Origin: Deltaproteobacteria bacterium TL4
GTDB lineage: Bacteria; SAR324; NAC60-12
Assembly: GCA_051382335.1 (NCBI GenBank)
Contig: JBBCAX010000096.1
Coordinates: 1 to 64,000 of the forward strand
DNA length: 64,000 nt
Direction: 5' to 3'
In this document: positions 1 through 64,000 of the stretch, piece by piece
Layout: the number at the start of each line of letters is the position of its first letter
How positions within the stretch are numbered: position 1 is the first letter of the stretch
The notes under the pieces: model-generated
What the model was told of the DNA's origin: nothing
Databases searched by the model: none
The model's input: only the letters and a program-made list of their open reading frames with translations
Made by a program: the position numbers and the translations under genes

Positions 1-632
1 GTTTTAAGCAAATTGACGCAGCAATCGAATCCCTTTCTGACAGAGCAAAAAAGCATGTTAACAAAGCCAGAAAACTCATTGATAAAATGGTGGGAACTCT
101 GGCTTTCTTTTTCCTGACCATTCAACAGATGGTATCGGATACCCATGCATCAGAAGAAATGAAGTGGGAACTGCTCAACCTCTGGATTCCTGCCTTGTAT
201 TTTAAAAGAATTGCCCCCTTACAAAAAGAGACTGAACAAAGGGAGTCTCTCATCAAAAAAGCAGAAGCACTACTGGAAAAATTATATCGCCGAGATGGAC
301 CATTGTCTCAATTCACAAAAGAGCAGTTTCAAGAACTTTACAAAACGGCAAAGGATTGTGCTTATTTGTTTCAACGCTCATCCTCTTGTGTCGAAGGACG
401 AAATGCGCAGTTGGCTCTCAGACACCATACAGAACACCGTTTGAATAATCGCAGTATTCCAGCGCTAACCGCTGTGCACAATTTCCATATTACACGAAAC
501 GATCAAACAACAGCAGCTCAACGATTCTTCGAAAGTGAGCACAGAAATCTGTTTAACGAACTTTTAAATCGCATGGATTTACCTCTGAGACCCAGAGTCA
601 GAGAAAATTATGCTGTGGCATGGGCAAGCTAG
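1..632 (+). CDS. Putative transposase (DUF6399-like), C-terminal part; 5' end lies outside the window
   Basis: The frame of ORF 87..632 is open back to the window edge (FKQIDAAIESLS...). It has the motif FQRSSSCVEGRN...HNF...DQTTAAQRFF, shared with the remnant at 50617-51000, and is followed by a TIR-like end at 645-667. Confidence 0.7.
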   Translation, partial: FKQIDAAIESLSDRAKKHVNKARKLIDKMVGTLAFFFLTIQQMVSDTHASEEMKWELLNLWIPALYFKRIAPLQKETEQRESLIKKAEALLEKLYRRDGPLSQFTKEQFQELYKTAKDCAYLFQRSSSCVEGRNAQLALRHHTEHRLNNRSIPALTAVHNFHITRNDQTTAAQRFFESEHRNLFNELLNRMDLPLRPRVRENYAVAWAS

Positions 633-644
633 ATTCTAAGGGGG

Positions 645-667
645 TGGCCGAACTTACGACCAAGCCC
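645..667. repeat. Right terminal inverted repeat of the DUF6399-like element
   Basis: Reverse complement is GGGCTTGGTCGTAAGTTCGGCCA, 19/23 identical to the MITE TIR at 27461-27483. The hsdS-like reading frame is broken here. Confidence 0.65.
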
Positions 668-1250
668 TACTATATCAATTGAACCCATTGATATATTAGT
701 TATTTTAATAATCCCATTATTACCAGTTTCTTTGAAATATGGACTTTTAAAAGCATATCCACTTTAATATATTCTGATAATGTTCCATTCCATTGTGCCT
801 CTTCCACAAACCACTGCCTAAAAAGCGTTTCCGCCATAGCTTCCAGCGTTTTGTTCTGTCTGTGGAGCAGATCGATCTTGTCGTCGAGGCTGGAAAGCAC
901 GGAGGCAATGGCTCGCTGTTCGGGGAGCGGGGGGAGAAAAATAGGAAATCGAGGCATATCAATAAGGGGAATTCTATCTACTGTCGTGCCAAAGACAGTT
1001 CTTTCCCTAATAATTGTTTGAAATTGTGGCACAAGATAATAATACAATAGAAATTTAGGTTCAACATGATCAAACTTTATGCGAAGTAATCCCATTCGCC
1101 TTCCTAGACAACAACGAAATCCTTTTGGTACAATTGAAGCCTCTCCAAGTCTTGTTTCATAAGAAAATAGAATATCATTTTCTTTAGGTTCACGCGTCGT
1201 GTCCATTTTTTATAGTCATCCTCAGAAAGATATTCAAACGATGAGGTATC
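668..1250 (-). pseudogene. hsdS: hsdS remnant: TRD1 nearly identical to intact hsdS, followed by the start of a different TRD2; frameshifted and interrupted by the IS
   Basis: About 800-1250 nearly duplicates about 10360-10810, with a 1-bp deletion near 1191. After LFRQWFVEEA it reads QWNGTLSEYIKV, then (other frame) GYAFKSPYFKETGNNGIIKITNISMGSID. Confidence 0.85.
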
Positions 1251-1952
1251 TTGCTCGTTATATTTTTTAATATCCAAGGCCAATGGCGGGGAGAGGGTTT
1301 TGGTCAAGAGCCTCACCTTGACGCCTGGTTTTCTTTTGGAAAGATGGAGCAAGACGGTATCATCAAGGTAGTTATCAATCAGCAGGATGGATTTTTCAGC
1401 GGAGCGGATGAGGTCAGACACAAACTGGTAGGCATCGAAGACCTGTCCCTCATAAAAGATGCCTTGTTTGGGTTGGACGCTTTTATGTTCCAGAGCGGAC
1501 AAAATCTGATCAATTTTTTGATCCGTTTGAATCTGCTTGATTTCCAGAGTGTCCAACCGTTGAAATACCTGGGCGTTAGCAAGCAGGAACTTTCTCATAG
1601 CTACAAAAGCGTTCATGATCTGAACGCTCACCTTAACGGCAGTTTCACTACGTAACACAGCAGAAAGCATGGCAACGCCTTGTTCGGTGAAGGTATAGGG
1701 CAAAGAGGTGGAGTGCTTTAGATTGGCGAACCGGTCACAATTTGTGACCAGTTCAATCGTTTCAAGATGAGTGAGTTGAAACCGGAATTGTTCAGGGAAA
1801 CGTGCGATGTTTCTTTTCACAGCTTGATTCAATCCTTTAGTTTCCACGTTGTATAGTTGAGCTAAATCACGGTCTATCATGACGTGTGTTCTACGAATCA
1901 TGAAAATATAGCTTTCGACAGGCATGAGTTCTGGTTTAACTATTGTGTTCAT
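1251..1952 (-). pseudogene. ORF6N-domain DNA-binding protein, 3'-truncated and fused into the hsdS remnant
   Basis: Motifs IRRTHVMIDRDLAQLYNVETKGLNQAVKRNIARFP and PYTFTEQGVAMLSAVLRS. The C-terminal part matches ORF 10936..11820 up to YNEQ, then jumps into hsdS sequence. Confidence 0.8.
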
Positions 1953-2090
1953 AATTTTATCCTCGCCAGGTTTTCAGCAATGGCCTGATTCAGAGCCGCT
2001 TCTTCTTTTAACTGCGCCTCAAACTCCGCTTTGAGTCCGGTAAACCGTTCCTTGAAATTAAAATCATCCTCATCATCGGGCAGCCCCACA
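1949..2090 (-). pseudogene. hsdM: Duplicated 3' end (~140 bp) of hsdM
   Basis: Near-identical to 3897-4038 ([45 protein letters not shown]). Its TGA overlaps the ATG of the ORF6N gene. Confidence 0.9.
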
Positions 2091-2170
2091 TTGGAATCAG
2101 GGGCATCCTTAAATCCTATGAATCAGGGTTCAGAAGGTTGAGAGGGAATTTCATTTCCACGCTCTCCAAC

Positions 2171-2534
2171 TTGAGGTCGCAATTTGCGACTTCAAGATTT
2201 TTTTATCGTTTGAGGTCACAATTTGTGACCTCAAGTTAGGCTGATCGTTTAAGGTCGCAATTTGCGACCTTAAAGAATCTGTCTTTGAGGTGCCAATTGG
2301 GTACTTCAAGTTCTGCTCTTCGTTTAAGGTGCCAATTGGGTTACTGGCCTAAGACGGGACAGACAGCATTTCAGTAGGTTGGGTAGAGCGGTAGCGAAAC
2401 CCAACATCCAGGCAGTAATATCCGTTTTTCGTTGGGTTTCGCTACGCTCTACCCAACCTACGTTTTTGTCCCACTTTAGACCGGTAGCCCCTTAAAGCTT
2501 CTTCTTTTTCTAAGGTCACAAATTGTGACCTTAG
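2171..2534 (-). repeat. Tandem array of six 25-bp palindromes, TT(G/A)AGGT..CAA.T.G..AC(C/T)T(C/T)AA, encoding ORF6N-type L[RK]SQ[IF][VA]T[SL] peptides
   Basis: Units start at 2171, 2210, 2249, 2285, 2324 (interrupted) and 2510, with periods of 39/39/36/39 bp. The minus strand is open: PIGTLNEEQNLKYPIGTSKTDSLRSQIATLNDQPNLRSQIVTSNDKKILKSQIATSS. Confidence 0.85.
2338..2490. mobile_element. MITE-like element with 24-bp TIRs enclosing a GTAG-type REP doublet (2374-2461)
   Basis: TIRs GGGTTACTGGCCTAAGACGGGACA and TGTCCCACTTTAGACCGGTAGCCC. Inner doublet GTAGGTTGGGTAGAGCGGTAGCGAAACCCAAC ... GTTGGGTTTCGCTACGCTCTACCCAACCTAC. Confidence 0.7.
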
Positions 2535-2559
2535 ACGATCAAATTCGTCATCCCAATCC

Positions 2560-2815
2560 GAGCGTCAAGCCGTTGAAAAATCTCGGCGTTGGAAGCAAGA
2601 AAACGGCGCATGGCCACAAAAGCACGCATGATCTGTATATTGACTTCAATCGCTCTTTCACTCGTAAGGACGGTGGAAATAGTGGCCACACCTTGTTCTG
2701 TAAAGACATACGGTAACGATCCTCCCAAATGCTGTCTGGAAGGTATCGCATTTTGCGAGACCATAAGGCCAACTTCTGCCTCTGTGAGTTGAAACATAAA
2801 ATCAGTTGGCATCAT
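2560..2815 (-). pseudogene. Internal fragment of an ORF6N-domain gene
   Basis: About 2562-2803 is nearly identical to about 11417-11658 (FMFQLTEAEVGLMVSQNAIP...FQRLDA). Both termini are missing. Confidence 0.85.
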
Positions 2816-2826
2816 CTAAGCATCCT

Positions 2827-3900
2827 TTAAGCCTCATCTTCACCCTCATTCTTTTGATGCTCCAGTCGTGCTTTGGCTTCAATCATTGCCTTATGTAACT
2901 TGGCTTGTAAAATGGCTTTTGGGGGTAATTGCAGCCAGTATTCCGCAATGTGGATATGGTCATGCTCCAAATCCAACAGTTCTATGACTTCAGTGTCTTT
3001 ACCGCCGCACAAAATAATGGCGATAGGTGAATTTTCATCGGGTTGTTGTTCGTATTTGGCGAGCCACTTGAGATAAAGCTCTACTTGTCCTTTGTACTCC
3101 GCTTTGAATTCACCCAGTTTAAGTTCAATCAGCACCAGACGTTTGAGTTTGCGGTGGTAAAATAGCAAGTCGATGTAGTAGTCATGGCTGCCAATCTGAA
3201 TACGTCGTTGACGGCTCAGAAAGGCAAAATCACTGCCCAGTTCGAGGATAAAACGCTCCAGTTCGGACAAAATAGCGTCTTCCAAGTCCTTTTCTGTGAA
3301 ATTATCTTTCAGGTCGAGGAAATCCAGGAGGTAGGGGTCTTTCAGGAACAACTGGGAGGTAACCGGTTTTTGTTGCTGTAAAAGAGCCAACTCCTGTTGA
3401 ATGAGGGCATCGGGTTGTTTTGAAATCGCTGTACGCTCGTACAACATGTTGTCCATGCGCTCCCTCAACAGACGTACTGACCAACGAGCATTGGCACACA
3501 TGCTGATATAAAATTCCCGCTTCACGTCATCTTCAATTTTAATGATCTCAACAAAGTGCGACCAACTTAATTGTTGTGACAGTGTCACAACAATCTCACG
3601 ATTAGGGAAATAGTCGTAAAATTTAGCCATTCGGGTCAAACTGGAATGACTAAACCCATTACCGTATTCATGGATAAGACGCTCAGCAAGCCGCTTGAGA
3701 ACAGACGCTCCATACTGAGCCCGATCCGTCTGTAAGACTTCTATTTTAATCATTTTCCCAATTTGCCAATAGGTCAGTACCAAGGCTTGATTGACCTGTG
3801 TAACGACATGGGCTTTGGCTTGTTCAATCAGTTGTTTGATGTCTTGATACAACGTGTCGATGGTTGCCGTTGTGAGAGGTTGTTGATCTAGCTGCTTCAT
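2827..3900 (-). CDS. YhcG/DUF1016-family PD-(D/E)XK nuclease-domain protein
   Basis: Motifs [44 protein letters not shown]...IELK. Confidence 0.9.
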
Positions 3901-5441
3901 AATTTTATCCTCGCCAGGTTTTCAGCAATAGCCTGATTCAGAGCCGCTTCTTCTTTTAATTGCGCCTCAAACTCCGCTTTCAAGCCGGTAAACCGTTCCT
4001 TGAAATTAAAATCATCCTCATCATCAGGAAGCCCCACATAACGTCCTGGGGTGAGCACATAATCCAACTCTTTGACCCGTTCGAGGCTGGCAGAATTACA
4101 GAATCCTTTGATGTCTTCGTACTTGCCATTGACCTTGCGCCATTCGTGATAGGTGTTGGTGACTTTATGGATGTCTTCTTCTGAAAGTTCCTTGGTTCGG
4201 CGGTTGATCAGATAGCCTTCGTTGCGGGCGTCGATAAATAAAATTTCATCAGTCCGGTTGCGGTAGCCGCCGTTGGCTTTATTACGGGAAAGAAACCAGA
4301 GACAGGCAGGAATCTGAGTGTTCAAAAACAACTTGGCAGGAAGGTTGACGATGCAGTCAACGAGATGCGCTTCAATCAGAGCCTTGCGGATCTCGCCTTC
4401 GCCAGAACTTTTGGAAGTGAGTGATCCCTTCGCCAGAACAAAGCCAGCGATCCCGGAGGGACTCAAGTGATAGAGAAAGTGCTGAATCCAGGCATAGTTG
4501 GCGTTTCCTGACGGAGGCGTTCCGTATTTCCATCGTCCATCTTTGCGCAAGAGGTCTCCTGACCAATCGCTGTCGTTAAAAGGAGGATTGGCAATGACAA
4601 AATCAGCTTTCAGGTCTTTATGACTATCATTGAGAAACGAGCCTTCGTTGTTCCATTTTACCTGTGAGCTGTCGATGCCACGAATGGCAAGGTTCATCTT
4701 TGCCAGTCTCCAGGTAGTCTGGTTGCTTTCCTGTCCGTAAATGGAGATGTCGTTCACTTTTCCCTGATGTGCTACCACAAACTTTTCCGATTGCACAAAC
4801 ATCCCGCCGGAACCACAGCAAGGGTCAAAAACACGTCCCTTATAGGGTTCCAGCATTTTAACCAGAAGTTCCACAATACTTCGTGGGGTGTAGAATTGTC
4901 CGCCCTGTTTTCCTTCAGCCAAGGCAAATTCACCCAGGAAATATTCAAATACATGCCCCAGCACATCGGCGCTTCGGGCTTTGACGTCACCCAGGGCGAT
5001 ATTGCTTACAAGATCAATCAGTCCGCCCAAACTGGTCGGGTCAAGATTGCCACGGGCAAATACTTTGGGGAGTACCTCTTTCAGAGAGGGGTTGTCTTTC
5101 TCGATGGCATCCATCGCCTGATCAACCTCTTTCCCGATGGTAGTTTGTTTGGCTTTGGCTTGCAGATAAGACCAGCGGGCAATTTCAGGCACGAAAAAAA
5201 CATTTTCCGCCTTGTACTCATCCTTGTCTTCCGGATCGGCTCCGGCATACTCGCCTATTCCGCTTTTCAGTTTTGAATGCAGTTCTTCAAACGAATCTGA
5301 AATGTATTTGAGAAAGATCAGACCAAGGACAATATGTTTGTACTCAGCGGCATCAATGTTTTTTCTAAGCTTGTCTGCCGCTTTCCAAAGCTGTTTTTCA
5401 ATCGCTTCTTCTTTGATACTGTTGTTATTTATTTTAGCCAT
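3897..5441 (-). CDS. hsdM: Type I restriction-modification methyltransferase subunit M
   Basis: Motifs [23 protein letters not shown] (SAM binding), ANPPFN (catalytic), LTPGRYVG; 514 aa. Confidence 0.97.
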
Positions 5442-5522
5442 TATTCATCTCCAGTTAAGGCTTTTCTTTGATTGCATTAGGCAGGACACCGAGTGTTCTT
5501 GAGGTTCGTTCGATTATAACAT
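5437..5522 (-). promoter_or_regulatory. hsdM leader with an extended -10-like TGTTATAAT and a GGAG RBS; duplicated at 13813-13898
   Basis: An ~86-bp near-identical direct repeat precedes both hsdM starts. TATAAT is at 5513-5518 and 13889-13894 on the minus strand. Confidence 0.55.
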
Positions 5523-5566
5523 ATTTTGTTGGCACTGGTTCCGGCTTACAACCCCTTTCAGTCAAA

Positions 5567-8500
5567 CTAACCCATCCTGGACAGTTCTTCGGCTATCAAT
5601 TCGGCTTGTTTTAATACAGTTTCTGTTGCCAGCCTCTGCATATCGGGCGGATAGCCGTATTGACGCAAAATTCGTTTTACTATGACTTTCAATTTTGCTT
5701 TTACGCTTTCCTTGATGGTCCAGTCAATCGAGGCGTTTTCCCTAACTTTTTCATAGAGAACCACCGCTAGTTCACGGAGTTTACCCTGTTCCATGACTTG
5801 CTTGGCGCTGTCATTGCTGGCGATAGCCGTGTAGAAAAGGCATATTCATAAGCGGATAACCCCATTTCCTGGGGTTCCTGATCCATTTCCCGAATTTCTT
5901 TGGAAAGCTTGATGAGTTCTTCAATCACTTCGGCTGCGGTGAGAATCTTGTTGTGATACTTCTTGATGGAGTTTTCCAGCATTTCCATCAAGGTTTTACT
6001 TTGAATCAGATTCTTTTTGGAACGGGACTTAATTTCATCATTGAGAAGTTTTTTTAAGACTTCCAGCGCAATGTTCTTATGCTCCATATTCTTGACTTCC
6101 AGAAGAAAGTCTTCCGAAATAATTGAAATATCTGGTTTTCTGATCCCTGCCGCATCAAAAATATCAATCACCTTTTCAGTAACCAGGGATTTGTCGATTA
6201 CCTGACGGATAGCCGTTTCAATCGCTTCATGGTTCTTTCCAGAGCCCGTAGTGTCAAATTTGAGGAGTCTTGATTTCACGGTCTGGAAAAAGGCAACTTC
6301 ATCTTTTACATCCATTGCCTGGTCGTGAGGAATCGCTATGGAAAAGGCTTGGGAAAGCGCCGTGACCTCATCAATGAAACGTTTCTTGCCATGATCCAGA
6401 CCAAGGATGTGTTCTTCGGCAGAAAGGATGAGGGCTAGTTTCCGCCCTGTATCCGCTTCAAAGTAAGGTTCATAGGCAAAACCGTGAAACATTTGGGAAA
6501 CCACCTCCAATTTTTCCAGCATAAGCTGTACAGCCTGCTCCTGAGCAACCGCAGGGTCGCCTTTGCCTCCAGAATCAGAATAAAAGGAAAGAGCCTTTTT
6601 CAGGTCAGAGGCGATGCCCAGATAATCAACAACCAATCCTCCGGTTTTGTCTTTATAGACACGATTCACACGGGCGATTGCCTGCATCAGGTTGTGACCT
6701 TTCATCGGCTTGTCAATGTAGAGCGTGTGCAGGGCAGGAACATCAAAACCGGTAAGCCACATATCCCGGACAATCACCAATTTCAGTTCATCTTCAGGAT
6801 CTTTCATTCTCTCGGCAAGGGAACGGCGCTGTTCCTTGGTGGTGTAGTGTTTCGCGATTTCGGGACCATCGGCGGAGTCCGAAGTCATGACTACTTTGAT
6901 GACGCCTTTTTTTAAGTCATCATGATGCCATTCCGGTTTCAACTCAATGATCGCCTTATATAATTCAGAGGCAATGCGACGGGACATGGTAACAATCATG
7001 CCCTTTCCATCCATGACTTCCTGACGTTGCTCAAAGTGGGCAATGATATCCTCGGCTACCTGTTTGATCCGGTCGGCACTACCGATGAGCGCTTCAAGCT
7101 GGGTCCACTTGACCTTCACTTTTTGAGTATCAGAAAAGTCATCCCGCACCAGATCCTCATCAAGGTCTTTTACCAGTTTCTTTCCTTCCTCCGATAAGGT
7201 GATTTTTGCCAGACGGCTTTCATAGAAAATCCGAACCGTTGCGCCGTCGAGAACCGCCTGTGAAATATCGTAAATATCCACATAGTTCCCGAACACTGCC
7301 GGGGTGTTGACATCGGTGCTTTCTATCGGGGTTCCGGTAAATCCCAGATAAGTCGCATTGGGTAGGGCATCGCGCATATATTTGGCAAAGCCATAGACGA
7401 TTTTTTTACCCACAATATTTCCGTCCTTGTCTTTATCATCAAGGGTTTTTGCCTTAAAGCCATACTGGGTACGGTGCGCTTCATCGGCAATGACGATGAT
7501 GTTCTTCCGGTCAGAAAGTTTCTCGTAGACATTCCCTTCTTCGGGTTGAAATTTTTGAATGGTCGTGAACACAACGCCGCCGGAAGCGACTTTCAGCAGG
7601 TCTTTCAACTGATCCCGGTTTTCGGCTTGTACCGGCTCCTGACGAAGGAGCTGTTTGGAAGCGGCAAAGGTATCGAAAAGCTGGTCATCCAAATCATTGC
7701 GATCCGTGATGACCAGAACCGTAGGATTATCCATAGCCAGAACTATTTTCCCCGCGTAAAAAACCATAGAGAGGGATTTCCCCGAACCTTGGGTATGCCA
7801 GACCACACCCCCTTTTCTATCTCCGACAGGCTGTGATTTGACGCCGGGGACTCCGTAACTTTCAGGAGATTCATAAATCATCATCATACCAGCCGGGAGA
7901 TCTTCCTTTTTGAGATAGCCGGATGCGCGCAGCGTGGATTCCACCGCCCGATTAACAGCGTAATATTGGTGATAGCCTGCCAGTTTCTTGACCGTTTGAA
8001 GTGTGATGATGCCCGTTTCTTTGTCTTCTTTTTTCGATTTTTCAAAGACGATGAAATGACGAATAAGATCCAGGAGCGTCCTTTTGTCCAGCATCCCTTT
8101 AATGAGTGTTTCCAACTGCCCGATCAGGGGAGAGGCTTCCGTCTTTCCATCAGAGCTTTTCCATGCCATAAAGCGGCTGAATCCGGCAGAAATGGAGCCG
8201 GCTTTTGCCTCAAGTCCATCAGAAATAATCAAAAATCCGTTGTAAGCAAACAGAGAGGGGATTGCCCGTTGGTAGGTTTGCAACTGCTTGAAGGCGGAAT
8301 GGATCGTGGTGTTTTCATCTGCCGCGTTTTTGAGTTCGATAACCACAAGAGGGAGGCCGTTTACAAAGAGAATGACATCAGGACGTTTGTTGACATGATT
8401 TTCAATAACGGTGAACTGATTGAGAACGACAAAATCATTATTTTCCGGGTCGTTAAAATCGATCAGCCAGACCAAATCTCCCCGACTGTTGCCCTCTTTT

Positions 8501-8802
8501 TGAAAGGTAACATTGATGCCTTCGGTCAGCATCCGATGAAAGGTTTCGTTGTTGGCAATGAATTCCGGTGAATTCAGTCTTTGAATTTGCTTGATGGCAT
8601 CCTCTCTGGAGTCTGCCGGAACAGAAGGGTTGATCCGGGAAACGGCATTTTTCAGTTTGTCCATCAGAAGAACCTCTTCAAAGGAGGTACGCTCCCGCAT
8701 GTCGCTATCGGGTGCGATGTCGGGACCGTAAAGATACAGGTAGCCTTGCTTTTCCAGAAGTTCGATGGCGAAGGTTTCGATGGAGGATTCGGTAAGTTTC
8801 AT
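5567..8802 (-). CDS. hsdR: Type I restriction endonuclease subunit R, frameshifted near its 3' end (~5835)
   Basis: Motifs RPDVILFVNGLPLVVIELK, WHTQGSGKS, DEAHR, FTGTP, DMWLTGFD, QAIARVNR. ORF 5767..8802 leaves frame at YEYAF, and the natural C-terminus (..IDWTIKESVKAKLK..YGYPPD) is in ORF 5567..5794. Confidence 0.92.
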
Positions 8803-9824
8803 CAGGGATGCTCTCGTTTCTCAAGTTGGTTGAGCTCCTTTTCCAATTCGGCCTTCAACTCCGCTTCACTGGGCAGGTACAGCTTATACTTGGAGGCGAA
8901 CAAGGTTTGATTGTTAATACGGGAATATTTCACTACCGCATCATTTTTATCACTGCACAGCACAATTCCCACAGTAGGGTTATCGTCCTCACTCTTTTGT
9001 GTCTCATCAAACAATCGCACATACATGTCCATTTGCCCCACATCCTGATGGGTCAGTTTGCCGGTTTTCAGATCAATCAATACAAAGCATTTGAGGAGAT
9101 AGTTATAAAAGACCAAATCCACATAAAAATGGTCGTCTTCCATCGTGATACGCTTTTGTCTGGCGACAAAGGCAAATCCCCGTCCAAGCTCCAGCAAAAA
9201 CTTTTGAATCTCATCGATTAACGCCTGTTCCAGATCGCTTTCATAGAGTCTGTCGTTTGGTCTGAGATTCAAAAATTCCAGCACATAGGGGTCTTTCACA
9301 AACTCTTGAGGCGTGTACTTTAGTTCCGTGGTGTTTTTATTGGCTTCCTCTTTCACTGCGGCGATGTCTTGGGAAAGCCGTAACCTCTCGTAATAATGCG
9401 AGTTGATTTGCCGCTCTAAGGCCCTCACGCTCCAATTGGATTTGACACATTCCTGAATATACCACTTTCTGGCGTTTGGGTTTTCCACCTTGAGAATCAG
9501 CAGGTAGTGGCTCCAGCTTAATTTGGCAGACAGTGTCTGCCAAATTGGAAAGCTGAGATAAAACCCTCGCATACTACGCAAATTTCGTTCACTAAAGCCT
9601 TTACCAAATTCTTTGCTCAGCCGAACACTCAGTCCTTGAATCAACCCCTCTCCATATTGAGCGCGCTCTTGGCCTTGCTGTTCCTCTTCCACAATCAACC
9701 GTCCGATATTCCAATAGGCTTCCACCATCGTGGAATTCACGCTTTGTTGTGCTTGGTAACGTGCCTTTTCAAGGGTTGTCTTAATTGATTCAAATAACAG
9801 GGAGTTTCCAGAAATCGCACTCAT
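8802..9824 (-). CDS. YhcG/DUF1016-family PD-(D/E)XK nuclease-domain protein
   Basis: Motifs YWNIG, LSWSHY, KDPYVLEFL, FLLELGRGFAFVARQ, DLVFYN...IDLK. Confidence 0.9.
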   Translation of the reverse strand: MSAISGNSLLFESIKTTLEKARYQAQQSVNSTMVEAYWNIGRLIVEEEQQGQERAQYGEGLIQGLSVRLSKEFGKGFSERNLRSMRGFYLSFPIWQTLSAKLSWSHYLLILKVENPNARKWYIQECVKSNWSVRALERQINSHYYERLRLSQDIAAVKEEANKNTTELKYTPQEFVKDPYVLEFLNLRPNDRLYESDLEQALIDEIQKFLLELGRGFAFVARQKRITMEDDHFYVDLVFYNYLLKCFVLIDLKTGKLTHQDVGQMDMYVRLFDETQKSEDDNPTVGIVLCSDKNDAVVKYSRINNQTLFASKYKLYLPSEAELKAELEKELNQLEKREHP

Positions 9825-10939
9825 ACCGCCACCCTCACTTCTCCACTCATCAGCTTGGGCAGGAGGGTGTCTCGGAGAGTTTCGAGGGTGCGGATTTGCT
9901 GTGAGTTTGCATATCGCTTTTTCTCGGCTGGTGCTACTGCTTCGGTAAATTTGTCAATCCGCCCTCTATCTGGGAATATAAATTCCGCATCATATAAACC
10001 ATCAATCGTTATTTGTGGCTGAGCCGACCCAGAAACATGGAGATTGAAATCATAAAAAGATGCCCAGTATTTCAAATACTCAAAGCTAATTTCCGGTCTT
10101 TTATTTCTCTCCAAGACCAACGAGTTATTTGTGACGAAGGACTTAGGAAAACTAATATTTACTTTCCCTGACGCTTCACCACGACATGATACCAACACCT
10201 GCGGCGCTTCGTATGTATACCGCTCATAAAACCCAATCTGACCATTCGCCCCGAAAACGGGGAACCCTTCATTTAGCAAAATCTTAGTCGGAAGATTTTT
10301 CCCATAGCTGATAGTCACGCAATCTCCCAGCTTTTCTATTTTCCTTCCCTCCTCCGCCTCTTCCACAAACCACTGCCTGAAAAGCGTTTCAGCCATCGCT
10401 TCCAGCGTTTTGTTCTGGCGGTGCAGCAGGTCGATCTTGTCGTCGAGGCTGGAAAGCACGGAGGCAATGGCGCGCTGTTCGGGGAGCGGGGGGAGAAAAA
10501 TAGGAAATCGAGGCATATCAATAAGGGGAATTCTATCTACTGTCGTGCCAAAGACAGTTCTTTCCCTAATAATTGTTTGAAATTGTGGCCCAAGATAATA
10601 ATACAATAGAAATTTAGGTTCAACATGATCAAACTTTATGCGAAGTAATCCCATTCGCCTTCCTAGACAACAACGAAATCCTTTTGGTACAATTGAAGCC
10701 TCTCCAAGTCTTGTTTCATAAGAAAATAGAATATCATTTTCTTTAGGTTCCACGCGTCGTGTCCATTTTTTATAGTCATCCTCAGAAAGATATTCAAACG
10801 ATGAGGTATCAATTTTTCCTTTGGTTAGGTTGGAAATACTGAGAAAAATTACACCTCTTGTTGTTTTAGCAGGTGTCGCATGAGGTCCATCAAATATCTC
10901 CGCCACATCCCCCAGTTTGCATTCCTTCCACTCGTTCAT
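9821..10939 (-). CDS. hsdS: Type I restriction-modification specificity subunit S
   Basis: Probable start MNEWKECKLGDV (ATGA overlap with the upstream gene). Central conserved region PPLPEQRAIASVLSSLDDKIDLLHRQNKTLEAMAETLFRQWF; terminal LRDTLLPKLMSGEVRV. Confidence 0.95.
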   Translation of the reverse strand: MNEWKECKLGDVAEIFDGPHATPAKTTRGVIFLSISNLTKGKIDTSSFEYLSEDDYKKWTRRVEPKENDILFSYETRLGEASIVPKGFRCCLGRRMGLLRIKFDHVEPKFLLYYYLGPQFQTIIRERTVFGTTVDRIPLIDMPRFPIFLPPLPEQRAIASVLSSLDDKIDLLHRQNKTLEAMAETLFRQWFVEEAEEGRKIEKLGDCVTISYGKNLPTKILLNEGFPVFGANGQIGFYERYTYEAPQVLVSCRGEASGKVNISFPKSFVTNNSLVLERNKRPEISFEYLKYWASFYDFNLHVSGSAQPQITIDGLYDAEFIFPDRGRIDKFTEAVAPAEKKRYANSQQIRTLETLRDTLLPKLMSGEVRVAV

Positions 10940-11820
10940 ACCAACCTCCCCAGCATTTCGATTGCGCCTATCTCCATCTTGGAAAACGCGAACCATTTTT
11001 TGCCAAGGTCTTTCAGGGACGCGCCAAAATGATAAACGGTTTGCTCATCAAGGATCATGAACCGATCATGGGCGTTCTTAAATTCCTGAATCTCCACAGA
11101 GGGGTATTGCTCGTTATATTTTTTAATATCCAAGGCCAATGGCGGGGAGAGGGTTTTGGTCAAGAGCCTCACCTTGACGCCTGGTTTTCTTTTGGAAAGA
11201 TGGAGCAAGACGGTATCATCAAGGTAGTTATCAATGAGGAGGATGGATTTTTCAGCGGAGCGGATGAGGTCAGACACAAACTGGTAGGCATCGAAGACCT
11301 GTCCCTCATAAAAGATGCCTTGTTTGGGTTTGAATTCTTTGGCTTCAAGTGCGTTAAAAATCTGTTCAAATTTCTGGTTGGTTTCTGCTTTGTACTCGAT
11401 CTGTCGCCTTTCCACAGCGTCAAGCCGTTGAAAAATCTCGGCGTTAGAAGCGATAAAGCGGCGCATTGCGACAAACGCACGCATGATCTGTATATTGACT
11501 TCAATCGCTCTTTCACTCGTAAGGACGGTGGAAATAGTGGCCACACCTTGTTCTGTAAAGACATACGGTAACGATCCTCCCAAATGCTGTCTGGAAGGTA
11601 TCGCATTTTGCGAGACCATAAGGCCAACTTCTGCCTCTGTGAGTTGAAACATAAAATCAGGAGGAAAGCGTTTTATATTTCTTTTGACCTGTTCTCTTAG
11701 CCTAATGGGTTTTACCTCATAGAAAAGAGCCAAATCTTTATCCAGCATCACTTGAACCCCACGAATGGTGTAGATTCTGTTTTGAATCAATTCATGGGTC
11801 ACCAACTCATTTTCACTCAT
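10936..11820 (-). CDS. ORF6N-domain DNA-binding protein with a PLD-like C-terminal region
   Basis: Motifs IRGVQVMLDKDLA, VKRNIKRFP.DFMFQLT, PYVFTEQGVA; C-terminal LIDNYLD...HDRFMILD...YHFGASLKDLGKKWFAFSK. Confidence 0.85.
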   Translation of the reverse strand: MSENELVTHELIQNRIYTIRGVQVMLDKDLALFYEVKPIRLREQVKRNIKRFPPDFMFQLTEAEVGLMVSQNAIPSRQHLGGSLPYVFTEQGVATISTVLTSERAIEVNIQIMRAFVAMRRFIASNAEIFQRLDAVERRQIEYKAETNQKFEQIFNALEAKEFKPKQGIFYEGQVFDAYQFVSDLIRSAEKSILLIDNYLDDTVLLHLSKRKPGVKVRLLTKTLSPPLALDIKKYNEQYPSVEIQEFKNAHDRFMILDEQTVYHFGASLKDLGKKWFAFSKMEIGAIEMLGRLV

Positions 11821-11834
11821 ATCGGATTCACCTT

Positions 11835-12088
11835 CTATAGCTCAATAGTTCGATGATTTCTGGAAATCACAACCGCTTGAATGGGTTGAGTATCCTTGGT
11901 TTCTTTCATCTGAAATTCACCGCTGTAATAGGGGTTTTCAGGATGATGGCTCATTTCCATGATGACAGGCGCCGTAATATGTTCATAGCCATCTTCGTAA
12001 CCGTCCGTTAAAACCAGCATATCTTCAGGGAATTTTTTAAAGCGTTAATCAATTCCAGAACAGTCAATGAATGTTTCATCTCAATCAT
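11835..12088 (-). pseudogene. Small hypothetical protein (~84 aa), apparently frameshifted in an A-run near 12033-12038
   Basis: Adding one A gives MIEMKHSLTVLELINALKKFPEDMLVLTDGYEDGYEH..., joining the start that overlaps the yhcG stop to ORF 11835..12020. Confidence 0.5.
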
Positions 12089-13166
12089 GACGGACTCCCA
12101 TTTCAGCAAGTTCTTTTTCCAGATCTTCAATACTGGGCAGACTGGGCTTCAAGTTGTCGGGTAATGTGTGAGTAAGCTGGTATTCTGAAACACCGATGGG
12201 TTTATGGATGTCACTCAGAGCATATTCAGCAACCAGTTGATCCTTGCTTTTACACAATAGAATTCCAATAGTCGGTTGGTCGCCTTCCTGTCGATATTGA
12301 CAGTCAACCGCTTTTATATAGAAATTCAGTTTTCCTGCGTGCTCTGGCTCAAAGTTCGTTGTTTTTAACTCAATGACCACATAACAGTGCAGCCGTGTAT
12401 GATAAAACAATAAATCAATAAAAAATTCACGATCACCCACTTTGAGCGGAAGTTGTCTGCCGATATAAGCAAACCCTGCCCCAAGTTCCAGTAAAAAATG
12501 CGTTATATGCTGGATCAGCTCTTTTTCCAGTTCCAGTTCATTTAAATCTTTGGTCAGGGTTAAAAAATCAAAAATGTAGGGATCTTTCAATATCTGAACA
12601 GCAAGATCAGACTGAGGTTTGGGCAATGTTGAAGCAAAGTTGGTAACAGATTTCCCTTCCCGCTCATAAAGATCACTTTCCATCTGATGGACAAGAACAC
12701 TGCGGCTCCAGTTATAAGTTATGGTATTTTGTACATAATACAGAGCTTCCTCCAGGTTTTTACATTTGGAGATGATAGCAATATTGTGCCCCCAGGGGAT
12801 TTGGGTTAGTTGGCCAACAACCTGTCGGCTAATTGTTTTTTCTAATTGGGCAACAGCTTGTTGCCCAATTGTCATTTTGGGATTATAAAACAAAAACCAC
12901 TGACGCATATATTTAATATTTCGCTCTGAAAATCCTTTCATCTCAGGGAATTCCTCCTGCAAATCAATACTCATCTGTTGGATAAAACTATCACCCCACG
13001 CCGACTGTTTTTGCTTTTCCACAAGGCGTTCAGCCAAATCCCAATAAAGGCGCAAAAGTTTTCGATTCACGGCAACTGCCGCTTTAATTTGAACGGTTTG
13101 GATACGTTGTTTAATGTCTCGGATAAACTCTTTGTAATCTTTTGTTTTTACAATGTTTCCACTCAT
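12081..13166 (-). CDS. YhcG/DUF1016-family PD-(D/E)XK nuclease-domain protein
   Basis: Motifs KAAVAVN, GFSERNIKYMRQ, IPWGHN, WSRSVL, KDPYIFDFL, FLLELGAGF, DLLFYH...VIELK. Confidence 0.9.
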   Translation of the reverse strand: MSGNIVKTKDYKEFIRDIKQRIQTVQIKAAVAVNRKLLRLYWDLAERLVEKQKQSAWGDSFIQQMSIDLQEEFPEMKGFSERNIKYMRQWFLFYNPKMTIGQQAVAQLEKTISRQVVGQLTQIPWGHNIAIISKCKNLEEALYYVQNTITYNWSRSVLVHQMESDLYEREGKSVTNFASTLPKPQSDLAVQILKDPYIFDFLTLTKDLNELELEKELIQHITHFLLELGAGFAYIGRQLPLKVGDREFFIDLLFYHTRLHCYVVIELKTTNFEPEHAGKLNFYIKAVDCQYRQEGDQPTIGILLCKSKDQLVAEYALSDIHKPIGVSEYQLTHTLPDNLKPSLPSIEDLEKELAEMGVRHD

Positions 13167-13817
13167 ACCAGCTTCACCTTTTTCAGATTTTCCAAGATCA
13201 GCACGTTCAGTTTTTCCTCTTCCTTCAATTGCGCTTCAAACTCCGCTTTGAGTCCGGTAAACCGTTCCTTGAAATTAGAATCATCCTCATCATCAGGAAG
13301 CCCCACATAACGTCCTGGGGTGAGCACATAATCCAACTCTTTGACCCGTTCGAGGCTGGCAGAAAATCAGCTTTCAGATCTTTATGACTATCATTGAGAA
13401 ACGAGCCTTCGTTGTTCCATTTTACCTGTGAGCTATCGATGCCACGAATGGCAAGGTTCATCTTGGCTAGTCTTTAGGTAGTCTGGTTGCTTTCCTGTCC
13501 GAAAATGGAGAGGTCGTTCACTTTTTCCTGATGCGCGACCACAAGCTTTTCCGATTGCACAAATATCCCGCCGGAACCGCAGCAAGGGTCAAAAACACGT
13601 CCCTTATAGGGTTCCAGCATTTTAACCAGAAGTTCCACAAGACTTCGTGGGGTGTAGAATTGTCCGCCTTGTTTTCCTTCAGCCAAGGCAAATTCACCCA
13701 GGAAATATTCAAACACATGCCCCAGCACATCGGCGCTTCGGGCTTTGGCATCACCCAGGGCGATAGCTGTTTTTCAATCGGTTCTTCTTTATTCCCATTG
13801 TCTTTGGTTTTGGCCAT
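13163..13817 (-). pseudogene. hsdM: hsdM pseudogene with two internal deletions and a nonsense codon
   Basis: Segments match hsdM 3897-5441. Deletion junctions lie near 13764 (~390 bp lost) and 13363 (~500 bp lost, including NPPF). TGG>TAA at 13474-13476. The C-terminus is divergent (EEEKLNVLILENLKKVKLV). Confidence 0.92.
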
Positions 13818-14102
13818 TATTCATCTCCAGTTAAGGCTTTTCTTTGATTGCGCCAGGCAGGACACCGAATGTTCTTAAGGTTCGTTCGATTATAACATTT
13901 TGTCTTTTTCCTTCATTTAGTGCAGCCTTCAGCGCCCACCTAATCGTTAGATAAGCAGAAACTCACACGCTACGTGAATCCGGAAATGGTGGCTCAATAA
14001 TTCTAGAAGTCCTAGCTGTTTCATGAATCCCAGTAGCAACGGTACATCGTCCAGACGCTCTACTTGCGGGATTTGTGGTGTGTCCATTCGGGGAGTTTAA
14101 TC

Positions 14103-14226
14103 GGGGTTGCCTCTAAGTTCGTCCATTTTGATGATAGCCCTGGGTTTCGTCCCAGGGGATACTGTGTATATTGTTCCTCGGGACGAAACCCGAGGCTACC
14201 CCTGGCCGAAGTTAGACACAACCCCG
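14103..14226. mobile_element. MITE-like element with 23-bp TIRs and an internal REP-like doublet
   Basis: TIRs GGGGTTGCCTCTAAGTTCGTCCA and TGGCCGAAGTTAGACACAACCCC. Flanking direct repeat GTTTAATC at 14095-14102 and 14227-14234. Inner TAGCCCTGGGTTTCGTCCCAGGGG / CCTCGGGACGAAACCCGAGGCTA. Confidence 0.75.
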
Positions 14227-14300
14227 GTTTAATCCATTTTCTTAACTTGGACAATTTTTTAGTGAACCGTCAGTAAAAGAGAAATTATTTAATGCTTGTC

Positions 14301-15641
14301 CTAAGCACTTAAGCGTAACTTGATGAAGCTTTCAAGATCACTCGCTTCAGGAGGGCCTACGAGGACTTTCCAGCCTGGAAGCCCTTCTTCCAGTTCACCG
14401 CTAATTTGCGCGACATAACCCGGGATCACAATAACGCGGGAAGTGATTTCCTGCTCTAACTTAACTGCCTTTATGAATTTGGCAACCGAGGAACCTGAGA
14501 ATTTTCCCGCGGCCCACGCTGTAAGGACACTCATGCCTTCACATTCAGGGACAACCAGCCAGGCGCTGATGCCGCTATTTTCAATCTCCCCTGAAACAAT
14601 AAAGTAGGTTAATGAAAAGTTAGTGGTTAAAAACACAGGGGAACTGGCGTTAGGTTCTCCGATGGGATATACTTTGGGCTCAACCTGAATCGGTTTTTGA
14701 GGATCCGTAAAGATATTCAAACGTAAGGTCATTAAAGAAACCAACTGTGCGGGTTCAAAAGATGGCAGCACGCAAATCCCGCCATACTTCGTGATTTCGT
14801 TCAGGGCCGCTATCGTTTCTTCCAGAACGTCTCCAGCTTTCAGAAACTTCAGGCTGGGATAGCCGAGCGGTTTGAAATTGTCTTTCAACGCGGCTCGACG
14901 TGAAATGGAATTAACCTGGAACTGTTCGGCAAGAGAGTGGGTCTCGAACTGCAAAATTAAATGATTAAAACCATCATCCTTCAGCTTGGAAGTCAAAGCC
15001 ACCAACTGATTCAAATCCGGTGCGGTCACCGCCAGAGCATGTTCGTTTTCTTTGGCGATCACGTGTAATTCCTCAACCGTCTCCGCTGTCGCCGCGGATA
15101 GTACGCTTCGGGAGCCTTTCACCGCTTTGGCTGCTTCTGCTAAAGCTTTGGGATCATGACTACTCAGCACTAAAGGACGTTGTACGGTTTCCCAGGCTTT
15201 TTTCGCAAGCGCGACAAAGGGTTCTACGCGGTTACTGAGTTGCGTGATGGCAACCATATCCACACGCAGAACTTCGCCTACCCGTTCCAGGACGTAATCC
15301 CGTACACGGTTCAACGTACTTTCCACAACTTCAGGGGAATCGGTGTCGTTGAGATTCACAGCAAAAGCGGTTTGGTTGACAAAGGTTTTTTCATGCCGAT
15401 AAAGTACCGTTTCTTCTCCAAGTTTTAAGGCTTTATCAGGCCCCAACTCAAGACCTTTGACAGGGGGTTCGCTTGCGGCGCCTAAAACCTGTTTTGCTTC
15501 ATCCGAGGCATAAGGGCATTCGGAAAGGTCGGCTTTTTTCGCGGCCAATTTCATGGCAAAGGCCAGGCAGGTATTGGAGTTGCATTCTTTGCAGTTGGTG
15601 TTGGGAAGAAGTTTATGAATTTTTAATCCTGTAAGAGCCAT
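14301..15641 (-). CDS. acsC: Corrinoid iron-sulfur protein large subunit (ACS complex gamma)
   Basis: N-terminal LPNTNCKECNSNTCLAFA...CP 4Fe-4S motif; GEETVLYRHEKTF; IFTDPQKP; TTNFSLTYF; SVLTAWAAGKF. Confidence 0.95.
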   Translation of the reverse strand: MALTGLKIHKLLPNTNCKECNSNTCLAFAMKLAAKKADLSECPYASDEAKQVLGAASEPPVKGLELGPDKALKLGEETVLYRHEKTFVNQTAFAVNLNDTDSPEVVESTLNRVRDYVLERVGEVLRVDMVAITQLSNRVEPFVALAKKAWETVQRPLVLSSHDPKALAEAAKAVKGSRSVLSAATAETVEELHVIAKENEHALAVTAPDLNQLVALTSKLKDDGFNHLILQFETHSLAEQFQVNSISRRAALKDNFKPLGYPSLKFLKAGDVLEETIAALNEITKYGGICVLPSFEPAQLVSLMTLRLNIFTDPQKPIQVEPKVYPIGEPNASSPVFLTTNFSLTYFIVSGEIENSGISAWLVVPECEGMSVLTAWAAGKFSGSSVAKFIKAVKLEQEITSRVIVIPGYVAQISGELEEGLPGWKVLVGPPEASDLESFIKLRLSA

Positions 15642-15668
15642 AATCGTAATACTTTTAATTGTTAAGAG

Positions 15669-18600
15669 TTAGACCGCTTTTCCGTCCATTAATTTATAAA
15701 TGGTTCTTTTGGTCGCCATTGCTGCTTCAGGGTGATACATGATCAACAGATCCGCACCGGCATACAACAAGTTAACCGCCGTGGATAGTTCCCACAAGGC
15801 CGCTCTTTTTGCCAAATCACCCCATTCAGGAAATTCAGCTTCAGACGCTTTCAATTCTTTGATTTTGATGCACTCCTGCCCTGTGGTTACAATCATGGGG
15901 GCCGCCAGCATTTTATCGCCACCCAGACCAGTCAAACGGATACGCTCCATGACAGAGTAGGTGTATTCGATGCCATACCCCATCGCGCCTGTCATCGGAT
16001 CAACCACAATTTGTTCCGGTTTGACATCCATGTTGGTTAACAAAATATTGAGTTGTTTCGCGATGTTGACATCAATAGGACTTTGAGCGACCACGGTATG
16101 TCCATAAGCAATCGCCGCACCGGCAATGGTTCGGTAGTTGTCTTGTTCTACCCAGTTGAAAAGCAGATTTTCCCCGGCGGTTGCCTGTGCCACCGCTTTC
16201 ATCACTTCGTTGTTTTTGTCAAAATGATTATGTCCTGTGATGATCAAAGGGACATCCACCGCGGCCAAAACAGACTTCACCAATTTAACGGATTCTTCCG
16301 GACTGCGGTTTCCCTTTTCAGGGTGAGTTCCATCCAATCGAACACTGATCAGGTCCGCTCCATATTTGTGGACACAGACCTTTGCCATTTCAGCGGGGTT
16401 CCGCAACAGGTCTCCATAAACAGTTCTGAGGATTTGAGGGAATTTCTCACTGATGACATCAAAAACTTCCATTGCGACCAAAGGACGGTGAGGCATTTCT
16501 CCTTCCCAAAGATGAAAAGGCATACAGGAAGCACCCCCAAGGGTAAGGCTTTTTTTCCGTGTTCCCCCTTCACTTTTGGACGCGCCCAGTTTAACCGTCC
16601 AAATAGGAATTTCACAGGATTCTTTCCGTACATGGAACGCATTGATTTCCCTCACCCGTTCTTCAGCGGTGGGTATTCCTGCTGCTGGAATAAAAACGGC
16701 TGTTTGTTCTGGAATTACCGACTGATTGATTTCCACAAGCGGCTGTTTTTCTGCGACGGGAATTGGTTCTCCCAAAAACTTTTGACTGAGTGTTCCAATA
16801 ATATCCCGTACAATTTCCTGAGTAATGCTTTGTTTCAAGTCCTTGCTCAATTCGGCCATAATTTGAGTCTTCATTTGCAGGATCAAGTCTGGCGTTAAAG
16901 CTTGCACGGCCTCTGCCGTGGGGGCACCTTTTTCCTGAGGAGTCGGATTTGGTGTGGGTAGATCCTTCTTTGCGGAGACTTGGGGTGTTTTATTTTCAAC
17001 CCTGGTTTGAGGTTCAGCGGAAGACACGCCCGAATCCATAAAGAGGCTCATATCCTCCATTTTTAAGGCAGGATGATCGACCTGTTCCAAATAAGACCGG
17101 AGTGAATGGGCATCCGTGACGATGGTTTCGTCAGCGATTTTATCAAAAAGACCGGTGTGACCTTCTTCATCAATTCGTCGATTGATATCATTTCCTAATA
17201 GTTCTTTCAGTTCTTTGGGCATCCACACCAAACGTTGAAAACCCCCTTCCGCAAACAGAAATTTCTTGGACGTTAAAAAGACCTTTCCCACCCCCATAAA
17301 TCCTGGTGTCTGTTGTCCTCCCCCGACGCTTCCCGCTAAAGTTGAAAAGGACATTCCTACCGGCGTATCTCCCTGAAACTCACGGTTGACAACCATCACC
17401 CCATTACATTCGGGAACGTAGGCGCAAATAGCTTCGAAACAGCCACAACTGGTCATTGGACGGTCCATGATGGAGTAAGCGCAAAAGTTTTCTATTGTTT
17501 TGTGGCTGTTGCTGTAAACGTACTCATTCACACCGGCCCAAATGCCTTTTACGGCGTCCAGACAGTCCCCTTTTTTAACAGGCTGATTCGGCCCTGTTTC
17601 ATCAATTTCATAAGCGGCTTTACCATCCAGCCAATTATACGCGCCGCATAAGCCCAGTCGTTCAGGGGTAATAATGCACACATGATTTGGCGCGAAAGAC
17701 TGACACAGCAGGCATGAATAAAACAGCTCCACGGAGTCATCGGTCATGGCTTCCAAGCGACGATTACGTTCATCATAGATCTTTCGTGCCACAACCAAAC
17801 GTTTTTCCACTTCGTCTTTTTCAGTAACCAAAGTGACTTTGACTTTATCAACAATGGCCGGATAATCGGATAAGAATTTGGCATGGATGATTTCTGCGTA
17901 AGCTTTCAGCCTTAACCCTCGCTTAAAACCATCGTTGGAAATACGGGTCCAGACAATATCCCGTTGTCCCATGTGCCAGATTCCCTCCGCGCCGTTAATC
18001 AGGTGGTGAATCTGACGCTCCAGAATAGGCTCAAAATCCGACTGCATTTTTCGGCCTGCGACTTCCACCCAGATCGCCAGAGGCAACGCTCCGCCCTCTT
18101 CCACATCCTCAATATCAGGACCAATGATTTCAATTTCACCGTCATTGATTTGGTCGATTGAAACCGAAGTCACAAATTCAAAGGCGGTGGTCCTGTTTCC
18201 TCCGAATTCAATCCGAGCGTCTTTTTTACGAATACGTTCCCCCTCAAAGGCAGGGCCATAAGCCACAGGTATGGGAACTTTCGTGATTTTAATTTTGCAT
18301 CCTCGAACCTCCAGGGCTTTTTCGACCATGGATTCATGAGGTACTTGGGAAACGACATGTTCGTAGGTACAGACTCCGGTCGGTAAAATTTCTGGAATAT
18401 CGGTATCGGAAATAACAGGAAATCCGTAATTGATCGCTCCTGCCGCAAGGGCGTATTTATCAGGAGTGACCTCACCGAACGCGAGGACAAAAGCAAAAAT
18501 GCGGTTTTTGTTGTACCTTAAGTTTGACTCAAAATCCCCGGGTTTTACGCCACCAAAGGAAAGAGCGGCCCGATTGGCAAATCCCAGAGCGTAGATCAAC

Positions 18601-19223
18601 GCGGAGACATCCCTGCCAAAAGGAACCAGTCGAGTTTCCCAACCCAGTTGAACACCTTCCTCATCCAACTGTTCCGCAAACTGCTTTCCGTCAGTACAGC
18701 CCGCCATGAAGACGTATAAGTTTTTTTCCTGAAGTTCCTTGGCGATTTTAACCGCGATCGCGTTACTCGGCGCCGCGCCGGTAATGGCGGCAAATCCTGG
18801 AGCTGTTCCGTCAACAAATTCAATCCCACGTTCACGCATGATCACGTCATTGGCCGCACCCAACCAGATGCCATCGACAGGACTGGGGCCCATCACATAT
18901 TTACAGACTTCAATCACTTCACACGCAAATAACGCGGCGACCCCTGCGTCCAGGGTACTTCCCAGATAAGGAAGCCAAACCTTTTCCGTGGGACGTGCTG
19001 GAAGGAGTAATTTGGCCTGATTGAGAGTGAGCCGTAAATCTCCCAGGGTCTCAACTTTTTGACCGGTGAAGGCATAAGTAATCGGTAAGTAATACCCTGT
19101 GTTTGGGAATCCTGCCAAAGCAGATTCACCTTTAGCGTTAAGCGCTTCATTTAACTTTATTTCAGCCTGAGCCACCCATTGGATCGCTCCGTCAATCGCA
19201 CTGGTACAAATAATTTTAGACAT
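15669..19223 (-). CDS. acsB: Acetyl-CoA synthase (AcsB) fused through a ~140-aa linker to the CFeSP small subunit (AcsD)
   Basis: A-cluster motifs CLLCQSFAPNHVC..PERLGLCGA and PMTSCGCFE; AcsB-type end DHPALKM near 17050. The C-terminal ~310 aa are AcsD-like (VKLGA..EGGTR, SPIDVNIAKQLN, GYGIEYTYSVMERIRL, GADLLIMYHP). Confidence 0.93.
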   Translation of the reverse strand: MSKIICTSAIDGAIQWVAQAEIKLNEALNAKGESALAGFPNTGYYLPITYAFTGQKVETLGDLRLTLNQAKLLLPARPTEKVWLPYLGSTLDAGVAALFACEVIEVCKYVMGPSPVDGIWLGAANDVIMRERGIEFVDGTAPGFAAITGAAPSNAIAVKIAKELQEKNLYVFMAGCTDGKQFAEQLDEEGVQLGWETRLVPFGRDVSALIYALGFANRAALSFGGVKPGDFESNLRYNKNRIFAFVLAFGEVTPDKYALAAGAINYGFPVISDTDIPEILPTGVCTYEHVVSQVPHESMVEKALEVRGCKIKITKVPIPVAYGPAFEGERIRKKDARIEFGGNRTTAFEFVTSVSIDQINDGEIEIIGPDIEDVEEGGALPLAIWVEVAGRKMQSDFEPILERQIHHLINGAEGIWHMGQRDIVWTRISNDGFKRGLRLKAYAEIIHAKFLSDYPAIVDKVKVTLVTEKDEVEKRLVVARKIYDERNRRLEAMTDDSVELFYSCLLCQSFAPNHVCIITPERLGLCGAYNWLDGKAAYEIDETGPNQPVKKGDCLDAVKGIWAGVNEYVYSNSHKTIENFCAYSIMDRPMTSCGCFEAICAYVPECNGVMVVNREFQGDTPVGMSFSTLAGSVGGGQQTPGFMGVGKVFLTSKKFLFAEGGFQRLVWMPKELKELLGNDINRRIDEEGHTGLFDKIADETIVTDAHSLRSYLEQVDHPALKMEDMSLFMDSGVSSAEPQTRVENKTPQVSAKKDLPTPNPTPQEKGAPTAEAVQALTPDLILQMKTQIMAELSKDLKQSITQEIVRDIIGTLSQKFLGEPIPVAEKQPLVEINQSVIPEQTAVFIPAAGIPTAEERVREINAFHVRKESCEIPIWTVKLGASKSEGGTRKKSLTLGGASCMPFHLWEGEMPHRPLVAMEVFDVISEKFPQILRTVYGDLLRNPAEMAKVCVHKYGADLISVRLDGTHPEKGNRSPEESVKLVKSVLAAVDVPLIITGHNHFDKNNEVMKAVAQATAGENLLFNWVEQDNYRTIAGAAIAYGHTVVAQSPIDVNIAKQLNILLTNMDVKPEQIVVDPMTGAMGYGIEYTYSVMERIRLTGLGGDKMLAAPMIVTTGQECIKIKELKASEAEFPEWGDLAKRAALWELSTAVNLLYAGADLLIMYHPEAAMATKRTIYKLMDGKAV

Positions 19224-21165
19224 TCAATTCTCTCCTGTCCTTCATATCATAAAGTTTTCGTTCCACTTTCTTGTTAATTCCGAGCTTTTCCCTGGCTTCG
19301 TCAAGAATCATCATGATTTTTTCAACAGCGTCTTCAGGTTCTTCACAAACGTGAAAGGAACCTCCAAAATAGTCTTTGGTTTCTTCATTCAAAAAGCGGG
19401 TCACATTTTCAGAACCAGAGGTATAGAAGGGGGATCCTAAAATAACATCCACGCCAGAGGCTACAAAATAGCAACCAATCGCAATCGCCTTTTCACTCAT
19501 CCATTCAGGCGCGACACCCACCGCGGGAAGTTGCGAAATATCGTCGCCTAACCCACCTTCAAGGACAAGTTCTGTTGCCGCTTCCAAAATTCGCGCGTTA
19601 TCCACACAGCTTCCCATGTGAAGAACCGGAGGAATTCCAACCGCTTCACAAACTTCCCTGAGTGAAGCACCGGCGTGTTCGAGAGCCGCTTCAGGCATCA
19701 TCATCCCTTCTTTCGCGGAAGCAATCGCCGCACAACCTGTTTTGAGCACCAGAACATTTCGTTTGATCAATTCGAGCGTAATGGTGTTGGTATAATGGTC
19801 CGCTTTCATTTTGGGATTATTACAGCCGACAATACCAACAACGCCTTTGATCCGCCCCTGAATGATGGCGTCATTCAGCGGTCTGAAGGAGGCTCTGAAG
19901 GTACCTCCCAGCATATACTTAATCGCGTCAACACTGAAACCGGCGACCAAAGGTTTTTTACTTGAAGGGATCGCCACTTTTCGAGGATCACGATTTTTGA
20001 AGTTATCGACGGCCCGCATGATTATTTGTTTCGCTGTATCCAGCGCGTCTTCGGCATGAAAGGTCATCTGAGTCGCGCCAATCGTTTTCGCGATTTCTGA
20101 AGTTGCGATGATTTCGGTATGATAGGATTTTGCGATGTCGGGAAGACTGGGCATACAACATTGAACATCAACAATCATGACTTCGACCGCGCCTGTCACC
20201 AAGGCCAGTTCCTGCTGTAAAAAATTTCCGGCGACCGGAATCCCGTGCCGCATGAGCACTTCATTCGCGGTACAACAGATCCCTGCGAGTGTGATTCCCT
20301 CCGCACCCGCGTTTTTCGCGTATTTAATAATTCCCGGATCTTGAGTCGCTATAGCCAGCATTTCAGACAGAGTCGGTTCATGCCCGTGTACCAAAATATT
20401 GACCGTCTTTTCGTCCAATACGCCAAGATTTACATTACTGCGGATAGGAGAAGGGGTTCCAAAAAGAATATCGGAAACAATCATCGCGATGCGGGAACCG
20501 CCCCAGCCATCGGCGAGTGCCGTTCGAAAGGTTTGGAAAAGGAGGCTTTTATAATCATGCTCCACCCCCATAGCGGTCCGGTGCATCGACTCAACCACCA
20601 TGCGGTCAATGCCGAGAGGATTGATGTTATGAGTCGCCCAGTTAGTTTGCTGTTTCAAGGGAGCCAATTGCAACGTTTTCAAAATTTCTTCCTGTGAAGT
20701 GAATTCATTGAGAAAAAGGTTCGCCAAGTCGATAGCGACCTCTGCTTTTTTGCGTCCAGCTTCTTCAACATGGAAAGACCTTGCCGCTTTGCGAAGGGCT
20801 TTTTCGTCTTTGAGTTCATAGCCTGAAATTTTACCTTCGGCTACCTTCTTCAGAGTCAACACCAAATGACGCCCATGATCGGAGTGTGCCGCGGTTCCGC
20901 CTACCACTTCCCTCAGATAATTTCGCGCGACAATGGTATCCGCATCAGCACCACAAACGCCTTTGGGCGATTTAGGCGTAATTTTGCATGGTCCCATGTG
21001 ACAAATACGGCAACAGACTCCGGTTGTTCCAAATTTGCATTGGTTTTGTTGGGTCTCCATACGGGAGAAACAGGTTTCAATACAATCCCCCTCCGCCTTT
21101 GCCAAGGCCTCACAGGAGGCTTTATCCCAAACTCGATCCTCAACGGTTTTCGACTCTTTTTTCAT
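19216..21165 (-). CDS. cooS: Anaerobic Ni-dependent carbon monoxide dehydrogenase catalytic subunit
   Basis: Motifs CKFGTTGVCCRICHMGPC, AAHSDHGRH, HGHEP, ICCTANE, DVQC, GCNN, TGC, HMGSCVDN, WMSEKA. Confidence 0.97.
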   Translation of the reverse strand: MKKESKTVEDRVWDKASCEALAKAEGDCIETCFSRMETQQNQCKFGTTGVCCRICHMGPCKITPKSPKGVCGADADTIVARNYLREVVGGTAAHSDHGRHLVLTLKKVAEGKISGYELKDEKALRKAARSFHVEEAGRKKAEVAIDLANLFLNEFTSQEEILKTLQLAPLKQQTNWATHNINPLGIDRMVVESMHRTAMGVEHDYKSLLFQTFRTALADGWGGSRIAMIVSDILFGTPSPIRSNVNLGVLDEKTVNILVHGHEPTLSEMLAIATQDPGIIKYAKNAGAEGITLAGICCTANEVLMRHGIPVAGNFLQQELALVTGAVEVMIVDVQCCMPSLPDIAKSYHTEIIATSEIAKTIGATQMTFHAEDALDTAKQIIMRAVDNFKNRDPRKVAIPSSKKPLVAGFSVDAIKYMLGGTFRASFRPLNDAIIQGRIKGVVGIVGCNNPKMKADHYTNTITLELIKRNVLVLKTGCAAIASAKEGMMMPEAALEHAGASLREVCEAVGIPPVLHMGSCVDNARILEAATELVLEGGLGDDISQLPAVGVAPEWMSEKAIAIGCYFVASGVDVILGSPFYTSGSENVTRFLNEETKDYFGGSFHVCEEPEDAVEKIMMILDEAREKLGINKKVERKLYDMKDRRELNV

Positions 21166-21239
21166 AATGATCCTAATTGATTAGCTAAGCTTTTAAAAAG
21201 CTCCACAAAAGTACAAAATATTACAACGACATTACCTAA

Positions 21240-21318
21240 TTTTTAGTCCGCGAAAAACACGAAAAAATATTTTAAAAAAACTTTTTCGTGATTTTTCGTG
21301 TTTTTCGCGGACTAAAAA
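21240..21318. repeat. Long intergenic inverted repeat (~26-bp perfect arms built from CACGAAAAA-type subunits)
   Basis: TTTTAGTCCGCGAAAAACACGAAAAA ... TTTTTCGTGTTTTTCGCGGACTAAAA. Confidence 0.85.
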
Positions 21319-21340
21319 AATATTATGAATGCCCCCTTGA

Positions 21341-22105
21341 TTACGATATTCCAAGTTCTTCGATGAAGGCATCCAGACGTTGAACGACCCGGTTTCCCGA
21401 AGACAACGCCTTCACACTTTTTCCTTCTTCAGCCAAGATGGCCAGCTCTTCGTCATCGGGGATTCCAACCACATAATCGGCACCGGTTGCCTCTTGCAAT
21501 GCTCTGATGTGTGAAGGCAACTCGCTACCTCTGAGGCGATTGACCACAATGGCTAAACGCTCATAAGAAATTTCCATTTCCCGCGCGAGTTTATGGAGAC
21601 GACCCACGGTATCCAGTCCTCGTTGCGAAGGATCAGTAACCATGACCAGCAGATTGACTTTTTGAACAATACGGCGGGACAGGTTTTCCAAACCGGCTTC
21701 ATTATCCAAAACAACGTAGGGATATTGGGACGAGATTTCTTTCAGCGTTGCTTTGAGCACATTATTGGCAAAACAATAGCAACCGGGTCCTTCAGGACGT
21801 CCCATCGCGATAAAGTCAAAGTCTTCATCTTCTATCATGCTTTCAGCAATTTTCATTTCCAGCAATTCGTGCTTTGAGATTCCGGTCACTTGTCCTTTAC
21901 CGACAATTTGACGTGCTTCTTCCCGTACACCACCCACGGTTTTTTTGATGTGAACGCCTAACACGGTATCCAGACAGGTATTGGGATCAGCGTCCACCGC
22001 TAAAACAGGACGACACCCTTTAGCAATCAAACGATTGACGAGCAATCCTGAAACCGTGGTCTTGCCTACCCCGCCTTTGCCACTAACCGCAATGATATAA
22101 CTCAT
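21341..22105 (-). CDS. cooC: CooC/AcsF-family nickel-insertion ATPase
   Basis: Motifs SGKGGVGKTT, VDADPN, GPGCYC, DNEAGLENLSR. Confidence 0.92.
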   Translation of the reverse strand: MSYIIAVSGKGGVGKTTVSGLLVNRLIAKGCRPVLAVDADPNTCLDTVLGVHIKKTVGGVREEARQIVGKGQVTGISKHELLEMKIAESMIEDEDFDFIAMGRPEGPGCYCFANNVLKATLKEISSQYPYVVLDNEAGLENLSRRIVQKVNLLVMVTDPSQRGLDTVGRLHKLAREMEISYERLAIVVNRLRGSELPSHIRALQEATGADYVVGIPDDEELAILAEEGKSVKALSSGNRVVQRLDAFIEELGIS

Positions 22106-22137
22106 GAATTAACCCAACTACATTTTTATAACTTTTC

Positions 22138-22231
22138 AGCAGCAGATGAACGCAGCCAAACGCGGATTTTTTAAATACTTTATAAAACTTGGATTTTTTT
22201 TATCTGCGTTCATCTGCGTTCATCTGCGGCT
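22138..22231. repeat. Intergenic inverted repeat built from 10-bp ATCTGCGTTC units
   Basis: AGCAGCAGATGAACGCAGCCAAACGCGGAT ... ATCTGCGTTCATCTGCGTTCATCTGCGGCT. Confidence 0.8.
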
Positions 22232-22237
22232 AAATCA

Positions 22238-23020
22238 TTATTTTTTTGATAATTCTTCCAAGCGGCCAAGAAGGGTTTCAAATCGGGAAAGCACCTCAGA
22301 ACTGAGATTATCGAGCACAGCGCCGCCTTTTCTATCCGCGAGTCGAATGCTCTCAGAGTAGGGAATCACTCCCAGCAGTTCATGATCGTGAAGAGCGTCC
22401 CGGATAAACTGTTCATCTTCGGGACTGGCAACTTTATTCGCGACGAACTGTACCTGATTCAATCCAATTTCCGCGGCCATTCGAATCACACGCTGAGCGC
22501 AGTCAATGGATCTTTGCCCGGGTTCAACCACGACCAGCAAGGTATCCACGCCTCTGGAAGTAGCTCGTCCCAGATGCTCCACTCCGGCTTCCATATCCAT
22601 GATTAAAGCCTCATCTTTGTAGAGCACCAAATCCGTGACCAGAGCACGGATCAGTATATTTTCGGGGCAGGCACAACCACTTCCACCTTGCTCTACCGCA
22701 CCCAAAACCAACAAGGCGACACCTTCATGCATCGTCGCATAAGAACCTGCGATATCAGAAACTTCAGGATTGATTTTAAAGATCTGTCCATAGCGCTTCA
22801 CTTTGGCTCCGGTACGTTCTTCAATCAGAGCGACCTGCTTGGAGATGGGGATGATGTTTTTTTGCTCGTCTTCGGATATTCCCAGGTATGACGCCAGATT
22901 GGAGTCTGGATCCGCGTCAACCGCCAGAACTTTCCCCCCTCTTCTGGCGAGCAATAAAGAAAGCGCCGCGGCCATAGAAGACTTTCCAACGCCGCCTTTG
23001 CCTGAAATAGCCAGTTTCAT
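22238..23020 (-). CDS. cooC: CooC-family nickel-insertion ATPase
   Basis: Motifs SGKGGVGKSS, VDADPDSNL, GSGCACPEN, DMEAGVEHLGR. Confidence 0.92.
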   Translation of the reverse strand: MKLAISGKGGVGKSSMAAALSLLLARRGGKVLAVDADPDSNLASYLGISEDEQKNIIPISKQVALIEERTGAKVKRYGQIFKINPEVSDIAGSYATMHEGVALLVLGAVEQGGSGCACPENILIRALVTDLVLYKDEALIMDMEAGVEHLGRATSRGVDTLLVVVEPGQRSIDCAQRVIRMAAEIGLNQVQFVANKVASPEDEQFIRDALHDHELLGVIPYSESIRLADRKGGAVLDNLSSEVLSRFETLLGRLEELSKK

Positions 23021-23025
23021 AAGTA

Positions 23026-24120
23026 TTAGTAGTTAATGTTAGTGAATCCGTATTTGACTCTCATTGCCTTGGAGAGAGCCATGGTCAGGTCAAAAACCCT
23101 TTCAGCGTCAGCAGGATTCAAGGAACCTGTTCCGCAGGCTGGCGTAATGATCGCCTGTTCGGCAATGAGTTGTTTATTGATGCCTTTTGAGGCCAGATTA
23201 TCCATCATTTTTTCAAAATGCGCTTCCAGGGATGCCACCGTTTGTTCTCGAATTGCGGTAGATGTGGGAACGACTCCCCAGGCAAGCATGCCGCCTGATT
23301 GGAGAAAAGGCTTGACGGAGTCGGCATACATGGCAATGGTTTCACCATATTCAAAAGCATCAAAATTCACAATATCCACACCGGCATCTATCAGAATACT
23401 CCATTCCGTGTTACCACAGCAATGAGTCCCCGCAAGCCCCTTATCGGCATGGATGGCTTCAACCATTTCACTCAGCAAAGCAATCACATCTTCCCGTTTG
23501 ACTGAAATATAGGTCGAACTTCCAAAAGCGGAAAGTATGGGTTCATCAATAAAACAGATGATTTTTTCGGCATAAGGCTGGAATTTTTGTATTTGCCAAC
23601 GACATTTCATCGCAAGCGCTTTGACCACCACATCCCGGAATTCTTCGTTGTAGTAAATGGCACGTTTATTTTCATCCACAATGGTGAGCGCAAAACTACA
23701 GGCCCCTGTCGTCTGGACTTTAACAAACGGACGTTTCTGGCCTGCTTTTTTTAATTGGCTTTCCAAGGCGTATATCCCTTTTGAAAACTCGGAACTGATT
23801 GCCATTGAAGAACAGTCCCCTGTTCCCTCATCAGGGTCCATTGCCAGCATATAAGGTTCGTAAAACGCGGCCAAGGCCTCAGAGTAATCCCCTGTTGTAT
23901 CGAAATACATACGTTTTTTTTCCTGATCAATCACAATACAAGGTAAACCTTCAGAATATTGAATTTCCATTTGTTCATGGAGTCCCAACTTGGGAAGTTG
24001 GGGCCAGATGGGGGATTCATAAAGTTTGGAAAGGGAGACACTGACAGCATAATCAGGGTCATCAAAAGGCATACTACCAATTCCTGTAGCAAGGAATCTC
24101 GGTTTTATAGACATGGTCAT
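23026..24120 (-). CDS. Cobalamin-independent methionine synthase core-type (MetE catalytic barrel only, MesB-like) methyltransferase
   Basis: 364 aa with motifs TGIGSMP, WPQLP, KVQTTG, IDEP, GTHCC (H-x-C Zn ligands), AWGVVPT, ITPACGTG. There is no N-terminal folate-binding barrel. Confidence 0.75.
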   Translation of the reverse strand: MTMSIKPRFLATGIGSMPFDDPDYAVSVSLSKLYESPIWPQLPKLGLHEQMEIQYSEGLPCIVIDQEKKRMYFDTTGDYSEALAAFYEPYMLAMDPDEGTGDCSSMAISSEFSKGIYALESQLKKAGQKRPFVKVQTTGACSFALTIVDENKRAIYYNEEFRDVVVKALAMKCRWQIQKFQPYAEKIICFIDEPILSAFGSSTYISVKREDVIALLSEMVEAIHADKGLAGTHCCGNTEWSILIDAGVDIVNFDAFEYGETIAMYADSVKPFLQSGGMLAWGVVPTSTAIREQTVASLEAHFEKMMDNLASKGINKQLIAEQAIITPACGTGSLNPADAERVFDLTMALSKAMRVKYGFTNINY

Positions 24121-24368
24121 TCCTCTTCATTAAGAGTCTAAACGCTACACCGCCTATTGAGAGGTTTAGAGCCAGTTGCAGGGGGTTTTCTGGAGAAAAT
24201 CGCTGTTATTATCGGCGGGAATACCAGCATAATTGAAGTCTAGCGTCAAGACAATTGAAAGTCCTCTCCACTTAAAGCCCATCGAGCGTAGTGATGTAAA
24301 GCTTTAAACTTTACAAAGAGTCAGAAAACTCATCCTGTTGCGTGATCCGTTTAAACAACGCTGTTTCA

Positions 24369-24444
24369 GGAGTGCCAAAGCTTGCTTTGGCCAGAAAGGC
24401 GAAGGCCTTGCTTTGGCTTTGACCAAAGCAAGCTTTGGCACTCC
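24369..24444. repeat. GGAG-type REP doublet
   Basis: GGAGTGCCAAAGCTTGCTTTGGC ... GACCAAAGCAAGCTTTGGCACTCC. Each arm is itself a hairpin. Confidence 0.75.
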
Positions 24445-24470
24445 ACAGTCTGGGTTTGACTCAAATGAAT

Positions 24471-26987
24471 TTATTTAAATAAATGCAGAAATTTTTGTTC
24501 TTGTTGTTGGTAGACATCCATAAGCGGTTTGGTTTTTACTAAAAAATTCTGAGTCGGTTCATATTTTAATTCACTGATTTGATGCTCAATTTCCTCGTGA
24601 AAAACCTGTTGTGCCCGTTCTAACCATTCTGGTTTCATTTTGACCAAAATCGCGCCCCCCTTTTTAATGTAGTAGGGAGTTCTTGTATGCAAATACGCAC
24701 GGAAAGAAAGGTGATCCACGGTTCTATCGTCGTGCTGATCACAGTAAGCGAGAAAATTTTCAAAAGTTTTCAAAAATCGTTTCTGTTCTTTTAAAGGGCC
24801 TTTGATGCTGACATCAAAAAGAAGCAGACTCAAATCAATCAAGGAACGATAACACTCAGGAACAGGGGGCGGAACTTTGGTCGTAACAATTTCGAAAATA
24901 GCTTCCATCAGAAGGTTAATATCAGGATCAAATTCCATAATTTTATGAACGCAGGTATGCAGCAAGTTGTATTTTATTTCATTCTCGTTTTCAATTTCTT
25001 TGGTGTCCCGCACCATGAAGTTATGAAAACTTTCTCCAGCTCGCGCTTGAGGCTCATAAGTACTGACGAGCTGCAGAAAAAGCTGAATTAGTTGTTGACG
25101 ATGAGCTTTGTTTTTAAACACTTCGGGATCAATGAATCTGATCTTTTTCGAAAAATCCCGTTCGGAAATAAAACGTTGTTCCACTTTGATTGCGTGTTCT
25201 CTGAATTGAACATGAGCCTCGATTGTGGTCTTTATGATTTTAAGTGCAGAGACCGAAAGCGACTCCACCGCACTGATGAAGGCCTTGATGGTTTCTTTTT
25301 CAGAAATCAACGCGTCTAAATGACGTCCTTCGGTAACTTGCAAACCAATGACGGTGGATAAACCATGACGGTTGATGAACTCCTTGATTTTTGCCACGCA
25401 ACGCTTCCCATCGAGTTCATCACTGGGCGTATGGGTTAAGCGAAGTTTTTTCATTTGAGGCCAAAGTGCCCACACCTCATCAAATTGATCGGGATAAGCC
25501 AACGGGTCATGCGTGTTATGAATTTCCAAAAGAGGAATCGTTGGAGGAATACGGTAAAAATTTTCTGAATAGTTGATTTGGGAATACTTTTCTTTAAACT
25601 CAAGATCCTTACGATCTTCAGGCTCAAAATCATAATCCACTAATCCTGAAGCCCAATCGTGCTGATAGGAGATGACGCCAGACTCATGATCAGCAATGTT
25701 CGCAAAATGCTCCAAGACTGTTTTCGGTGGGTTTTTAATGGCCAACTTCATTCCGGCGCGCAGAACTTTAGGGTCTGTAGTGATGGGATTGATCGTCTCG
25801 TGAGCACGACTGAACTGTTTCGTCCAATTCTCATTTTTGATTCCCAAGGTTGTATGCGCTTTTTCCAACAAGGGTATGAAATCATAGGTTGCGATTCTGT
25901 CAACGAAAGGAATCAGCCTTGCGATTCGTGCCAGACCTTTGAAGGGAAGAGTGCCATGTCGACCGAAAAGGGAAAGCGGCAAGAGCAGATACTTGAGCGC
26001 ATTTCCAGGCAGCCAAAATCCGCGTTTCATACTCAACGGGGAATTGATCACCATCAAGGCTTTGATGGCGATCACACAGCGAGGGCGTCTCAGTGAATCC
26101 AAAATAGTTTTGATCACAGATAAGATTCCTCCCATGCTGTGTCCCCCTAAGATGACCTGATGGGTTTGGCATTGGACACGGGCAAAATCAATGAGTGTGG
26201 TGACTAATGATTCGGCATAAACATCAAGATTCGCATTATTATCTTTTCGAATATGATCCAGGAGAAAGATTCGGCTTCCATTCTTGGCAAGGTGATAATC
26301 AATACTTTCGTTCCCTTCAAGATGAAAACTGTAATAATTGGAGAGAAACCCATGGATGAGACAGACAGGCGTGGGATTGGAAACCATTTTGGGGACAATT
26401 TCCCAGATTTTCAAGGAACGCATCCCATACCAGTGGAACTGATGAATTTTAACACAGTCAATAAAGTCAGGAAGGGGCTGTCCATCGGGATGCTTTTTAT
26501 CATAGACGGTCGTTTCAACCGACCTCATAAAATAAGGCCCTGCTTTTTGACGATCTTTATAAAGGATTCCCGATGTTGGAATAGCGGTAACCAGGTTCTT
26601 GAGCATCTCCTTGTTGGCAAGCTGTCTAATATGATGAGGAATGTCATAGAAATTGGGATGAATTCCAATCAACTTCAAAATCTTCCACAAATGAGAACTG
26701 GATTGTAAATAAGCGTTATTATTTTCTATCACGAAAGGATTTCCACTGGCACTGCTATTTCCATTTTCAGAGGGATAGAAATAGAGATTGTGAAGGTACT
26801 TATAAATCCGGTCAATTGTATATTGGGGATGTTTTTTTTCTGTAATAATGATGATACGATGAAAATTATTTCCATCCGATGTTGCCGATAAGGTCAACAA
26901 TTGATAAATCCGACCGGATAGTTCACGGATCATGATGCCTATCGGCTTGTGGTAGGATATTTCTGTGGAAAGCACAGGTAACGTCAT
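24471..26987 (-). CDS. Large alpha/beta-hydrolase-fold protein
   Basis: Motifs LIHGF, GHSMGG nucleophile elbow, HDPLA, GRHLD; long N- and C-terminal extensions that I cannot assign. Confidence 0.75.
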   Translation of the reverse strand: MTLPVLSTEISYHKPIGIMIRELSGRIYQLLTLSATSDGNNFHRIIIITEKKHPQYTIDRIYKYLHNLYFYPSENGNSSASGNPFVIENNNAYLQSSSHLWKILKLIGIHPNFYDIPHHIRQLANKEMLKNLVTAIPTSGILYKDRQKAGPYFMRSVETTVYDKKHPDGQPLPDFIDCVKIHQFHWYGMRSLKIWEIVPKMVSNPTPVCLIHGFLSNYYSFHLEGNESIDYHLAKNGSRIFLLDHIRKDNNANLDVYAESLVTTLIDFARVQCQTHQVILGGHSMGGILSVIKTILDSLRRPRCVIAIKALMVINSPLSMKRGFWLPGNALKYLLLPLSLFGRHGTLPFKGLARIARLIPFVDRIATYDFIPLLEKAHTTLGIKNENWTKQFSRAHETINPITTDPKVLRAGMKLAIKNPPKTVLEHFANIADHESGVISYQHDWASGLVDYDFEPEDRKDLEFKEKYSQINYSENFYRIPPTIPLLEIHNTHDPLAYPDQFDEVWALWPQMKKLRLTHTPSDELDGKRCVAKIKEFINRHGLSTVIGLQVTEGRHLDALISEKETIKAFISAVESLSVSALKIIKTTIEAHVQFREHAIKVEQRFISERDFSKKIRFIDPEVFKNKAHRQQLIQLFLQLVSTYEPQARAGESFHNFMVRDTKEIENENEIKYNLLHTCVHKIMEFDPDINLLMEAIFEIVTTKVPPPVPECYRSLIDLSLLLFDVSIKGPLKEQKRFLKTFENFLAYCDQHDDRTVDHLSFRAYLHTRTPYYIKKGGAILVKMKPEWLERAQQVFHEEIEHQISELKYEPTQNFLVKTKPLMDVYQQQEQKFLHLFK

Positions 26988-27322
26988 AAGGCCTCCTGAG
27001 TGAAGATTGAACGCTTAGTGTTCATGTCTGGATGGACACGGAACCTACCTAACCCAAAGTCAGGCTGTGAGTAGATGTACAGGGGCATTTAAAAAATGGT
27101 AAGGTAATCAGTGCTGAATGAAAAGCTGTTTAGCTTATACCTGGGCGCGGGTTAGTCACTTTATCGCCTTACAAAGGTCTGGATTTTAGGTCCTGGACCT
27201 AAAATCTAAATCTTCGTTCAGGAAAAGAGGGGTTCACTCATCTTTAGCAAAAAAAGCACCCATACTGATTGGAACCATCTATGAAAACCATCTAAATTTC
27301 AAGGGGAAAAGAAGGATTGGTG

Positions 27323-27483
27323 GGGGTTGGTCACATTTTTGGCCATGTGTCAAAAATTTGATCTTTGATGTTCCACCTGATTTGTGTTTTATTCCGTAGG
27401 GGCAGACCTGTGTGTCTGCCCAAGATCAGGACGAACACACAGGTTCGCCCCTACAAATTGTGGCCGAAAATATGACCAACCCC
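27323..27483. mobile_element. MITE-like element with 23-bp TIRs, an 8-bp target duplication and an internal GTAG REP doublet (27396-27454)
   Basis: TIRs GGGGTTGGTCACATTTTTGGCCA and TGGCCGAAAATATGACCAACCCC. GATTGGTG at 27315-27322 and 27484-27491. Inner GTAGGGGCAGACCTGTGTGTCTGCCC ... GGACGAACACACAGGTTCGCCCCTAC. Confidence 0.8.
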
Positions 27484-27786
27484 GATTGGTGCAAGGAGCC
27501 TGGCATTTTAACTGGAAATCGGATTGTTTGTGATTTCAACAAGCTAAATAACCATTTATAGTGACAATCTTGTTGACAAGCTCAACCTCTGCGTATTATT
27601 CCTTTTGAGAGGAGTCTATGAGCGCGGGAGGAAATAGAAATTTCAGCTTTTCATAAATAACGGGGTTCCTCTGCCAAAGAAGGTGATAGGGGTCGGCCTC
27701 AGTTCATTGAGGCAACCTTGATGTGGTTTACGATAAGAAGCCACAGGGTTGTTCGGTCAGGATTAACTTAAGCTGTCGGAGGTGTT

Positions 27787-28263
27787 ATGGAAGATTTTAG
27801 AAGAATGTTCAGCAAAGAAGAGTGGTTGGTTATGCAATTTGCCACTTTGTGGGTTTTTGAACTGGTTGCGAAAGCCGATGGTCGCATTGATCAAAAAGAA
27901 AGGAATAAACTCTATGACATTCTCCGCCATCCCTTTGAATATAACGATACGCTTGTTGAAAAATTTCTGAGATCCCTCTATATCCACTTAGATGAACTTT
28001 TTCCTCAATTTCAAGCGGATTCCAGAGACCCTTTGGACGGCATCAAAGAAGCGTTGCAGATCGTCAAGGCCCATGCGCCTGAACATTCCAAAATGTTCAG
28101 AATTTATTTATACGTTATCGGCTATAAAATTGCTGAAGCTTCAAAGGGGTTTTTAGGCTTGGAGGCACGGGTAAGTCGAAGCGAAAAGGCAGCTCTGGCT
28201 CAACTGGCAAAACTGTTTGCGTTCAGTCCAGAAGAGCTGGAGTTAGCGCATTCCATCGCTTAA
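27787..28263 (+). CDS. TerB-like helical protein
   Basis: GGAGG RBS; motifs VAKADGRIDQKE and IAEAS...VSRSEKAALAQL. Confidence 0.65.
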   Translation: MEDFRRMFSKEEWLVMQFATLWVFELVAKADGRIDQKERNKLYDILRHPFEYNDTLVEKFLRSLYIHLDELFPQFQADSRDPLDGIKEALQIVKAHAPEHSKMFRIYLYVIGYKIAEASKGFLGLEARVSRSEKAALAQLAKLFAFSPEELELAHSIA

Positions 28264-28326
28264 AACCGCTCGACCCGCTGAATCAGCGGGCCAAACAAGT
28301 ACTGAGACGAATTCGTCACTCCGGCG

Positions 28327-28716
28327 TTAAAAGGAGAGCAGCCTTTTTTCTTTACTGACGTGTTCCTCAAATTTAATAGCAATCCCCGTGGCTTTCCACT
28401 TAAACGAGTGGTAAATGAAGAAAAAAACTGAAGTGTTTTCCACATCAAAAGAATAATCCATAATCGCATCGCCGCCAAGACTTTGGGCTTCTTCCAAAAG
28501 AGCCTGATAGCCCTTTCCTCCAAGAGCTACAGCACCAAACCAGAGTTTCACTTCGCCAGTGACAGAAACACGTTTAAGAATCCTGAAGTCTTTGGTTGTG
28601 AATTGATAATGGGTCTCTGAGTCAGTCACACCCGGCGCAATCGTCTGTGTATAGAGACATCCCGACAAGAGAAACACGGAGAGCGTGAACAGGCCTAATA
28701 AATTGATTTTTCGCAT
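28327..28716 (-). CDS. Hypothetical lipoprotein
   Basis: GGAGG RBS before MRKINLL; lipobox LLSGC. Confidence 0.7.
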   Translation of the reverse strand: MRKINLLGLFTLSVFLLSGCLYTQTIAPGVTDSETHYQFTTKDFRILKRVSVTGEVKLWFGAVALGGKGYQALLEEAQSLGGDAIMDYSFDVENTSVFFFIYHSFKWKATGIAIKFEEHVSKEKRLLSF

Positions 28717-28821
28717 ACAACCTCCTTTTTTGGGTTTATAAATTAAGTCACGGGAATTTGATAATAGCCCCATGGGTTCTCACTCGAAACCTGCCTCCCC
28801 CAGGCAAAGCGGGGGAACGCT

Positions 28822-31800
28822 TTAAGGGGTGTGATTAAAATCTCCGTTTATTTGAAGGACAACCATCGTGACATCATCGCCCAAAGGCAAGCCTTCGTTA
28901 AAGAGATTCATTTCATCAACCAACCCTTTGACGATGGTTTGAGAGGTGGAGTTTCGATTGGTTCTTAAAAAATTTCTCAATCTTTTATCACCCCATTCCT
29001 CTCCTTGAGGGCTGATATTCTCAACCAAACCATCGGTAAAGAAAAACAGGAGATCGCCTTTAAACAATTGTTGTTGACCCTCCGTAAACGCCACAAGTTC
29101 AGTTTCGCCCAAACGAGGATTTCTATTCAACAACTTATTGATTTTTCCTTGTGAATCCAGGCATAAAGGGAAGTTATGACCCGCGTTTGAAAAGGTTATC
29201 AGCCCTGTTTCCAGATGAATCGCCGCAATGAAAAAGGTCATCAAATACTCCGATCGTCCTGTTTTGAAAACAGCACGGTTTAAGTGGTGGAGGACTTTGG
29301 GAAGCGGGGGCGGGGTGCCCTCCGATAATTCCTCCAGTAAGCCACAGGCCGTACTGGCCGCGGCCGTCACCAACGCCGCAGGGGAACCATGTCCAGTCAC
29401 ATCGCCAATCATCACATAAAGAGACTTGTCCAGTTGAGTCATAAAGCCATACCAGTCTCCGCCTGTTTCACTTGCGGACTGATAGTAGCAGGCAATATCC
29501 ATGTTACTGATTGAGGGCGTGCTCAAAGGAAGCAGCGCATGTTGAACGGCGGCCGCTGTTTTGAGTTCGGCTTCCATACGAACGCTTTTCCCCAAATTCG
29601 AATAAAGCTTTGCATTTTCAATCGAAATCGCGGCTTGGGCCGAGAGGATTTTAATGATCTCCAAGCGACTTTCAGTGAAGGCCCCCGGAGTTAAATGATT
29701 TTCCAAATACAGCAGATTCAACAATTTGCCTTTATGCAAAATAGGCATGCACAAAATGGATTTGGGCGTTTGCTCTGAAAAATAGGGGTCTCCCGCAAAT
29801 TGAGCATTCTCTCTGGCATCATCCAAAACAATATTCTCTCGTGTCCTTGCCGCAAAATGCAATAGAGTTGAGGGAAAACTTTGTGTGATGGGGAGTTCCT
29901 TGGTGGGAGTGGTTTGTTGGTCCTCTGTTTGCTGGTCCGCTGAGTGTTCCCTGTCGATTAATTTGGTCGCGGTCACCACCAGGTTCCCCTCTTTTTCTTC
30001 GATGAGTAGGCCTTTTTGAGCACCGGCACTTTCAATAATAATAGCCAACATTTTTTCTAGCAAGTGCTCCAGAACAATTTCTCCTGAAATCGCTTGAGAG
30101 GCTTTGATGACCGTCATCATGTCCAGTGAACCGATCCCCGCTTGAGTCGTGTGAATGGTTGCGATGGTCGCGGTTTTTTTAGCGTTAACCGAGGGAGAAA
30201 CGTTCGAATCATAGACTGACGATAACATGGCGGGATATTGCTTTTCCAACTGAAGCACTTTATTGACAGCGCCCCATTGGCTGTATAAATAAACAGCGTC
30301 TCTGAGAAAAAGTCGCGCAATGCTGTCTTCACCACGAAGCAAATAAAATTTTGCCGCTAATTCATTGGCAATTGCCGCTTCATGCGTATATTGATTTTTA
30401 AGCGCTTCTTTGATGGCCTTTTGGTAAAGATTCATGGCCTGCAAATCATCATTTTGAAACCTGGCAAGTTCCGCTTCAATCAACAAACATCGATGCAGTT
30501 GATTTTCAGGGGCATCCATACTCCATTTTTTTAATCTCTTTAGATTTTTTGAGGCCCGTTGAAGCCCTTTTTTCTTGTTTTCAGGTTGTTGCTCAATCAC
30601 CGCCAGATGGATGAGCGCGTCATAGAAAAAATAAATTGGAATATGCATCATGCCTTTTTGGGTTTCACCGTTCTCACGATTCAAATCCGTATTTTTGATG
30701 GCGCTTTCATAGTCTCCCAAAAGATAGGCGAGCATCGCTTTCAACAGGTAAACTGAGAGTGTTGCCGCATTATCTTTGGTTGCAAGATGATGGGGTAACA
30801 TTGCCGTTTCGTCATAGGCCTCGCCAATCAACTGGCAGGGGTTTTGAACCTCACTGGTCAAATTCAGAATCGCTTGTTGATACATGTGGTTGTAGTTCAA
30901 GGCGGTTTGATTGCGAACTTGTTCAATCACGAGATTATAACGTTCAATTCCAGATAAAACCTCTTTCAGATTTTTTCCGGTAAGAAAAGACAACGCGCAA
31001 TAATTATGCGCCGCAAAGGAAGCATATTCAAAATCTCCCACTTCCAAACCGCATTGACAGGCTTCGGTCACCAGTGGGATGGAAAGTCGTGCCGGTTTCT
31101 TCCAATGCTGGATAAACATGCCCAGCAGCAGCAGCACTTTGGCTTTAAAGCCATACGCTTTGTTTTTATCCAATAGACGTAACGCTAGCTGAGCGAATTC
31201 ATAACCACCATTAGCATCTCCCAGTCCTCCGGCCAGAATTGCTCCAAAACTGGTATAGGTGGTATAAGAATAGGGGTTGTTTCCAAATTTGACGGACAGT
31301 ACTAAAGAACGGAGTATCAGTAAATGGGCCATATTCACCATGGCAATATACGCTGCGGGAATGGTGCTGGCAAGGATACGACTGGCCGCAAGTTTTTCGG
31401 GGTCTGACATTAAAGGCAATTTCTCAATGACAGCAATGGGACGACTGGCCAAAGTTAGCTTTGTTTTGATAACTTCTAGCGCGACATGCAAAAGACTGGG
31501 ATTGTTCGGCAGTCGAACACCTAGCTGCTTTAGCGCGATGAGTGCCGTTTTTACAGCGTCCAAAGGTTTATCCTGGACAATATGCGCATGAATTTTGGTT
31601 TCGTAAGCCATAACCTTATCCAGAATGCTATGAGCGTTGCTGAACACAGCAGACGCATAGTTTTCCATCAGATCAAATTCTGTGCAAAGATAAGCGTTGT
31701 CCGTCGCTTCGGTATAGAGCGAAAGCGTCAGCTCATAATTCGTATTCCATGAGGCTTTGGCTAATAACCCGAGTCCCAGTTTAGCATGACCCAAGGCCGG

Positions 31801-34113
31801 TCCATAAGCGGTAGAAAGTTTAGCTTTGCGACAGGCTTTCAGGTTTAACGCGGCTAAGCGGATTTTCTCTGCCTCTTTTTTGATGAGCTTCTTTCCGATG
31901 TTGAGTTGAGAGACAATATAAAACAAGTCCTCTTCCAATTGTGAGGGCGAAATATGCTCCAGAAGAAGATTTCCGATTTGCAGATGGATGCTTTTCTGCA
32001 GGGGCCCGTCAATCAGCTCATGTGCCGCTTGTTGAATACGGTCATGTAGAAATTTAACCAGCGTTTTCAGCGTGTTGGTCGCAGATTCTTCAACTTCATG
32101 TTCTTCCATGGAAAGCAACAGTTTATGTTGATCACTTAAGGGCATCAACAGTTCTTCCTGAACTGCGGGCCACAAATCCACAGCGACTTGCCGCAAGGAA
32201 CATTTACAAATAACAGCAAGGGTTTTCAGATCGAAGGTAGGACCAATGCAAGAAGCCATTTTAAGTGCGTGTTGCGTAGCTTCAGGTAATTTAGATATTT
32301 TATCAATCATCAAATCAACCACATTGTCCGTGGTCTGTTCTGCGTCAATTCGTGGCAAATCCCATTCCCAAATCATGGTTTCGTGATCAAACCAAGCCAA
32401 TTTCTTTTTGTAAAGGAATTTAACAAATTCTCCCACAAAAAAAGGATTTCCGCCTGTTTTGCCATAGACCACTTTGGCCAAAGATTCAGCTTGATGCAGA
32501 GGCGTATGGAATGTATCCGCGATAAAATGATTGAGATCTTCAGGGTGCAGAGGATTGAGCATTAAAAACTTAATTGCGGTTCCTGCTTTTTGAATATCCT
32601 CAAGAGTCATGGAAAAGGGGTGGGCCGGATCCACTTCATTATTGCGGTAGGCTCCTACGAAAAACAAGTAATTCCCTGACAGGGTGGTCATCAAAACTTT
32701 TAATAAATTTAAGGTTGATGAATCCGCCCACTGTAAATCATCCAAAAAAATGACTAACGGGTGTTCTTGCAACGCAAACACACTGATAAACTGATGAAAA
32801 ACACGTTGAAACCTATTTTGCGTTTCAATCGCTCCGATTTCTGGAACTGGGGGTTGTTCTCCGATAATGATCGTCAGCTCTGGAATAAGATCAATGAGCA
32901 CCTGTCCATTATTTCCTAGCGCTTTCATAATTTGAGTTTTCCAGTACAGCAGTTTTTCATCGGTTTCTGACAGCAATTGTTTGGTCAAATCCCGAAATGC
33001 TTGAGATAGGGCCGAATAGGGCTCGTTCCGTTTAAATTGATCAAACTTCCCTGAAATAAAAAATCCTTGTTTTTCTACAAGTTTTTTATGAATCTCTGCA
33101 ATTAAGGTGGTTTTCCCTGTGCCGGGATAGCCGGAAACCATCATCATCTGCGTTCCCCGTTCAAGCATCCGGTCAAAACTTTGAAGCATCTGATGGACTT
33201 CTCTTTCGCGGCCATAAAGTTTCTGAGGCAGTTGGAACTTCTCCAGCAGATCTTTCTGCGCTAACGGAAACTCCGTTAAGTTGCCGTCTTTTATCAACTG
33301 ATCCAGGCACCGTTGGAAATCCGCTTTCAAGCCTTGAGCGCTTCGATAACGGTCTTCAGGGCTTTTGGCCATCAGCTTTAAAATGATATTCGACAACACT
33401 TTGGGAATATGAGCATTTTTTTGATGCGGCGGTTCCGGTGATTTGGCAATATGGCAGTGAACCCATCCAATGGCATCATCTGCCTCAAAAGGCAATTGCC
33501 CGGTCAGTATTTCATAAAAGGTGATTCCTAGTGAATAAAGATCCGTTCGATAGTCAATCGCACAATTCATCCTTCCTGTTTGCTCTGGCGAAATATAGGC
33601 AAGGGTCCCTTCTAAAACGTTGGGATGGAGAATGGCCTGAATTTCAAAAGAAAGCTCTGTAGAAATTCCAAAGTCGATGAGTTTCACATCGCCTGTTTGG
33701 GGGAAATAAAGAATGTTTGCGGGGTTGATATCTTTGTGGATCACACGCTGGTGGTGAATCGTCTCCAGGATGGATGCCAGTTGAATTCCCACTCGCAAGA
33801 ATGCTGAAATATCAACCGTTTTGCCTTGATAGAAGTAACTTAAAGACTGGCCTCCCAAATCCTCCAAAATAATCAGAATAGTATTCTTATAGTTTTCTAA
33901 AGAGTGTGCTCTGACAACACCTGTTGACGATATTTTTTTAAGAATGTCGTATTCCCTGCGAAATTTTGCCAAATCTTCAGGACTGGGATATTCTTTTTTT
34001 AATAACTTCAAGATTACAGGTTTCTGATCACTGTCAGAAACGCCTCTAAGAATCAGCGAACTTTCTCCTTCATAAAGCTGTTCTTTAATATGATACCCTG
34101 GAATTGAAATCAT
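28822..34113 (-). CDS. Multidomain Ser/Thr kinase - AAA ATPase - helical region - GAF - PP2C/SpoIIE phosphatase
   Basis: Kinase HKDINPAN, IDFGI, YISPEQTGR; P-loop GYPGTGKT and LDDLQWAD; GAF LYLENHL; PP2C GGDWY, IGDVTGHG, NAGH, FTDGL, DDVT. Confidence 0.92.
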   Translation of the reverse strand: MISIPGYHIKEQLYEGESSLILRGVSDSDQKPVILKLLKKEYPSPEDLAKFRREYDILKKISSTGVVRAHSLENYKNTILIILEDLGGQSLSYFYQGKTVDISAFLRVGIQLASILETIHHQRVIHKDINPANILYFPQTGDVKLIDFGISTELSFEIQAILHPNVLEGTLAYISPEQTGRMNCAIDYRTDLYSLGITFYEILTGQLPFEADDAIGWVHCHIAKSPEPPHQKNAHIPKVLSNIILKLMAKSPEDRYRSAQGLKADFQRCLDQLIKDGNLTEFPLAQKDLLEKFQLPQKLYGREREVHQMLQSFDRMLERGTQMMMVSGYPGTGKTTLIAEIHKKLVEKQGFFISGKFDQFKRNEPYSALSQAFRDLTKQLLSETDEKLLYWKTQIMKALGNNGQVLIDLIPELTIIIGEQPPVPEIGAIETQNRFQRVFHQFISVFALQEHPLVIFLDDLQWADSSTLNLLKVLMTTLSGNYLFFVGAYRNNEVDPAHPFSMTLEDIQKAGTAIKFLMLNPLHPEDLNHFIADTFHTPLHQAESLAKVVYGKTGGNPFFVGEFVKFLYKKKLAWFDHETMIWEWDLPRIDAEQTTDNVVDLMIDKISKLPEATQHALKMASCIGPTFDLKTLAVICKCSLRQVAVDLWPAVQEELLMPLSDQHKLLLSMEEHEVEESATNTLKTLVKFLHDRIQQAAHELIDGPLQKSIHLQIGNLLLEHISPSQLEEDLFYIVSQLNIGKKLIKKEAEKIRLAALNLKACRKAKLSTAYGPALGHAKLGLGLLAKASWNTNYELTLSLYTEATDNAYLCTEFDLMENYASAVFSNAHSILDKVMAYETKIHAHIVQDKPLDAVKTALIALKQLGVRLPNNPSLLHVALEVIKTKLTLASRPIAVIEKLPLMSDPEKLAASRILASTIPAAYIAMVNMAHLLILRSLVLSVKFGNNPYSYTTYTSFGAILAGGLGDANGGYEFAQLALRLLDKNKAYGFKAKVLLLLGMFIQHWKKPARLSIPLVTEACQCGLEVGDFEYASFAAHNYCALSFLTGKNLKEVLSGIERYNLVIEQVRNQTALNYNHMYQQAILNLTSEVQNPCQLIGEAYDETAMLPHHLATKDNAATLSVYLLKAMLAYLLGDYESAIKNTDLNRENGETQKGMMHIPIYFFYDALIHLAVIEQQPENKKKGLQRASKNLKRLKKWSMDAPENQLHRCLLIEAELARFQNDDLQAMNLYQKAIKEALKNQYTHEAAIANELAAKFYLLRGEDSIARLFLRDAVYLYSQWGAVNKVLQLEKQYPAMLSSVYDSNVSPSVNAKKTATIATIHTTQAGIGSLDMMTVIKASQAISGEIVLEHLLEKMLAIIIESAGAQKGLLIEEKEGNLVVTATKLIDREHSADQQTEDQQTTPTKELPITQSFPSTLLHFAARTRENIVLDDARENAQFAGDPYFSEQTPKSILCMPILHKGKLLNLLYLENHLTPGAFTESRLEIIKILSAQAAISIENAKLYSNLGKSVRMEAELKTAAAVQHALLPLSTPSISNMDIACYYQSASETGGDWYGFMTQLDKSLYVMIGDVTGHGSPAALVTAAASTACGLLEELSEGTPPPLPKVLHHLNRAVFKTGRSEYLMTFFIAAIHLETGLITFSNAGHNFPLCLDSQGKINKLLNRNPRLGETELVAFTEGQQQLFKGDLLFFFTDGLVENISPQGEEWGDKRLRNFLRTNRNSTSQTIVKGLVDEMNLFNEGLPLGDDVTMVVLQINGDFNHTP

Positions 34114-34194
34114 GGGAGTTCTACTTTCTAAAAATTAATAAATTCCCGCTGTTTCGCGGGAAGGTTCCTTTATTCTAATTTCGGAAAAACCTGC

Positions 34195-35424
34195 TCACGC
34201 AAACAGGTGATTCATAAGATGCTGCATATTAAACCGCCCCAAAGCACCTTGTCCCACACTGATTTCATCAAAAAACTGCACCTTGTCCGCAGGTAGGGAC
34301 GAACCATAAAGGAGAGCAGGTACGGGGTCTTCCGTGTGATATCCTTCCTTACTGCAGGTCGCGTGGTCCGCCGTCAAGATAATCCGGATCGGTGCTGTCC
34401 AGGAAGCCATAAACCGGGCTAAGGCTTGGTCAATCTTCTCAAGGAACTCACTTTTAACCTTTCCCTGCCTGTTATGAGCGGCAATATCGCAGCCTTTGAT
34501 GTGAACAATAACCAGTTCATAATGGGGCATGCTTTTTCTGGCGCAGGCAAATTTTTCGTTTAGATCTGTATCAAGATTTGCTGTCATTCCAGGTGTTGTC
34601 CGAACATCAATATTTGTCATTTTACAAACCCCCGCAATCGTTTTATCTCCGGTGATACAGATCGCATGAATTGGAGTGTTTCGAAAGCTCAGTGGCGGGA
34701 TATCGGCCAGCATTCCAGGTTCGCGTGTTAAAATTGCGTTTACGGGAATTCGTCCTTGTGCGCTGCGTTCCAGATTGACAGGATGCTGTTTTAAAACCTC
34801 CATCGCTTTCCTCTCAAACTGATCCAGCAGTTCCGCTGTCTTTTTTGCGCAAAGGTTGTTTTCATCCAGGGGATAAGGTGTGATTCGCTTTCCGTGCGCG
34901 TTTCGCTCTAAAGGGTCGCTGCCTCTGATCTGGTCCGAAAGTCCTTTTCCCCGAAGAACCAGAGCAAAACGATGTTCCGTTCCAATGCCGACTTGAAATT
35001 GATAATCCGCATTGATCACGATCTCGTTCAAACTTTTTGCTAATAAATCGGTGCCTTTCCGTATTCTTCCTGCCCGGCGGTCAAGGACATTATGGTCCTC
35101 ATCCAAACTCGCCCAATTTCCTCTCCAGGCGACATCGCCTCCTGACATTAAGAGTTCAACACCAAAAGCTTCGACAACACCGCGCCGGATCTTGTATTTT
35201 GAAGAGTCATAGCCCAAAATAGCCAGGGTCCCTGAAGCTGTAGTTGGCACCTTCCCACGAGATATAGGGTCCGCATGTCCACATCGACCATTACGGGCAA
35301 GATAATCCATCGTTGGTGTATACGCCCATTGTAAGGGGGTTCGTTCATCAAGAACATCCAGCGGACGATCTCCCATTCCGTCAATTATGACGAGTAATTT
35401 AGGAGTTTTGGATAGTGCTGACAT
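34195..35424 (-). CDS. apgM: 2,3-bisphosphoglycerate-independent phosphoglycerate mutase, archaeal type
   Basis: Motifs IDGMGDRP, TPL..AYTPTMD.LA, DRRAGRI, HIKGCDIAAH, TADHAT, HTEDPVP. Confidence 0.85.
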   Translation of the reverse strand: MSALSKTPKLLVIIDGMGDRPLDVLDERTPLQWAYTPTMDYLARNGRCGHADPISRGKVPTTASGTLAILGYDSSKYKIRRGVVEAFGVELLMSGGDVAWRGNWASLDEDHNVLDRRAGRIRKGTDLLAKSLNEIVINADYQFQVGIGTEHRFALVLRGKGLSDQIRGSDPLERNAHGKRITPYPLDENNLCAKKTAELLDQFERKAMEVLKQHPVNLERSAQGRIPVNAILTREPGMLADIPPLSFRNTPIHAICITGDKTIAGVCKMTNIDVRTTPGMTANLDTDLNEKFACARKSMPHYELVIVHIKGCDIAAHNRQGKVKSEFLEKIDQALARFMASWTAPIRIILTADHATCSKEGYHTEDPVPALLYGSSLPADKVQFFDEISVGQGALGRFNMQHLMNHLFA

Positions 35425-35450
35425 TGAATATCTACGATCTGAAAGGTTTT

Positions 35451-36731
35451 CTATTTTTTTGACTTGGAATCTTTTTTAAGATCTTTTTGCTTTTCATCCA
35501 CTTCCTTTACCACCTCTTTTACCACTTCCTTCGTCATTTCCTTTTTCACTTCCGTCGGATCCTTCGTTTCTGAAACCTGGTGCTGAAGACTTGAGATGAC
35601 AATATGCACTAACTCATGAATCGAATTATCAAAATCTGTATTTTCCACCACATCGATGTCATACTGGTGGCTTTGAGCAATAATATAGTCATGAATTAAA
35701 CGGATATTCTCAAACTCATCACGATAACGATCAGGTTGTCGCATTTTTGCGTGTAAACCTCGTGGAATGAAGCGACCTTTGTGACTTTTTTCATCTTTTA
35801 AGGCCAGCATGATCGGGATATGATAGGCGAAGTCCTTCAGTTGAGGAAACTGAATCATGGAGGGGATTAAATGGACACCTTCTATAATCACACTCATATT
35901 TTCAATGATGGCCCTTTCGACTACCGCCTTCACACCGATACAAACCTTGGAGGACTGATAACTGAACCCCATCAACACTCTTTCTTTTTCCCGATTTATC
36001 GAACTATAAGACTCTAAATTTCCCACCTCGAAGGAAGAGCTATGAAGGGAAGGCAGGATTTCTTTTGAAAGGATAGTCCGCATCACCTGACGAATCATAT
36101 CGGTACCTGTTACCTTTAAAATTCCCAGCCTTGAGGCTAACTCTGTTGCCAAGGAAGATTTTCCTGTTCCTCCGGCACCGCCAAGATAGATAATAACAGG
36201 ACGGTCCAAACGTAAAATGGAGCGTGAAATTTCATACGATTGTCCCGTCTCTTTTCCCTCCTCAGCCACAATTTTGGCATAGGTCCGTTCATGAAGCTTG
36301 ACCCTGGTAATTTTGGTGATTCCTTCCGCAATAAGTTCCGTTTCAACTTCTTGCGCCATTTGATGCGCTCGACTGGGAATAATCCCCGAGGCTGTGATGG
36401 ATTTTGCTAAGAGCCCTTTAGAAAAAGGGGCAGGTGAGCTGTTTTCAGAAATGACCTGAATCGTCGGTAAATGTCCCACGGTTGTTGACGTTTGGAATTC
36501 CTCCAGCGCTTTCTCACCACAACGCTTTTTAACTTCATCGTCAATGATGAATTTAAGCTCTGTCGTGAAGATTTCTTCCCGTTTCGCAATTCTTGATTTT
36601 ACCTCTGCCGCAATTTTGTAAGCCTTCTTGAAGGGCACCCCCCGTTGGACTAAGGAATGGGTGAGAATCCCCCGCATAAAAGGTTCTCTGACCTTATTGG
36701 CTTTGACAATCTGTACTCGTAATTTACTCAT
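35451..36731 (-). CDS. 2-phosphoglycerate kinase-like protein with two ATP-cone-like domains
   Basis: Two PF(M/S)(R/K)G(I/L)L..S repeats; P-loop GGAGGTGKS; TDMIRQVMR; LHSSSF; IIEGVHLIP. Confidence 0.8.
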   Translation of the reverse strand: MSKLRVQIVKANKVREPFMRGILTHSLVQRGVPFKKAYKIAAEVKSRIAKREEIFTTELKFIIDDEVKKRCGEKALEEFQTSTTVGHLPTIQVISENSSPAPFSKGLLAKSITASGIIPSRAHQMAQEVETELIAEGITKITRVKLHERTYAKIVAEEGKETGQSYEISRSILRLDRPVIIYLGGAGGTGKSSLATELASRLGILKVTGTDMIRQVMRTILSKEILPSLHSSSFEVGNLESYSSINREKERVLMGFSYQSSKVCIGVKAVVERAIIENMSVIIEGVHLIPSMIQFPQLKDFAYHIPIMLALKDEKSHKGRFIPRGLHAKMRQPDRYRDEFENIRLIHDYIIAQSHQYDIDVVENTDFDNSIHELVHIVISSLQHQVSETKDPTEVKKEMTKEVVKEVVKEVDEKQKDLKKDSKSKK

Positions 36732-36842
36732 GATGCGACTTTATAATGAAAAATTAAACTTTTAATTTTCAATAACAGAACGGACCAACAAACACCAACA
36801 TTAATTCGTATTTTTTGCTTTTATCAGGAACTAGGGACTCGT

Positions 36843-39200
36843 TCAGCGATACTCAGTTGGTAATAGTGGTGAGGGTTGGTCGGTATACATAATCCATAAC
36901 TGATGTGCGGCACGAGTAACCCCCACATAAAGGAAGTGACGGGAATCTTCGTCTTCACCAAAGGTCCTTCGATCTACATCAACAAGTACTACATAATCAA
37001 ACTCCAAGCCTTTAGCTTGGGAAATATCAGTGATATCAATGCCGGGTGTGAAGGGAAACTCCTGGTCTGAAATTCGACGCAGTTGTGGAATATCAGAGCG
37101 TATGAGCCCGTCATAAACATCACTGGCTTGAGAAGGATAGCGGGTCAATACGGCAACCGTGGCGTGAGGTTCACGGAGGACCAGACTTCTCAAGGTGTTG
37201 GCCAGGGTCGCGACCATTTGGCCTTTGGTTTGAAACCCAAAAGCTTGCACAGGAGCCCCCTGTCGGGTTGCCTGCCACTGTACATTCACACTGAGTGGAC
37301 CCATAATGGTTTTTGCCAGTTCCATGATTTCAAAGGTGGAACGATAGCCGATTTTGAGCGGTTCCAACTGGGTGATATTCAAGTTTAAATATTGAAACGC
37401 CTTATTCCAGGTTTCGTACTTGGTGCCGATCATAATGCGTTGATCCAAATCCCCGGCAAGCGTAATACTCCTCTGATTCTGAGGTGTCATTTCAATCAGA
37501 AGCTGGAGCTCGAGAGGACTGAAATCCTGAACTTCATCAACCAGCAAGTGTCGATAAATGATCTGTTTTTGTTTCTTTCCTCTGAAGGGTCCCAGCATTA
37601 AATGATAAAGCAGCAGCAATAAGGTGTCATCTTCTTCATCTAAAATGGGAGGCTCTTCATCCTCATAGGTTTCTGGAGGGATATCCAGATCTTCGATTTC
37701 CGTGATTTCCGCGGCTTGTCGTTTGCGATAATGCCGGACAGACCACAGCCATATTTCCTCAATTTGACCTTTGCTGAAAAGCTCAGGCATCCACTGCTGC
37801 GCCGCATTTTCCAGGCCCGATTGACGAAGAAAACTTTCCTCCCATATTCGTAAGGCCAGACTATTAGGATGCGCGATGAGTCTTGGAAACAACAGCTCTA
37901 TTTGTTTTTCCACGCGTTGCTGTACTCCAAAATTGTGACAAGGTGGAAGGGAATCCACCGCTTCCTCGCCGAGACACCATTGACGGAAACGAATCATTCG
38001 GCAGACAAAGGGAAGTTGGTTTAAACTTTCCCAAACTTGAAGAACGAGCCGCTCTTCAGGAAAACCGGTCAGGGTGTTTTGGACCGCTTGACGGAAGCGT
38101 GTTTCCGCTTGTTCAATTTGTGTCTTAAACCATCTGAAAATACCAGGATGTTTTTTGAATAAGATGACACTCACTGGCGTCTGTTCCGTGTAAACTTTAG
38201 GTAAGGCGGGAAAGTAGCGTTGCCTCAAAGAAGAGGCCCACTCCTGATACCTCCAGGTATTGACCGCATGAATCCCTAAAGAAGGCAAAAATTTTGAGAT
38301 ATAGTTCGCCAGCGCTTTGTTGAACACAATACAAGTCACCATATTGGTCTGAAAGTATTGAGGTTGCTTGGCCACCAGATAAGCCAAACGGTGCAAGGCC
38401 ACGGTGGTCTTTCCGGAACCGGCGCCCCCTTGTATTAAAATAACCCCTGAGGAGGGTTGCGTTATTATTTCAAATTGAGATTTGTCGATCAGTGCCGTGA
38501 TCTGAGGAAGGTGACGATCCAGTTTTTTATAAAACGGAAGGTGTGTGTTCGTGATACTCGAATTGGGACGTCCCGGACATACCGCAGTGCCACTGCCGCC
38601 TTGAAGCTTTGGCTTGAGCGTATTTAAACGGTGCCACCCCTGAGCACTAAGGGTAAAAGTTTTTGAGGCGGCCTCGATCCGACGTAGTTCCCCGTCATAA
38701 AAGGAAAGGGTTCGTCTTACCAGCAAGGTCCCTTCAACCTCTTTATTTCCAAAATCCTCGACATATTCATCGCCTTCCTGATAACGGTAATAAATGCAGC
38801 TTATCGGCGCATTTTTCCAATCAATAATAGGACACGGTACATGTTGAGACAAACACTTGTGCTCTCCAATGAGCAAATCTCTGGTACGTGTGCCTTCCTG
38901 AAGACGAATATGGGCAAAATAGGGGGCATTAAGATCAATAGTTCCTTGATTATTAAAGAGTTCTTGTTGTTGGGAAAGTATCACTAAGCGTTCCATATGA
39001 GCAATAAGCGAAGGCAGATCTTCTGAACGGGCCTCACTGATGGCGTCTCGAAGTTCCATCACATCACGATATGTGCTTCCATTCTCCGAGGGGATCGTTT
39101 CGAGAATTAAACCTTGTTTGACTAAAGCGAAGGTTCGTACTTCTTCATCAACAATCATTTGTTCTTCTGGCGTCAGCGAAAACATCCCTTCTTGCGGCAT
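36843..39200 (-). CDS. HelD/UvrD-like superfamily I helicase/ATPase
   Basis: Motifs PYFAHIRL, IDWKNAPIS..YY.Y, QGGAGSGKTTVALHRLAYL, VDEVQD, GDLDQ, YRST.EI, KGLEFD, YVGVTRA. Start taken at MPQEG. Confidence 0.88.
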   Translation of the reverse strand: MPQEGMFSLTPEEQMIVDEEVRTFALVKQGLILETIPSENGSTYRDVMELRDAISEARSEDLPSLIAHMERLVILSQQQELFNNQGTIDLNAPYFAHIRLQEGTRTRDLLIGEHKCLSQHVPCPIIDWKNAPISCIYYRYQEGDEYVEDFGNKEVEGTLLVRRTLSFYDGELRRIEAASKTFTLSAQGWHRLNTLKPKLQGGSGTAVCPGRPNSSITNTHLPFYKKLDRHLPQITALIDKSQFEIITQPSSGVILIQGGAGSGKTTVALHRLAYLVAKQPQYFQTNMVTCIVFNKALANYISKFLPSLGIHAVNTWRYQEWASSLRQRYFPALPKVYTEQTPVSVILFKKHPGIFRWFKTQIEQAETRFRQAVQNTLTGFPEERLVLQVWESLNQLPFVCRMIRFRQWCLGEEAVDSLPPCHNFGVQQRVEKQIELLFPRLIAHPNSLALRIWEESFLRQSGLENAAQQWMPELFSKGQIEEIWLWSVRHYRKRQAAEITEIEDLDIPPETYEDEEPPILDEEDDTLLLLLYHLMLGPFRGKKQKQIIYRHLLVDEVQDFSPLELQLLIEMTPQNQRSITLAGDLDQRIMIGTKYETWNKAFQYLNLNITQLEPLKIGYRSTFEIMELAKTIMGPLSVNVQWQATRQGAPVQAFGFQTKGQMVATLANTLRSLVLREPHATVAVLTRYPSQASDVYDGLIRSDIPQLRRISDQEFPFTPGIDITDISQAKGLEFDYVVLVDVDRRTFGEDEDSRHFLYVGVTRAAHQLWIMYTDQPSPLLPTEYR

Positions 39201-39565
39201 ATTTCTTCCTAAAAATAAAGAGGGGGTTAATAAAGAAGCTATGAGGATCAGGATAAACAGACGCACACTATAACGATTATTCGTCGTCAATTCAAGATTA
39301 TGCGTCACAGGATGTATGTTTTTTGTTAAATGAAGACTTTTGGCTTTGACAATGCGGGAAGTCCTTGAATAAAAATTAGTTTTTCGGTAAAATCTTCGGT
39401 CACAATCTATTAGAGTAAAAAATTACCTTTTAATTTATTCGGTCAGAAAGATACAATTCAAAGCTTGAATATTTAAATTTAAAGAGCACATTGGGCAAAT
39501 ACGCTATTGAAAGCATTAAACGTTAACCTTCGTTTTTTACGCAAATAATTTTGGATAATAAAAGC

Positions 39566-40108
39566 ATGCTAAATGAAATAAGTTGTGAGATTGAAAGAGA
39601 GGTTTGTGTTTTTCACCTCCATGATGAGACTGTCGCGGTAGATACTGCTGTTTTCATTAGTAAACTTCGCGAACTTTTCGATGCTAATCCAGTACGTGGT
39701 TATATTTTTGATTTTGAGCGGGTTTCTTTTATGCCCAGCATGACCATTGGTTTTATCTTTTTGCTAATTCGCGAATTTGGCTCCCCTCAAACCCCTTTTT
39801 TGATGACAGGGGTGAGCAGCATGCTATCAAAAGTGATCAACATGGTTGGGATAGGCAAGCTCTGCGAAAATGTTCCCAGTATGGACCAAGCTCTTGACCG
39901 GCTAGGTGTAGACGAAGTTGATGAAGAACTTCAGCCACCTGTCGAATCAAGTGGAGTCCCTGATGAAGTCACCAGGGAGGTTCCAGCGAGTACGCCTCCC
40001 AAATCAAATGCGGTACGGCAAAACGCACACCCCCATTTCGTTGATGACGAGGCGGTTACCCTGGCTTCAATTGAAGAAGAACTGAAGAAGATTTTTCAAT
40101 CAAAATAA
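39566..40108 (+). CDS. STAS-domain (anti-sigma-factor antagonist-like) protein
   Basis: FDFERVSFMPSMTIG motif; acidic, probably disordered tail. Confidence 0.7.
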   Translation: MLNEISCEIEREVCVFHLHDETVAVDTAVFISKLRELFDANPVRGYIFDFERVSFMPSMTIGFIFLLIREFGSPQTPFLMTGVSSMLSKVINMVGIGKLCENVPSMDQALDRLGVDEVDEELQPPVESSGVPDEVTREVPASTPPKSNAVRQNAHPHFVDDEAVTLASIEEELKKIFQSK

Positions 40109-40124
40109 GGAAGTCCCCACTCAT

Positions 40125-41252
40125 TTATAGATCCCACCCCTCATCAAGATTTGCATCCGCCTTTAAGTTTTTATTCACTCCGGGAATGGTTTGGATGGGA
40201 ACGTTTTTGTCCAGACCCAACATTTGGAATGTCGCGAGGAAATTCTCACGTGCGTTTTCCAATTTTACGGTAGTCGTTGTTCTGAAAGTGCTGACCAGTT
40301 TGAGAACCAGCTCAATCACCTGACTGTTCAGTGTTTCCACTAAAGCCAAATCGACGTGGAACTCCTTAACTTCATTTTCACTGAAAAAGTCCTTCAATGT
40401 TTCAACAATACTGTACGAGCCTGCATCCAGCGCTGGTTTTTCAATATGAAGGCTGAAAATTGAGCCGTCCCAACTACAATTCAGTTCTCCATCATTCTCC
40501 TCTTCCTCTTCCTCTTCCTCTTCCTCATATTCAGGTTCTAAGACTTCTTCAAGCAACGTGGGGGATTGCTTCACCACAGGCTCCGGATGAGGTTTGGCAG
40601 ACACATACGTCTGAACCTGTGGCTCTTCAGATTGATTTTCCTCAAGAACTTCCTCAACATTTTGAGTTTGCAAAGAGGGGTCTGTTAATAAATCACTATT
40701 ATCGATTTTGACATTGGAAACCTTGCGCAAACGCTCTTCTTCTTGTTGGATCTGTACCTCCATTTCCGCAAGTTTTTGCTGTCGAAGTTTTTCCATTTCT
40801 TCCTGGAGTTTTCTCTCCATTTCCTCACGCTTCGTGTGTAATTCCTGAGCTACGCCTCGTTTTTCACGTGAATTTTCCAAGTCTTCCAGAATCTGATCCA
40901 ACGTCTGCCCCATCTTATCATCTTCCTGTTGACGGGTTGCTTGCTGCTTGGCTTCCATTTTTTTCAGTTCGTGGATGTGCTTTTCTTCCAACTGTGTTTT
41001 ACGTTTTTCATATTCAATTTTAAGCTGATGAAGTTCTTCTTTCTTTAACTCCAGCATTTGGTGGATTTTCTGGACCTCTTCACTTAATGCTTTTTTACGA
41101 GGCACAATGTCATCTCGCAGGGATTGCCATTCTCGCTGGTGACGTTTAATGATATCTGTCGCTTCTTCAATTTCTAATTTTTCTCCTTCATCTAACTCTT
41201 TTTCCGCCAAATCCAGATTGGATTTCATTTCATCCATTAAGCCCAATTTCAT
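40125..41252 (-). CDS. Coiled-coil protein with a C-terminal STAS-like domain
   Basis: E/K/Q-rich N-terminus, poly-E linker, VDLALVETLNSQVI...FQMLGLD. Confidence 0.6.
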   Translation of the reverse strand: MKLGLMDEMKSNLDLAEKELDEGEKLEIEEATDIIKRHQREWQSLRDDIVPRKKALSEEVQKIHQMLELKKEELHQLKIEYEKRKTQLEEKHIHELKKMEAKQQATRQQEDDKMGQTLDQILEDLENSREKRGVAQELHTKREEMERKLQEEMEKLRQQKLAEMEVQIQQEEERLRKVSNVKIDNSDLLTDPSLQTQNVEEVLEENQSEEPQVQTYVSAKPHPEPVVKQSPTLLEEVLEPEYEEEEEEEEEENDGELNCSWDGSIFSLHIEKPALDAGSYSIVETLKDFFSENEVKEFHVDLALVETLNSQVIELVLKLVSTFRTTTTVKLENARENFLATFQMLGLDKNVPIQTIPGVNKNLKADANLDEGWDL

Positions 41253-41543
41253 TGCATCCCTTTTGAATTTACAGGTTTTTATTATAATTGACGTTTTCTA
41301 AAATTTCGCTTTGTCAGTCTTTGTCTGTGATTGACCCCCTTCATGCATTCGGATCGCCTATTCATCGAATCAAGATCGTTTTCTATGCCGGGAAAAGTTC
41401 CGGAGTGGCCTTAAATGTGAAAATTCAGGTAACGCCTTTAGTCATTTTTCTTAACCACCTGTCATACAAATTACATAAGTAAGTGAAAAATCAAGAGCTT
41501 TATTTCTTAAGCTTGATGTCGGAGGAAAATTTTTATCGAAAGT

Positions 41544-41837
41544 TTAGGGTTTAACACGGGCTTGAGAAAAATCGGCATGGAGCAGGTGTGTCTGTGAAAA
41601 ATGGACTTTATAGAGCAGGGAATGTCTAAAATTCGCATGAGGACAAGCGGCTGCGACAAAGGAGGCCTCCGTCAAATCCGCATTGGAAAAGTTGGTTTGC
41701 TGACATAACGCACGATCAAATTTCGCTTGACGCAGTGAAGCGTTCTTGAACGAAACCCCCTGAATATTCGTTCCGCTGAAATCCATACGATCCAGTTTCA
41801 GAAATCTCGTTTTTTTTGGTATAAAAGCTGCATTCAC
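41544..41837 (-). CDS. Pentapeptide-repeat protein
   Basis: A(D/N)(L/F)xx-type repeats: MDFSG TNIQG VSFKN ASLRQ AKFDR ... ADLTE ASFVA ... ADFSQ. Confidence 0.7.
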   Translation of the reverse strand: MNAAFIPKKTRFLKLDRMDFSGTNIQGVSFKNASLRQAKFDRALCQQTNFSNADLTEASFVAAACPHANFRHSLLYKVHFSQTHLLHADFSQARVKP

Positions 41838-41899
41838 GGTTGGTAGTCACGCTACAACCATGGAGGTTGTCGGCTACAACTTAAGTCTCTAAGGAAGCT

Positions 41900-42076
41900 A
41901 TGAAAAATCAGGAAGAAACTGAGTGGAGTGAGCACGATCAGCGCCAATTAGAAAAAACATTAGCACGTTTATCCAAATGTCGCAGTTATGAGCTTAAGCG
42001 CGAGGCATACGACCTAGTAGGGTTGGAATCAATAGTCAACTCAATTGATATTGATGAAATCGCGAGGATGCAATAA
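41900..42076 (+). CDS. Small hypothetical protein (58 aa, below the ORF-track cutoff)
   Basis: AAGGAAG RBS; MKNQEETEWSEHDQRQLEKTLARLSKCRSYELKREAYDLVGLESIVNSIDIDEIARMQ. Confidence 0.45.
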   Translation: MKNQEETEWSEHDQRQLEKTLARLSKCRSYELKREAYDLVGLESIVNSIDIDEIARMQ

Positions 42077-42250
42077 GGAATGAGAATTAAAGGACATCCC
42101 CCTTTGAGGCGTTGCTCGAAAGATTTGGTTGAAACCGCGTATCGCTGCCTTCAGGCGAGATGCCGGCTCTGTCATGAAGTTCAGCTAAAGTGAAGGGCTG
42201 GAGCAAAGGGGTAGGTTATTTATGTGCCATTACTAAGTATAGAGGAACAC

Positions 42251-42562
42251 ATGGAAGTACAAACTATAGATTCAATTCAGGAAAAAATCATGGAAGCCAT
42301 TCAGGGATCCATGGAGTTAGGACCTTCAAGGAAACAAATATTAGCTCTGCGAGCCTCTCTTCTGGAAAGAGCGGATCGAGCACGTCAACTTAAACATCGT
42401 GGCCAATACGCCAAAGCCTATTTTGATTTAGTCAAATGCCGCGCAAGTCTGTTAGGACACCCGGAATCCTTCTCTACAAGAGAAAGTTCGACTTTATTAG
42501 AAAGAATTGATTCTCTCAGAAGAGCCTGTCAGGACGAAATGGAAAAAAATCTTGCTGAATGA
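42251..42562 (+). CDS. Hypothetical helical protein
   Basis: AGAGGA RBS before MEVQT; 103 aa. Confidence 0.55.
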   Translation: MEVQTIDSIQEKIMEAIQGSMELGPSRKQILALRASLLERADRARQLKHRGQYAKAYFDLVKCRASLLGHPESFSTRESSTLLERIDSLRRACQDEMEKNLAE

Positions 42563-42670
42563 TTTTGAGATTCCAAACCGTTTTCATGCCAGAACGTACA
42601 AGAATAGGCCGCTTATTTGTGAAATTTGTGTCTCTGATCCTACAGGGGCAGAGTGTACACGTAACGTGAA

Positions 42671-43183
42671 CTAATAAGTAGCCTCACCCTCCAAATATTC
42701 GTCAGTTTTCTTTGGTTCGATGGGAGGCACCTTCGAAGGTTGGTAGGTCATCCCCTCGATTTCAGAAACGGCCACCTTTTGGGGGACTTCATAGAGTTCA
42801 ATAAATCCAACCGGAAACAGTCCTAAAAAACACCCCACGTCATATTTATAGTAATATTCTTTTCCTGCTTGGACCGTTTGCTCCACCGAGGCTACCTGCA
42901 TCTCCCACGTACCTTTCAATTCAATATGATGCTTCCCCGGTTTCAACAGAAGCTGGATGTAGCCATTATTTTGCAATTGCATGATCTGGATTCCATTAAG
43001 ATACAAATAGGGATGTCTCAAGCGCCAACAAAACCCATAAGGTCGGTAGATGGTAAGGAGCACCTCCTCACCTTTGGGCTGGGGACTGTCTATTTTCACC
43101 GCGAGACTTGAGTCACAAGAACTGAGCACGGTGACACTGACAAAAAAAATCAGGCTTATTGTCACAAAGGATAGTAATTTCAT
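42671..43183 (-). CDS. DUF2846-like lipoprotein
   Basis: Lipobox LSSC; IYRP...YLNG...L.NNGY...LKPGKH...AGKEYY. Confidence 0.65.
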   Translation of the reverse strand: MKLLSFVTISLIFFVSVTVLSSCDSSLAVKIDSPQPKGEEVLLTIYRPYGFCWRLRHPYLYLNGIQIMQLQNNGYIQLLLKPGKHHIELKGTWEMQVASVEQTVQAGKEYYYKYDVGCFLGLFPVGFIELYEVPQKVAVSEIEGMTYQPSKVPPIEPKKTDEYLEGEATY

Positions 43184-43267
43184 TTGGTGTCCTTACTGAG
43201 GCGCGCAGTTGGGTGAACTGACGCCCCTGAAAATTTACAACAGAAATTTTTTAGTTAGCCTTTCACC

Positions 43268-44725
43268 TTATTTCTTCCAAAAAGAAGGATAAAAAAGCAC
43301 CATTACCGTAAAGATATCGAGGCGTCCAATGAGCATGCAGAACGACAAAACCCACTTTCCTAGATCCGAAATAAGGGCATAGTTTTCAATAGCCCCGACA
43401 GCTCCAAAGCCCGGACCAATATTCCATAAGGTTGCCATAACCGCGGTCAGCGCACTGAAAACATTCAGGTTGCTAACCAACGTCATGAGGCAACCGCCAA
43501 GAAGAACCACAATAATGTTCACAGCGAAAAAACCCAGAGCGTTATTTTGATAGGCGGCATCCAATTTTTCCCCATTGATCCGAATGGGAACAATTTTTAA
43601 TGGTTGAAGGAGACGCAGACCACTGGACAGAATGAACTTGCCGACAATAACCCATTGAATAATTCGAATGCCGCTGGTCGTGGATCCATTACAGGCACCA
43701 ATAAACATAGATAAGAGAATGAGCATTTGTGCTGATTGGGGCCAAAGTTCATAATTATCTGTAATAAATCCCGTGGTGGTCAAAATGGAAACAACTTGAA
43801 AGGCGCCAAAGCGGAAGGCCTCGGTAAATGAACTGTAATAGTTTTGGTTCCAAAGAATGAATGCGACCATGAAACAAATAAATAAGGTGATGCCCAAATA
43901 AAATCTAAATTCTGTATTTTTCCATAAAGAATTCCATTTCCTTGTCATCATGTAGTAATACAGCAAAAAATTGAGACCTCCCAAGAACATGAAAACGGTC
44001 ACCACGCCATCAAAGTAGGCGCTTTTATAATAGGCAAGGCTGGCATTTTTGGTGGAATAGCCCCCTGTGGCAAGTGTTCCAAACGCATGGCACAAAGCAT
44101 CAAAAAGAGACATTCCGCCTAGACCCAGAAGGATGACTTCCGCAGCGTTGAGGCCTATATAAATGATCCACAACCAATAAAGCGTATCTTTAATCCGGGG
44201 AGCGATTTTTTGACTTCCCACGCCTTGCCCCGGATCCCCTTCTGCCCGGTAAAGCTGCAGGTTCCCGGTTCCCAATAAAGGAATGAAGGACAAGGTAATG
44301 ATCACAATTCCCATGCCTCCTATAAAATGCGTCATGCTACGCCATAGCAATAAGCCATGAGGCATCAGCTCAATATTCTTCAAAATCGTGGCTCCTGTCG
44401 TGGTATATCCTGACATCACCTCAAAAAAAGCATCGGTAAAGGAAGGAATCGAACCATGTATCATGAAGGGCAATGCCGAAAATGAGGAAATAACCACCCA
44501 TCCTAAGGTAATGATAATATATCCATCTTTAACGCCTATGCTCTTTTCATCACTGAACCCTCGCCACAGGGGGAGTCCGATCAACGCAGCCACAGCAGAA
44601 GTGATGATTAAGGCCGCGGCATCCCCTTCATCATAAATAAGCGCGCAAATGATCGGAAAAAGAAGAACGACCGCAAAACAGATTAACAACATGCCCATGA
44701 TGTGAAGGATTGTATTATTTTTCAT
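43268..44725 (-). CDS. trkH: Trk potassium uptake membrane protein
   Basis: Pore loops SGYTTTGAT, ATGGYST, TTTGF, WNIGPG; motif GRLDIF. Confidence 0.95.
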   Translation of the reverse strand: MKNNTILHIMGMLLICFAVVLLFPIICALIYDEGDAAALIITSAVAALIGLPLWRGFSDEKSIGVKDGYIIITLGWVVISSFSALPFMIHGSIPSFTDAFFEVMSGYTTTGATILKNIELMPHGLLLWRSMTHFIGGMGIVIITLSFIPLLGTGNLQLYRAEGDPGQGVGSQKIAPRIKDTLYWLWIIYIGLNAAEVILLGLGGMSLFDALCHAFGTLATGGYSTKNASLAYYKSAYFDGVVTVFMFLGGLNFLLYYYMMTRKWNSLWKNTEFRFYLGITLFICFMVAFILWNQNYYSSFTEAFRFGAFQVVSILTTTGFITDNYELWPQSAQMLILLSMFIGACNGSTTSGIRIIQWVIVGKFILSSGLRLLQPLKIVPIRINGEKLDAAYQNNALGFFAVNIIVVLLGGCLMTLVSNLNVFSALTAVMATLWNIGPGFGAVGAIENYALISDLGKWVLSFCMLIGRLDIFTVMVLFYPSFWKK

Positions 44726-44946
44726 TTATACAACACGGAGATGATTATTAGAATCCAGCTAAGATTTAACCTGGAATGAGTTAAAACAAAATGGAAATGA
44801 GAGGAAAGTGGAACACTCAACTATGAAAGATATAATCATTCTCAGCTTCGAATTCAATATAAATATGCACAACGCTGCCACCGGAGGGGGGCAAATCCAT
44901 GAAGACAATGACTTGACGTTTTGCAAGTACGCACGATTGACTCTGT

Positions 44947-45181
44947 GGGCTACCCCTTTAACCCCCATGAGACAAGTCTCACAACGAAGCCTGAAAGTAA
45001 TTGGTAGGCCGGGATTACATGCCCGGCAAAGTGAGGGGCACGTAGTCCCCTTCTACCACTTTCTTACAAAAGCGGGACATTGGTAGGCGGGGATTACATG
45101 CCCCGCTTTTCTGAGCGTTGAGGTTGCCGGACACGTAGTTCCGGCCTACCATCAAGGTGTCCCGGGTTAAGTGGATAGCCC
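44947..45181. mobile_element. MITE-like element (GGGCTA-type TIRs) enclosing two tandem GTAG REP doublets (45004-45149)
   Basis: Ends GGGCTACCCCTTTAACCCC and TGTCCCGGGTTAAGTGGATAGCCC. Inner GTAGGCCGGGATTACATGCCCGGC ... GCCGGACACGTAGTTCCGGCCTAC. Confidence 0.65.
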
Positions 45182-45215
45182 GTGGGATATTTAGATTCTG
45201 AGGCCTACGGCATTA

Positions 45216-48200
45216 TTATTCGTGCAATTTTGAGGTCACTTCCTGCAACCGGTCTGAGAGCATACTTACTAAATTGAAGGTAAGTTGAGCAAAAAGTTTT
45301 TTCTTAAGATGGATCAAAATATCAAACAGGCGTTTGTTTAGAACGAGCAATTCCGCGTCCTCAAGGGCGATGATTTGGTGAGTTGGTTCAACCTCGTTAA
45401 AAAGTAGGGCTTCTTCTCCAAAAACTTCTCCGCTGAAAACGGTTCTCAAAGGAATGATTTCCCCCTTTTGTTCATGGGCCACACTGAGTTTTCCCTTAAG
45501 CACAATGATCATTCCATTATGGAATTCAGGAGCTTCGGTAATATTTTTATTTTTAGGAACATGAACCGTTTTAAACCGTCTTCTCAGCCATTTGAGATGA
45601 CTGGGGCTGATCTTATGAAACATATTAACCATTAAAGGTTCTTCTTCAATCACTTTCCCGGTTTGAATTAGACGGCTTAGACGGTCCAGTTGGGCTTGTT
45701 CGAATTCAGTCACAACATTATCCGCGTAAATTTCCCGCTCAAGCGCCTTACGGTCTCCGGCGGTGATAACTCCATCGGCGATGATTTCGTCCACCATGGC
45801 TTTCAATTCTTCTTCGGAAGGATTGACCTTGTTGAGAAACTCTTCAATGGATGAGCTTTGTTGAACATAATCAACCAGTTTTTTATCTATCTTATGAATG
45901 GACTCATACAGATTGGCCGCTAATTGGAGAAAAAGTTTGGTTGCCACTAAAGGGTAACGTTGTTGTACGTTTGATAAGACGGTATCTGTTAAGGCCAGAA
46001 GCTTTGTGTTTTTAGAGGCTCGGGTTGAGGCCGCACGTTTGGCTTGGCGGAATAAACCCATCTCCCCAAAGGCCGCGCCTTGAGGTAAAGAGACCAAAAG
46101 TGTCTCTTCCTCATGTTGTTCCGCATCCCAATAAACATCTATGCCGCCTTCGATAATGACATAAAGCTCTTTGCCTACTTCTCCTTCCCGAAACAAGATT
46201 TCGCCTTCTTTTAGATGGACAGGATAGCCCATTAAAGTTGCAAGTTTGGTCTCTCTTAGCGTCATTTCCTTAAAAAGTGAGATTTTACTCAACATCTCTG
46301 GCGTATAATTCAGTTCCGCGTAGTCCCATGCGGTAATGAGTTTTGTTTTGACCATGATGGACGGTAAAAAATTGAAATCAGCAATCCAACAAACAACCAT
46401 GGTGAAAGCCAGTAATGCCCCAAAAAGGATTTGAGATTCCATATCGGAAATCACAAAAACGATAAACCCCACGCTTAAGGCACTGGTCGTAAAGGCGGCG
46501 GGTCTGCCGACCTGTCGCACCGTAAGTTCTGATGCCGCACGTTCATTGCGAAGTGTTTTTACATTTTCATTATAATGAGCCAGGAAATGAATTGTATCAT
46601 CCACTCCAATTCCTAGCGCGATCGCGGCAATGACTGAGATGGTAATACCTATTGGAATCGAAAGCCAGCCCAGCACACCAAAAAACACAGCAATGCTGAC
46701 GACGTTTGGGTACAGCGCAATAAGGCCCATTTTAGGTGATAAAAAGAGAATGGACAGGATGACAAAGATGATGACCAAGGCCAAAATCACACTTTGGATC
46801 TGACTTTTTGCAATATTATCCGCAGACTCACTCGCCAAGACTCCAGTTCCCGTGAATTGAACTTTTAATTCAGGCAGATTTTTTTGGAAGTAAGCCTCCA
46901 ACCATTGACGCAACTCCAGGAATGACGTAGAACCACTCGATTTCATACGAATGGTGAATTGAAAATATTTATGATCCTTGCTTAGAAACGCCGGTCCGTT
47001 ATATTCCTGTAATTTTTCTAAAAAATAATTTACCTCTTTGTCACTAAGGTTATGCAGTCCAGGGTACCGGATTTTCATGTACTCAATCACACTGTAAACT
47101 TTGTCAATGCGTATTCCTTTAATTTGTTTGATCTCACTTTCGATATTCTTTTGCGTTAAGAGCTGAGTTAATTGATTTAAGGCCAACATGGTTTTTGCGG
47201 ATTGTAAAACGGATATGTCCCCAGGATGACTCATTACCACTCGGAGGCTATCGGTTCCCGCAAGTTGATTTTCAATCATTCGCAAGTCCTGCATGATGAG
47301 AGCTTCTTCTTTAAATGCGGTTGCTTCGCTGTTAACTCCCACTTGAAAAAGCCCAATGACCGAAATTATGCCGATGATGATCCAGGTAACGATAAAATGT
47401 TTAGGATGACTTCCCACTAACCTTGAAAGTTTGTTTAAGATTCGATCCAAGAGTGAAACTTTATTGAGCTTTTTACTGGAATCAGGCAGTTTGAGTACGG
47501 TTAACACACTGGGAACAAAAGCCAGCGAAAGGAAGATGATTGCCGCTACGCCCACACAGGCGTAAATCCCCATACTTTGAATGGCAGGAATCGGACTGAC
47601 GATTAACGCGGCAAAGCCCACAATGGTGGTTAAAGCGGTTACCGTGAGAGGAAGCATACAATGTTCGAGCATATCATCAATCACTTGCTGTAAATTTTTG
47701 TCAGGGTGGAGTTCTTGATAAAACTGGTGCATCAGAAAAATGATATAAGCGCTGCCGACACAAATCAGTAAAGGGGGCAGGACCATGGTCACCGGATTTA
47801 GTGTCTCCCCTGCCAATGAAAAAATTCCAGCGGTCCAAATACCCCCTATCACCACCACCAGCAAAGGAATCAAGACTCCGCGGACGGACTGAAAGGCAAG
47901 GACCAGCGTGAAGATCATTAACAGGACACTCAACGGCAGAATGACACGGACATCATTTCTTAACACGACTGAGGCCTCGTATTGCTGCCGAGCCTGCCCC
48001 GCAAAGGCAACTCGATAGCCCTGATCACTGATACTTTTAATAAGTTTGGAAAAGGGTTCTTGAAATTTTGCTGAAACAGCAGAAACATTGTTTTTGAACT
48101 GAATGATAAATCCCGCTGTCTTGAAATCTTCGGAGATCAAATCCCTGTGGATCAATGTCTGCTCTTGTAAACGGGTAAAAATTTCAGCCACTTTGAGTTC

Positions 48201-48905
48201 TGTTTCTTTCAGGAGTTGTTCTTGAGTTTTTTCATAAACATCAGGACTACAGAGAAATTCTTCCTTTTCTTCCCTCTTTTGAGAGGGAACTACCTTGACT
48301 TCAAATTGTTCGTTAAAATCAGGAGCTTCGTTGAAATTCAAGGAAGCTTCATCCTCTTTGTACGTCCCCGAATTGTTATCCTCAAAAAGGGCTGATTCCT
48401 CAGTTGAAGAAGGTTTAGAAGCCGAAGGGGGGGGATTTTCGAGGCATTGCAGATCATGTTCGTATTTTTCTAAAATGGATTCACAGTAGGAGCCAAAAGT
48501 CGTCTGGTGAAAAAAAGACTTGCCTGCGCAATTGCCCGTAAATTGTGGAGTGTTGGTTAAACTGACCACACCGGAAACTCCAGGAAAATGAGTCAGAAAT
48601 TCCTTGGTGAGGTGATCTATCAACAAAAAAAACGAAACATCAAATTTTTGTTCTGCCAAAGGTTGAAGGGCAACCACCACCACATCTTCGTTTCCAAACA
48701 TTTTACGAATGGTTCTAAAAAATTGATAGGCCCCAGAGCTTCTGTTGATGTAGTTATCCAGAGAGGTATTGATGATTAATTCATGATTGGCGTCCACCAA
48801 ATGCTGGCGGGATTGATTTGCAAAAAAAATGGTAACTAAAAGCATTATGGATATGACCCACCAAGGGTGATGCGTCATGCGTTGAAAAATTTTTATCCAA
48901 TTCAT
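45216..48905 (-). CDS. MMPL/RND-family transporter with two C-terminal cyclic-nucleotide-binding domains
   Basis: Two transmembrane bundles (TALTTIVGFAAL; GIGVDDTIHF). cNMP1 LFREGEVGKELYVIIEG...FGEMGL...RAAS; degenerate cNMP2 VLKGKL...VFGEEAL. Confidence 0.85.
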   Translation of the reverse strand: MNWIKIFQRMTHHPWWVISIMLLVTIFFANQSRQHLVDANHELIINTSLDNYINRSSGAYQFFRTIRKMFGNEDVVVVALQPLAEQKFDVSFFLLIDHLTKEFLTHFPGVSGVVSLTNTPQFTGNCAGKSFFHQTTFGSYCESILEKYEHDLQCLENPPPSASKPSSTEESALFEDNNSGTYKEDEASLNFNEAPDFNEQFEVKVVPSQKREEKEEFLCSPDVYEKTQEQLLKETELKVAEIFTRLQEQTLIHRDLISEDFKTAGFIIQFKNNVSAVSAKFQEPFSKLIKSISDQGYRVAFAGQARQQYEASVVLRNDVRVILPLSVLLMIFTLVLAFQSVRGVLIPLLVVVIGGIWTAGIFSLAGETLNPVTMVLPPLLICVGSAYIIFLMHQFYQELHPDKNLQQVIDDMLEHCMLPLTVTALTTIVGFAALIVSPIPAIQSMGIYACVGVAAIIFLSLAFVPSVLTVLKLPDSSKKLNKVSLLDRILNKLSRLVGSHPKHFIVTWIIIGIISVIGLFQVGVNSEATAFKEEALIMQDLRMIENQLAGTDSLRVVMSHPGDISVLQSAKTMLALNQLTQLLTQKNIESEIKQIKGIRIDKVYSVIEYMKIRYPGLHNLSDKEVNYFLEKLQEYNGPAFLSKDHKYFQFTIRMKSSGSTSFLELRQWLEAYFQKNLPELKVQFTGTGVLASESADNIAKSQIQSVILALVIIFVILSILFLSPKMGLIALYPNVVSIAVFFGVLGWLSIPIGITISVIAAIALGIGVDDTIHFLAHYNENVKTLRNERAASELTVRQVGRPAAFTTSALSVGFIVFVISDMESQILFGALLAFTMVVCWIADFNFLPSIMVKTKLITAWDYAELNYTPEMLSKISLFKEMTLRETKLATLMGYPVHLKEGEILFREGEVGKELYVIIEGGIDVYWDAEQHEEETLLVSLPQGAAFGEMGLFRQAKRAASTRASKNTKLLALTDTVLSNVQQRYPLVATKLFLQLAANLYESIHKIDKKLVDYVQQSSSIEEFLNKVNPSEEELKAMVDEIIADGVITAGDRKALEREIYADNVVTEFEQAQLDRLSRLIQTGKVIEEEPLMVNMFHKISPSHLKWLRRRFKTVHVPKNKNITEAPEFHNGMIIVLKGKLSVAHEQKGEIIPLRTVFSGEVFGEEALLFNEVEPTHQIIALEDAELLVLNKRLFDILIHLKKKLFAQLTFNLVSMLSDRLQEVTSKLHE

Positions 48906-49086
48906 AAAAGGCTCTGCATGAAAAAAATTCGAAATGACAAACGATCAAGGCCTTAAATTGCCGTCCACTCTCTATGAATCAAATTTTTATGCATAACGCC
49001 ATACAATTTTAACAAAGCAACGATTGCATTCGCTACAAAAAAACGGTACAGCTTAACTAAAACTCACAACAGTCACAGAAACGCTT

Positions 49087-50205
49087 ATGTCTCCTCATTT
49101 TGAAGTATTTAAAGCTAAAACGCTTGTCTCCCGATTAAGTTCTGAGATTGCCGAACTCTGCTCCGCCATTGGGGAAATCAAGGTGATGCATGTTTGTGGA
49201 ACGCATGAGCATGAAATTGTACGGTATGGAATTCGTCAACTTTTACCCCCCAATCTGCATATTGTTCCCGGACCGGGTTGCCCCGTCTGTGTCTGTCCTG
49301 TAGAAGACATCGATCAGGCGATAACGTTGGCTTATCAACCGCAAATCACCATTTTGACCTTTGGGGATATGATGCGTGTTCCCTCAACAAGGGAATCCCT
49401 TGCGGACGCAAAGCGCAATGGGGGACAAGTCAAATTGATTTATAGTCCTTTTGACGCGGTGGCACTGGCAAAAAAAAATCCAACTGAAAACTATGTATTT
49501 TTTTCGGTGGGCTTTGAAACAACGGCGGCAGGTGTGGCCGCGTTAATCCAAAGAGGCGTTCCGGAAAATCTGTATTTCCTCATCGCGAATCGTTACCTGC
49601 CCCCGGTTATGGAATTACTCATGGAGGTTCATGATGATTCCATCCAGGGGTTTATGCTGCCAGGACACGCCTCGACAATTACCGGACTCAGCGCGTATGA
49701 CTTCATGGTTACAGAGCATCAACTTCCCTGTGCCGTAACAGGCTTTGAACCGGCGGATATCCTGGCTGGCCTTTTAGCATTGGTTCGATTGATCCAAAAG
49801 AGAGAAGCCCGAATTGTCAATGCTTATCCCCGTGCCGTCAAAGATCAAGGAAATCTCAAGGCGTTGCAAATCATGAATGACGTTTTTGATCGTGTTCCAG
49901 GAATTTGGAGAGGCATTGATCGCATTGACGGAACAGCCTTTGTGCTGAAAGAAAAATACAATCACCTCAACGCGCAGAAACAGTTTAATACCAAACCGGT
50001 TTATCCTCCAAGAGCCCACCATCCTGCTTGTCAATGTCACCGTGTAATGCTTGGAGAAATACTTCCAACTCAATGTAAACTTTACAGAAACGTCTGCCAT
50101 CCGGGGGCTCCCTACGGTCCTTGTATGGTTTCAGTGGATGGTACCTGCAGATCCTGGTTTACTTTGGGAAGTCCTGAAGAAAATGAATTTGAACATTCAG
50201 AGTAG
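49087..50205 (+). CDS. hypD: Hydrogenase maturation protein HypD
   Basis: Motifs MHVCGTHE, GPGCPVCV, GFETT, PGH, TGFEP, C.C..V..G...P..C...C....P.GPCMVS.DGTC. Confidence 0.95.
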   Translation: MSPHFEVFKAKTLVSRLSSEIAELCSAIGEIKVMHVCGTHEHEIVRYGIRQLLPPNLHIVPGPGCPVCVCPVEDIDQAITLAYQPQITILTFGDMMRVPSTRESLADAKRNGGQVKLIYSPFDAVALAKKNPTENYVFFSVGFETTAAGVAALIQRGVPENLYFLIANRYLPPVMELLMEVHDDSIQGFMLPGHASTITGLSAYDFMVTEHQLPCAVTGFEPADILAGLLALVRLIQKREARIVNAYPRAVKDQGNLKALQIMNDVFDRVPGIWRGIDRIDGTAFVLKEKYNHLNAQKQFNTKPVYPPRAHHPACQCHRVMLGEILPTQCKLYRNVCHPGAPYGPCMVSVDGTCRSWFTLGSPEENEFEHSE

Positions 50206-50207
50206 TT

Positions 50208-50549
50208 ATGCATGAATTATCAATAATGAACGGCGTTCTGGAAACGGTTCTTCGAGAAGCAGAAAAAGTGAAGGCCACACGAGTTACAGGCATTGGCCTT
50301 AAAATCGGAGAGCGCTCCGGCGTTTTATTGGAGGCGATAACTTTTGCGTTTGATGTGATTACCAGAGACACCATTGCGGAAGGCGCTGAACTCAAGCTGG
50401 AATCAATGCCATTGATGGGGGAGTGTCCTCAGTGTGAGTTGCAATTCCGTGCGGAAAATGGTTTTCTGATGTGCCCTCAAGGTCATGAAGGCGCAATCCT
50501 GATTTCAGGCCAGGAACTGAATCTTGAATTTATTGAAGTTGATTACTGA
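50208..50549 (+). CDS. hypA: Hydrogenase nickel incorporation protein HypA
   Basis: MHELSI N-terminus; CPQC and CPQGH; GQEL. Confidence 0.92.
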   Translation: MHELSIMNGVLETVLREAEKVKATRVTGIGLKIGERSGVLLEAITFAFDVITRDTIAEGAELKLESMPLMGECPQCELQFRAENGFLMCPQGHEGAILISGQELNLEFIEVDY

Positions 50550-50574
50550 CTGGACTTTGGACATTTCTACAGCC

Positions 50575-51301
50575 GGCTATAGTCATCGTTTCGCCAATCC
50601 AGCAATCAAGCGACTTTCAGGGTATTGCTCCTTTGCTCCTTTTTCTGGAAGCCGCCGGTCTGGATAAGGGAGGCCTCCGTCGCAAGAGCCATTGAAATAA
50701 ATCCTGAGGTTCTTGCAGGAAAAAACGTTGAGCGGCGGTGGTCCCATCCGGACGTTTGATAAAGTAGTTGTGTAAACAGGTCAACACTTCCAGACGTTGA
50801 GTGGAAAATTGATGAAGGGTGTGATGCCTGAGTGCCAATTGTCCATTACGTCCTTCCACCGCCGAGGAAGATCTTTGAAAGAGTTGCGCGCATTCCAGGG
50901 CTTTACTTTTAAAATCTTCTTGTCGCTCAGGACTCAACTCCCGCCAGTCCACATCCCTCCACGCCAAAGTCTGTAACAATGGTTCAGACTTTTTCCTCAA
51001 GCGATTTTTCTTGGGCGAGTTTCTCAGCGCTCACGGCAGACTCGATCCGTTTTTCAAAAGCAGGCGCCCGTCCAGGAGGTCTGTTTTGAAAGAACGCTTC
51101 CTGTTGCTCTCGCCGCGTTTGAGTCTGTTGGACAGCGTTTTGATACGGCTTTTCCGCTTCTACACTTTGGGCTTTCAAGGCCAGCAAGGTGGCCTGTGAA
51201 AGAGCCTGAAGCGGATGAAATAAATCGGGGGCATGATGTGCCGACAAGCCTTGGGTGATGTGGTTTAACAACCATTTTCCTTCATCACTTCCCACCTGAG
51301 T
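50575..51301 (-). mobile_element. Remnant of a second DUF6399-like transposase element (5' truncated, internal deletion near 51000)
   Basis: ORF pieces SDEG...HHAPDLFH and FQRSSSAVEGRNGQLALRHH...HNYFIKRPDGTTAAQRFF. A diverged TIR-like end GGCTATAGTCATCGTTTCGCCA lies at 50575-50596. Confidence 0.7.
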
Positions 51302-51741
51302 TTGTTTTCTCCGTTTTCCGTCTGGTTTCCCGACGGTGCAACAATATCGTCGCCATGGCGTCGGCTATGGGGAATTTACGGTACTATGAAAACTCTGACT
51401 CCTGCCCGAGTCTCTCCCTCGAACAGGTCTCCCTGCTTCACGAACATGACCGTTATGACCATTCCATCTCCAACCACCCCGTGTTCTCCTGTTGTCGTTT
51501 TAATACACTACCCTTCAGCTCAACAGGTCTCCCGTTTCCGCAGGACAAGACTTCGCCATTTCTACGCAGGCTCATCAACTACATCAGGCCGAATCGAGTT
51601 CGTTATCCTATGGACTGTCATTCATCTCCTGTTGCTCTCCACCCCGCCTCACGGCGACGCAGTTACAGTCGATTACAGGCCGGAGAGTGTATACCTGGAG
51701 AGGACTTGCACCTCTCTGATCATGTGCGCTTGCAGGCACAC
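51302..51741 (-). ncRNA. 5' fragment (about domains I-III) of a class IIC-like group II intron; no RT ORF and no domain V/VI seen
   Basis: The minus strand starts GTGTGCCTGCAAGCGCAC (GUGYG 5' consensus), then GAGAGGTGCAAGTCCTCTC hairpin, GAGCCTGCG..GGCGAAG, and GGAGTCAGAG..CATAGTACCG. It begins directly after a stem-loop. Confidence 0.7.
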
Positions 51742-51907
51742 GTAGCGCCGCCCTCCGTGGCGGCAAACGGGAGAGCCGCCACGTAGGGCGGTGCTACCAT
51801 TTTTATGGAACAACAATTGGAACTCGTATTTCGAAATAAAAATATCATTCTTTAGTGCGATTTTCATCATCCCACCATCGAGATGTTCCGGGTTAAGCGG
51901 GTAGCCT
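51742..51907. repeat. GTAG REP doublet (51742-51797) plus a solitary right TIR of the GGGCTA type (51884-51907)
   Basis: GTAGCGCCGCCCTCCGTGGCGGC ... GCCGCCACGTAGGGCGGTGCTAC. TGTTCCGGGTTAAGCGGGTAGCCT resembles 45158-45181. Confidence 0.7.
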
Positions 51908-52079
51908 ATCAAACACTAGCACCATTGGTTACTATACAATATTGTCTATCGAACCTGAAAATCCATTTTCAAAAACGGAAGATAGAGCCTGAGGGCGTCC
52001 ATGGGCTTTTTACCCATTTACGAAAGGGGCAAAGGAATGAAGGAGTGGATCGAACAGAGACTTCCAAGCAAGAACTAAC

Positions 52080-53552
52080 TCAAAATTTTCCAAAGAGGCA
52101 ATCCGTTTTGGAATGGGGGGAGTGGGCATGAATTTGAGTTTCAAAATCCGTTTCAAAGTGATCTTCCCCTAAAAAGCTATGAACCCGCCATCCATGGAGT
52201 CTGTGCTGTATTTCCAAACGATACGTTAACAACTGAAGTTGATCGGCTTTACTCTCAGCCTCCTCAACAAGATCACGGGTTCCCTGACCCGCTTTCAATA
52301 GTGCTTTTTGTAAATCTATATTTTGCAGGACTTGTCTGTACGTGGTTTTATGCATTTCAAGCGTAGAAGCATGAGTCCGCATGGCTTGTAACGCGGCTCT
52401 GGTTTCTTGTCTCAATTGTTGCAGAACGTATTCTGCTTCAACTTTACTTTTAAGCCAATTCAAATGCGTCATTTTTAATTTGGCCTGATCCCGATAGCCG
52501 CTGAATAAATTATGGTTTAAGGCCAAGCCCACAGTACGCCGTTGAAAACGAGTTGATTCCATTGCAGGCTCTAAAGCGTCCGGATCACTGCCCTGCCATA
52601 TTTCTTGAATCTGGAAATCAACGGAGGGTAAAAAGAGGGCCTGATTTTGTTTTATTTCGATGGCAGCCTGTTGACTTTGAGCTTGAGCTACCTGGATTCT
52701 GGGGTGATGGACTAACAACTCCTCCACGTTTGTGACCGTTGGTCTTGTGCTTGTGAGGGGTAAGTGTGAATCGACAGGGCGAAAAACCTGTTGATCCGCG
52801 ACACGCTTCCCCATTAAAACACTTAAGGAATCCGAGGCTTCAATAACTAAGAGTTCGGTTTCGTGAAGCTCTTTTTGTTTTTGCGCCAGATCATATAACG
52901 TGTCATTGACCTTTTGCCGAGTACCTGAACCTCGTTCTAAAAGGGCCATAACCCGTTGAAGACGCCCTTGCAAGCGAGGGATCTCTTGTTGCAACTGTTG
53001 TAAGGTCGTCCAATGGACCAGCAAATTACCGTAAGTATTTGAGGTTTCCCAAATAGCGTCTATCGTCTGTGTTTGGAAGCGCCAATGACTCTCCTTTAAT
53101 TCCACCTGTGAGCGTTGTACAGACGCTTGATCTTTGCCTCCGTTATAAAGGTTCCAGCGAAAGGTTCCAACCCAGCGTGTCGACCAGGGGTCCGATTCAC
53201 TCGACAACAAGAGATTTTGATCTTCTGTGCTGCTTTCAACGGTTTGATTTTCAAAATGAGCGGAAACATCCAGAGTCGGCAAATATCCGGCAGCATTCGC
53301 GATAGTTTGCAACTGTTTGATTTCGACTTCATTCGCCGCAAGCCTGAGTTGTGGGCGAAAGATTTTCACAGCGCCCCAGACCTCCACCAATGAAATATTG
53401 TGGAGGTTTATCTGTATTTTTGAATTTGGAGACCAGGAAAAACAGAAATCACTTGAAGACTCCGAAGGTTGCTGTCCCCAGGCCAGGACCGTAAAGCCTA
53501 ACCCCCAGATTCCAAGCATTACAGCCTTCAAGAGGGCGGTTGGGATCTTCAT
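52080..53552 (-). CDS. TolC-family outer membrane efflux protein
   Basis: Signal peptide; two repeats with YLPTLD / FLPSVD and WNLYNGG / HNLFSG. Start overlaps the upstream stop (ATGA). Confidence 0.8.
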   Translation of the reverse strand: MKIPTALLKAVMLGIWGLGFTVLAWGQQPSESSSDFCFSWSPNSKIQINLHNISLVEVWGAVKIFRPQLRLAANEVEIKQLQTIANAAGYLPTLDVSAHFENQTVESSTEDQNLLLSSESDPWSTRWVGTFRWNLYNGGKDQASVQRSQVELKESHWRFQTQTIDAIWETSNTYGNLLVHWTTLQQLQQEIPRLQGRLQRVMALLERGSGTRQKVNDTLYDLAQKQKELHETELLVIEASDSLSVLMGKRVADQQVFRPVDSHLPLTSTRPTVTNVEELLVHHPRIQVAQAQSQQAAIEIKQNQALFLPSVDFQIQEIWQGSDPDALEPAMESTRFQRRTVGLALNHNLFSGYRDQAKLKMTHLNWLKSKVEAEYVLQQLRQETRAALQAMRTHASTLEMHKTTYRQVLQNIDLQKALLKAGQGTRDLVEEAESKADQLQLLTYRLEIQHRLHGWRVHSFLGEDHFETDFETQIHAHSPHSKTDCLFGKF

Positions 53553-54211
53553 GAAGAGGGAGGGTTCAGGCATAGATCAGTTATCGCTTGTTCCAGTTCA
53601 GAAAGGGCCGCCTGTTTTTCAGGCTTGGGGTTGAGCGTGGTCAAAATTTTCCAGACTTGACGTCCAAATTTGATAGTTTCTCTCATCGTCGGCGGGATAT
53701 TTTCACCTTGATAGGGAGAGTCCCCTAATTTTCCCAATTGTTTGGAAACCTTGTGCAGCTCTTGAGGAATTTTGTTAATATCGGAAACAATGGGAGAGTA
53801 GGCCAGCCCGAGAATCATCGAATTGTCGCTGCCATTGAAGGCGGAACGCGCGTCATTTTTATAAAGAACAAGGGGTTTACCCGCCGCATACGCAATCGCG
53901 GCCTCAACCACGCCCCCTTCGTCAGGAACACGCCCGTTCATGTTAAAAACAAAGAATTGACAACGTTCCACGATTTGATAGACATCCAGCGCGAAAATAG
54001 CACGGTCAATCAACGCTCTTGAGTGAAACAGGTTGAGATTTAAAGGCGAGTTGACAAACTTCATCACATAATTTTCAAGGCCATCCCGATGGGGAAGAAA
54101 CGTGGCAAAGCCTTGGGCTTCAAGAACCTTGGAAATGGCGGTCATGCCTCCAATTTCTTCTGGACAAAACAGAGGACCCGAACAATAAACATAATCTTTG
54201 GAAGAGGACAT
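53549..54211 (-). CDS. Nucleoside 2-deoxyribosyltransferase / nucleotide N-hydrolase family protein
   Basis: Motifs YCSGPLF, TFLPHRDG, IFALD, NGRVPDEGGVVE.AIAYAAGKP. Confidence 0.85.
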   Translation of the reverse strand: MSSSKDYVYCSGPLFCPEEIGGMTAISKVLEAQGFATFLPHRDGLENYVMKFVNSPLNLNLFHSRALIDRAIFALDVYQIVERCQFFVFNMNGRVPDEGGVVEAAIAYAAGKPLVLYKNDARSAFNGSDNSMILGLAYSPIVSDINKIPQELHKVSKQLGKLGDSPYQGENIPPTMRETIKFGRQVWKILTTLNPKPEKQAALSELEQAITDLCLNPPSS

Positions 54212-54489
54212 AGCGACTCTCTAGACTTGAAGTTGGAAATTAAATACGCCTATACAAGTAATTTAGCAATTAAAGTGCAGAGACACAATGAAAAATATGC
54301 GGATTCTGTGAATGACCTTCCGGGGCATCCAAGACCATACACGGATTTTCAAAGTAGTAATAATTGCGTTGATTATTTAGTTCATTCGTTACAATAAAGG
54401 AAAGAGAGGACCTTTGAGCATAAATATTTTTTTTCGAAGGTTTGAATAAGGCAGGAGTTCCGCATCCAACCCCATCAGCATGGAATACT

Positions 54490-55890
54490 ATGATAGATAT
54501 CACCTGTAATCAAAACTTCGTCGATGAATTTTGGGACTCTAAAATCATTCCCGCCTTGATCGAATATATTAAAATTCCCAATAAATCTCCGCATTTCGAT
54601 CCTGATTGGGAAGCGAAGGGTCACATGCGTGATTCTTTCAATTTAGCCAAAAACTGGCTTGAGGCTAACGCGCCCTCCCCAAGTAAACTGTACGTGGGAG
54701 AACTCAAAGGCAGAACACCTTTGTTATTGTTGGAAATCCCTGGCACTATTGAGGAAACCGTCTTGATGTATGGCCACCTGGATAAACAACCTGAAATGGA
54801 AGGATGGTCGCCCTCACGAGGTCCCTGGTTGCCTTCCCTGGAAGACGGAAAACTTTATGGACGCGGAGGCGCGGATGATGGTTATGCGTTATTTGCTTCT
54901 GTGTGCGCCGTCAAATCCATACAAAAGCAAAATTTAGCGCATCCCAGCATTATTATTTTAATTGAATTTTCCGAAGAAAGTGGCTCTCCCGATTTACCGG
55001 CGTACATGGATCATTTTGAAGCCTTGATCGGAATTCCTGATTTGATCATTTGCCTGGATTCAGGTGCTGGAAATTTTGAACAATTTTGGAATACCACTTC
55101 CTTAAGAGGCCTTGTTGGAGGAACACTGCGGGTTGACGTCCTTGACGAAGGCGTTCACTCCGGGGACGCGAGCGGGATTGTGCCTTCCTCTTTCAGAATC
55201 ATCCAACTCCTGCTTTCCCGCATTGAAAATAAAGAAACAGGACGCATTTTCCCCGATTTTTTAAACGTTAAAATTCCACAGGAAAGAGTGGAACAAGCCA
55301 AACAAGTGGCAAAAGTTTTAAACGATCAAGTTTATCTCCGGTTTCCTCTTGTTTCGGGCATGAAACCCATGGATTCGGATATTGTGGAATTGATCCTTAA
55401 TCGAACCTGGCGCTCCGCGCTATCCATCACGGGACAGGAAGGGCTGCCCTTTTGTAATGATGGGGGAAATGTTTTGAGACCGTATACCACCCTAAAACTG
55501 TCTTTGAGAATACCCCCAACTTTATCGCCACAAGAGGTCCAGCACTATTTAGAAAAAGTATTTTCAGAAAAAGCGCCTCAGGGAGCCAAAGTTACGGCTC
55601 ATTTCCCCAACCTGGCGGCGGGCTGGCAGGCTCCGCCTTTGACTTCCGAATTACAACAGCTTATAGAAAAAACATCCCTGGCCTATTTTGAAAAGCCTTC
55701 ACTTTCTATGGGCGAAGGCGGTTCTATCCCTTTCATGAATATACTCAGCAAAAAATTTCCAAGGGCTCACTTTATAATTACGGGAGTATTGGGTCCCCAC
55801 AGTAATGCTCATGGCCCCAACGAATTTCTACACATTCCCTATGTCAAAAAACTCACCTCATGCATCGCCCATATCTTATCACAGCTTTGA
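54490..55890 (+). CDS. M20/M25/M40 family metallopeptidase
   Basis: Motifs YGHLDKQP, LYGRGGADDG, EESGS, HSG, GGSIPF, NAHGPNE. Confidence 0.92.
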   Translation: MIDITCNQNFVDEFWDSKIIPALIEYIKIPNKSPHFDPDWEAKGHMRDSFNLAKNWLEANAPSPSKLYVGELKGRTPLLLLEIPGTIEETVLMYGHLDKQPEMEGWSPSRGPWLPSLEDGKLYGRGGADDGYALFASVCAVKSIQKQNLAHPSIIILIEFSEESGSPDLPAYMDHFEALIGIPDLIICLDSGAGNFEQFWNTTSLRGLVGGTLRVDVLDEGVHSGDASGIVPSSFRIIQLLLSRIENKETGRIFPDFLNVKIPQERVEQAKQVAKVLNDQVYLRFPLVSGMKPMDSDIVELILNRTWRSALSITGQEGLPFCNDGGNVLRPYTTLKLSLRIPPTLSPQEVQHYLEKVFSEKAPQGAKVTAHFPNLAAGWQAPPLTSELQQLIEKTSLAYFEKPSLSMGEGGSIPFMNILSKKFPRAHFIITGVLGPHSNAHGPNEFLHIPYVKKLTSCIAHILSQL

Positions 55891-56124
55891 GTTGGAAGGC
55901 CGCGAAGTTTGAGAAACGAGAATGGGGTCCCTTTCAAATTGAGGGAACACGCTTTTGTCATTCCCGCAAAATAAATGTTTGATATTCTGCGTCAAGCATG
56001 ACAAGTATTTATTGTGGGGGAAGGCATTGGGAGAATCCAATGAGAGGAGTGAACCCAAACAAATCGCCCAGTGAATCCTCATATTCTCGGCGGCAAGTTA
56101 CCCATTTCTAACCAAGATTTGATT

Positions 56125-56919
56125 ATGACCTCAAAAATGGTTCAAGTTCAAAAAGAAGGCCGGGTTGCAATGGTTCAATTTGATCGTCAGGATCATTTGA
56201 ACGCGTTGTCCGTAGACTTGATTGAAGAATTAACAGAGACCGCCCTATCTTTTAGAGATCAACAGGAACTCAGTGTTGTGATTCTTACAGGCTCAGAACA
56301 AGCCTTTTCCAGTGGCATTGATTTTCACGATCCCAAGCTTCAGAGCGCGATACAAGCGCCCCTGGATCAAAGACGCCAACTGGTCGCCATGGGACCAAGG
56401 ATGTGTAAGGCGTGGACCGAAATGGAGCAGGTTACCATTGCAGCGATTCATCAGTTTTGTGTTGGTGGGGGTTTATCGCTGGCCGTTTCTTGTGATTTTC
56501 GAGTCATGTCAGACACGGGCTATCTCCGTTTACCTGAGTTAGCGCTAGGCATGAATATGAGTTGGCAAACACTGCCGAAGCTGGTGCATTTAATCGGCCC
56601 CGCAAAAACCAAGAAAATGGTCATGCTGACGGAAAAAATAAATGCGGAGAAAGCCTTGCAATGGGGATTAGTCGAACAGATTGTCGCTCATCAAGAGGTC
56701 TTGTCCTCAGCAAAAACGTTCGCAAAAAAAATTGCGGATATGCCCCCGATGAGTGTCAGAATGACAAAACAGACGGTCAACGCAATCACCCACGCCTTGG
56801 ATCATGTTTCCAGTTACATGGATAACGATCAGTTTCTGTTTTGCCAAATGACTGAAGATTTTTCTGAAGGCTTGAGTGCCTTTTTTGAAAAACGTCCTCC
56901 AGAATTCCATGGACGTTAA
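56125..56919 (+). CDS. Enoyl-CoA hydratase/isomerase (crotonase) family protein
   Basis: Motifs NAL, AFSSGID, CVGGG.SLA..CDFR, LPE..LG, A.KAL.WGLV, F.EKRPP.F.GR. Confidence 0.92.
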   Translation: MTSKMVQVQKEGRVAMVQFDRQDHLNALSVDLIEELTETALSFRDQQELSVVILTGSEQAFSSGIDFHDPKLQSAIQAPLDQRRQLVAMGPRMCKAWTEMEQVTIAAIHQFCVGGGLSLAVSCDFRVMSDTGYLRLPELALGMNMSWQTLPKLVHLIGPAKTKKMVMLTEKINAEKALQWGLVEQIVAHQEVLSSAKTFAKKIADMPPMSVRMTKQTVNAITHALDHVSSYMDNDQFLFCQMTEDFSEGLSAFFEKRPPEFHGR

Positions 56920-56997
56920 TAGAGCATCAATCCGCGTAGGGTGTTTCCTACGGGTTTCTCGTCAACCTTTCGTTTAAAAAACACAGTGGAGTTGGAA

Positions 56998-58095
56998 ATG
57001 AAAAAAGCAGTCATTTTATCGCTATCAACCCTGATCTTTATTTTAGGATGTAGTCCCACAAGCTCTTCTGATTCGTCAGGAACCAGTGATAACAAAAGCA
57101 GTGCCGCCAGCGCCAGCGACGCGGATTCTTCAAGCGATACCAGTAGTGAGGGCAACAGTGACGTCAAGGGGAACGATTTGGCCTTACCGCCCATTCATCT
57201 TGCTAAAGACCTTAAGTTTAGTGATACGGATGCTCGGGAAGGATTCATTGCGGGAGAAGTAAAAATCACCAAAGCTCTGGATGAAAGTGATGTTACCGGT
57301 TACGTGCTCTATTGGGGAAAGTCCACTAGTGGAAAAATCAAAGATTTAGCTCCGGTTGTTATCCTTCCCACGACGGGAAGTGATCTCAGCTATACGCTTA
57401 CAAGCATCGCACTTCCACAGGGTGCCACCCATTTTCTCCTTTATACCCAAAATGCAAATGGGGTCATGATTGCGGGACTCAATATCCTGATTGATGATCG
57501 GAGTACACCCGAAATAACGGCAGGGGATGCCACATTTTCTGATGGGGACAATCTTCAAGGAAAAATTGGGGGTGGACTTTTGATACAAAAAGCCAAGGAT
57601 GAAAGTCAAGTTTCACAGTACGTTCTTTATTGGGGAAATGGCCAAGGGACGAAGTTGGCGGGACACGAGCCGATTGTTTCTTTAGCCGCCAAAGGAGAAG
57701 ATCTCACTTACGACTTCCCGATGGGAACAGCTCTTCCTGAAGGTGCCAAGTCGCTTATGATTTATATCAAAAATGAATCGGGGGAACAAAGCGTCGGGAT
57801 TGAAGAAATTATTATTGATTTCATCAGTGATACCAACTTAAAATTACTTTGTGTGATCAATCCTCCTGCCTTATCAGAAGGTCAGTGTGTCGATGCGCTT
57901 CCCGCGAACTTACAAACACTCTGTCAGGGAGAGGGACTGACCGATGAGCAATGCTCAGGTAAATATTGTACAGACGTGGGAACCGAACCGGAGTGTCGTT
58001 CCGCATGTTACCTCGGGACCATCCTCACCAACAAACTCACCACCTGTCTCACGCTGCCGAGAACTTCCACAGCAGAAGTGCCAACGCTCCAGTAA
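56998..58095 (+). CDS. Lipoprotein with a Ser-rich linker, two ~105-aa YVLYWG repeats and a Cys-rich C-terminus
   Basis: Lipobox ILGC; repeated F.D.D...G.I.G...KA.DES....YVLYWG motif. Confidence 0.75.
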   Translation: MKKAVILSLSTLIFILGCSPTSSSDSSGTSDNKSSAASASDADSSSDTSSEGNSDVKGNDLALPPIHLAKDLKFSDTDAREGFIAGEVKITKALDESDVTGYVLYWGKSTSGKIKDLAPVVILPTTGSDLSYTLTSIALPQGATHFLLYTQNANGVMIAGLNILIDDRSTPEITAGDATFSDGDNLQGKIGGGLLIQKAKDESQVSQYVLYWGNGQGTKLAGHEPIVSLAAKGEDLTYDFPMGTALPEGAKSLMIYIKNESGEQSVGIEEIIIDFISDTNLKLLCVINPPALSEGQCVDALPANLQTLCQGEGLTDEQCSGKYCTDVGTEPECRSACYLGTILTNKLTTCLTLPRTSTAEVPTLQ

Positions 58096-58107
58096 CCAGG
58101 GGAGGGT

Positions 58108-58872
58108 TCATTTGGAATTCCATTTTTCAGGATGGTGAAGAGCCCATTCTATATGGGCAAGGATCGCTCTGAGCAAGGCAAACTCTTTGAGTGTTGGAGA
58201 CGCGCGAAAAAGAAGACGTCTCACCTTGCCAATCCGATCTTTTGCCGTATGGGGCAGCAGAAAACCTATCTCTTGCAGGAGTTGGGAGAGATGTTCCAAT
58301 AGCTGCGTCAGTACCGTCAGGTCCACTTCATTCTTGGGATTGGCTGGAGAACATTCCGTTTGCAAAACCTCATTATTTTCTGAAGAAGTCGGCATTTGTT
58401 GAGATTGAAACAGCTCATAACAACAGATGGCAACGGTTTGAGCGAGATTTAATGTGGGATAGTGCGCTGAAGCCGGAATACTCATCCATCGTTGCGCCCA
58501 TCCCAGTTCCTCATTATTCAAGCCTCGGTCTTCAGGACCAAAAATCAACGCGGCGGTTTGCGGGGTTTCTAATAACCAGGACATAACCTGTTTGGGAGAT
58601 TCCAGAGCAACAGAGGCATCTCGCACCCGGCTTGTTGTGGCAACGACTCGGGTACAGCCTTCCAAAGCCTCTTGCAATGAAGTGCAGAGTACCGAAGACG
58701 CCAGTAAATCGTTTGCGTGAGATGCCATGTTTTTTGCGTTTTGATCAGAAATTGAGGCTTTGGCGTTCACAAGGATCAGTTCTTCAAAACCAAAATTTTT
58801 CATCACGCGCGCAACAGAACCGATATTTAAAGGACCGCTGGGCTCAACCAAAATAATACGAGGAGTCTTCAT
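58108..58872 (-). CDS. trmJ: TrmJ/LasT-family SPOUT RNA methyltransferase
   Basis: Motifs ILVEP.GPLNIGSVARVMKNFG, FGPEDRGLNNEEL, YPTLNLAQ.V.I.CYE. Confidence 0.9.
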   Translation of the reverse strand: MKTPRIILVEPSGPLNIGSVARVMKNFGFEELILVNAKASISDQNAKNMASHANDLLASSVLCTSLQEALEGCTRVVATTSRVRDASVALESPKQVMSWLLETPQTAALIFGPEDRGLNNEELGWAQRWMSIPASAHYPTLNLAQTVAICCYELFQSQQMPTSSENNEVLQTECSPANPKNEVDLTVLTQLLEHLSQLLQEIGFLLPHTAKDRIGKVRRLLFRASPTLKEFALLRAILAHIEWALHHPEKWNSK

Positions 58873-59975
58873 GGTTGGGGCCTGGGCGGAGGAAGGCTTT
58901 TTTTGAGTTTTTGATGAAGTCTGTTTTCCGCTTTAAGCGCTTGCTGACGAGCTTGATGTTCCTGTTCCGCTTGCCAGCTCTTTTTTACTGTCGCTAAATA
59001 TTCCTGGTACTGAACATGTCCCGCATTCTCATCTTGTAAACGATTAGCGGCTCTTTCCGCATTCTGTCGCTGGATATACTGTTTCTTTTCATTTTCTTTC
59101 GCTAAATATTCCTGGTATTGGGCTTGCTGGTCCATCTCACGCTGTAAACGTTTGGCGGCTCTTGCCTGACTTATTTTCTCTATATATTCTCGGTACCGGG
59201 TCTGCCTTTTCTGCTGATCTTCTACAGGTGGAGGCGGGATCTCATTTTTCGTTTTTTCTAAATATTCCTGGTACTTCTTTTGTTGTTCAATCTGATGCTG
59301 CGTTTGAATCTGAAGCTTAGTTTCTGTCTGAATTTGGAGTTGTGTAGGCAGATGCTTATTCATTGTGGTTAAATATTCCTGGTATTCCTGTTGTTTGATC
59401 GCCTGCTGTTCTGCTTCCGCCTTTTTCTTACGAGCCTCAAGGTCTTTTAGCTCTGCGACGGTTGTGTATTTTAGGATATGGAGTCGACGTCTTTTTTTTG
59501 ACTCTTCCTCCTTTTTACTTTCCAGTAATTGTCTTTGAGCATCGGATTGTTTAACATAGTCACTCCACCGTTCACTCCGATCATTGGCTTGCTCCACCTC
59601 CGTATGTTCGTTAAGCTGCTTGCGTTTATTGAGATAATCAGCGTAATTGTTTCTGCGTCGCATCGCGTCAATTTCAGCTTGCTGCTGCCGCCGTTCCTCT
59701 GAGTATTTAAGCTGACTGTCCAATACTTTTTGATATTGCAGGTACTCTGAAGTGCTCTCATTATAACGTTGAAGCTGAAGCTGTCGCTGTTGATCCTGAT
59801 TCGTTTGAAACTTGGTATCCGTTTCAGCCTGCTGTTGCATATATATTTTGTCTGTATAAAATTCCTGAGCCAGAGCAACCGAAAAAGTCACAATGCCCAT
59901 GAAGACCAAGAGTAAACTTTTTCCACGGATTATGGAAGGTGAGTTCCTATCCCAAGCTACTCCCATCATAAGCAA
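58869..59975 (-). CDS. Secreted or membrane-anchored Q/E/K/R-rich repeat protein (YQEYL repeats)
   Basis: Hydrophobic N-terminus ending ALA; AAATATTCCTGGTA repeated at 58996, 59104, 59260 and 59371. Confidence 0.65.
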   Translation of the reverse strand: MLMMGVAWDRNSPSIIRGKSLLLVFMGIVTFSVALAQEFYTDKIYMQQQAETDTKFQTNQDQQRQLQLQRYNESTSEYLQYQKVLDSQLKYSEERRQQQAEIDAMRRRNNYADYLNKRKQLNEHTEVEQANDRSERWSDYVKQSDAQRQLLESKKEEESKKRRRLHILKYTTVAELKDLEARKKKAEAEQQAIKQQEYQEYLTTMNKHLPTQLQIQTETKLQIQTQHQIEQQKKYQEYLEKTKNEIPPPPVEDQQKRQTRYREYIEKISQARAAKRLQREMDQQAQYQEYLAKENEKKQYIQRQNAERAANRLQDENAGHVQYQEYLATVKKSWQAEQEHQARQQALKAENRLHQKLKKSLPPPRPQP

Positions 59976-60591
59976 ATTCTCCCTAAAAAAAATTCAGATC
60001 AACCTGAGCGGTTTTCTTATGTCAGTTCTTCGCCTTTTGGCGACTCGTCACGAAATTATCACAAAAACAAAAATTTTACTCAAGTTTTTATACCAGCATT
60101 CCGATAACCATAATGAAAGCAAAATGAATTCAGGGTTTTAAAAACGAAAAGCAACTTGGAAGAGCTCATTTCAGCTTTCAGCTTCAAACTTTCGTTTAAT
60201 GAAATGCATTTTTTTGGCCGAAATTTATTTTTTAAACATTTTGACTCAAAGTTTTATGGTTTTAAGATGAGAATTGACAGTGTACTGTTATTTTCGATTG
60301 AAGGAAACAATTACAGGAATGCCTGTTTAAAAACATGTCCCTAGTTGTCCCTCAAGGTAGCCTGGGAGAGACTTCAGGACAAGGAAGGGCTGTGATCAAA
60401 GTTTAGAACTGTCCTTAGAAAATAAGGACCTAACTCATTGTTGTCGCAAAATTAGTTATTAGCCTTTAGCAGTTAGGTATCAGATTGATAAATATACGGC
60501 AAAGAGGGAGATTTTAAAGAGCTGGTACTTTACACCTAATGGCTAATACGGATTTAGCGACAGCGACGAACCATCAATGTTGGAGTTTATC

Positions 60592-60816
60592 ATGACACAA
60601 ACCGAGGAAAAAATTCAGAAATACCAGGAACGATTAGGTATTGACGCGAGTACGCGTTTTGAGCGGCATGTTACGAGTGCGGTGTTGGAATTATCAGAAT
60701 CTTTAAAGCATAATTTCCTGGACAATGATTCCAAAGTTGATTATGCAACACATGTATTTGCAAAAACACTTGATGATTTTGCGGAAATTTTGGAAAGAGG
60801 CGTTTATCTTAACTAG
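60592..60816 (+). CDS. Small hypothetical protein
   Basis: GGAG RBS before MTQTEEK; ends 4 nt before the next probable start. Confidence 0.55.
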   Translation: MTQTEEKIQKYQERLGIDASTRFERHVTSAVLELSESLKHNFLDNDSKVDYATHVFAKTLDDFAEILERGVYLN

Positions 60817-60820
60817 CTCA

Positions 60821-62221
60821 ATGCACCATCAATTTAACTATATCCAAGCACAATTCAAACGCTATTGTGCGCAACTACGTTTTCTACGTGGTTGTCAAGC
60901 GTTCATAGGAGCAACAATGGTTCTCATGCTGTTGGTGCTCCTGCTTCCCCATCGTTTTTCACAGTCTTCCCTGTTGATCGCCAACCTGCTTACTTTTTTC
61001 ACGTGTCTCTTTGCCGGCTGGCAGATTATTGATACGCGTTATTGCCTCAAACATTTATATCCTAAGAACCCCCAGTTACTGGAAGCCGTCTCAACATGTT
61101 TAGCGCTAAACAAACAGGAACCCCCTTCACAGGAAGCGGCCTATTTCCGAGACAAACACTTGGAGGACTCTTATCAACTGGTACAGCGTCATCGGCATTC
61201 ATTTCATGTAAACTGGTTTCGTGTTCTGATGGGGGCAGGATTTTTTGAAGCCTTAATGCTCTTTACCATAGGAGGCACACTGATGCTTCCAGACTCACTT
61301 TTACCCAAGGATAGCCTTTCTAAACAAGTCACAGGCAATACCTATCGCATCCTTTACCCGGCTTACATCAGTAGACCCCCAACGATCTACAACCTCTTGC
61401 CTGAGTTTTTGTCCATGCCTCAGGGAAGTCGGTTGGAGATCTATTACGCGGGGCAGAAAGTCCCCACAGGACCCAACGTCTATAAAACCCTAACGGGTGA
61501 ATATCCACTCACCTGGTTCAGCAAGGAAGAACACTGGCTTTCCATAGTGACGCCCCAGGAATCCGGAGAACTGAGTTTGAGTTGGAATTCTCAAAAACAC
61601 CCTATTGAAATGATTCAGGATCTTCCTCCCTCTTTAGAGGTGCAATGGCCGAATGAACCTCATTTTTTCGCAAACTCAAAATTAACCATCACGTTATCCG
61701 CTGAGGATGATTACGGGTTACAACAGATCCATCTCTATTATCAAAGCAAGGCTAGTGCCGAAAAAGGTCAGGAGATCATTCAAGCCTTTGAAGGCGAGTT
61801 TAAAACCTATCAGGAATCCTATCCTTGGGAATTATCAACAACGCCGTTACGTGGCGGAGATCAAGTCATAGCATGGATAGAAGTCAGTGATATCGATTCT
61901 CTGAATGGCCCTCATCTCACCACTTCCAAACAATTTGAATTCACTGTAGAAAATAGCCAGGAGTATCATGAAAAGATCATAAAACGATTCAGACAAATCG
62001 CACAGGATTTAAGTGATTTGCTGTCTTGGCTGGATCGAAAATTAAGCAACCCCACCACTCGACAAGAAAAACTCATGACGGAAAAACTGGACCTCTTAGA
62101 TCAGGACGCAAAATATGACCAATTACTATCGGAGGAGTTGAAAATGTACCTCATGGAATTAAAACAAAGTTTGCAATATTATCAAAGCCGACGACAACAA
62201 GTCCAACAACCCGCCTTGTGA
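60821..62221 (+). CDS. Hypothetical membrane protein (DUF4175-like architecture)
   Basis: N-terminal transmembrane helices; YPAY, DLPP.L....P, AEDDYGL, D.D...GP motifs. Confidence 0.6.
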   Translation: MHHQFNYIQAQFKRYCAQLRFLRGCQAFIGATMVLMLLVLLLPHRFSQSSLLIANLLTFFTCLFAGWQIIDTRYCLKHLYPKNPQLLEAVSTCLALNKQEPPSQEAAYFRDKHLEDSYQLVQRHRHSFHVNWFRVLMGAGFFEALMLFTIGGTLMLPDSLLPKDSLSKQVTGNTYRILYPAYISRPPTIYNLLPEFLSMPQGSRLEIYYAGQKVPTGPNVYKTLTGEYPLTWFSKEEHWLSIVTPQESGELSLSWNSQKHPIEMIQDLPPSLEVQWPNEPHFFANSKLTITLSAEDDYGLQQIHLYYQSKASAEKGQEIIQAFEGEFKTYQESYPWELSTTPLRGGDQVIAWIEVSDIDSLNGPHLTTSKQFEFTVENSQEYHEKIIKRFRQIAQDLSDLLSWLDRKLSNPTTRQEKLMTEKLDLLDQDAKYDQLLSEELKMYLMELKQSLQYYQSRRQQVQQPAL

Positions 62222-62233
62222 TTTTCTCAAGCG

Positions 62234-63187
62234 TTAATTGGCGATGCCATAGAATTGGGGATAGCCAAAACACCTCCAGTTTTCTCCGCTTTGTACACAG
62301 CGAGAACTCCCCGGTTGAGCGTTCGAAAATGAATTTTTAGTGAGTTGTCGATAGGGTAAGACCAGAAAGGAAGCCTCTGAACGTTGAATGGTTACCGAAG
62401 TGGTTGCTGTTTCGCTGACCCAGACTTCCCATAAATTCAAGATGGAATCATGACACGCAAAAACCATGTACCCTTCTGCCGTTTTTGAGACATTCCACGT
62501 TAATTGCTGTCCTTTCACTTGCAGCGCGGCAGGACTCTCGGGCAAAGCAGATCCCGGCACTGGAGGAAACACAGGATAGGGAGACAGTTCAAAAATAGGG
62601 GAAGTTTCAGTGGGGGATTCCCATCTTAATTTTTCAGGAATCCTACAATTGGCATGAGCCGGAAGAGGAACCTCCGTGAGAGCTGGTGACGTTGGATTCT
62701 CTGTAACAGGGGAACTCAGATCATTTATCAAGACACCAACCCCTGAGGGCATTTCTCCCGCGTCATTTTTAGTAAACACCAATAAATGGGTCGCCTCTTT
62801 GGGAAGGAAGGTATTGTTCTCTAAAGGATAGGTCAAATCACTACCTGTTTTCTGCAGCGCCGCAATGGCCAATCCCTCTGTTAGCTTGGAAGTCAAACTG
62901 CTCCCCCAGTAAATCACATAAAAGGTAAGAGGGCTTTCATCGTTGGCTTTTTCAATGAGGATATCGCCTGAGACTTGTCCCTTGTCCGGATCATTATCGG
63001 TAAAATTGATACTTGCCGCGGAAGAGTCGGGGGTTTTTAGCGATTCAGTCTGAGAGGCCGCAGACGAGGATTCGTCAGTGTCACTTGATTTTGTTTTGGA
63101 ATTGGAAGAACTTGTCCCTTCACAGCCAAAACTCCAAAGTATCCCCAAAATGAAAATCAGGTTGAAGACCTTGAAAAATCGCTCCAT
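62234..63187 (-). CDS. Lipoprotein with one YVIYWG domain (paralog of 56998..58095)
   Basis: Lipobox SFGC; FTDNDPDKGQVSGDILIEKANDES..FYVIYWG. Confidence 0.72.
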   Translation of the reverse strand: MERFFKVFNLIFILGILWSFGCEGTSSSNSKTKSSDTDESSSAASQTESLKTPDSSAASINFTDNDPDKGQVSGDILIEKANDESPLTFYVIYWGSSLTSKLTEGLAIAALQKTGSDLTYPLENNTFLPKEATHLLVFTKNDAGEMPSGVGVLINDLSSPVTENPTSPALTEVPLPAHANCRIPEKLRWESPTETSPIFELSPYPVFPPVPGSALPESPAALQVKGQQLTWNVSKTAEGYMVFACHDSILNLWEVWVSETATTSVTIQRSEASFLVLPYRQLTKNSFSNAQPGSSRCVQSGENWRCFGYPQFYGIAN

Positions 63188-63210
63188 AACGCTACTCCTT
63201 ATTATTTAAA

Positions 63211-64000
63211 CTATTCCATTGTATTCTCTAAAGGATTCCAAGTTTTCAGATGACTGTAAAGGTCAATATCCATGGAAATAGAGACATAAGTTCCGACTCC
63301 TCGTTGTTCCTCATGGACTAAGGGATTCGCGTGGGGTTTCTTATAAAATAACGCGCCCATTCCCAATTTTAAGTCATCCGTTATTCTGAAACCGAGACCC
63401 GTGAGGAAAAGATGGTTATCTAAAACAGGTTTTACAGCCTCTGTCTCAGGATTATTCAGTGTCACACCCATATTAAGGGAAAACCGGTCCCAGAAATTCC
63501 ACCCGATGAGCGGTTTTGATTTGTTAATTTTATTCAAATAGAAATTAACGCCCACATAACTGAGCATATCTTCAAAGTCAGGAGAAAACAGTCCCCCTAG
63601 ATCCAAACCAACATAGTTTCCTTGTTGCGGCGTTTCTGTTTGAATCACAGCCAAGGATTGCTGATATAAATCGGGATTATTGTCTTTGAGGTACCCCACT
63701 CTAAATTGAACACAGTAATGTTGTCCTTCTTGTAAAGCGGGAATTTGTAAATAAAAACGCTGACTTTGCCCGCCCCATTTCCCCTGATGAATGAGATGGT
63801 CTGAGTTTTCACTCAATAGTTGAGGACACGCGGCTTGAGGGAGGTGATGCTGAATCCAGATTTCCAACTGGCGAACTTCATAATGAAGCACACCAGTAAT
63901 GACAAAGGTCGTTTCACCGGGGAAATGATTTAGAAAAGAATTGGACTCTAAAACATAGCGAACTTGAGGAAAAGCTTGCGTTGTTTCAGCGTGAAGAGTG
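63211..64000 (-). CDS. Hypothetical protein, possibly an outer-membrane beta-rich protein; start lies beyond the window
   Basis: The frame stays open to the window end (TLHAETTQAFPQ...); the C-terminal half has alternating hydrophobic strands. Confidence 0.55.
   Translation of the reverse strand, partial: TLHAETTQAFPQVRYVLESNSFLNHFPGETTFVITGVLHYEVRQLEIWIQHHLPQAACPQLLSENSDHLIHQGKWGGQSQRFYLQIPALQEGQHYCVQFRVGYLKDNNPDLYQQSLAVIQTETPQQGNYVGLDLGGLFSPDFEDMLSYVGVNFYLNKINKSKPLIGWNFWDRFSLNMGVTLNNPETEAVKPVLDNHLFLTGLGFRITDDLKLGMGALFYKKPHANPLVHEEQRGVGTYVSISMDIDLYSHLKTWNPLENTME

Follow-up and report, generated by a model that had tools for sequence, protein, structure and literature searches.

The window analyzed in this study, a stretch of 64,000 nucleotides from Deltaproteobacteria bacterium TL4, carries at positions 700-13900 a type I restriction-modification cluster. 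Its accessory genes are three DUF1016_N-YhcG genes, two full ORF6N genes with PLD-like tails, and one ORF6N fragment. In the cluster, hsdM, hsdS, and ORF6N are partly duplicated (80-98% identity), and the part from 700 to 2830 is a deletion-ridden duplicate, in which the 3' end of the duplicated hsdM (1948..2091, minus strand) is 95% identical to 3896-4039. The first ORF6N gene (1104..1952, minus strand) has lost part of its PLD-like tail, which is joined to an hsdS fragment near 1250. The second gene (10936..11820, minus strand) is intact and encodes a PLD-like C-terminal domain, for which the PF13091 score is below the cut-off. The fragment (2531..2815, minus strand) is 97% identical to 11416-11660 over positions 2561-2805, and its recognition helix (see below) is deleted. 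The PF10543 scores of 1104-1952, 2531-2815, and 10936-11820 are 97.3, 40.4, and 102 bits, respectively (gathering cut-off 27.8), and these three are the only ORF6N matches in the whole genome, all of them in the window. For the DNA-binding part of the window ORF6N proteins, Pfam gives ORF6N only, and no initiator family was matched. In the PADLOC profiles, the window ORF6N proteins, including those of both full genes, match PDC-S05 (E 1e-119 to 1e-29), and the DUF1016 proteins match PDC-S02 (DUF1016/YhcG, E down to 1e-156).

All three ORF6N copies contain a palindrome. That of the 1104-1952 gene (1728..1754, centre 1741) includes the core GGTCACAAATTGTGACC, which, as the initial annotation of this DNA had noticed, is read there as LVTNCDRF. 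The MVSQNAIP palindromes reported for the remaining copies were found in the fragment (2740..2764, centre 2752) and in the intact gene (11595..11619, centre 11607). Throughout the window, ten centres pair at 11 or more of 12 arm positions, compared with zero to one in each of ten triplet shuffles, and eight of the ten fall in ORF6N genes, the array described below, or DUF1016_N genes. The three neighbouring DUF1016_N-YhcG genes carry such palindromes too, which the initial annotation had missed: at 3570..3594 (gene 2827-3900, read as IVVTLSQQL), at 9520..9546 (gene 8802-9824, IWQTLSAKL), and at 12844..12870 (gene 12081-13166, IGQQAVAQL), the last followed by a second, degenerate unit.

Six further units form an array, at 2171..2195 (centre 2183; the 3'-most on the coding strand), 2210..2234 (centre 2222), 2249..2273 (centre 2261), 2285..2309 (centre 2297), 2324..2337 (centre 2336), and 2510..2534 (centre 2522). 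They start where the initial annotation had placed them, and the spacings between their centres (39, 39, 36, 39, and 186) are all multiples of 3; all six share one minus-strand frame. Most are palindromic as had been proposed, but the unit at 2285 is imperfect and that at 2324 is a half palindrome only, consisting of one arm, the remainder of which was displaced by the insertion of a 153-bp repeat (2338..2490). This repeat carries inverted repeats at its ends and, further in, an inverted pair of the GTAG type (2374-2390 / 2445-2461); the genome has 16 near-full copies, this one included. Likewise, the minus-strand frame, described as staying open, is open over 2151-2336, but beyond it the 153-bp repeat brings stops. 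The array had furthermore been regarded as lying in frame inside a working ORF6N gene. In fact it lies outside any intact gene; the fragment 2531-2815 is in a different frame, with its stop codon within unit 6. What remains is a coding relic (2151..2561, minus strand) with the peptides DDEFDR LRSQFVTL ... LKYPIGTS, LRSQIATL, LRSQIVTS, and LKSQIATSSW, from which the 5' half and the PYxFTEQG part are gone.

With the array peptide (2151-2336, minus strand) as the query, 64 longer database proteins were found, all of which carry PF10543, and the linkers of these arrays resemble those of the window (for example, P0001: HLRSQIATLNDGSNWRSQIVTSNDGSN...EDKILKSQFATSSWGG). Since the units and linkers of the window array all differ from one another and homologous arrays occur in these 64 proteins, an assembly artefact is unlikely. 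In the public sequencing runs, one DNA run matched, with 0.08 of the words, and no RNA run was listed; the contigs compared were short pieces of other organisms. A CRISPR-like or cassette spacer array was considered and rejected: the repeats vary by specificity class, and the 11-14 bp linkers code for ORF6N-like linker peptides. By a pattern search of 301 genomes we found three clusters of units, two of them non-coding (periods 38, 40, 34, and 29) and one in frame (period 42); both coding and non-coding clusters thus exist. The spacings in the window, unlike those of the non-coding clusters, are all multiples of 3, and therefore the window array appears, from its sequence, to be left over from an ORF6N gene in which six units, belonging to three specificity classes, stood in frame and which the mobile 153-bp repeat later split.

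The palindrome is a property of the family. A protein search gave 290 ORFs that matched the ORF6N profile, of which 265 were parsed and 206 were unique. In 202 of these 206 genes, the same loop contains a 25-bp palindrome (at least 9 of 12 arm pairs), whereas control stretches of equal length had one in 12/206 cases downstream and 3/206 upstream. The excess over codon-shuffled controls, on which the annotation had staked its case, was clear: 10.6 pairs on average against 7.3 in the synonymous-codon null, with p of 0.05 or less in 190/206 genes. The named records of this set cover 22 phyla, archaea included, and in three phylum samples ORF6N was present in 21/88, 33/121, and 27/151 genomes. The palindrome is read in the LRSQ frame in 188 genes and in the VTNCD frame in 14.

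Covariation between the arms was analyzed in 190 frame-0 genes, after two were dropped (one under the threshold and one mis-centred). Pair 4 is complementary in 188/190 genes, compared with 75.6 expected for independent arms, and occurs as G-C (87), A-T (78), and C-G (23). Together with the use of two frames (188 and 14 genes), this complementarity upholds the earlier view that selection acts on the DNA rather than the peptide and that the palindrome is a cis site. Peptide conservation as the cause was rejected on the basis of the two reading frames and the silent-site rule described below. Pair 1 (complementary in 94/190 genes) and the central three bases are relaxed. The outer pairs 10-13 are complementary in 188, 159, 161, and 124 of the 190 genes, against 145, 117, 98, and 61 expected, and no protein column was found as their covarying partner; therefore, another factor adds symmetry there.

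The bases of the palindrome follow the residues of the predicted recognition helix. The half-site goes with residue 43: CGCA with E43, CACA with Q43, GCCA with R43, and TCCA with K43 (E with CG in 178/180 half-sites, Q with CA in 165/170, R with GC in 28/32, and K with TC in 16/18). With K39, both arms have G at pair 7 in 50/51, 14/14, and 6/6 genes of three classes. At pair 9, R42 goes with G (19/20 and 5/5) and N42 with A (52/59, 23/38, and 16/18), and K42 is context-dependent, with opposite preferences by class (G in 29/34 with Q43, A in 7/7 with E43). Two proteins with the helix KYLKQA break the rule. Corrected mutual information connects residues 43 and 40 with pairs 4-5, residue 39 with pairs 7-8, and residue 42 with pair 9. 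Of the disjoint closest gene pairs, 52 have G-C at pair 4 in one member and A-T in the other, and the two members differ at residues 40 and 43 in 52/52; the change is E to Q in 50 and the reverse in none, and no column outside the helix behaves likewise. The rule is valid in both reading frames, and the silent position of a Ser codon follows the class (TCG in 81/82 genes with E43, TCA in 77/78 with Q43). Because this silent position is fixed and the rule holds in both frames, it does not reflect protein-protein covariation.

In the window, the rule holds for both genes whose helix is intact. In the 1104-1952 gene, the predicted recognition-helix codons 39-44 (KGLNQA; 1821..1838, minus strand) have K39, N42, and Q43, which predict the half-site AGGTCACA; each arm of its palindrome matches at 7/8 positions. 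In the 10936-11820 gene, codons 39-44 (IRLREQ; 11689..11706, minus strand) have I39, R42, and E43, which predict GTATCGCA, and its arms match at 8/8 and 7/8. By the same rule, array units 1 and 3 (2171 and 2249) are of the CGCA class (E43 type), and units 2 and 6 (2210 and 2510) are of the CACA class, matching the site predicted for the 1104-1952 protein at 8/8 positions in both arms. Units 4 and 5 (2285 and 2324) are of the GCCA class (R43 type), and the genome is without any R43-class ORF6N gene. A scan of the whole genome gave one further site, which was weak (C17:44671); the scan also overlooked the 1741 site and is therefore not exhaustive.

The rule was applied to held-out sequences. Of 120 proteins, two were removed (one in the training set, one unparsed), and 115 of the remaining 118 fit; the misses are one misparsed two-domain protein and two real exceptions. 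New loci gave 82 ORF matches, from which 29 (training copies or unparsed, including divergent phage-type members) and five duplicates were dropped. The palindrome was present in 48/48 of the genes kept; among the 45 with a single unit, both arms fit in 41 (E 17/17, Q 19/19, K 1/1, and R 4/8). Pair 7 was G-G in 29/29 held-out genes with K39 and in 0/16 with other residues. Since unparsed divergent members were left out, the rule is shown for the FQL/FTEQG subfamily only. Avoidance of a shared site between paralogs was not significant: 0/23 pairs share a 6-base half-site, against a background of 6%.

Since the site changes in step with a putative DNA-reading helix, it is most likely that the gene itself is bound by the protein it encodes. 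Selection probably acts on a double-stranded, sequence-specific target of that protein rather than on the nucleic-acid hairpin that had been proposed at first: the symmetric changes at pairs 4, 5, 7, 8, and 9 follow four helix residues, and mismatches on the coding strand show no G-T excess (36 G-T and 34 A-C, that is, equal). It could still be supposed that the palindrome acts as a DNA hairpin or cruciform, serving as a nicking, recombination, or insertion site for another enzyme, with the link to the helix as a by-product. For intact units, the predicted DNA hairpins are stable, with loops of three bases and energies from -7.6 to -11.9 kcal/mol, pair 1 is relaxed as a loop would be, the outer pairs covary without a protein partner, and copies within genes are more symmetric than those upstream of genes (asymmetric in 5/204 and 8/32, respectively). 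However, this explanation leaves unaccounted for the modular prediction of bases by four helix residues, in held-out genes too. Furthermore, the deletion junctions of the duplicate at 700-2830 lie at short shared words away from the palindromes, which also speaks against the earlier suggestion of a recombination or insertion site. An mRNA hairpin specifically is excluded by the absence of a G-U bias on the coding strand, and no Rfam family came near its gathering score. We therefore consider the hairpin as the main object unlikely, although the covariation of the outer pairs may leave room for hairpin or template-switch effects besides readout by the protein.

The position of the helix was predicted from a structure model built from a 12-sequence alignment (mean pLDDT 84). 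The model has a helix at residues 27-33, a turn, and a helix at 38-51, with residues 39-43 at the start of the latter, and the palindrome codes for a peptide in an insertion, modelled with low confidence, that separates strands 57-59 and 86-89. Helix 38-51 is placed as the recognition helix by weak fold likeness over residues 22-103: the matches to DNA-bound MerR/Xis-type winged helices have Z scores of 4.5-6.4 and rmsd of 2-4, under the reliability level, and the fold matches list MerR/Xis-type and Ski-like helices. Foldseek gave no match for the model at E 0.001, and a sequence search of solved structures gave no relative, with six chance matches. Weak likeness to ORF6N (Z 4-5.3) is seen in pSK1 Par (8csh), RacA (5i41), BldC, and TnrA/GlnR; unlike these MerR/Xis-type proteins, ORF6N has a 25-residue insertion in the wing, which holds the palindrome-coded peptide.

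Among the best fold matches are RacA (Z 4.5) and the DNA-binding domain of pSK1 Par in complex with centromere DNA (Z 5.3, rmsd 2.2, 53 aligned), and it might be asked whether the protein binds its own site as the centromere- or origin-like tether of a small selfish cassette, as do pSK1 Par, RacA, and RepC, and not for autoregulation or defence. The long C-terminal helix of the model and the resemblance of the tandem sites to iterons or centromeres would suit such a tether, as would RepC of repABC plasmids, whose origin lies inside its own gene and lacks iterons (PMC3155836). On the other hand, most genes have one site, the genome scan (which overlooked the 1741 site) gave a single weak site elsewhere, and the genes are chromosomal accessory genes, with several per locus having different sites. 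This possibility seems slightly more doubtful still than a hairpin. PLD-like tails were found in 53/186 ORF6N loci, and a restriction-modification gene within the flank in 11/186.

Linkage was also considered as a source of the rule. In 172 genes, silent sites between the helix and the palindrome carry at most 0.09 bit on class, compared with 0.95 bit for residues 40 and 43; thus, the rule is not simple linkage. On a tree built without the helix, residue 43 changed in 21/21 class-switching sister pairs and was kept in 38/41 non-switching pairs, the other three being gaps. A tree of 200 ORF6N domains, poorly supported, gives about 48 class switches. In the strict independent-pairs test on starred branches, 5/5 pairs were concordant (p 0.0625); because only these five pairs are well supported, the independence of the switches is not formally established. 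One allele pair, L246/L257, is identical in the domain outside the helix and has many base differences from -258 to +8 around the site, so that its class was switched by a block swap covering helix and site. Such a swap, and the small number of well-supported pairs, could suggest that alleles have exchanged ancient blocks in which helix and palindrome are inherited together, with template switching keeping the symmetry and no protein-DNA contact, but the low information of the intervening silent sites, the recurrence of the K39 and R42 rules across residue-43 classes, and the survival of the link through a frame change make this very improbable.

We now return to the site as one read by the encoded protein. 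That it can accumulate in tandem inside ORF6N genes, as the annotation had supposed, is borne out by intact database genes with such arrays; among the matches listed, most proteins carry two to nine in-frame units between FQL and PYxFTEQG. The arrays mix specificity classes. An own-class unit was present in 42/42 distinct arrays scored, which, because of this mixing, is a weak test, and one array family was found with helices of three classes. An array growing beside the helix as a record was rejected, since the first unit is of the own class in only 13/42 arrays and the last in 23/42. In six discriminating short arrays (L261, L284, L302, L447, L460, and L481), the 3'-most unit is of the own class, and these are too few to build on. 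A relaxed helix in array genes was considered: R40 together with Q43 occurs in 7/62 array proteins and 0/201 training genes, but also in 4/120 held-out proteins. In copies in front of genes (n = 32), own-class half-sites were not enriched (27/64 compared with 24.3 by permutation, p 0.31), which speaks against a simple promoter-operator loop; these copies were accordingly rejected as cognate operators. From this lack of enrichment and the mixed-class arrays, the extra copies look like banks of several addresses and not like duplicates of the gene's own site. A scan of viral contigs for tandem units found none. A scan of viral contigs with the 17-bp core gave many intergenic terminator-like matches, which were kept out of the statistics.

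DUF1016_N, a domain unrelated to ORF6N, shares this layout. A sample of 100 matches (31 unparsed and two duplicates) left 67 genes to be scored, and the loop before the SWSH motif has at least 9 of 12 pairs in 58/67 genes, compared with 3/67 controls, in some of them as arrays. For 40 genes with a single unit, the highest-ranking columns for pairs 5-7 lie in the helix, at positions i, i+4, and i+7 (best z 5.4, by statistics that ignore phylogeny). We regard this putative helix link as a lead.

Taken as a whole, the explanation that each ORF6N gene encodes its own cognate site, and that the window array is what remains of one such gene, now dead, appears to us fairly probable. An ORF6N gene would encode a winged-helix DNA-binding domain and also hold, approximately 30 codons downstream of the recognition helix, a 25-bp site with two-fold symmetry; the loop containing this site would have a peptide nearly free to vary. 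A dimer very probably reads the double-stranded palindrome via residues 39, 40, 42, and 43, so that each protein would bind its own gene. Of the options listed earlier, an operator for the gene's own protein is the one favoured by the data, and autorepression or self-immunity is our best guess as to the purpose of self-binding. The bound protein might block or titrate its own expression or activity, and thereby keep a candidate defence protein quiet while the gene is present; we regard the chances of this step as evenly balanced. The proteins silenced in this way would often be nuclease-fused, and control would work by roadblock or titration. Frequent switching of specificity would allow sister genes to be regulated apart. 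Tandem units are likely to have arisen by unequal recombination between ORF6N alleles, to have been tolerated in frame, and to have become mixed in class, the window array being a dead remnant located in the decayed copy of a type I restriction-modification cluster.

A more speculative extension, which is rather unlikely though less so than a hairpin or a tether, would make the gene the antidote to its own product. The cognate site would hold the ORF6N protein (and, independently, the DUF1016_N/YhcG protein) inactive, and loss or degradation of the DNA, or the arrival of a sister protein with another address, would release the effector. The in-frame banks would then consist of foreign addresses, absorbing sister proteins or letting the helix change its specificity without losing a site, and address switching would be driven by conflict. 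If true, more than 20 phyla would share a new class of toxin-antidote or immunity-group system made of protein and DNA.

Repressor sites inside coding sequences are known as intragenic roadblock operators, such as the PurR site in purB and lac O2. Unlike the ORF6N site, these lie in another gene, and they are not known to evolve together with their reader within a single open reading frame. Lambda O has its target within its own coding sequence, where the iterons are tandem, in-frame inverted repeats. RepC and lambda O are similar to ORF6N in that the target lies in the own coding sequence and can be lineage-specific, but ORF6N has no sign of a replicon and usually has one site, inside the own loop of the DNA-binding domain. 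In ParB/parS and Noc/NBS, the site is palindromic, and four residues at the interface determine specificity (Jalal et al. 2020, PMC7383237); their sites are dispersed or clustered outside the codons of the domain and their specificity is stable within families, in contrast to ORF6N. A target inside the reader's own gene (PMC3155836) and four-residue specificity codes (PMC7383237) are already known. A switchable site inside the DNA-binding domain, together with mixed-specificity in-frame banks, was not found in the literature searched, in which subscription journals were thinly covered and supplements lay outside.

The nearest tested case, by analogy, is BstA, an abortive-infection protein with a DNA-binding domain, whose cognate DNA element aba overlaps its own gene and whose protein-element pairs are homologue-specific (Owen et al. 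2021, PMC8585504). The aba element is 63 bp long, has terminal direct repeats, and lies at the start of the gene; direct binding by BstA is not demonstrated in that study (PMC8585504). ORF6N resembles it in having a cognate element that overlaps the gene (41/45 held-out genes, for ORF6N by covariation alone), and differs in that aba, as described there, has neither a palindrome in the domain nor a residue-to-base code. As for the PADLOC profiles, we noticed no cis site in the definitions of PDC-S05 and PDC-S02, and the PDC-S05 gene reported to cut plating about 1000-fold has a Virulence_RhuM domain and not ORF6N (10.1101/2024.09.26.614923).

If the proposed self-recognition is correct, the binding site of any member of two common domains of unknown function could be read from its own gene. 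The families would then supply thousands of naturally matched pairs of helix and site, related by a residue-to-base code that is nearly one-to-one, from which orthogonal repressors could be made. One could also test how protein and site together get across a specificity valley, for which the mixed arrays may be stepping stones, and whether the DNA of candidate defence genes controls them, as aba does BstA.

The 153-bp repeat (2338-2490) that splits unit 5 of the ORF6N palindrome array has terminal inverted repeats of the form GGG..CCC and an inner inverted pair of the GTAG type. There are 16 near-full copies of this repeat in the genome, the majority of which are embedded in a larger conserved flank, and GCCAA directly precedes three of its insertions. 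Another repeat family, about 130 bp long and present dozens of times in the genome, is represented at 14091-14234 of the window. Positions 3-667 are the end of a DUF6399 transposase-like gene, the final 127 bases of which are found again at 12 contig ends or interiors. In the type I restriction-modification cluster, hsdR (5567-8802) is broken near its 3' end into two open reading frames (5767-8802 and 5567-5794), and of a second hsdM (13163-13900) only deleted fragments survive. Beside the cluster (14301-21165) are genes whose products resemble subunits of acetyl-CoA synthase and the corrinoid iron-sulfur protein, judging from their sequence motifs.

In the ORF6N set, 127 of the 147 short proteins have an (I/V)G(F/Y) motif at the C-terminal end, which is reminiscent of the ClpP-docking IGF loop. 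At four of the collected loci (L185, L303, L169 and L259), three to four short ORF6N genes lie in tandem, each with a different palindrome, and one genome (G091) has nine ORF6N matches. The N-terminal extension of three array proteins (P0005, P0008 and P0057) encodes an additional unit in the other frame (EVANCDLK, EITICDIK).

Palindromes were also observed in other settings. Beyond the restriction-modification cluster, the window has two more strong odd-centred palindromes (27182-27206 and 48324-48348). Bro-N-like genes at L089:293-309 and L148:862-888 have a similar palindrome immediately ahead of a GG/G-K motif, with the peptides LGSQIATSG and SVDTNLMSTDG; at L148, both genes are preceded by related palindromes. 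Many of the viral-contig matches of the 17-bp core of the array palindrome (L004-L122) are intergenic hairpins between A and T runs, resembling bidirectional terminators.

Each of the three DUF1016_N-YhcG genes in the window has its own coding palindrome (3570-3594, 9520-9546 and 12844-12870). A coding palindrome is also present in 58 of 67 DUF1016_N relatives, and some of these have in-frame arrays. There is a hint that a helix code, in which helix residues predict bases of the palindrome, may apply in this family.
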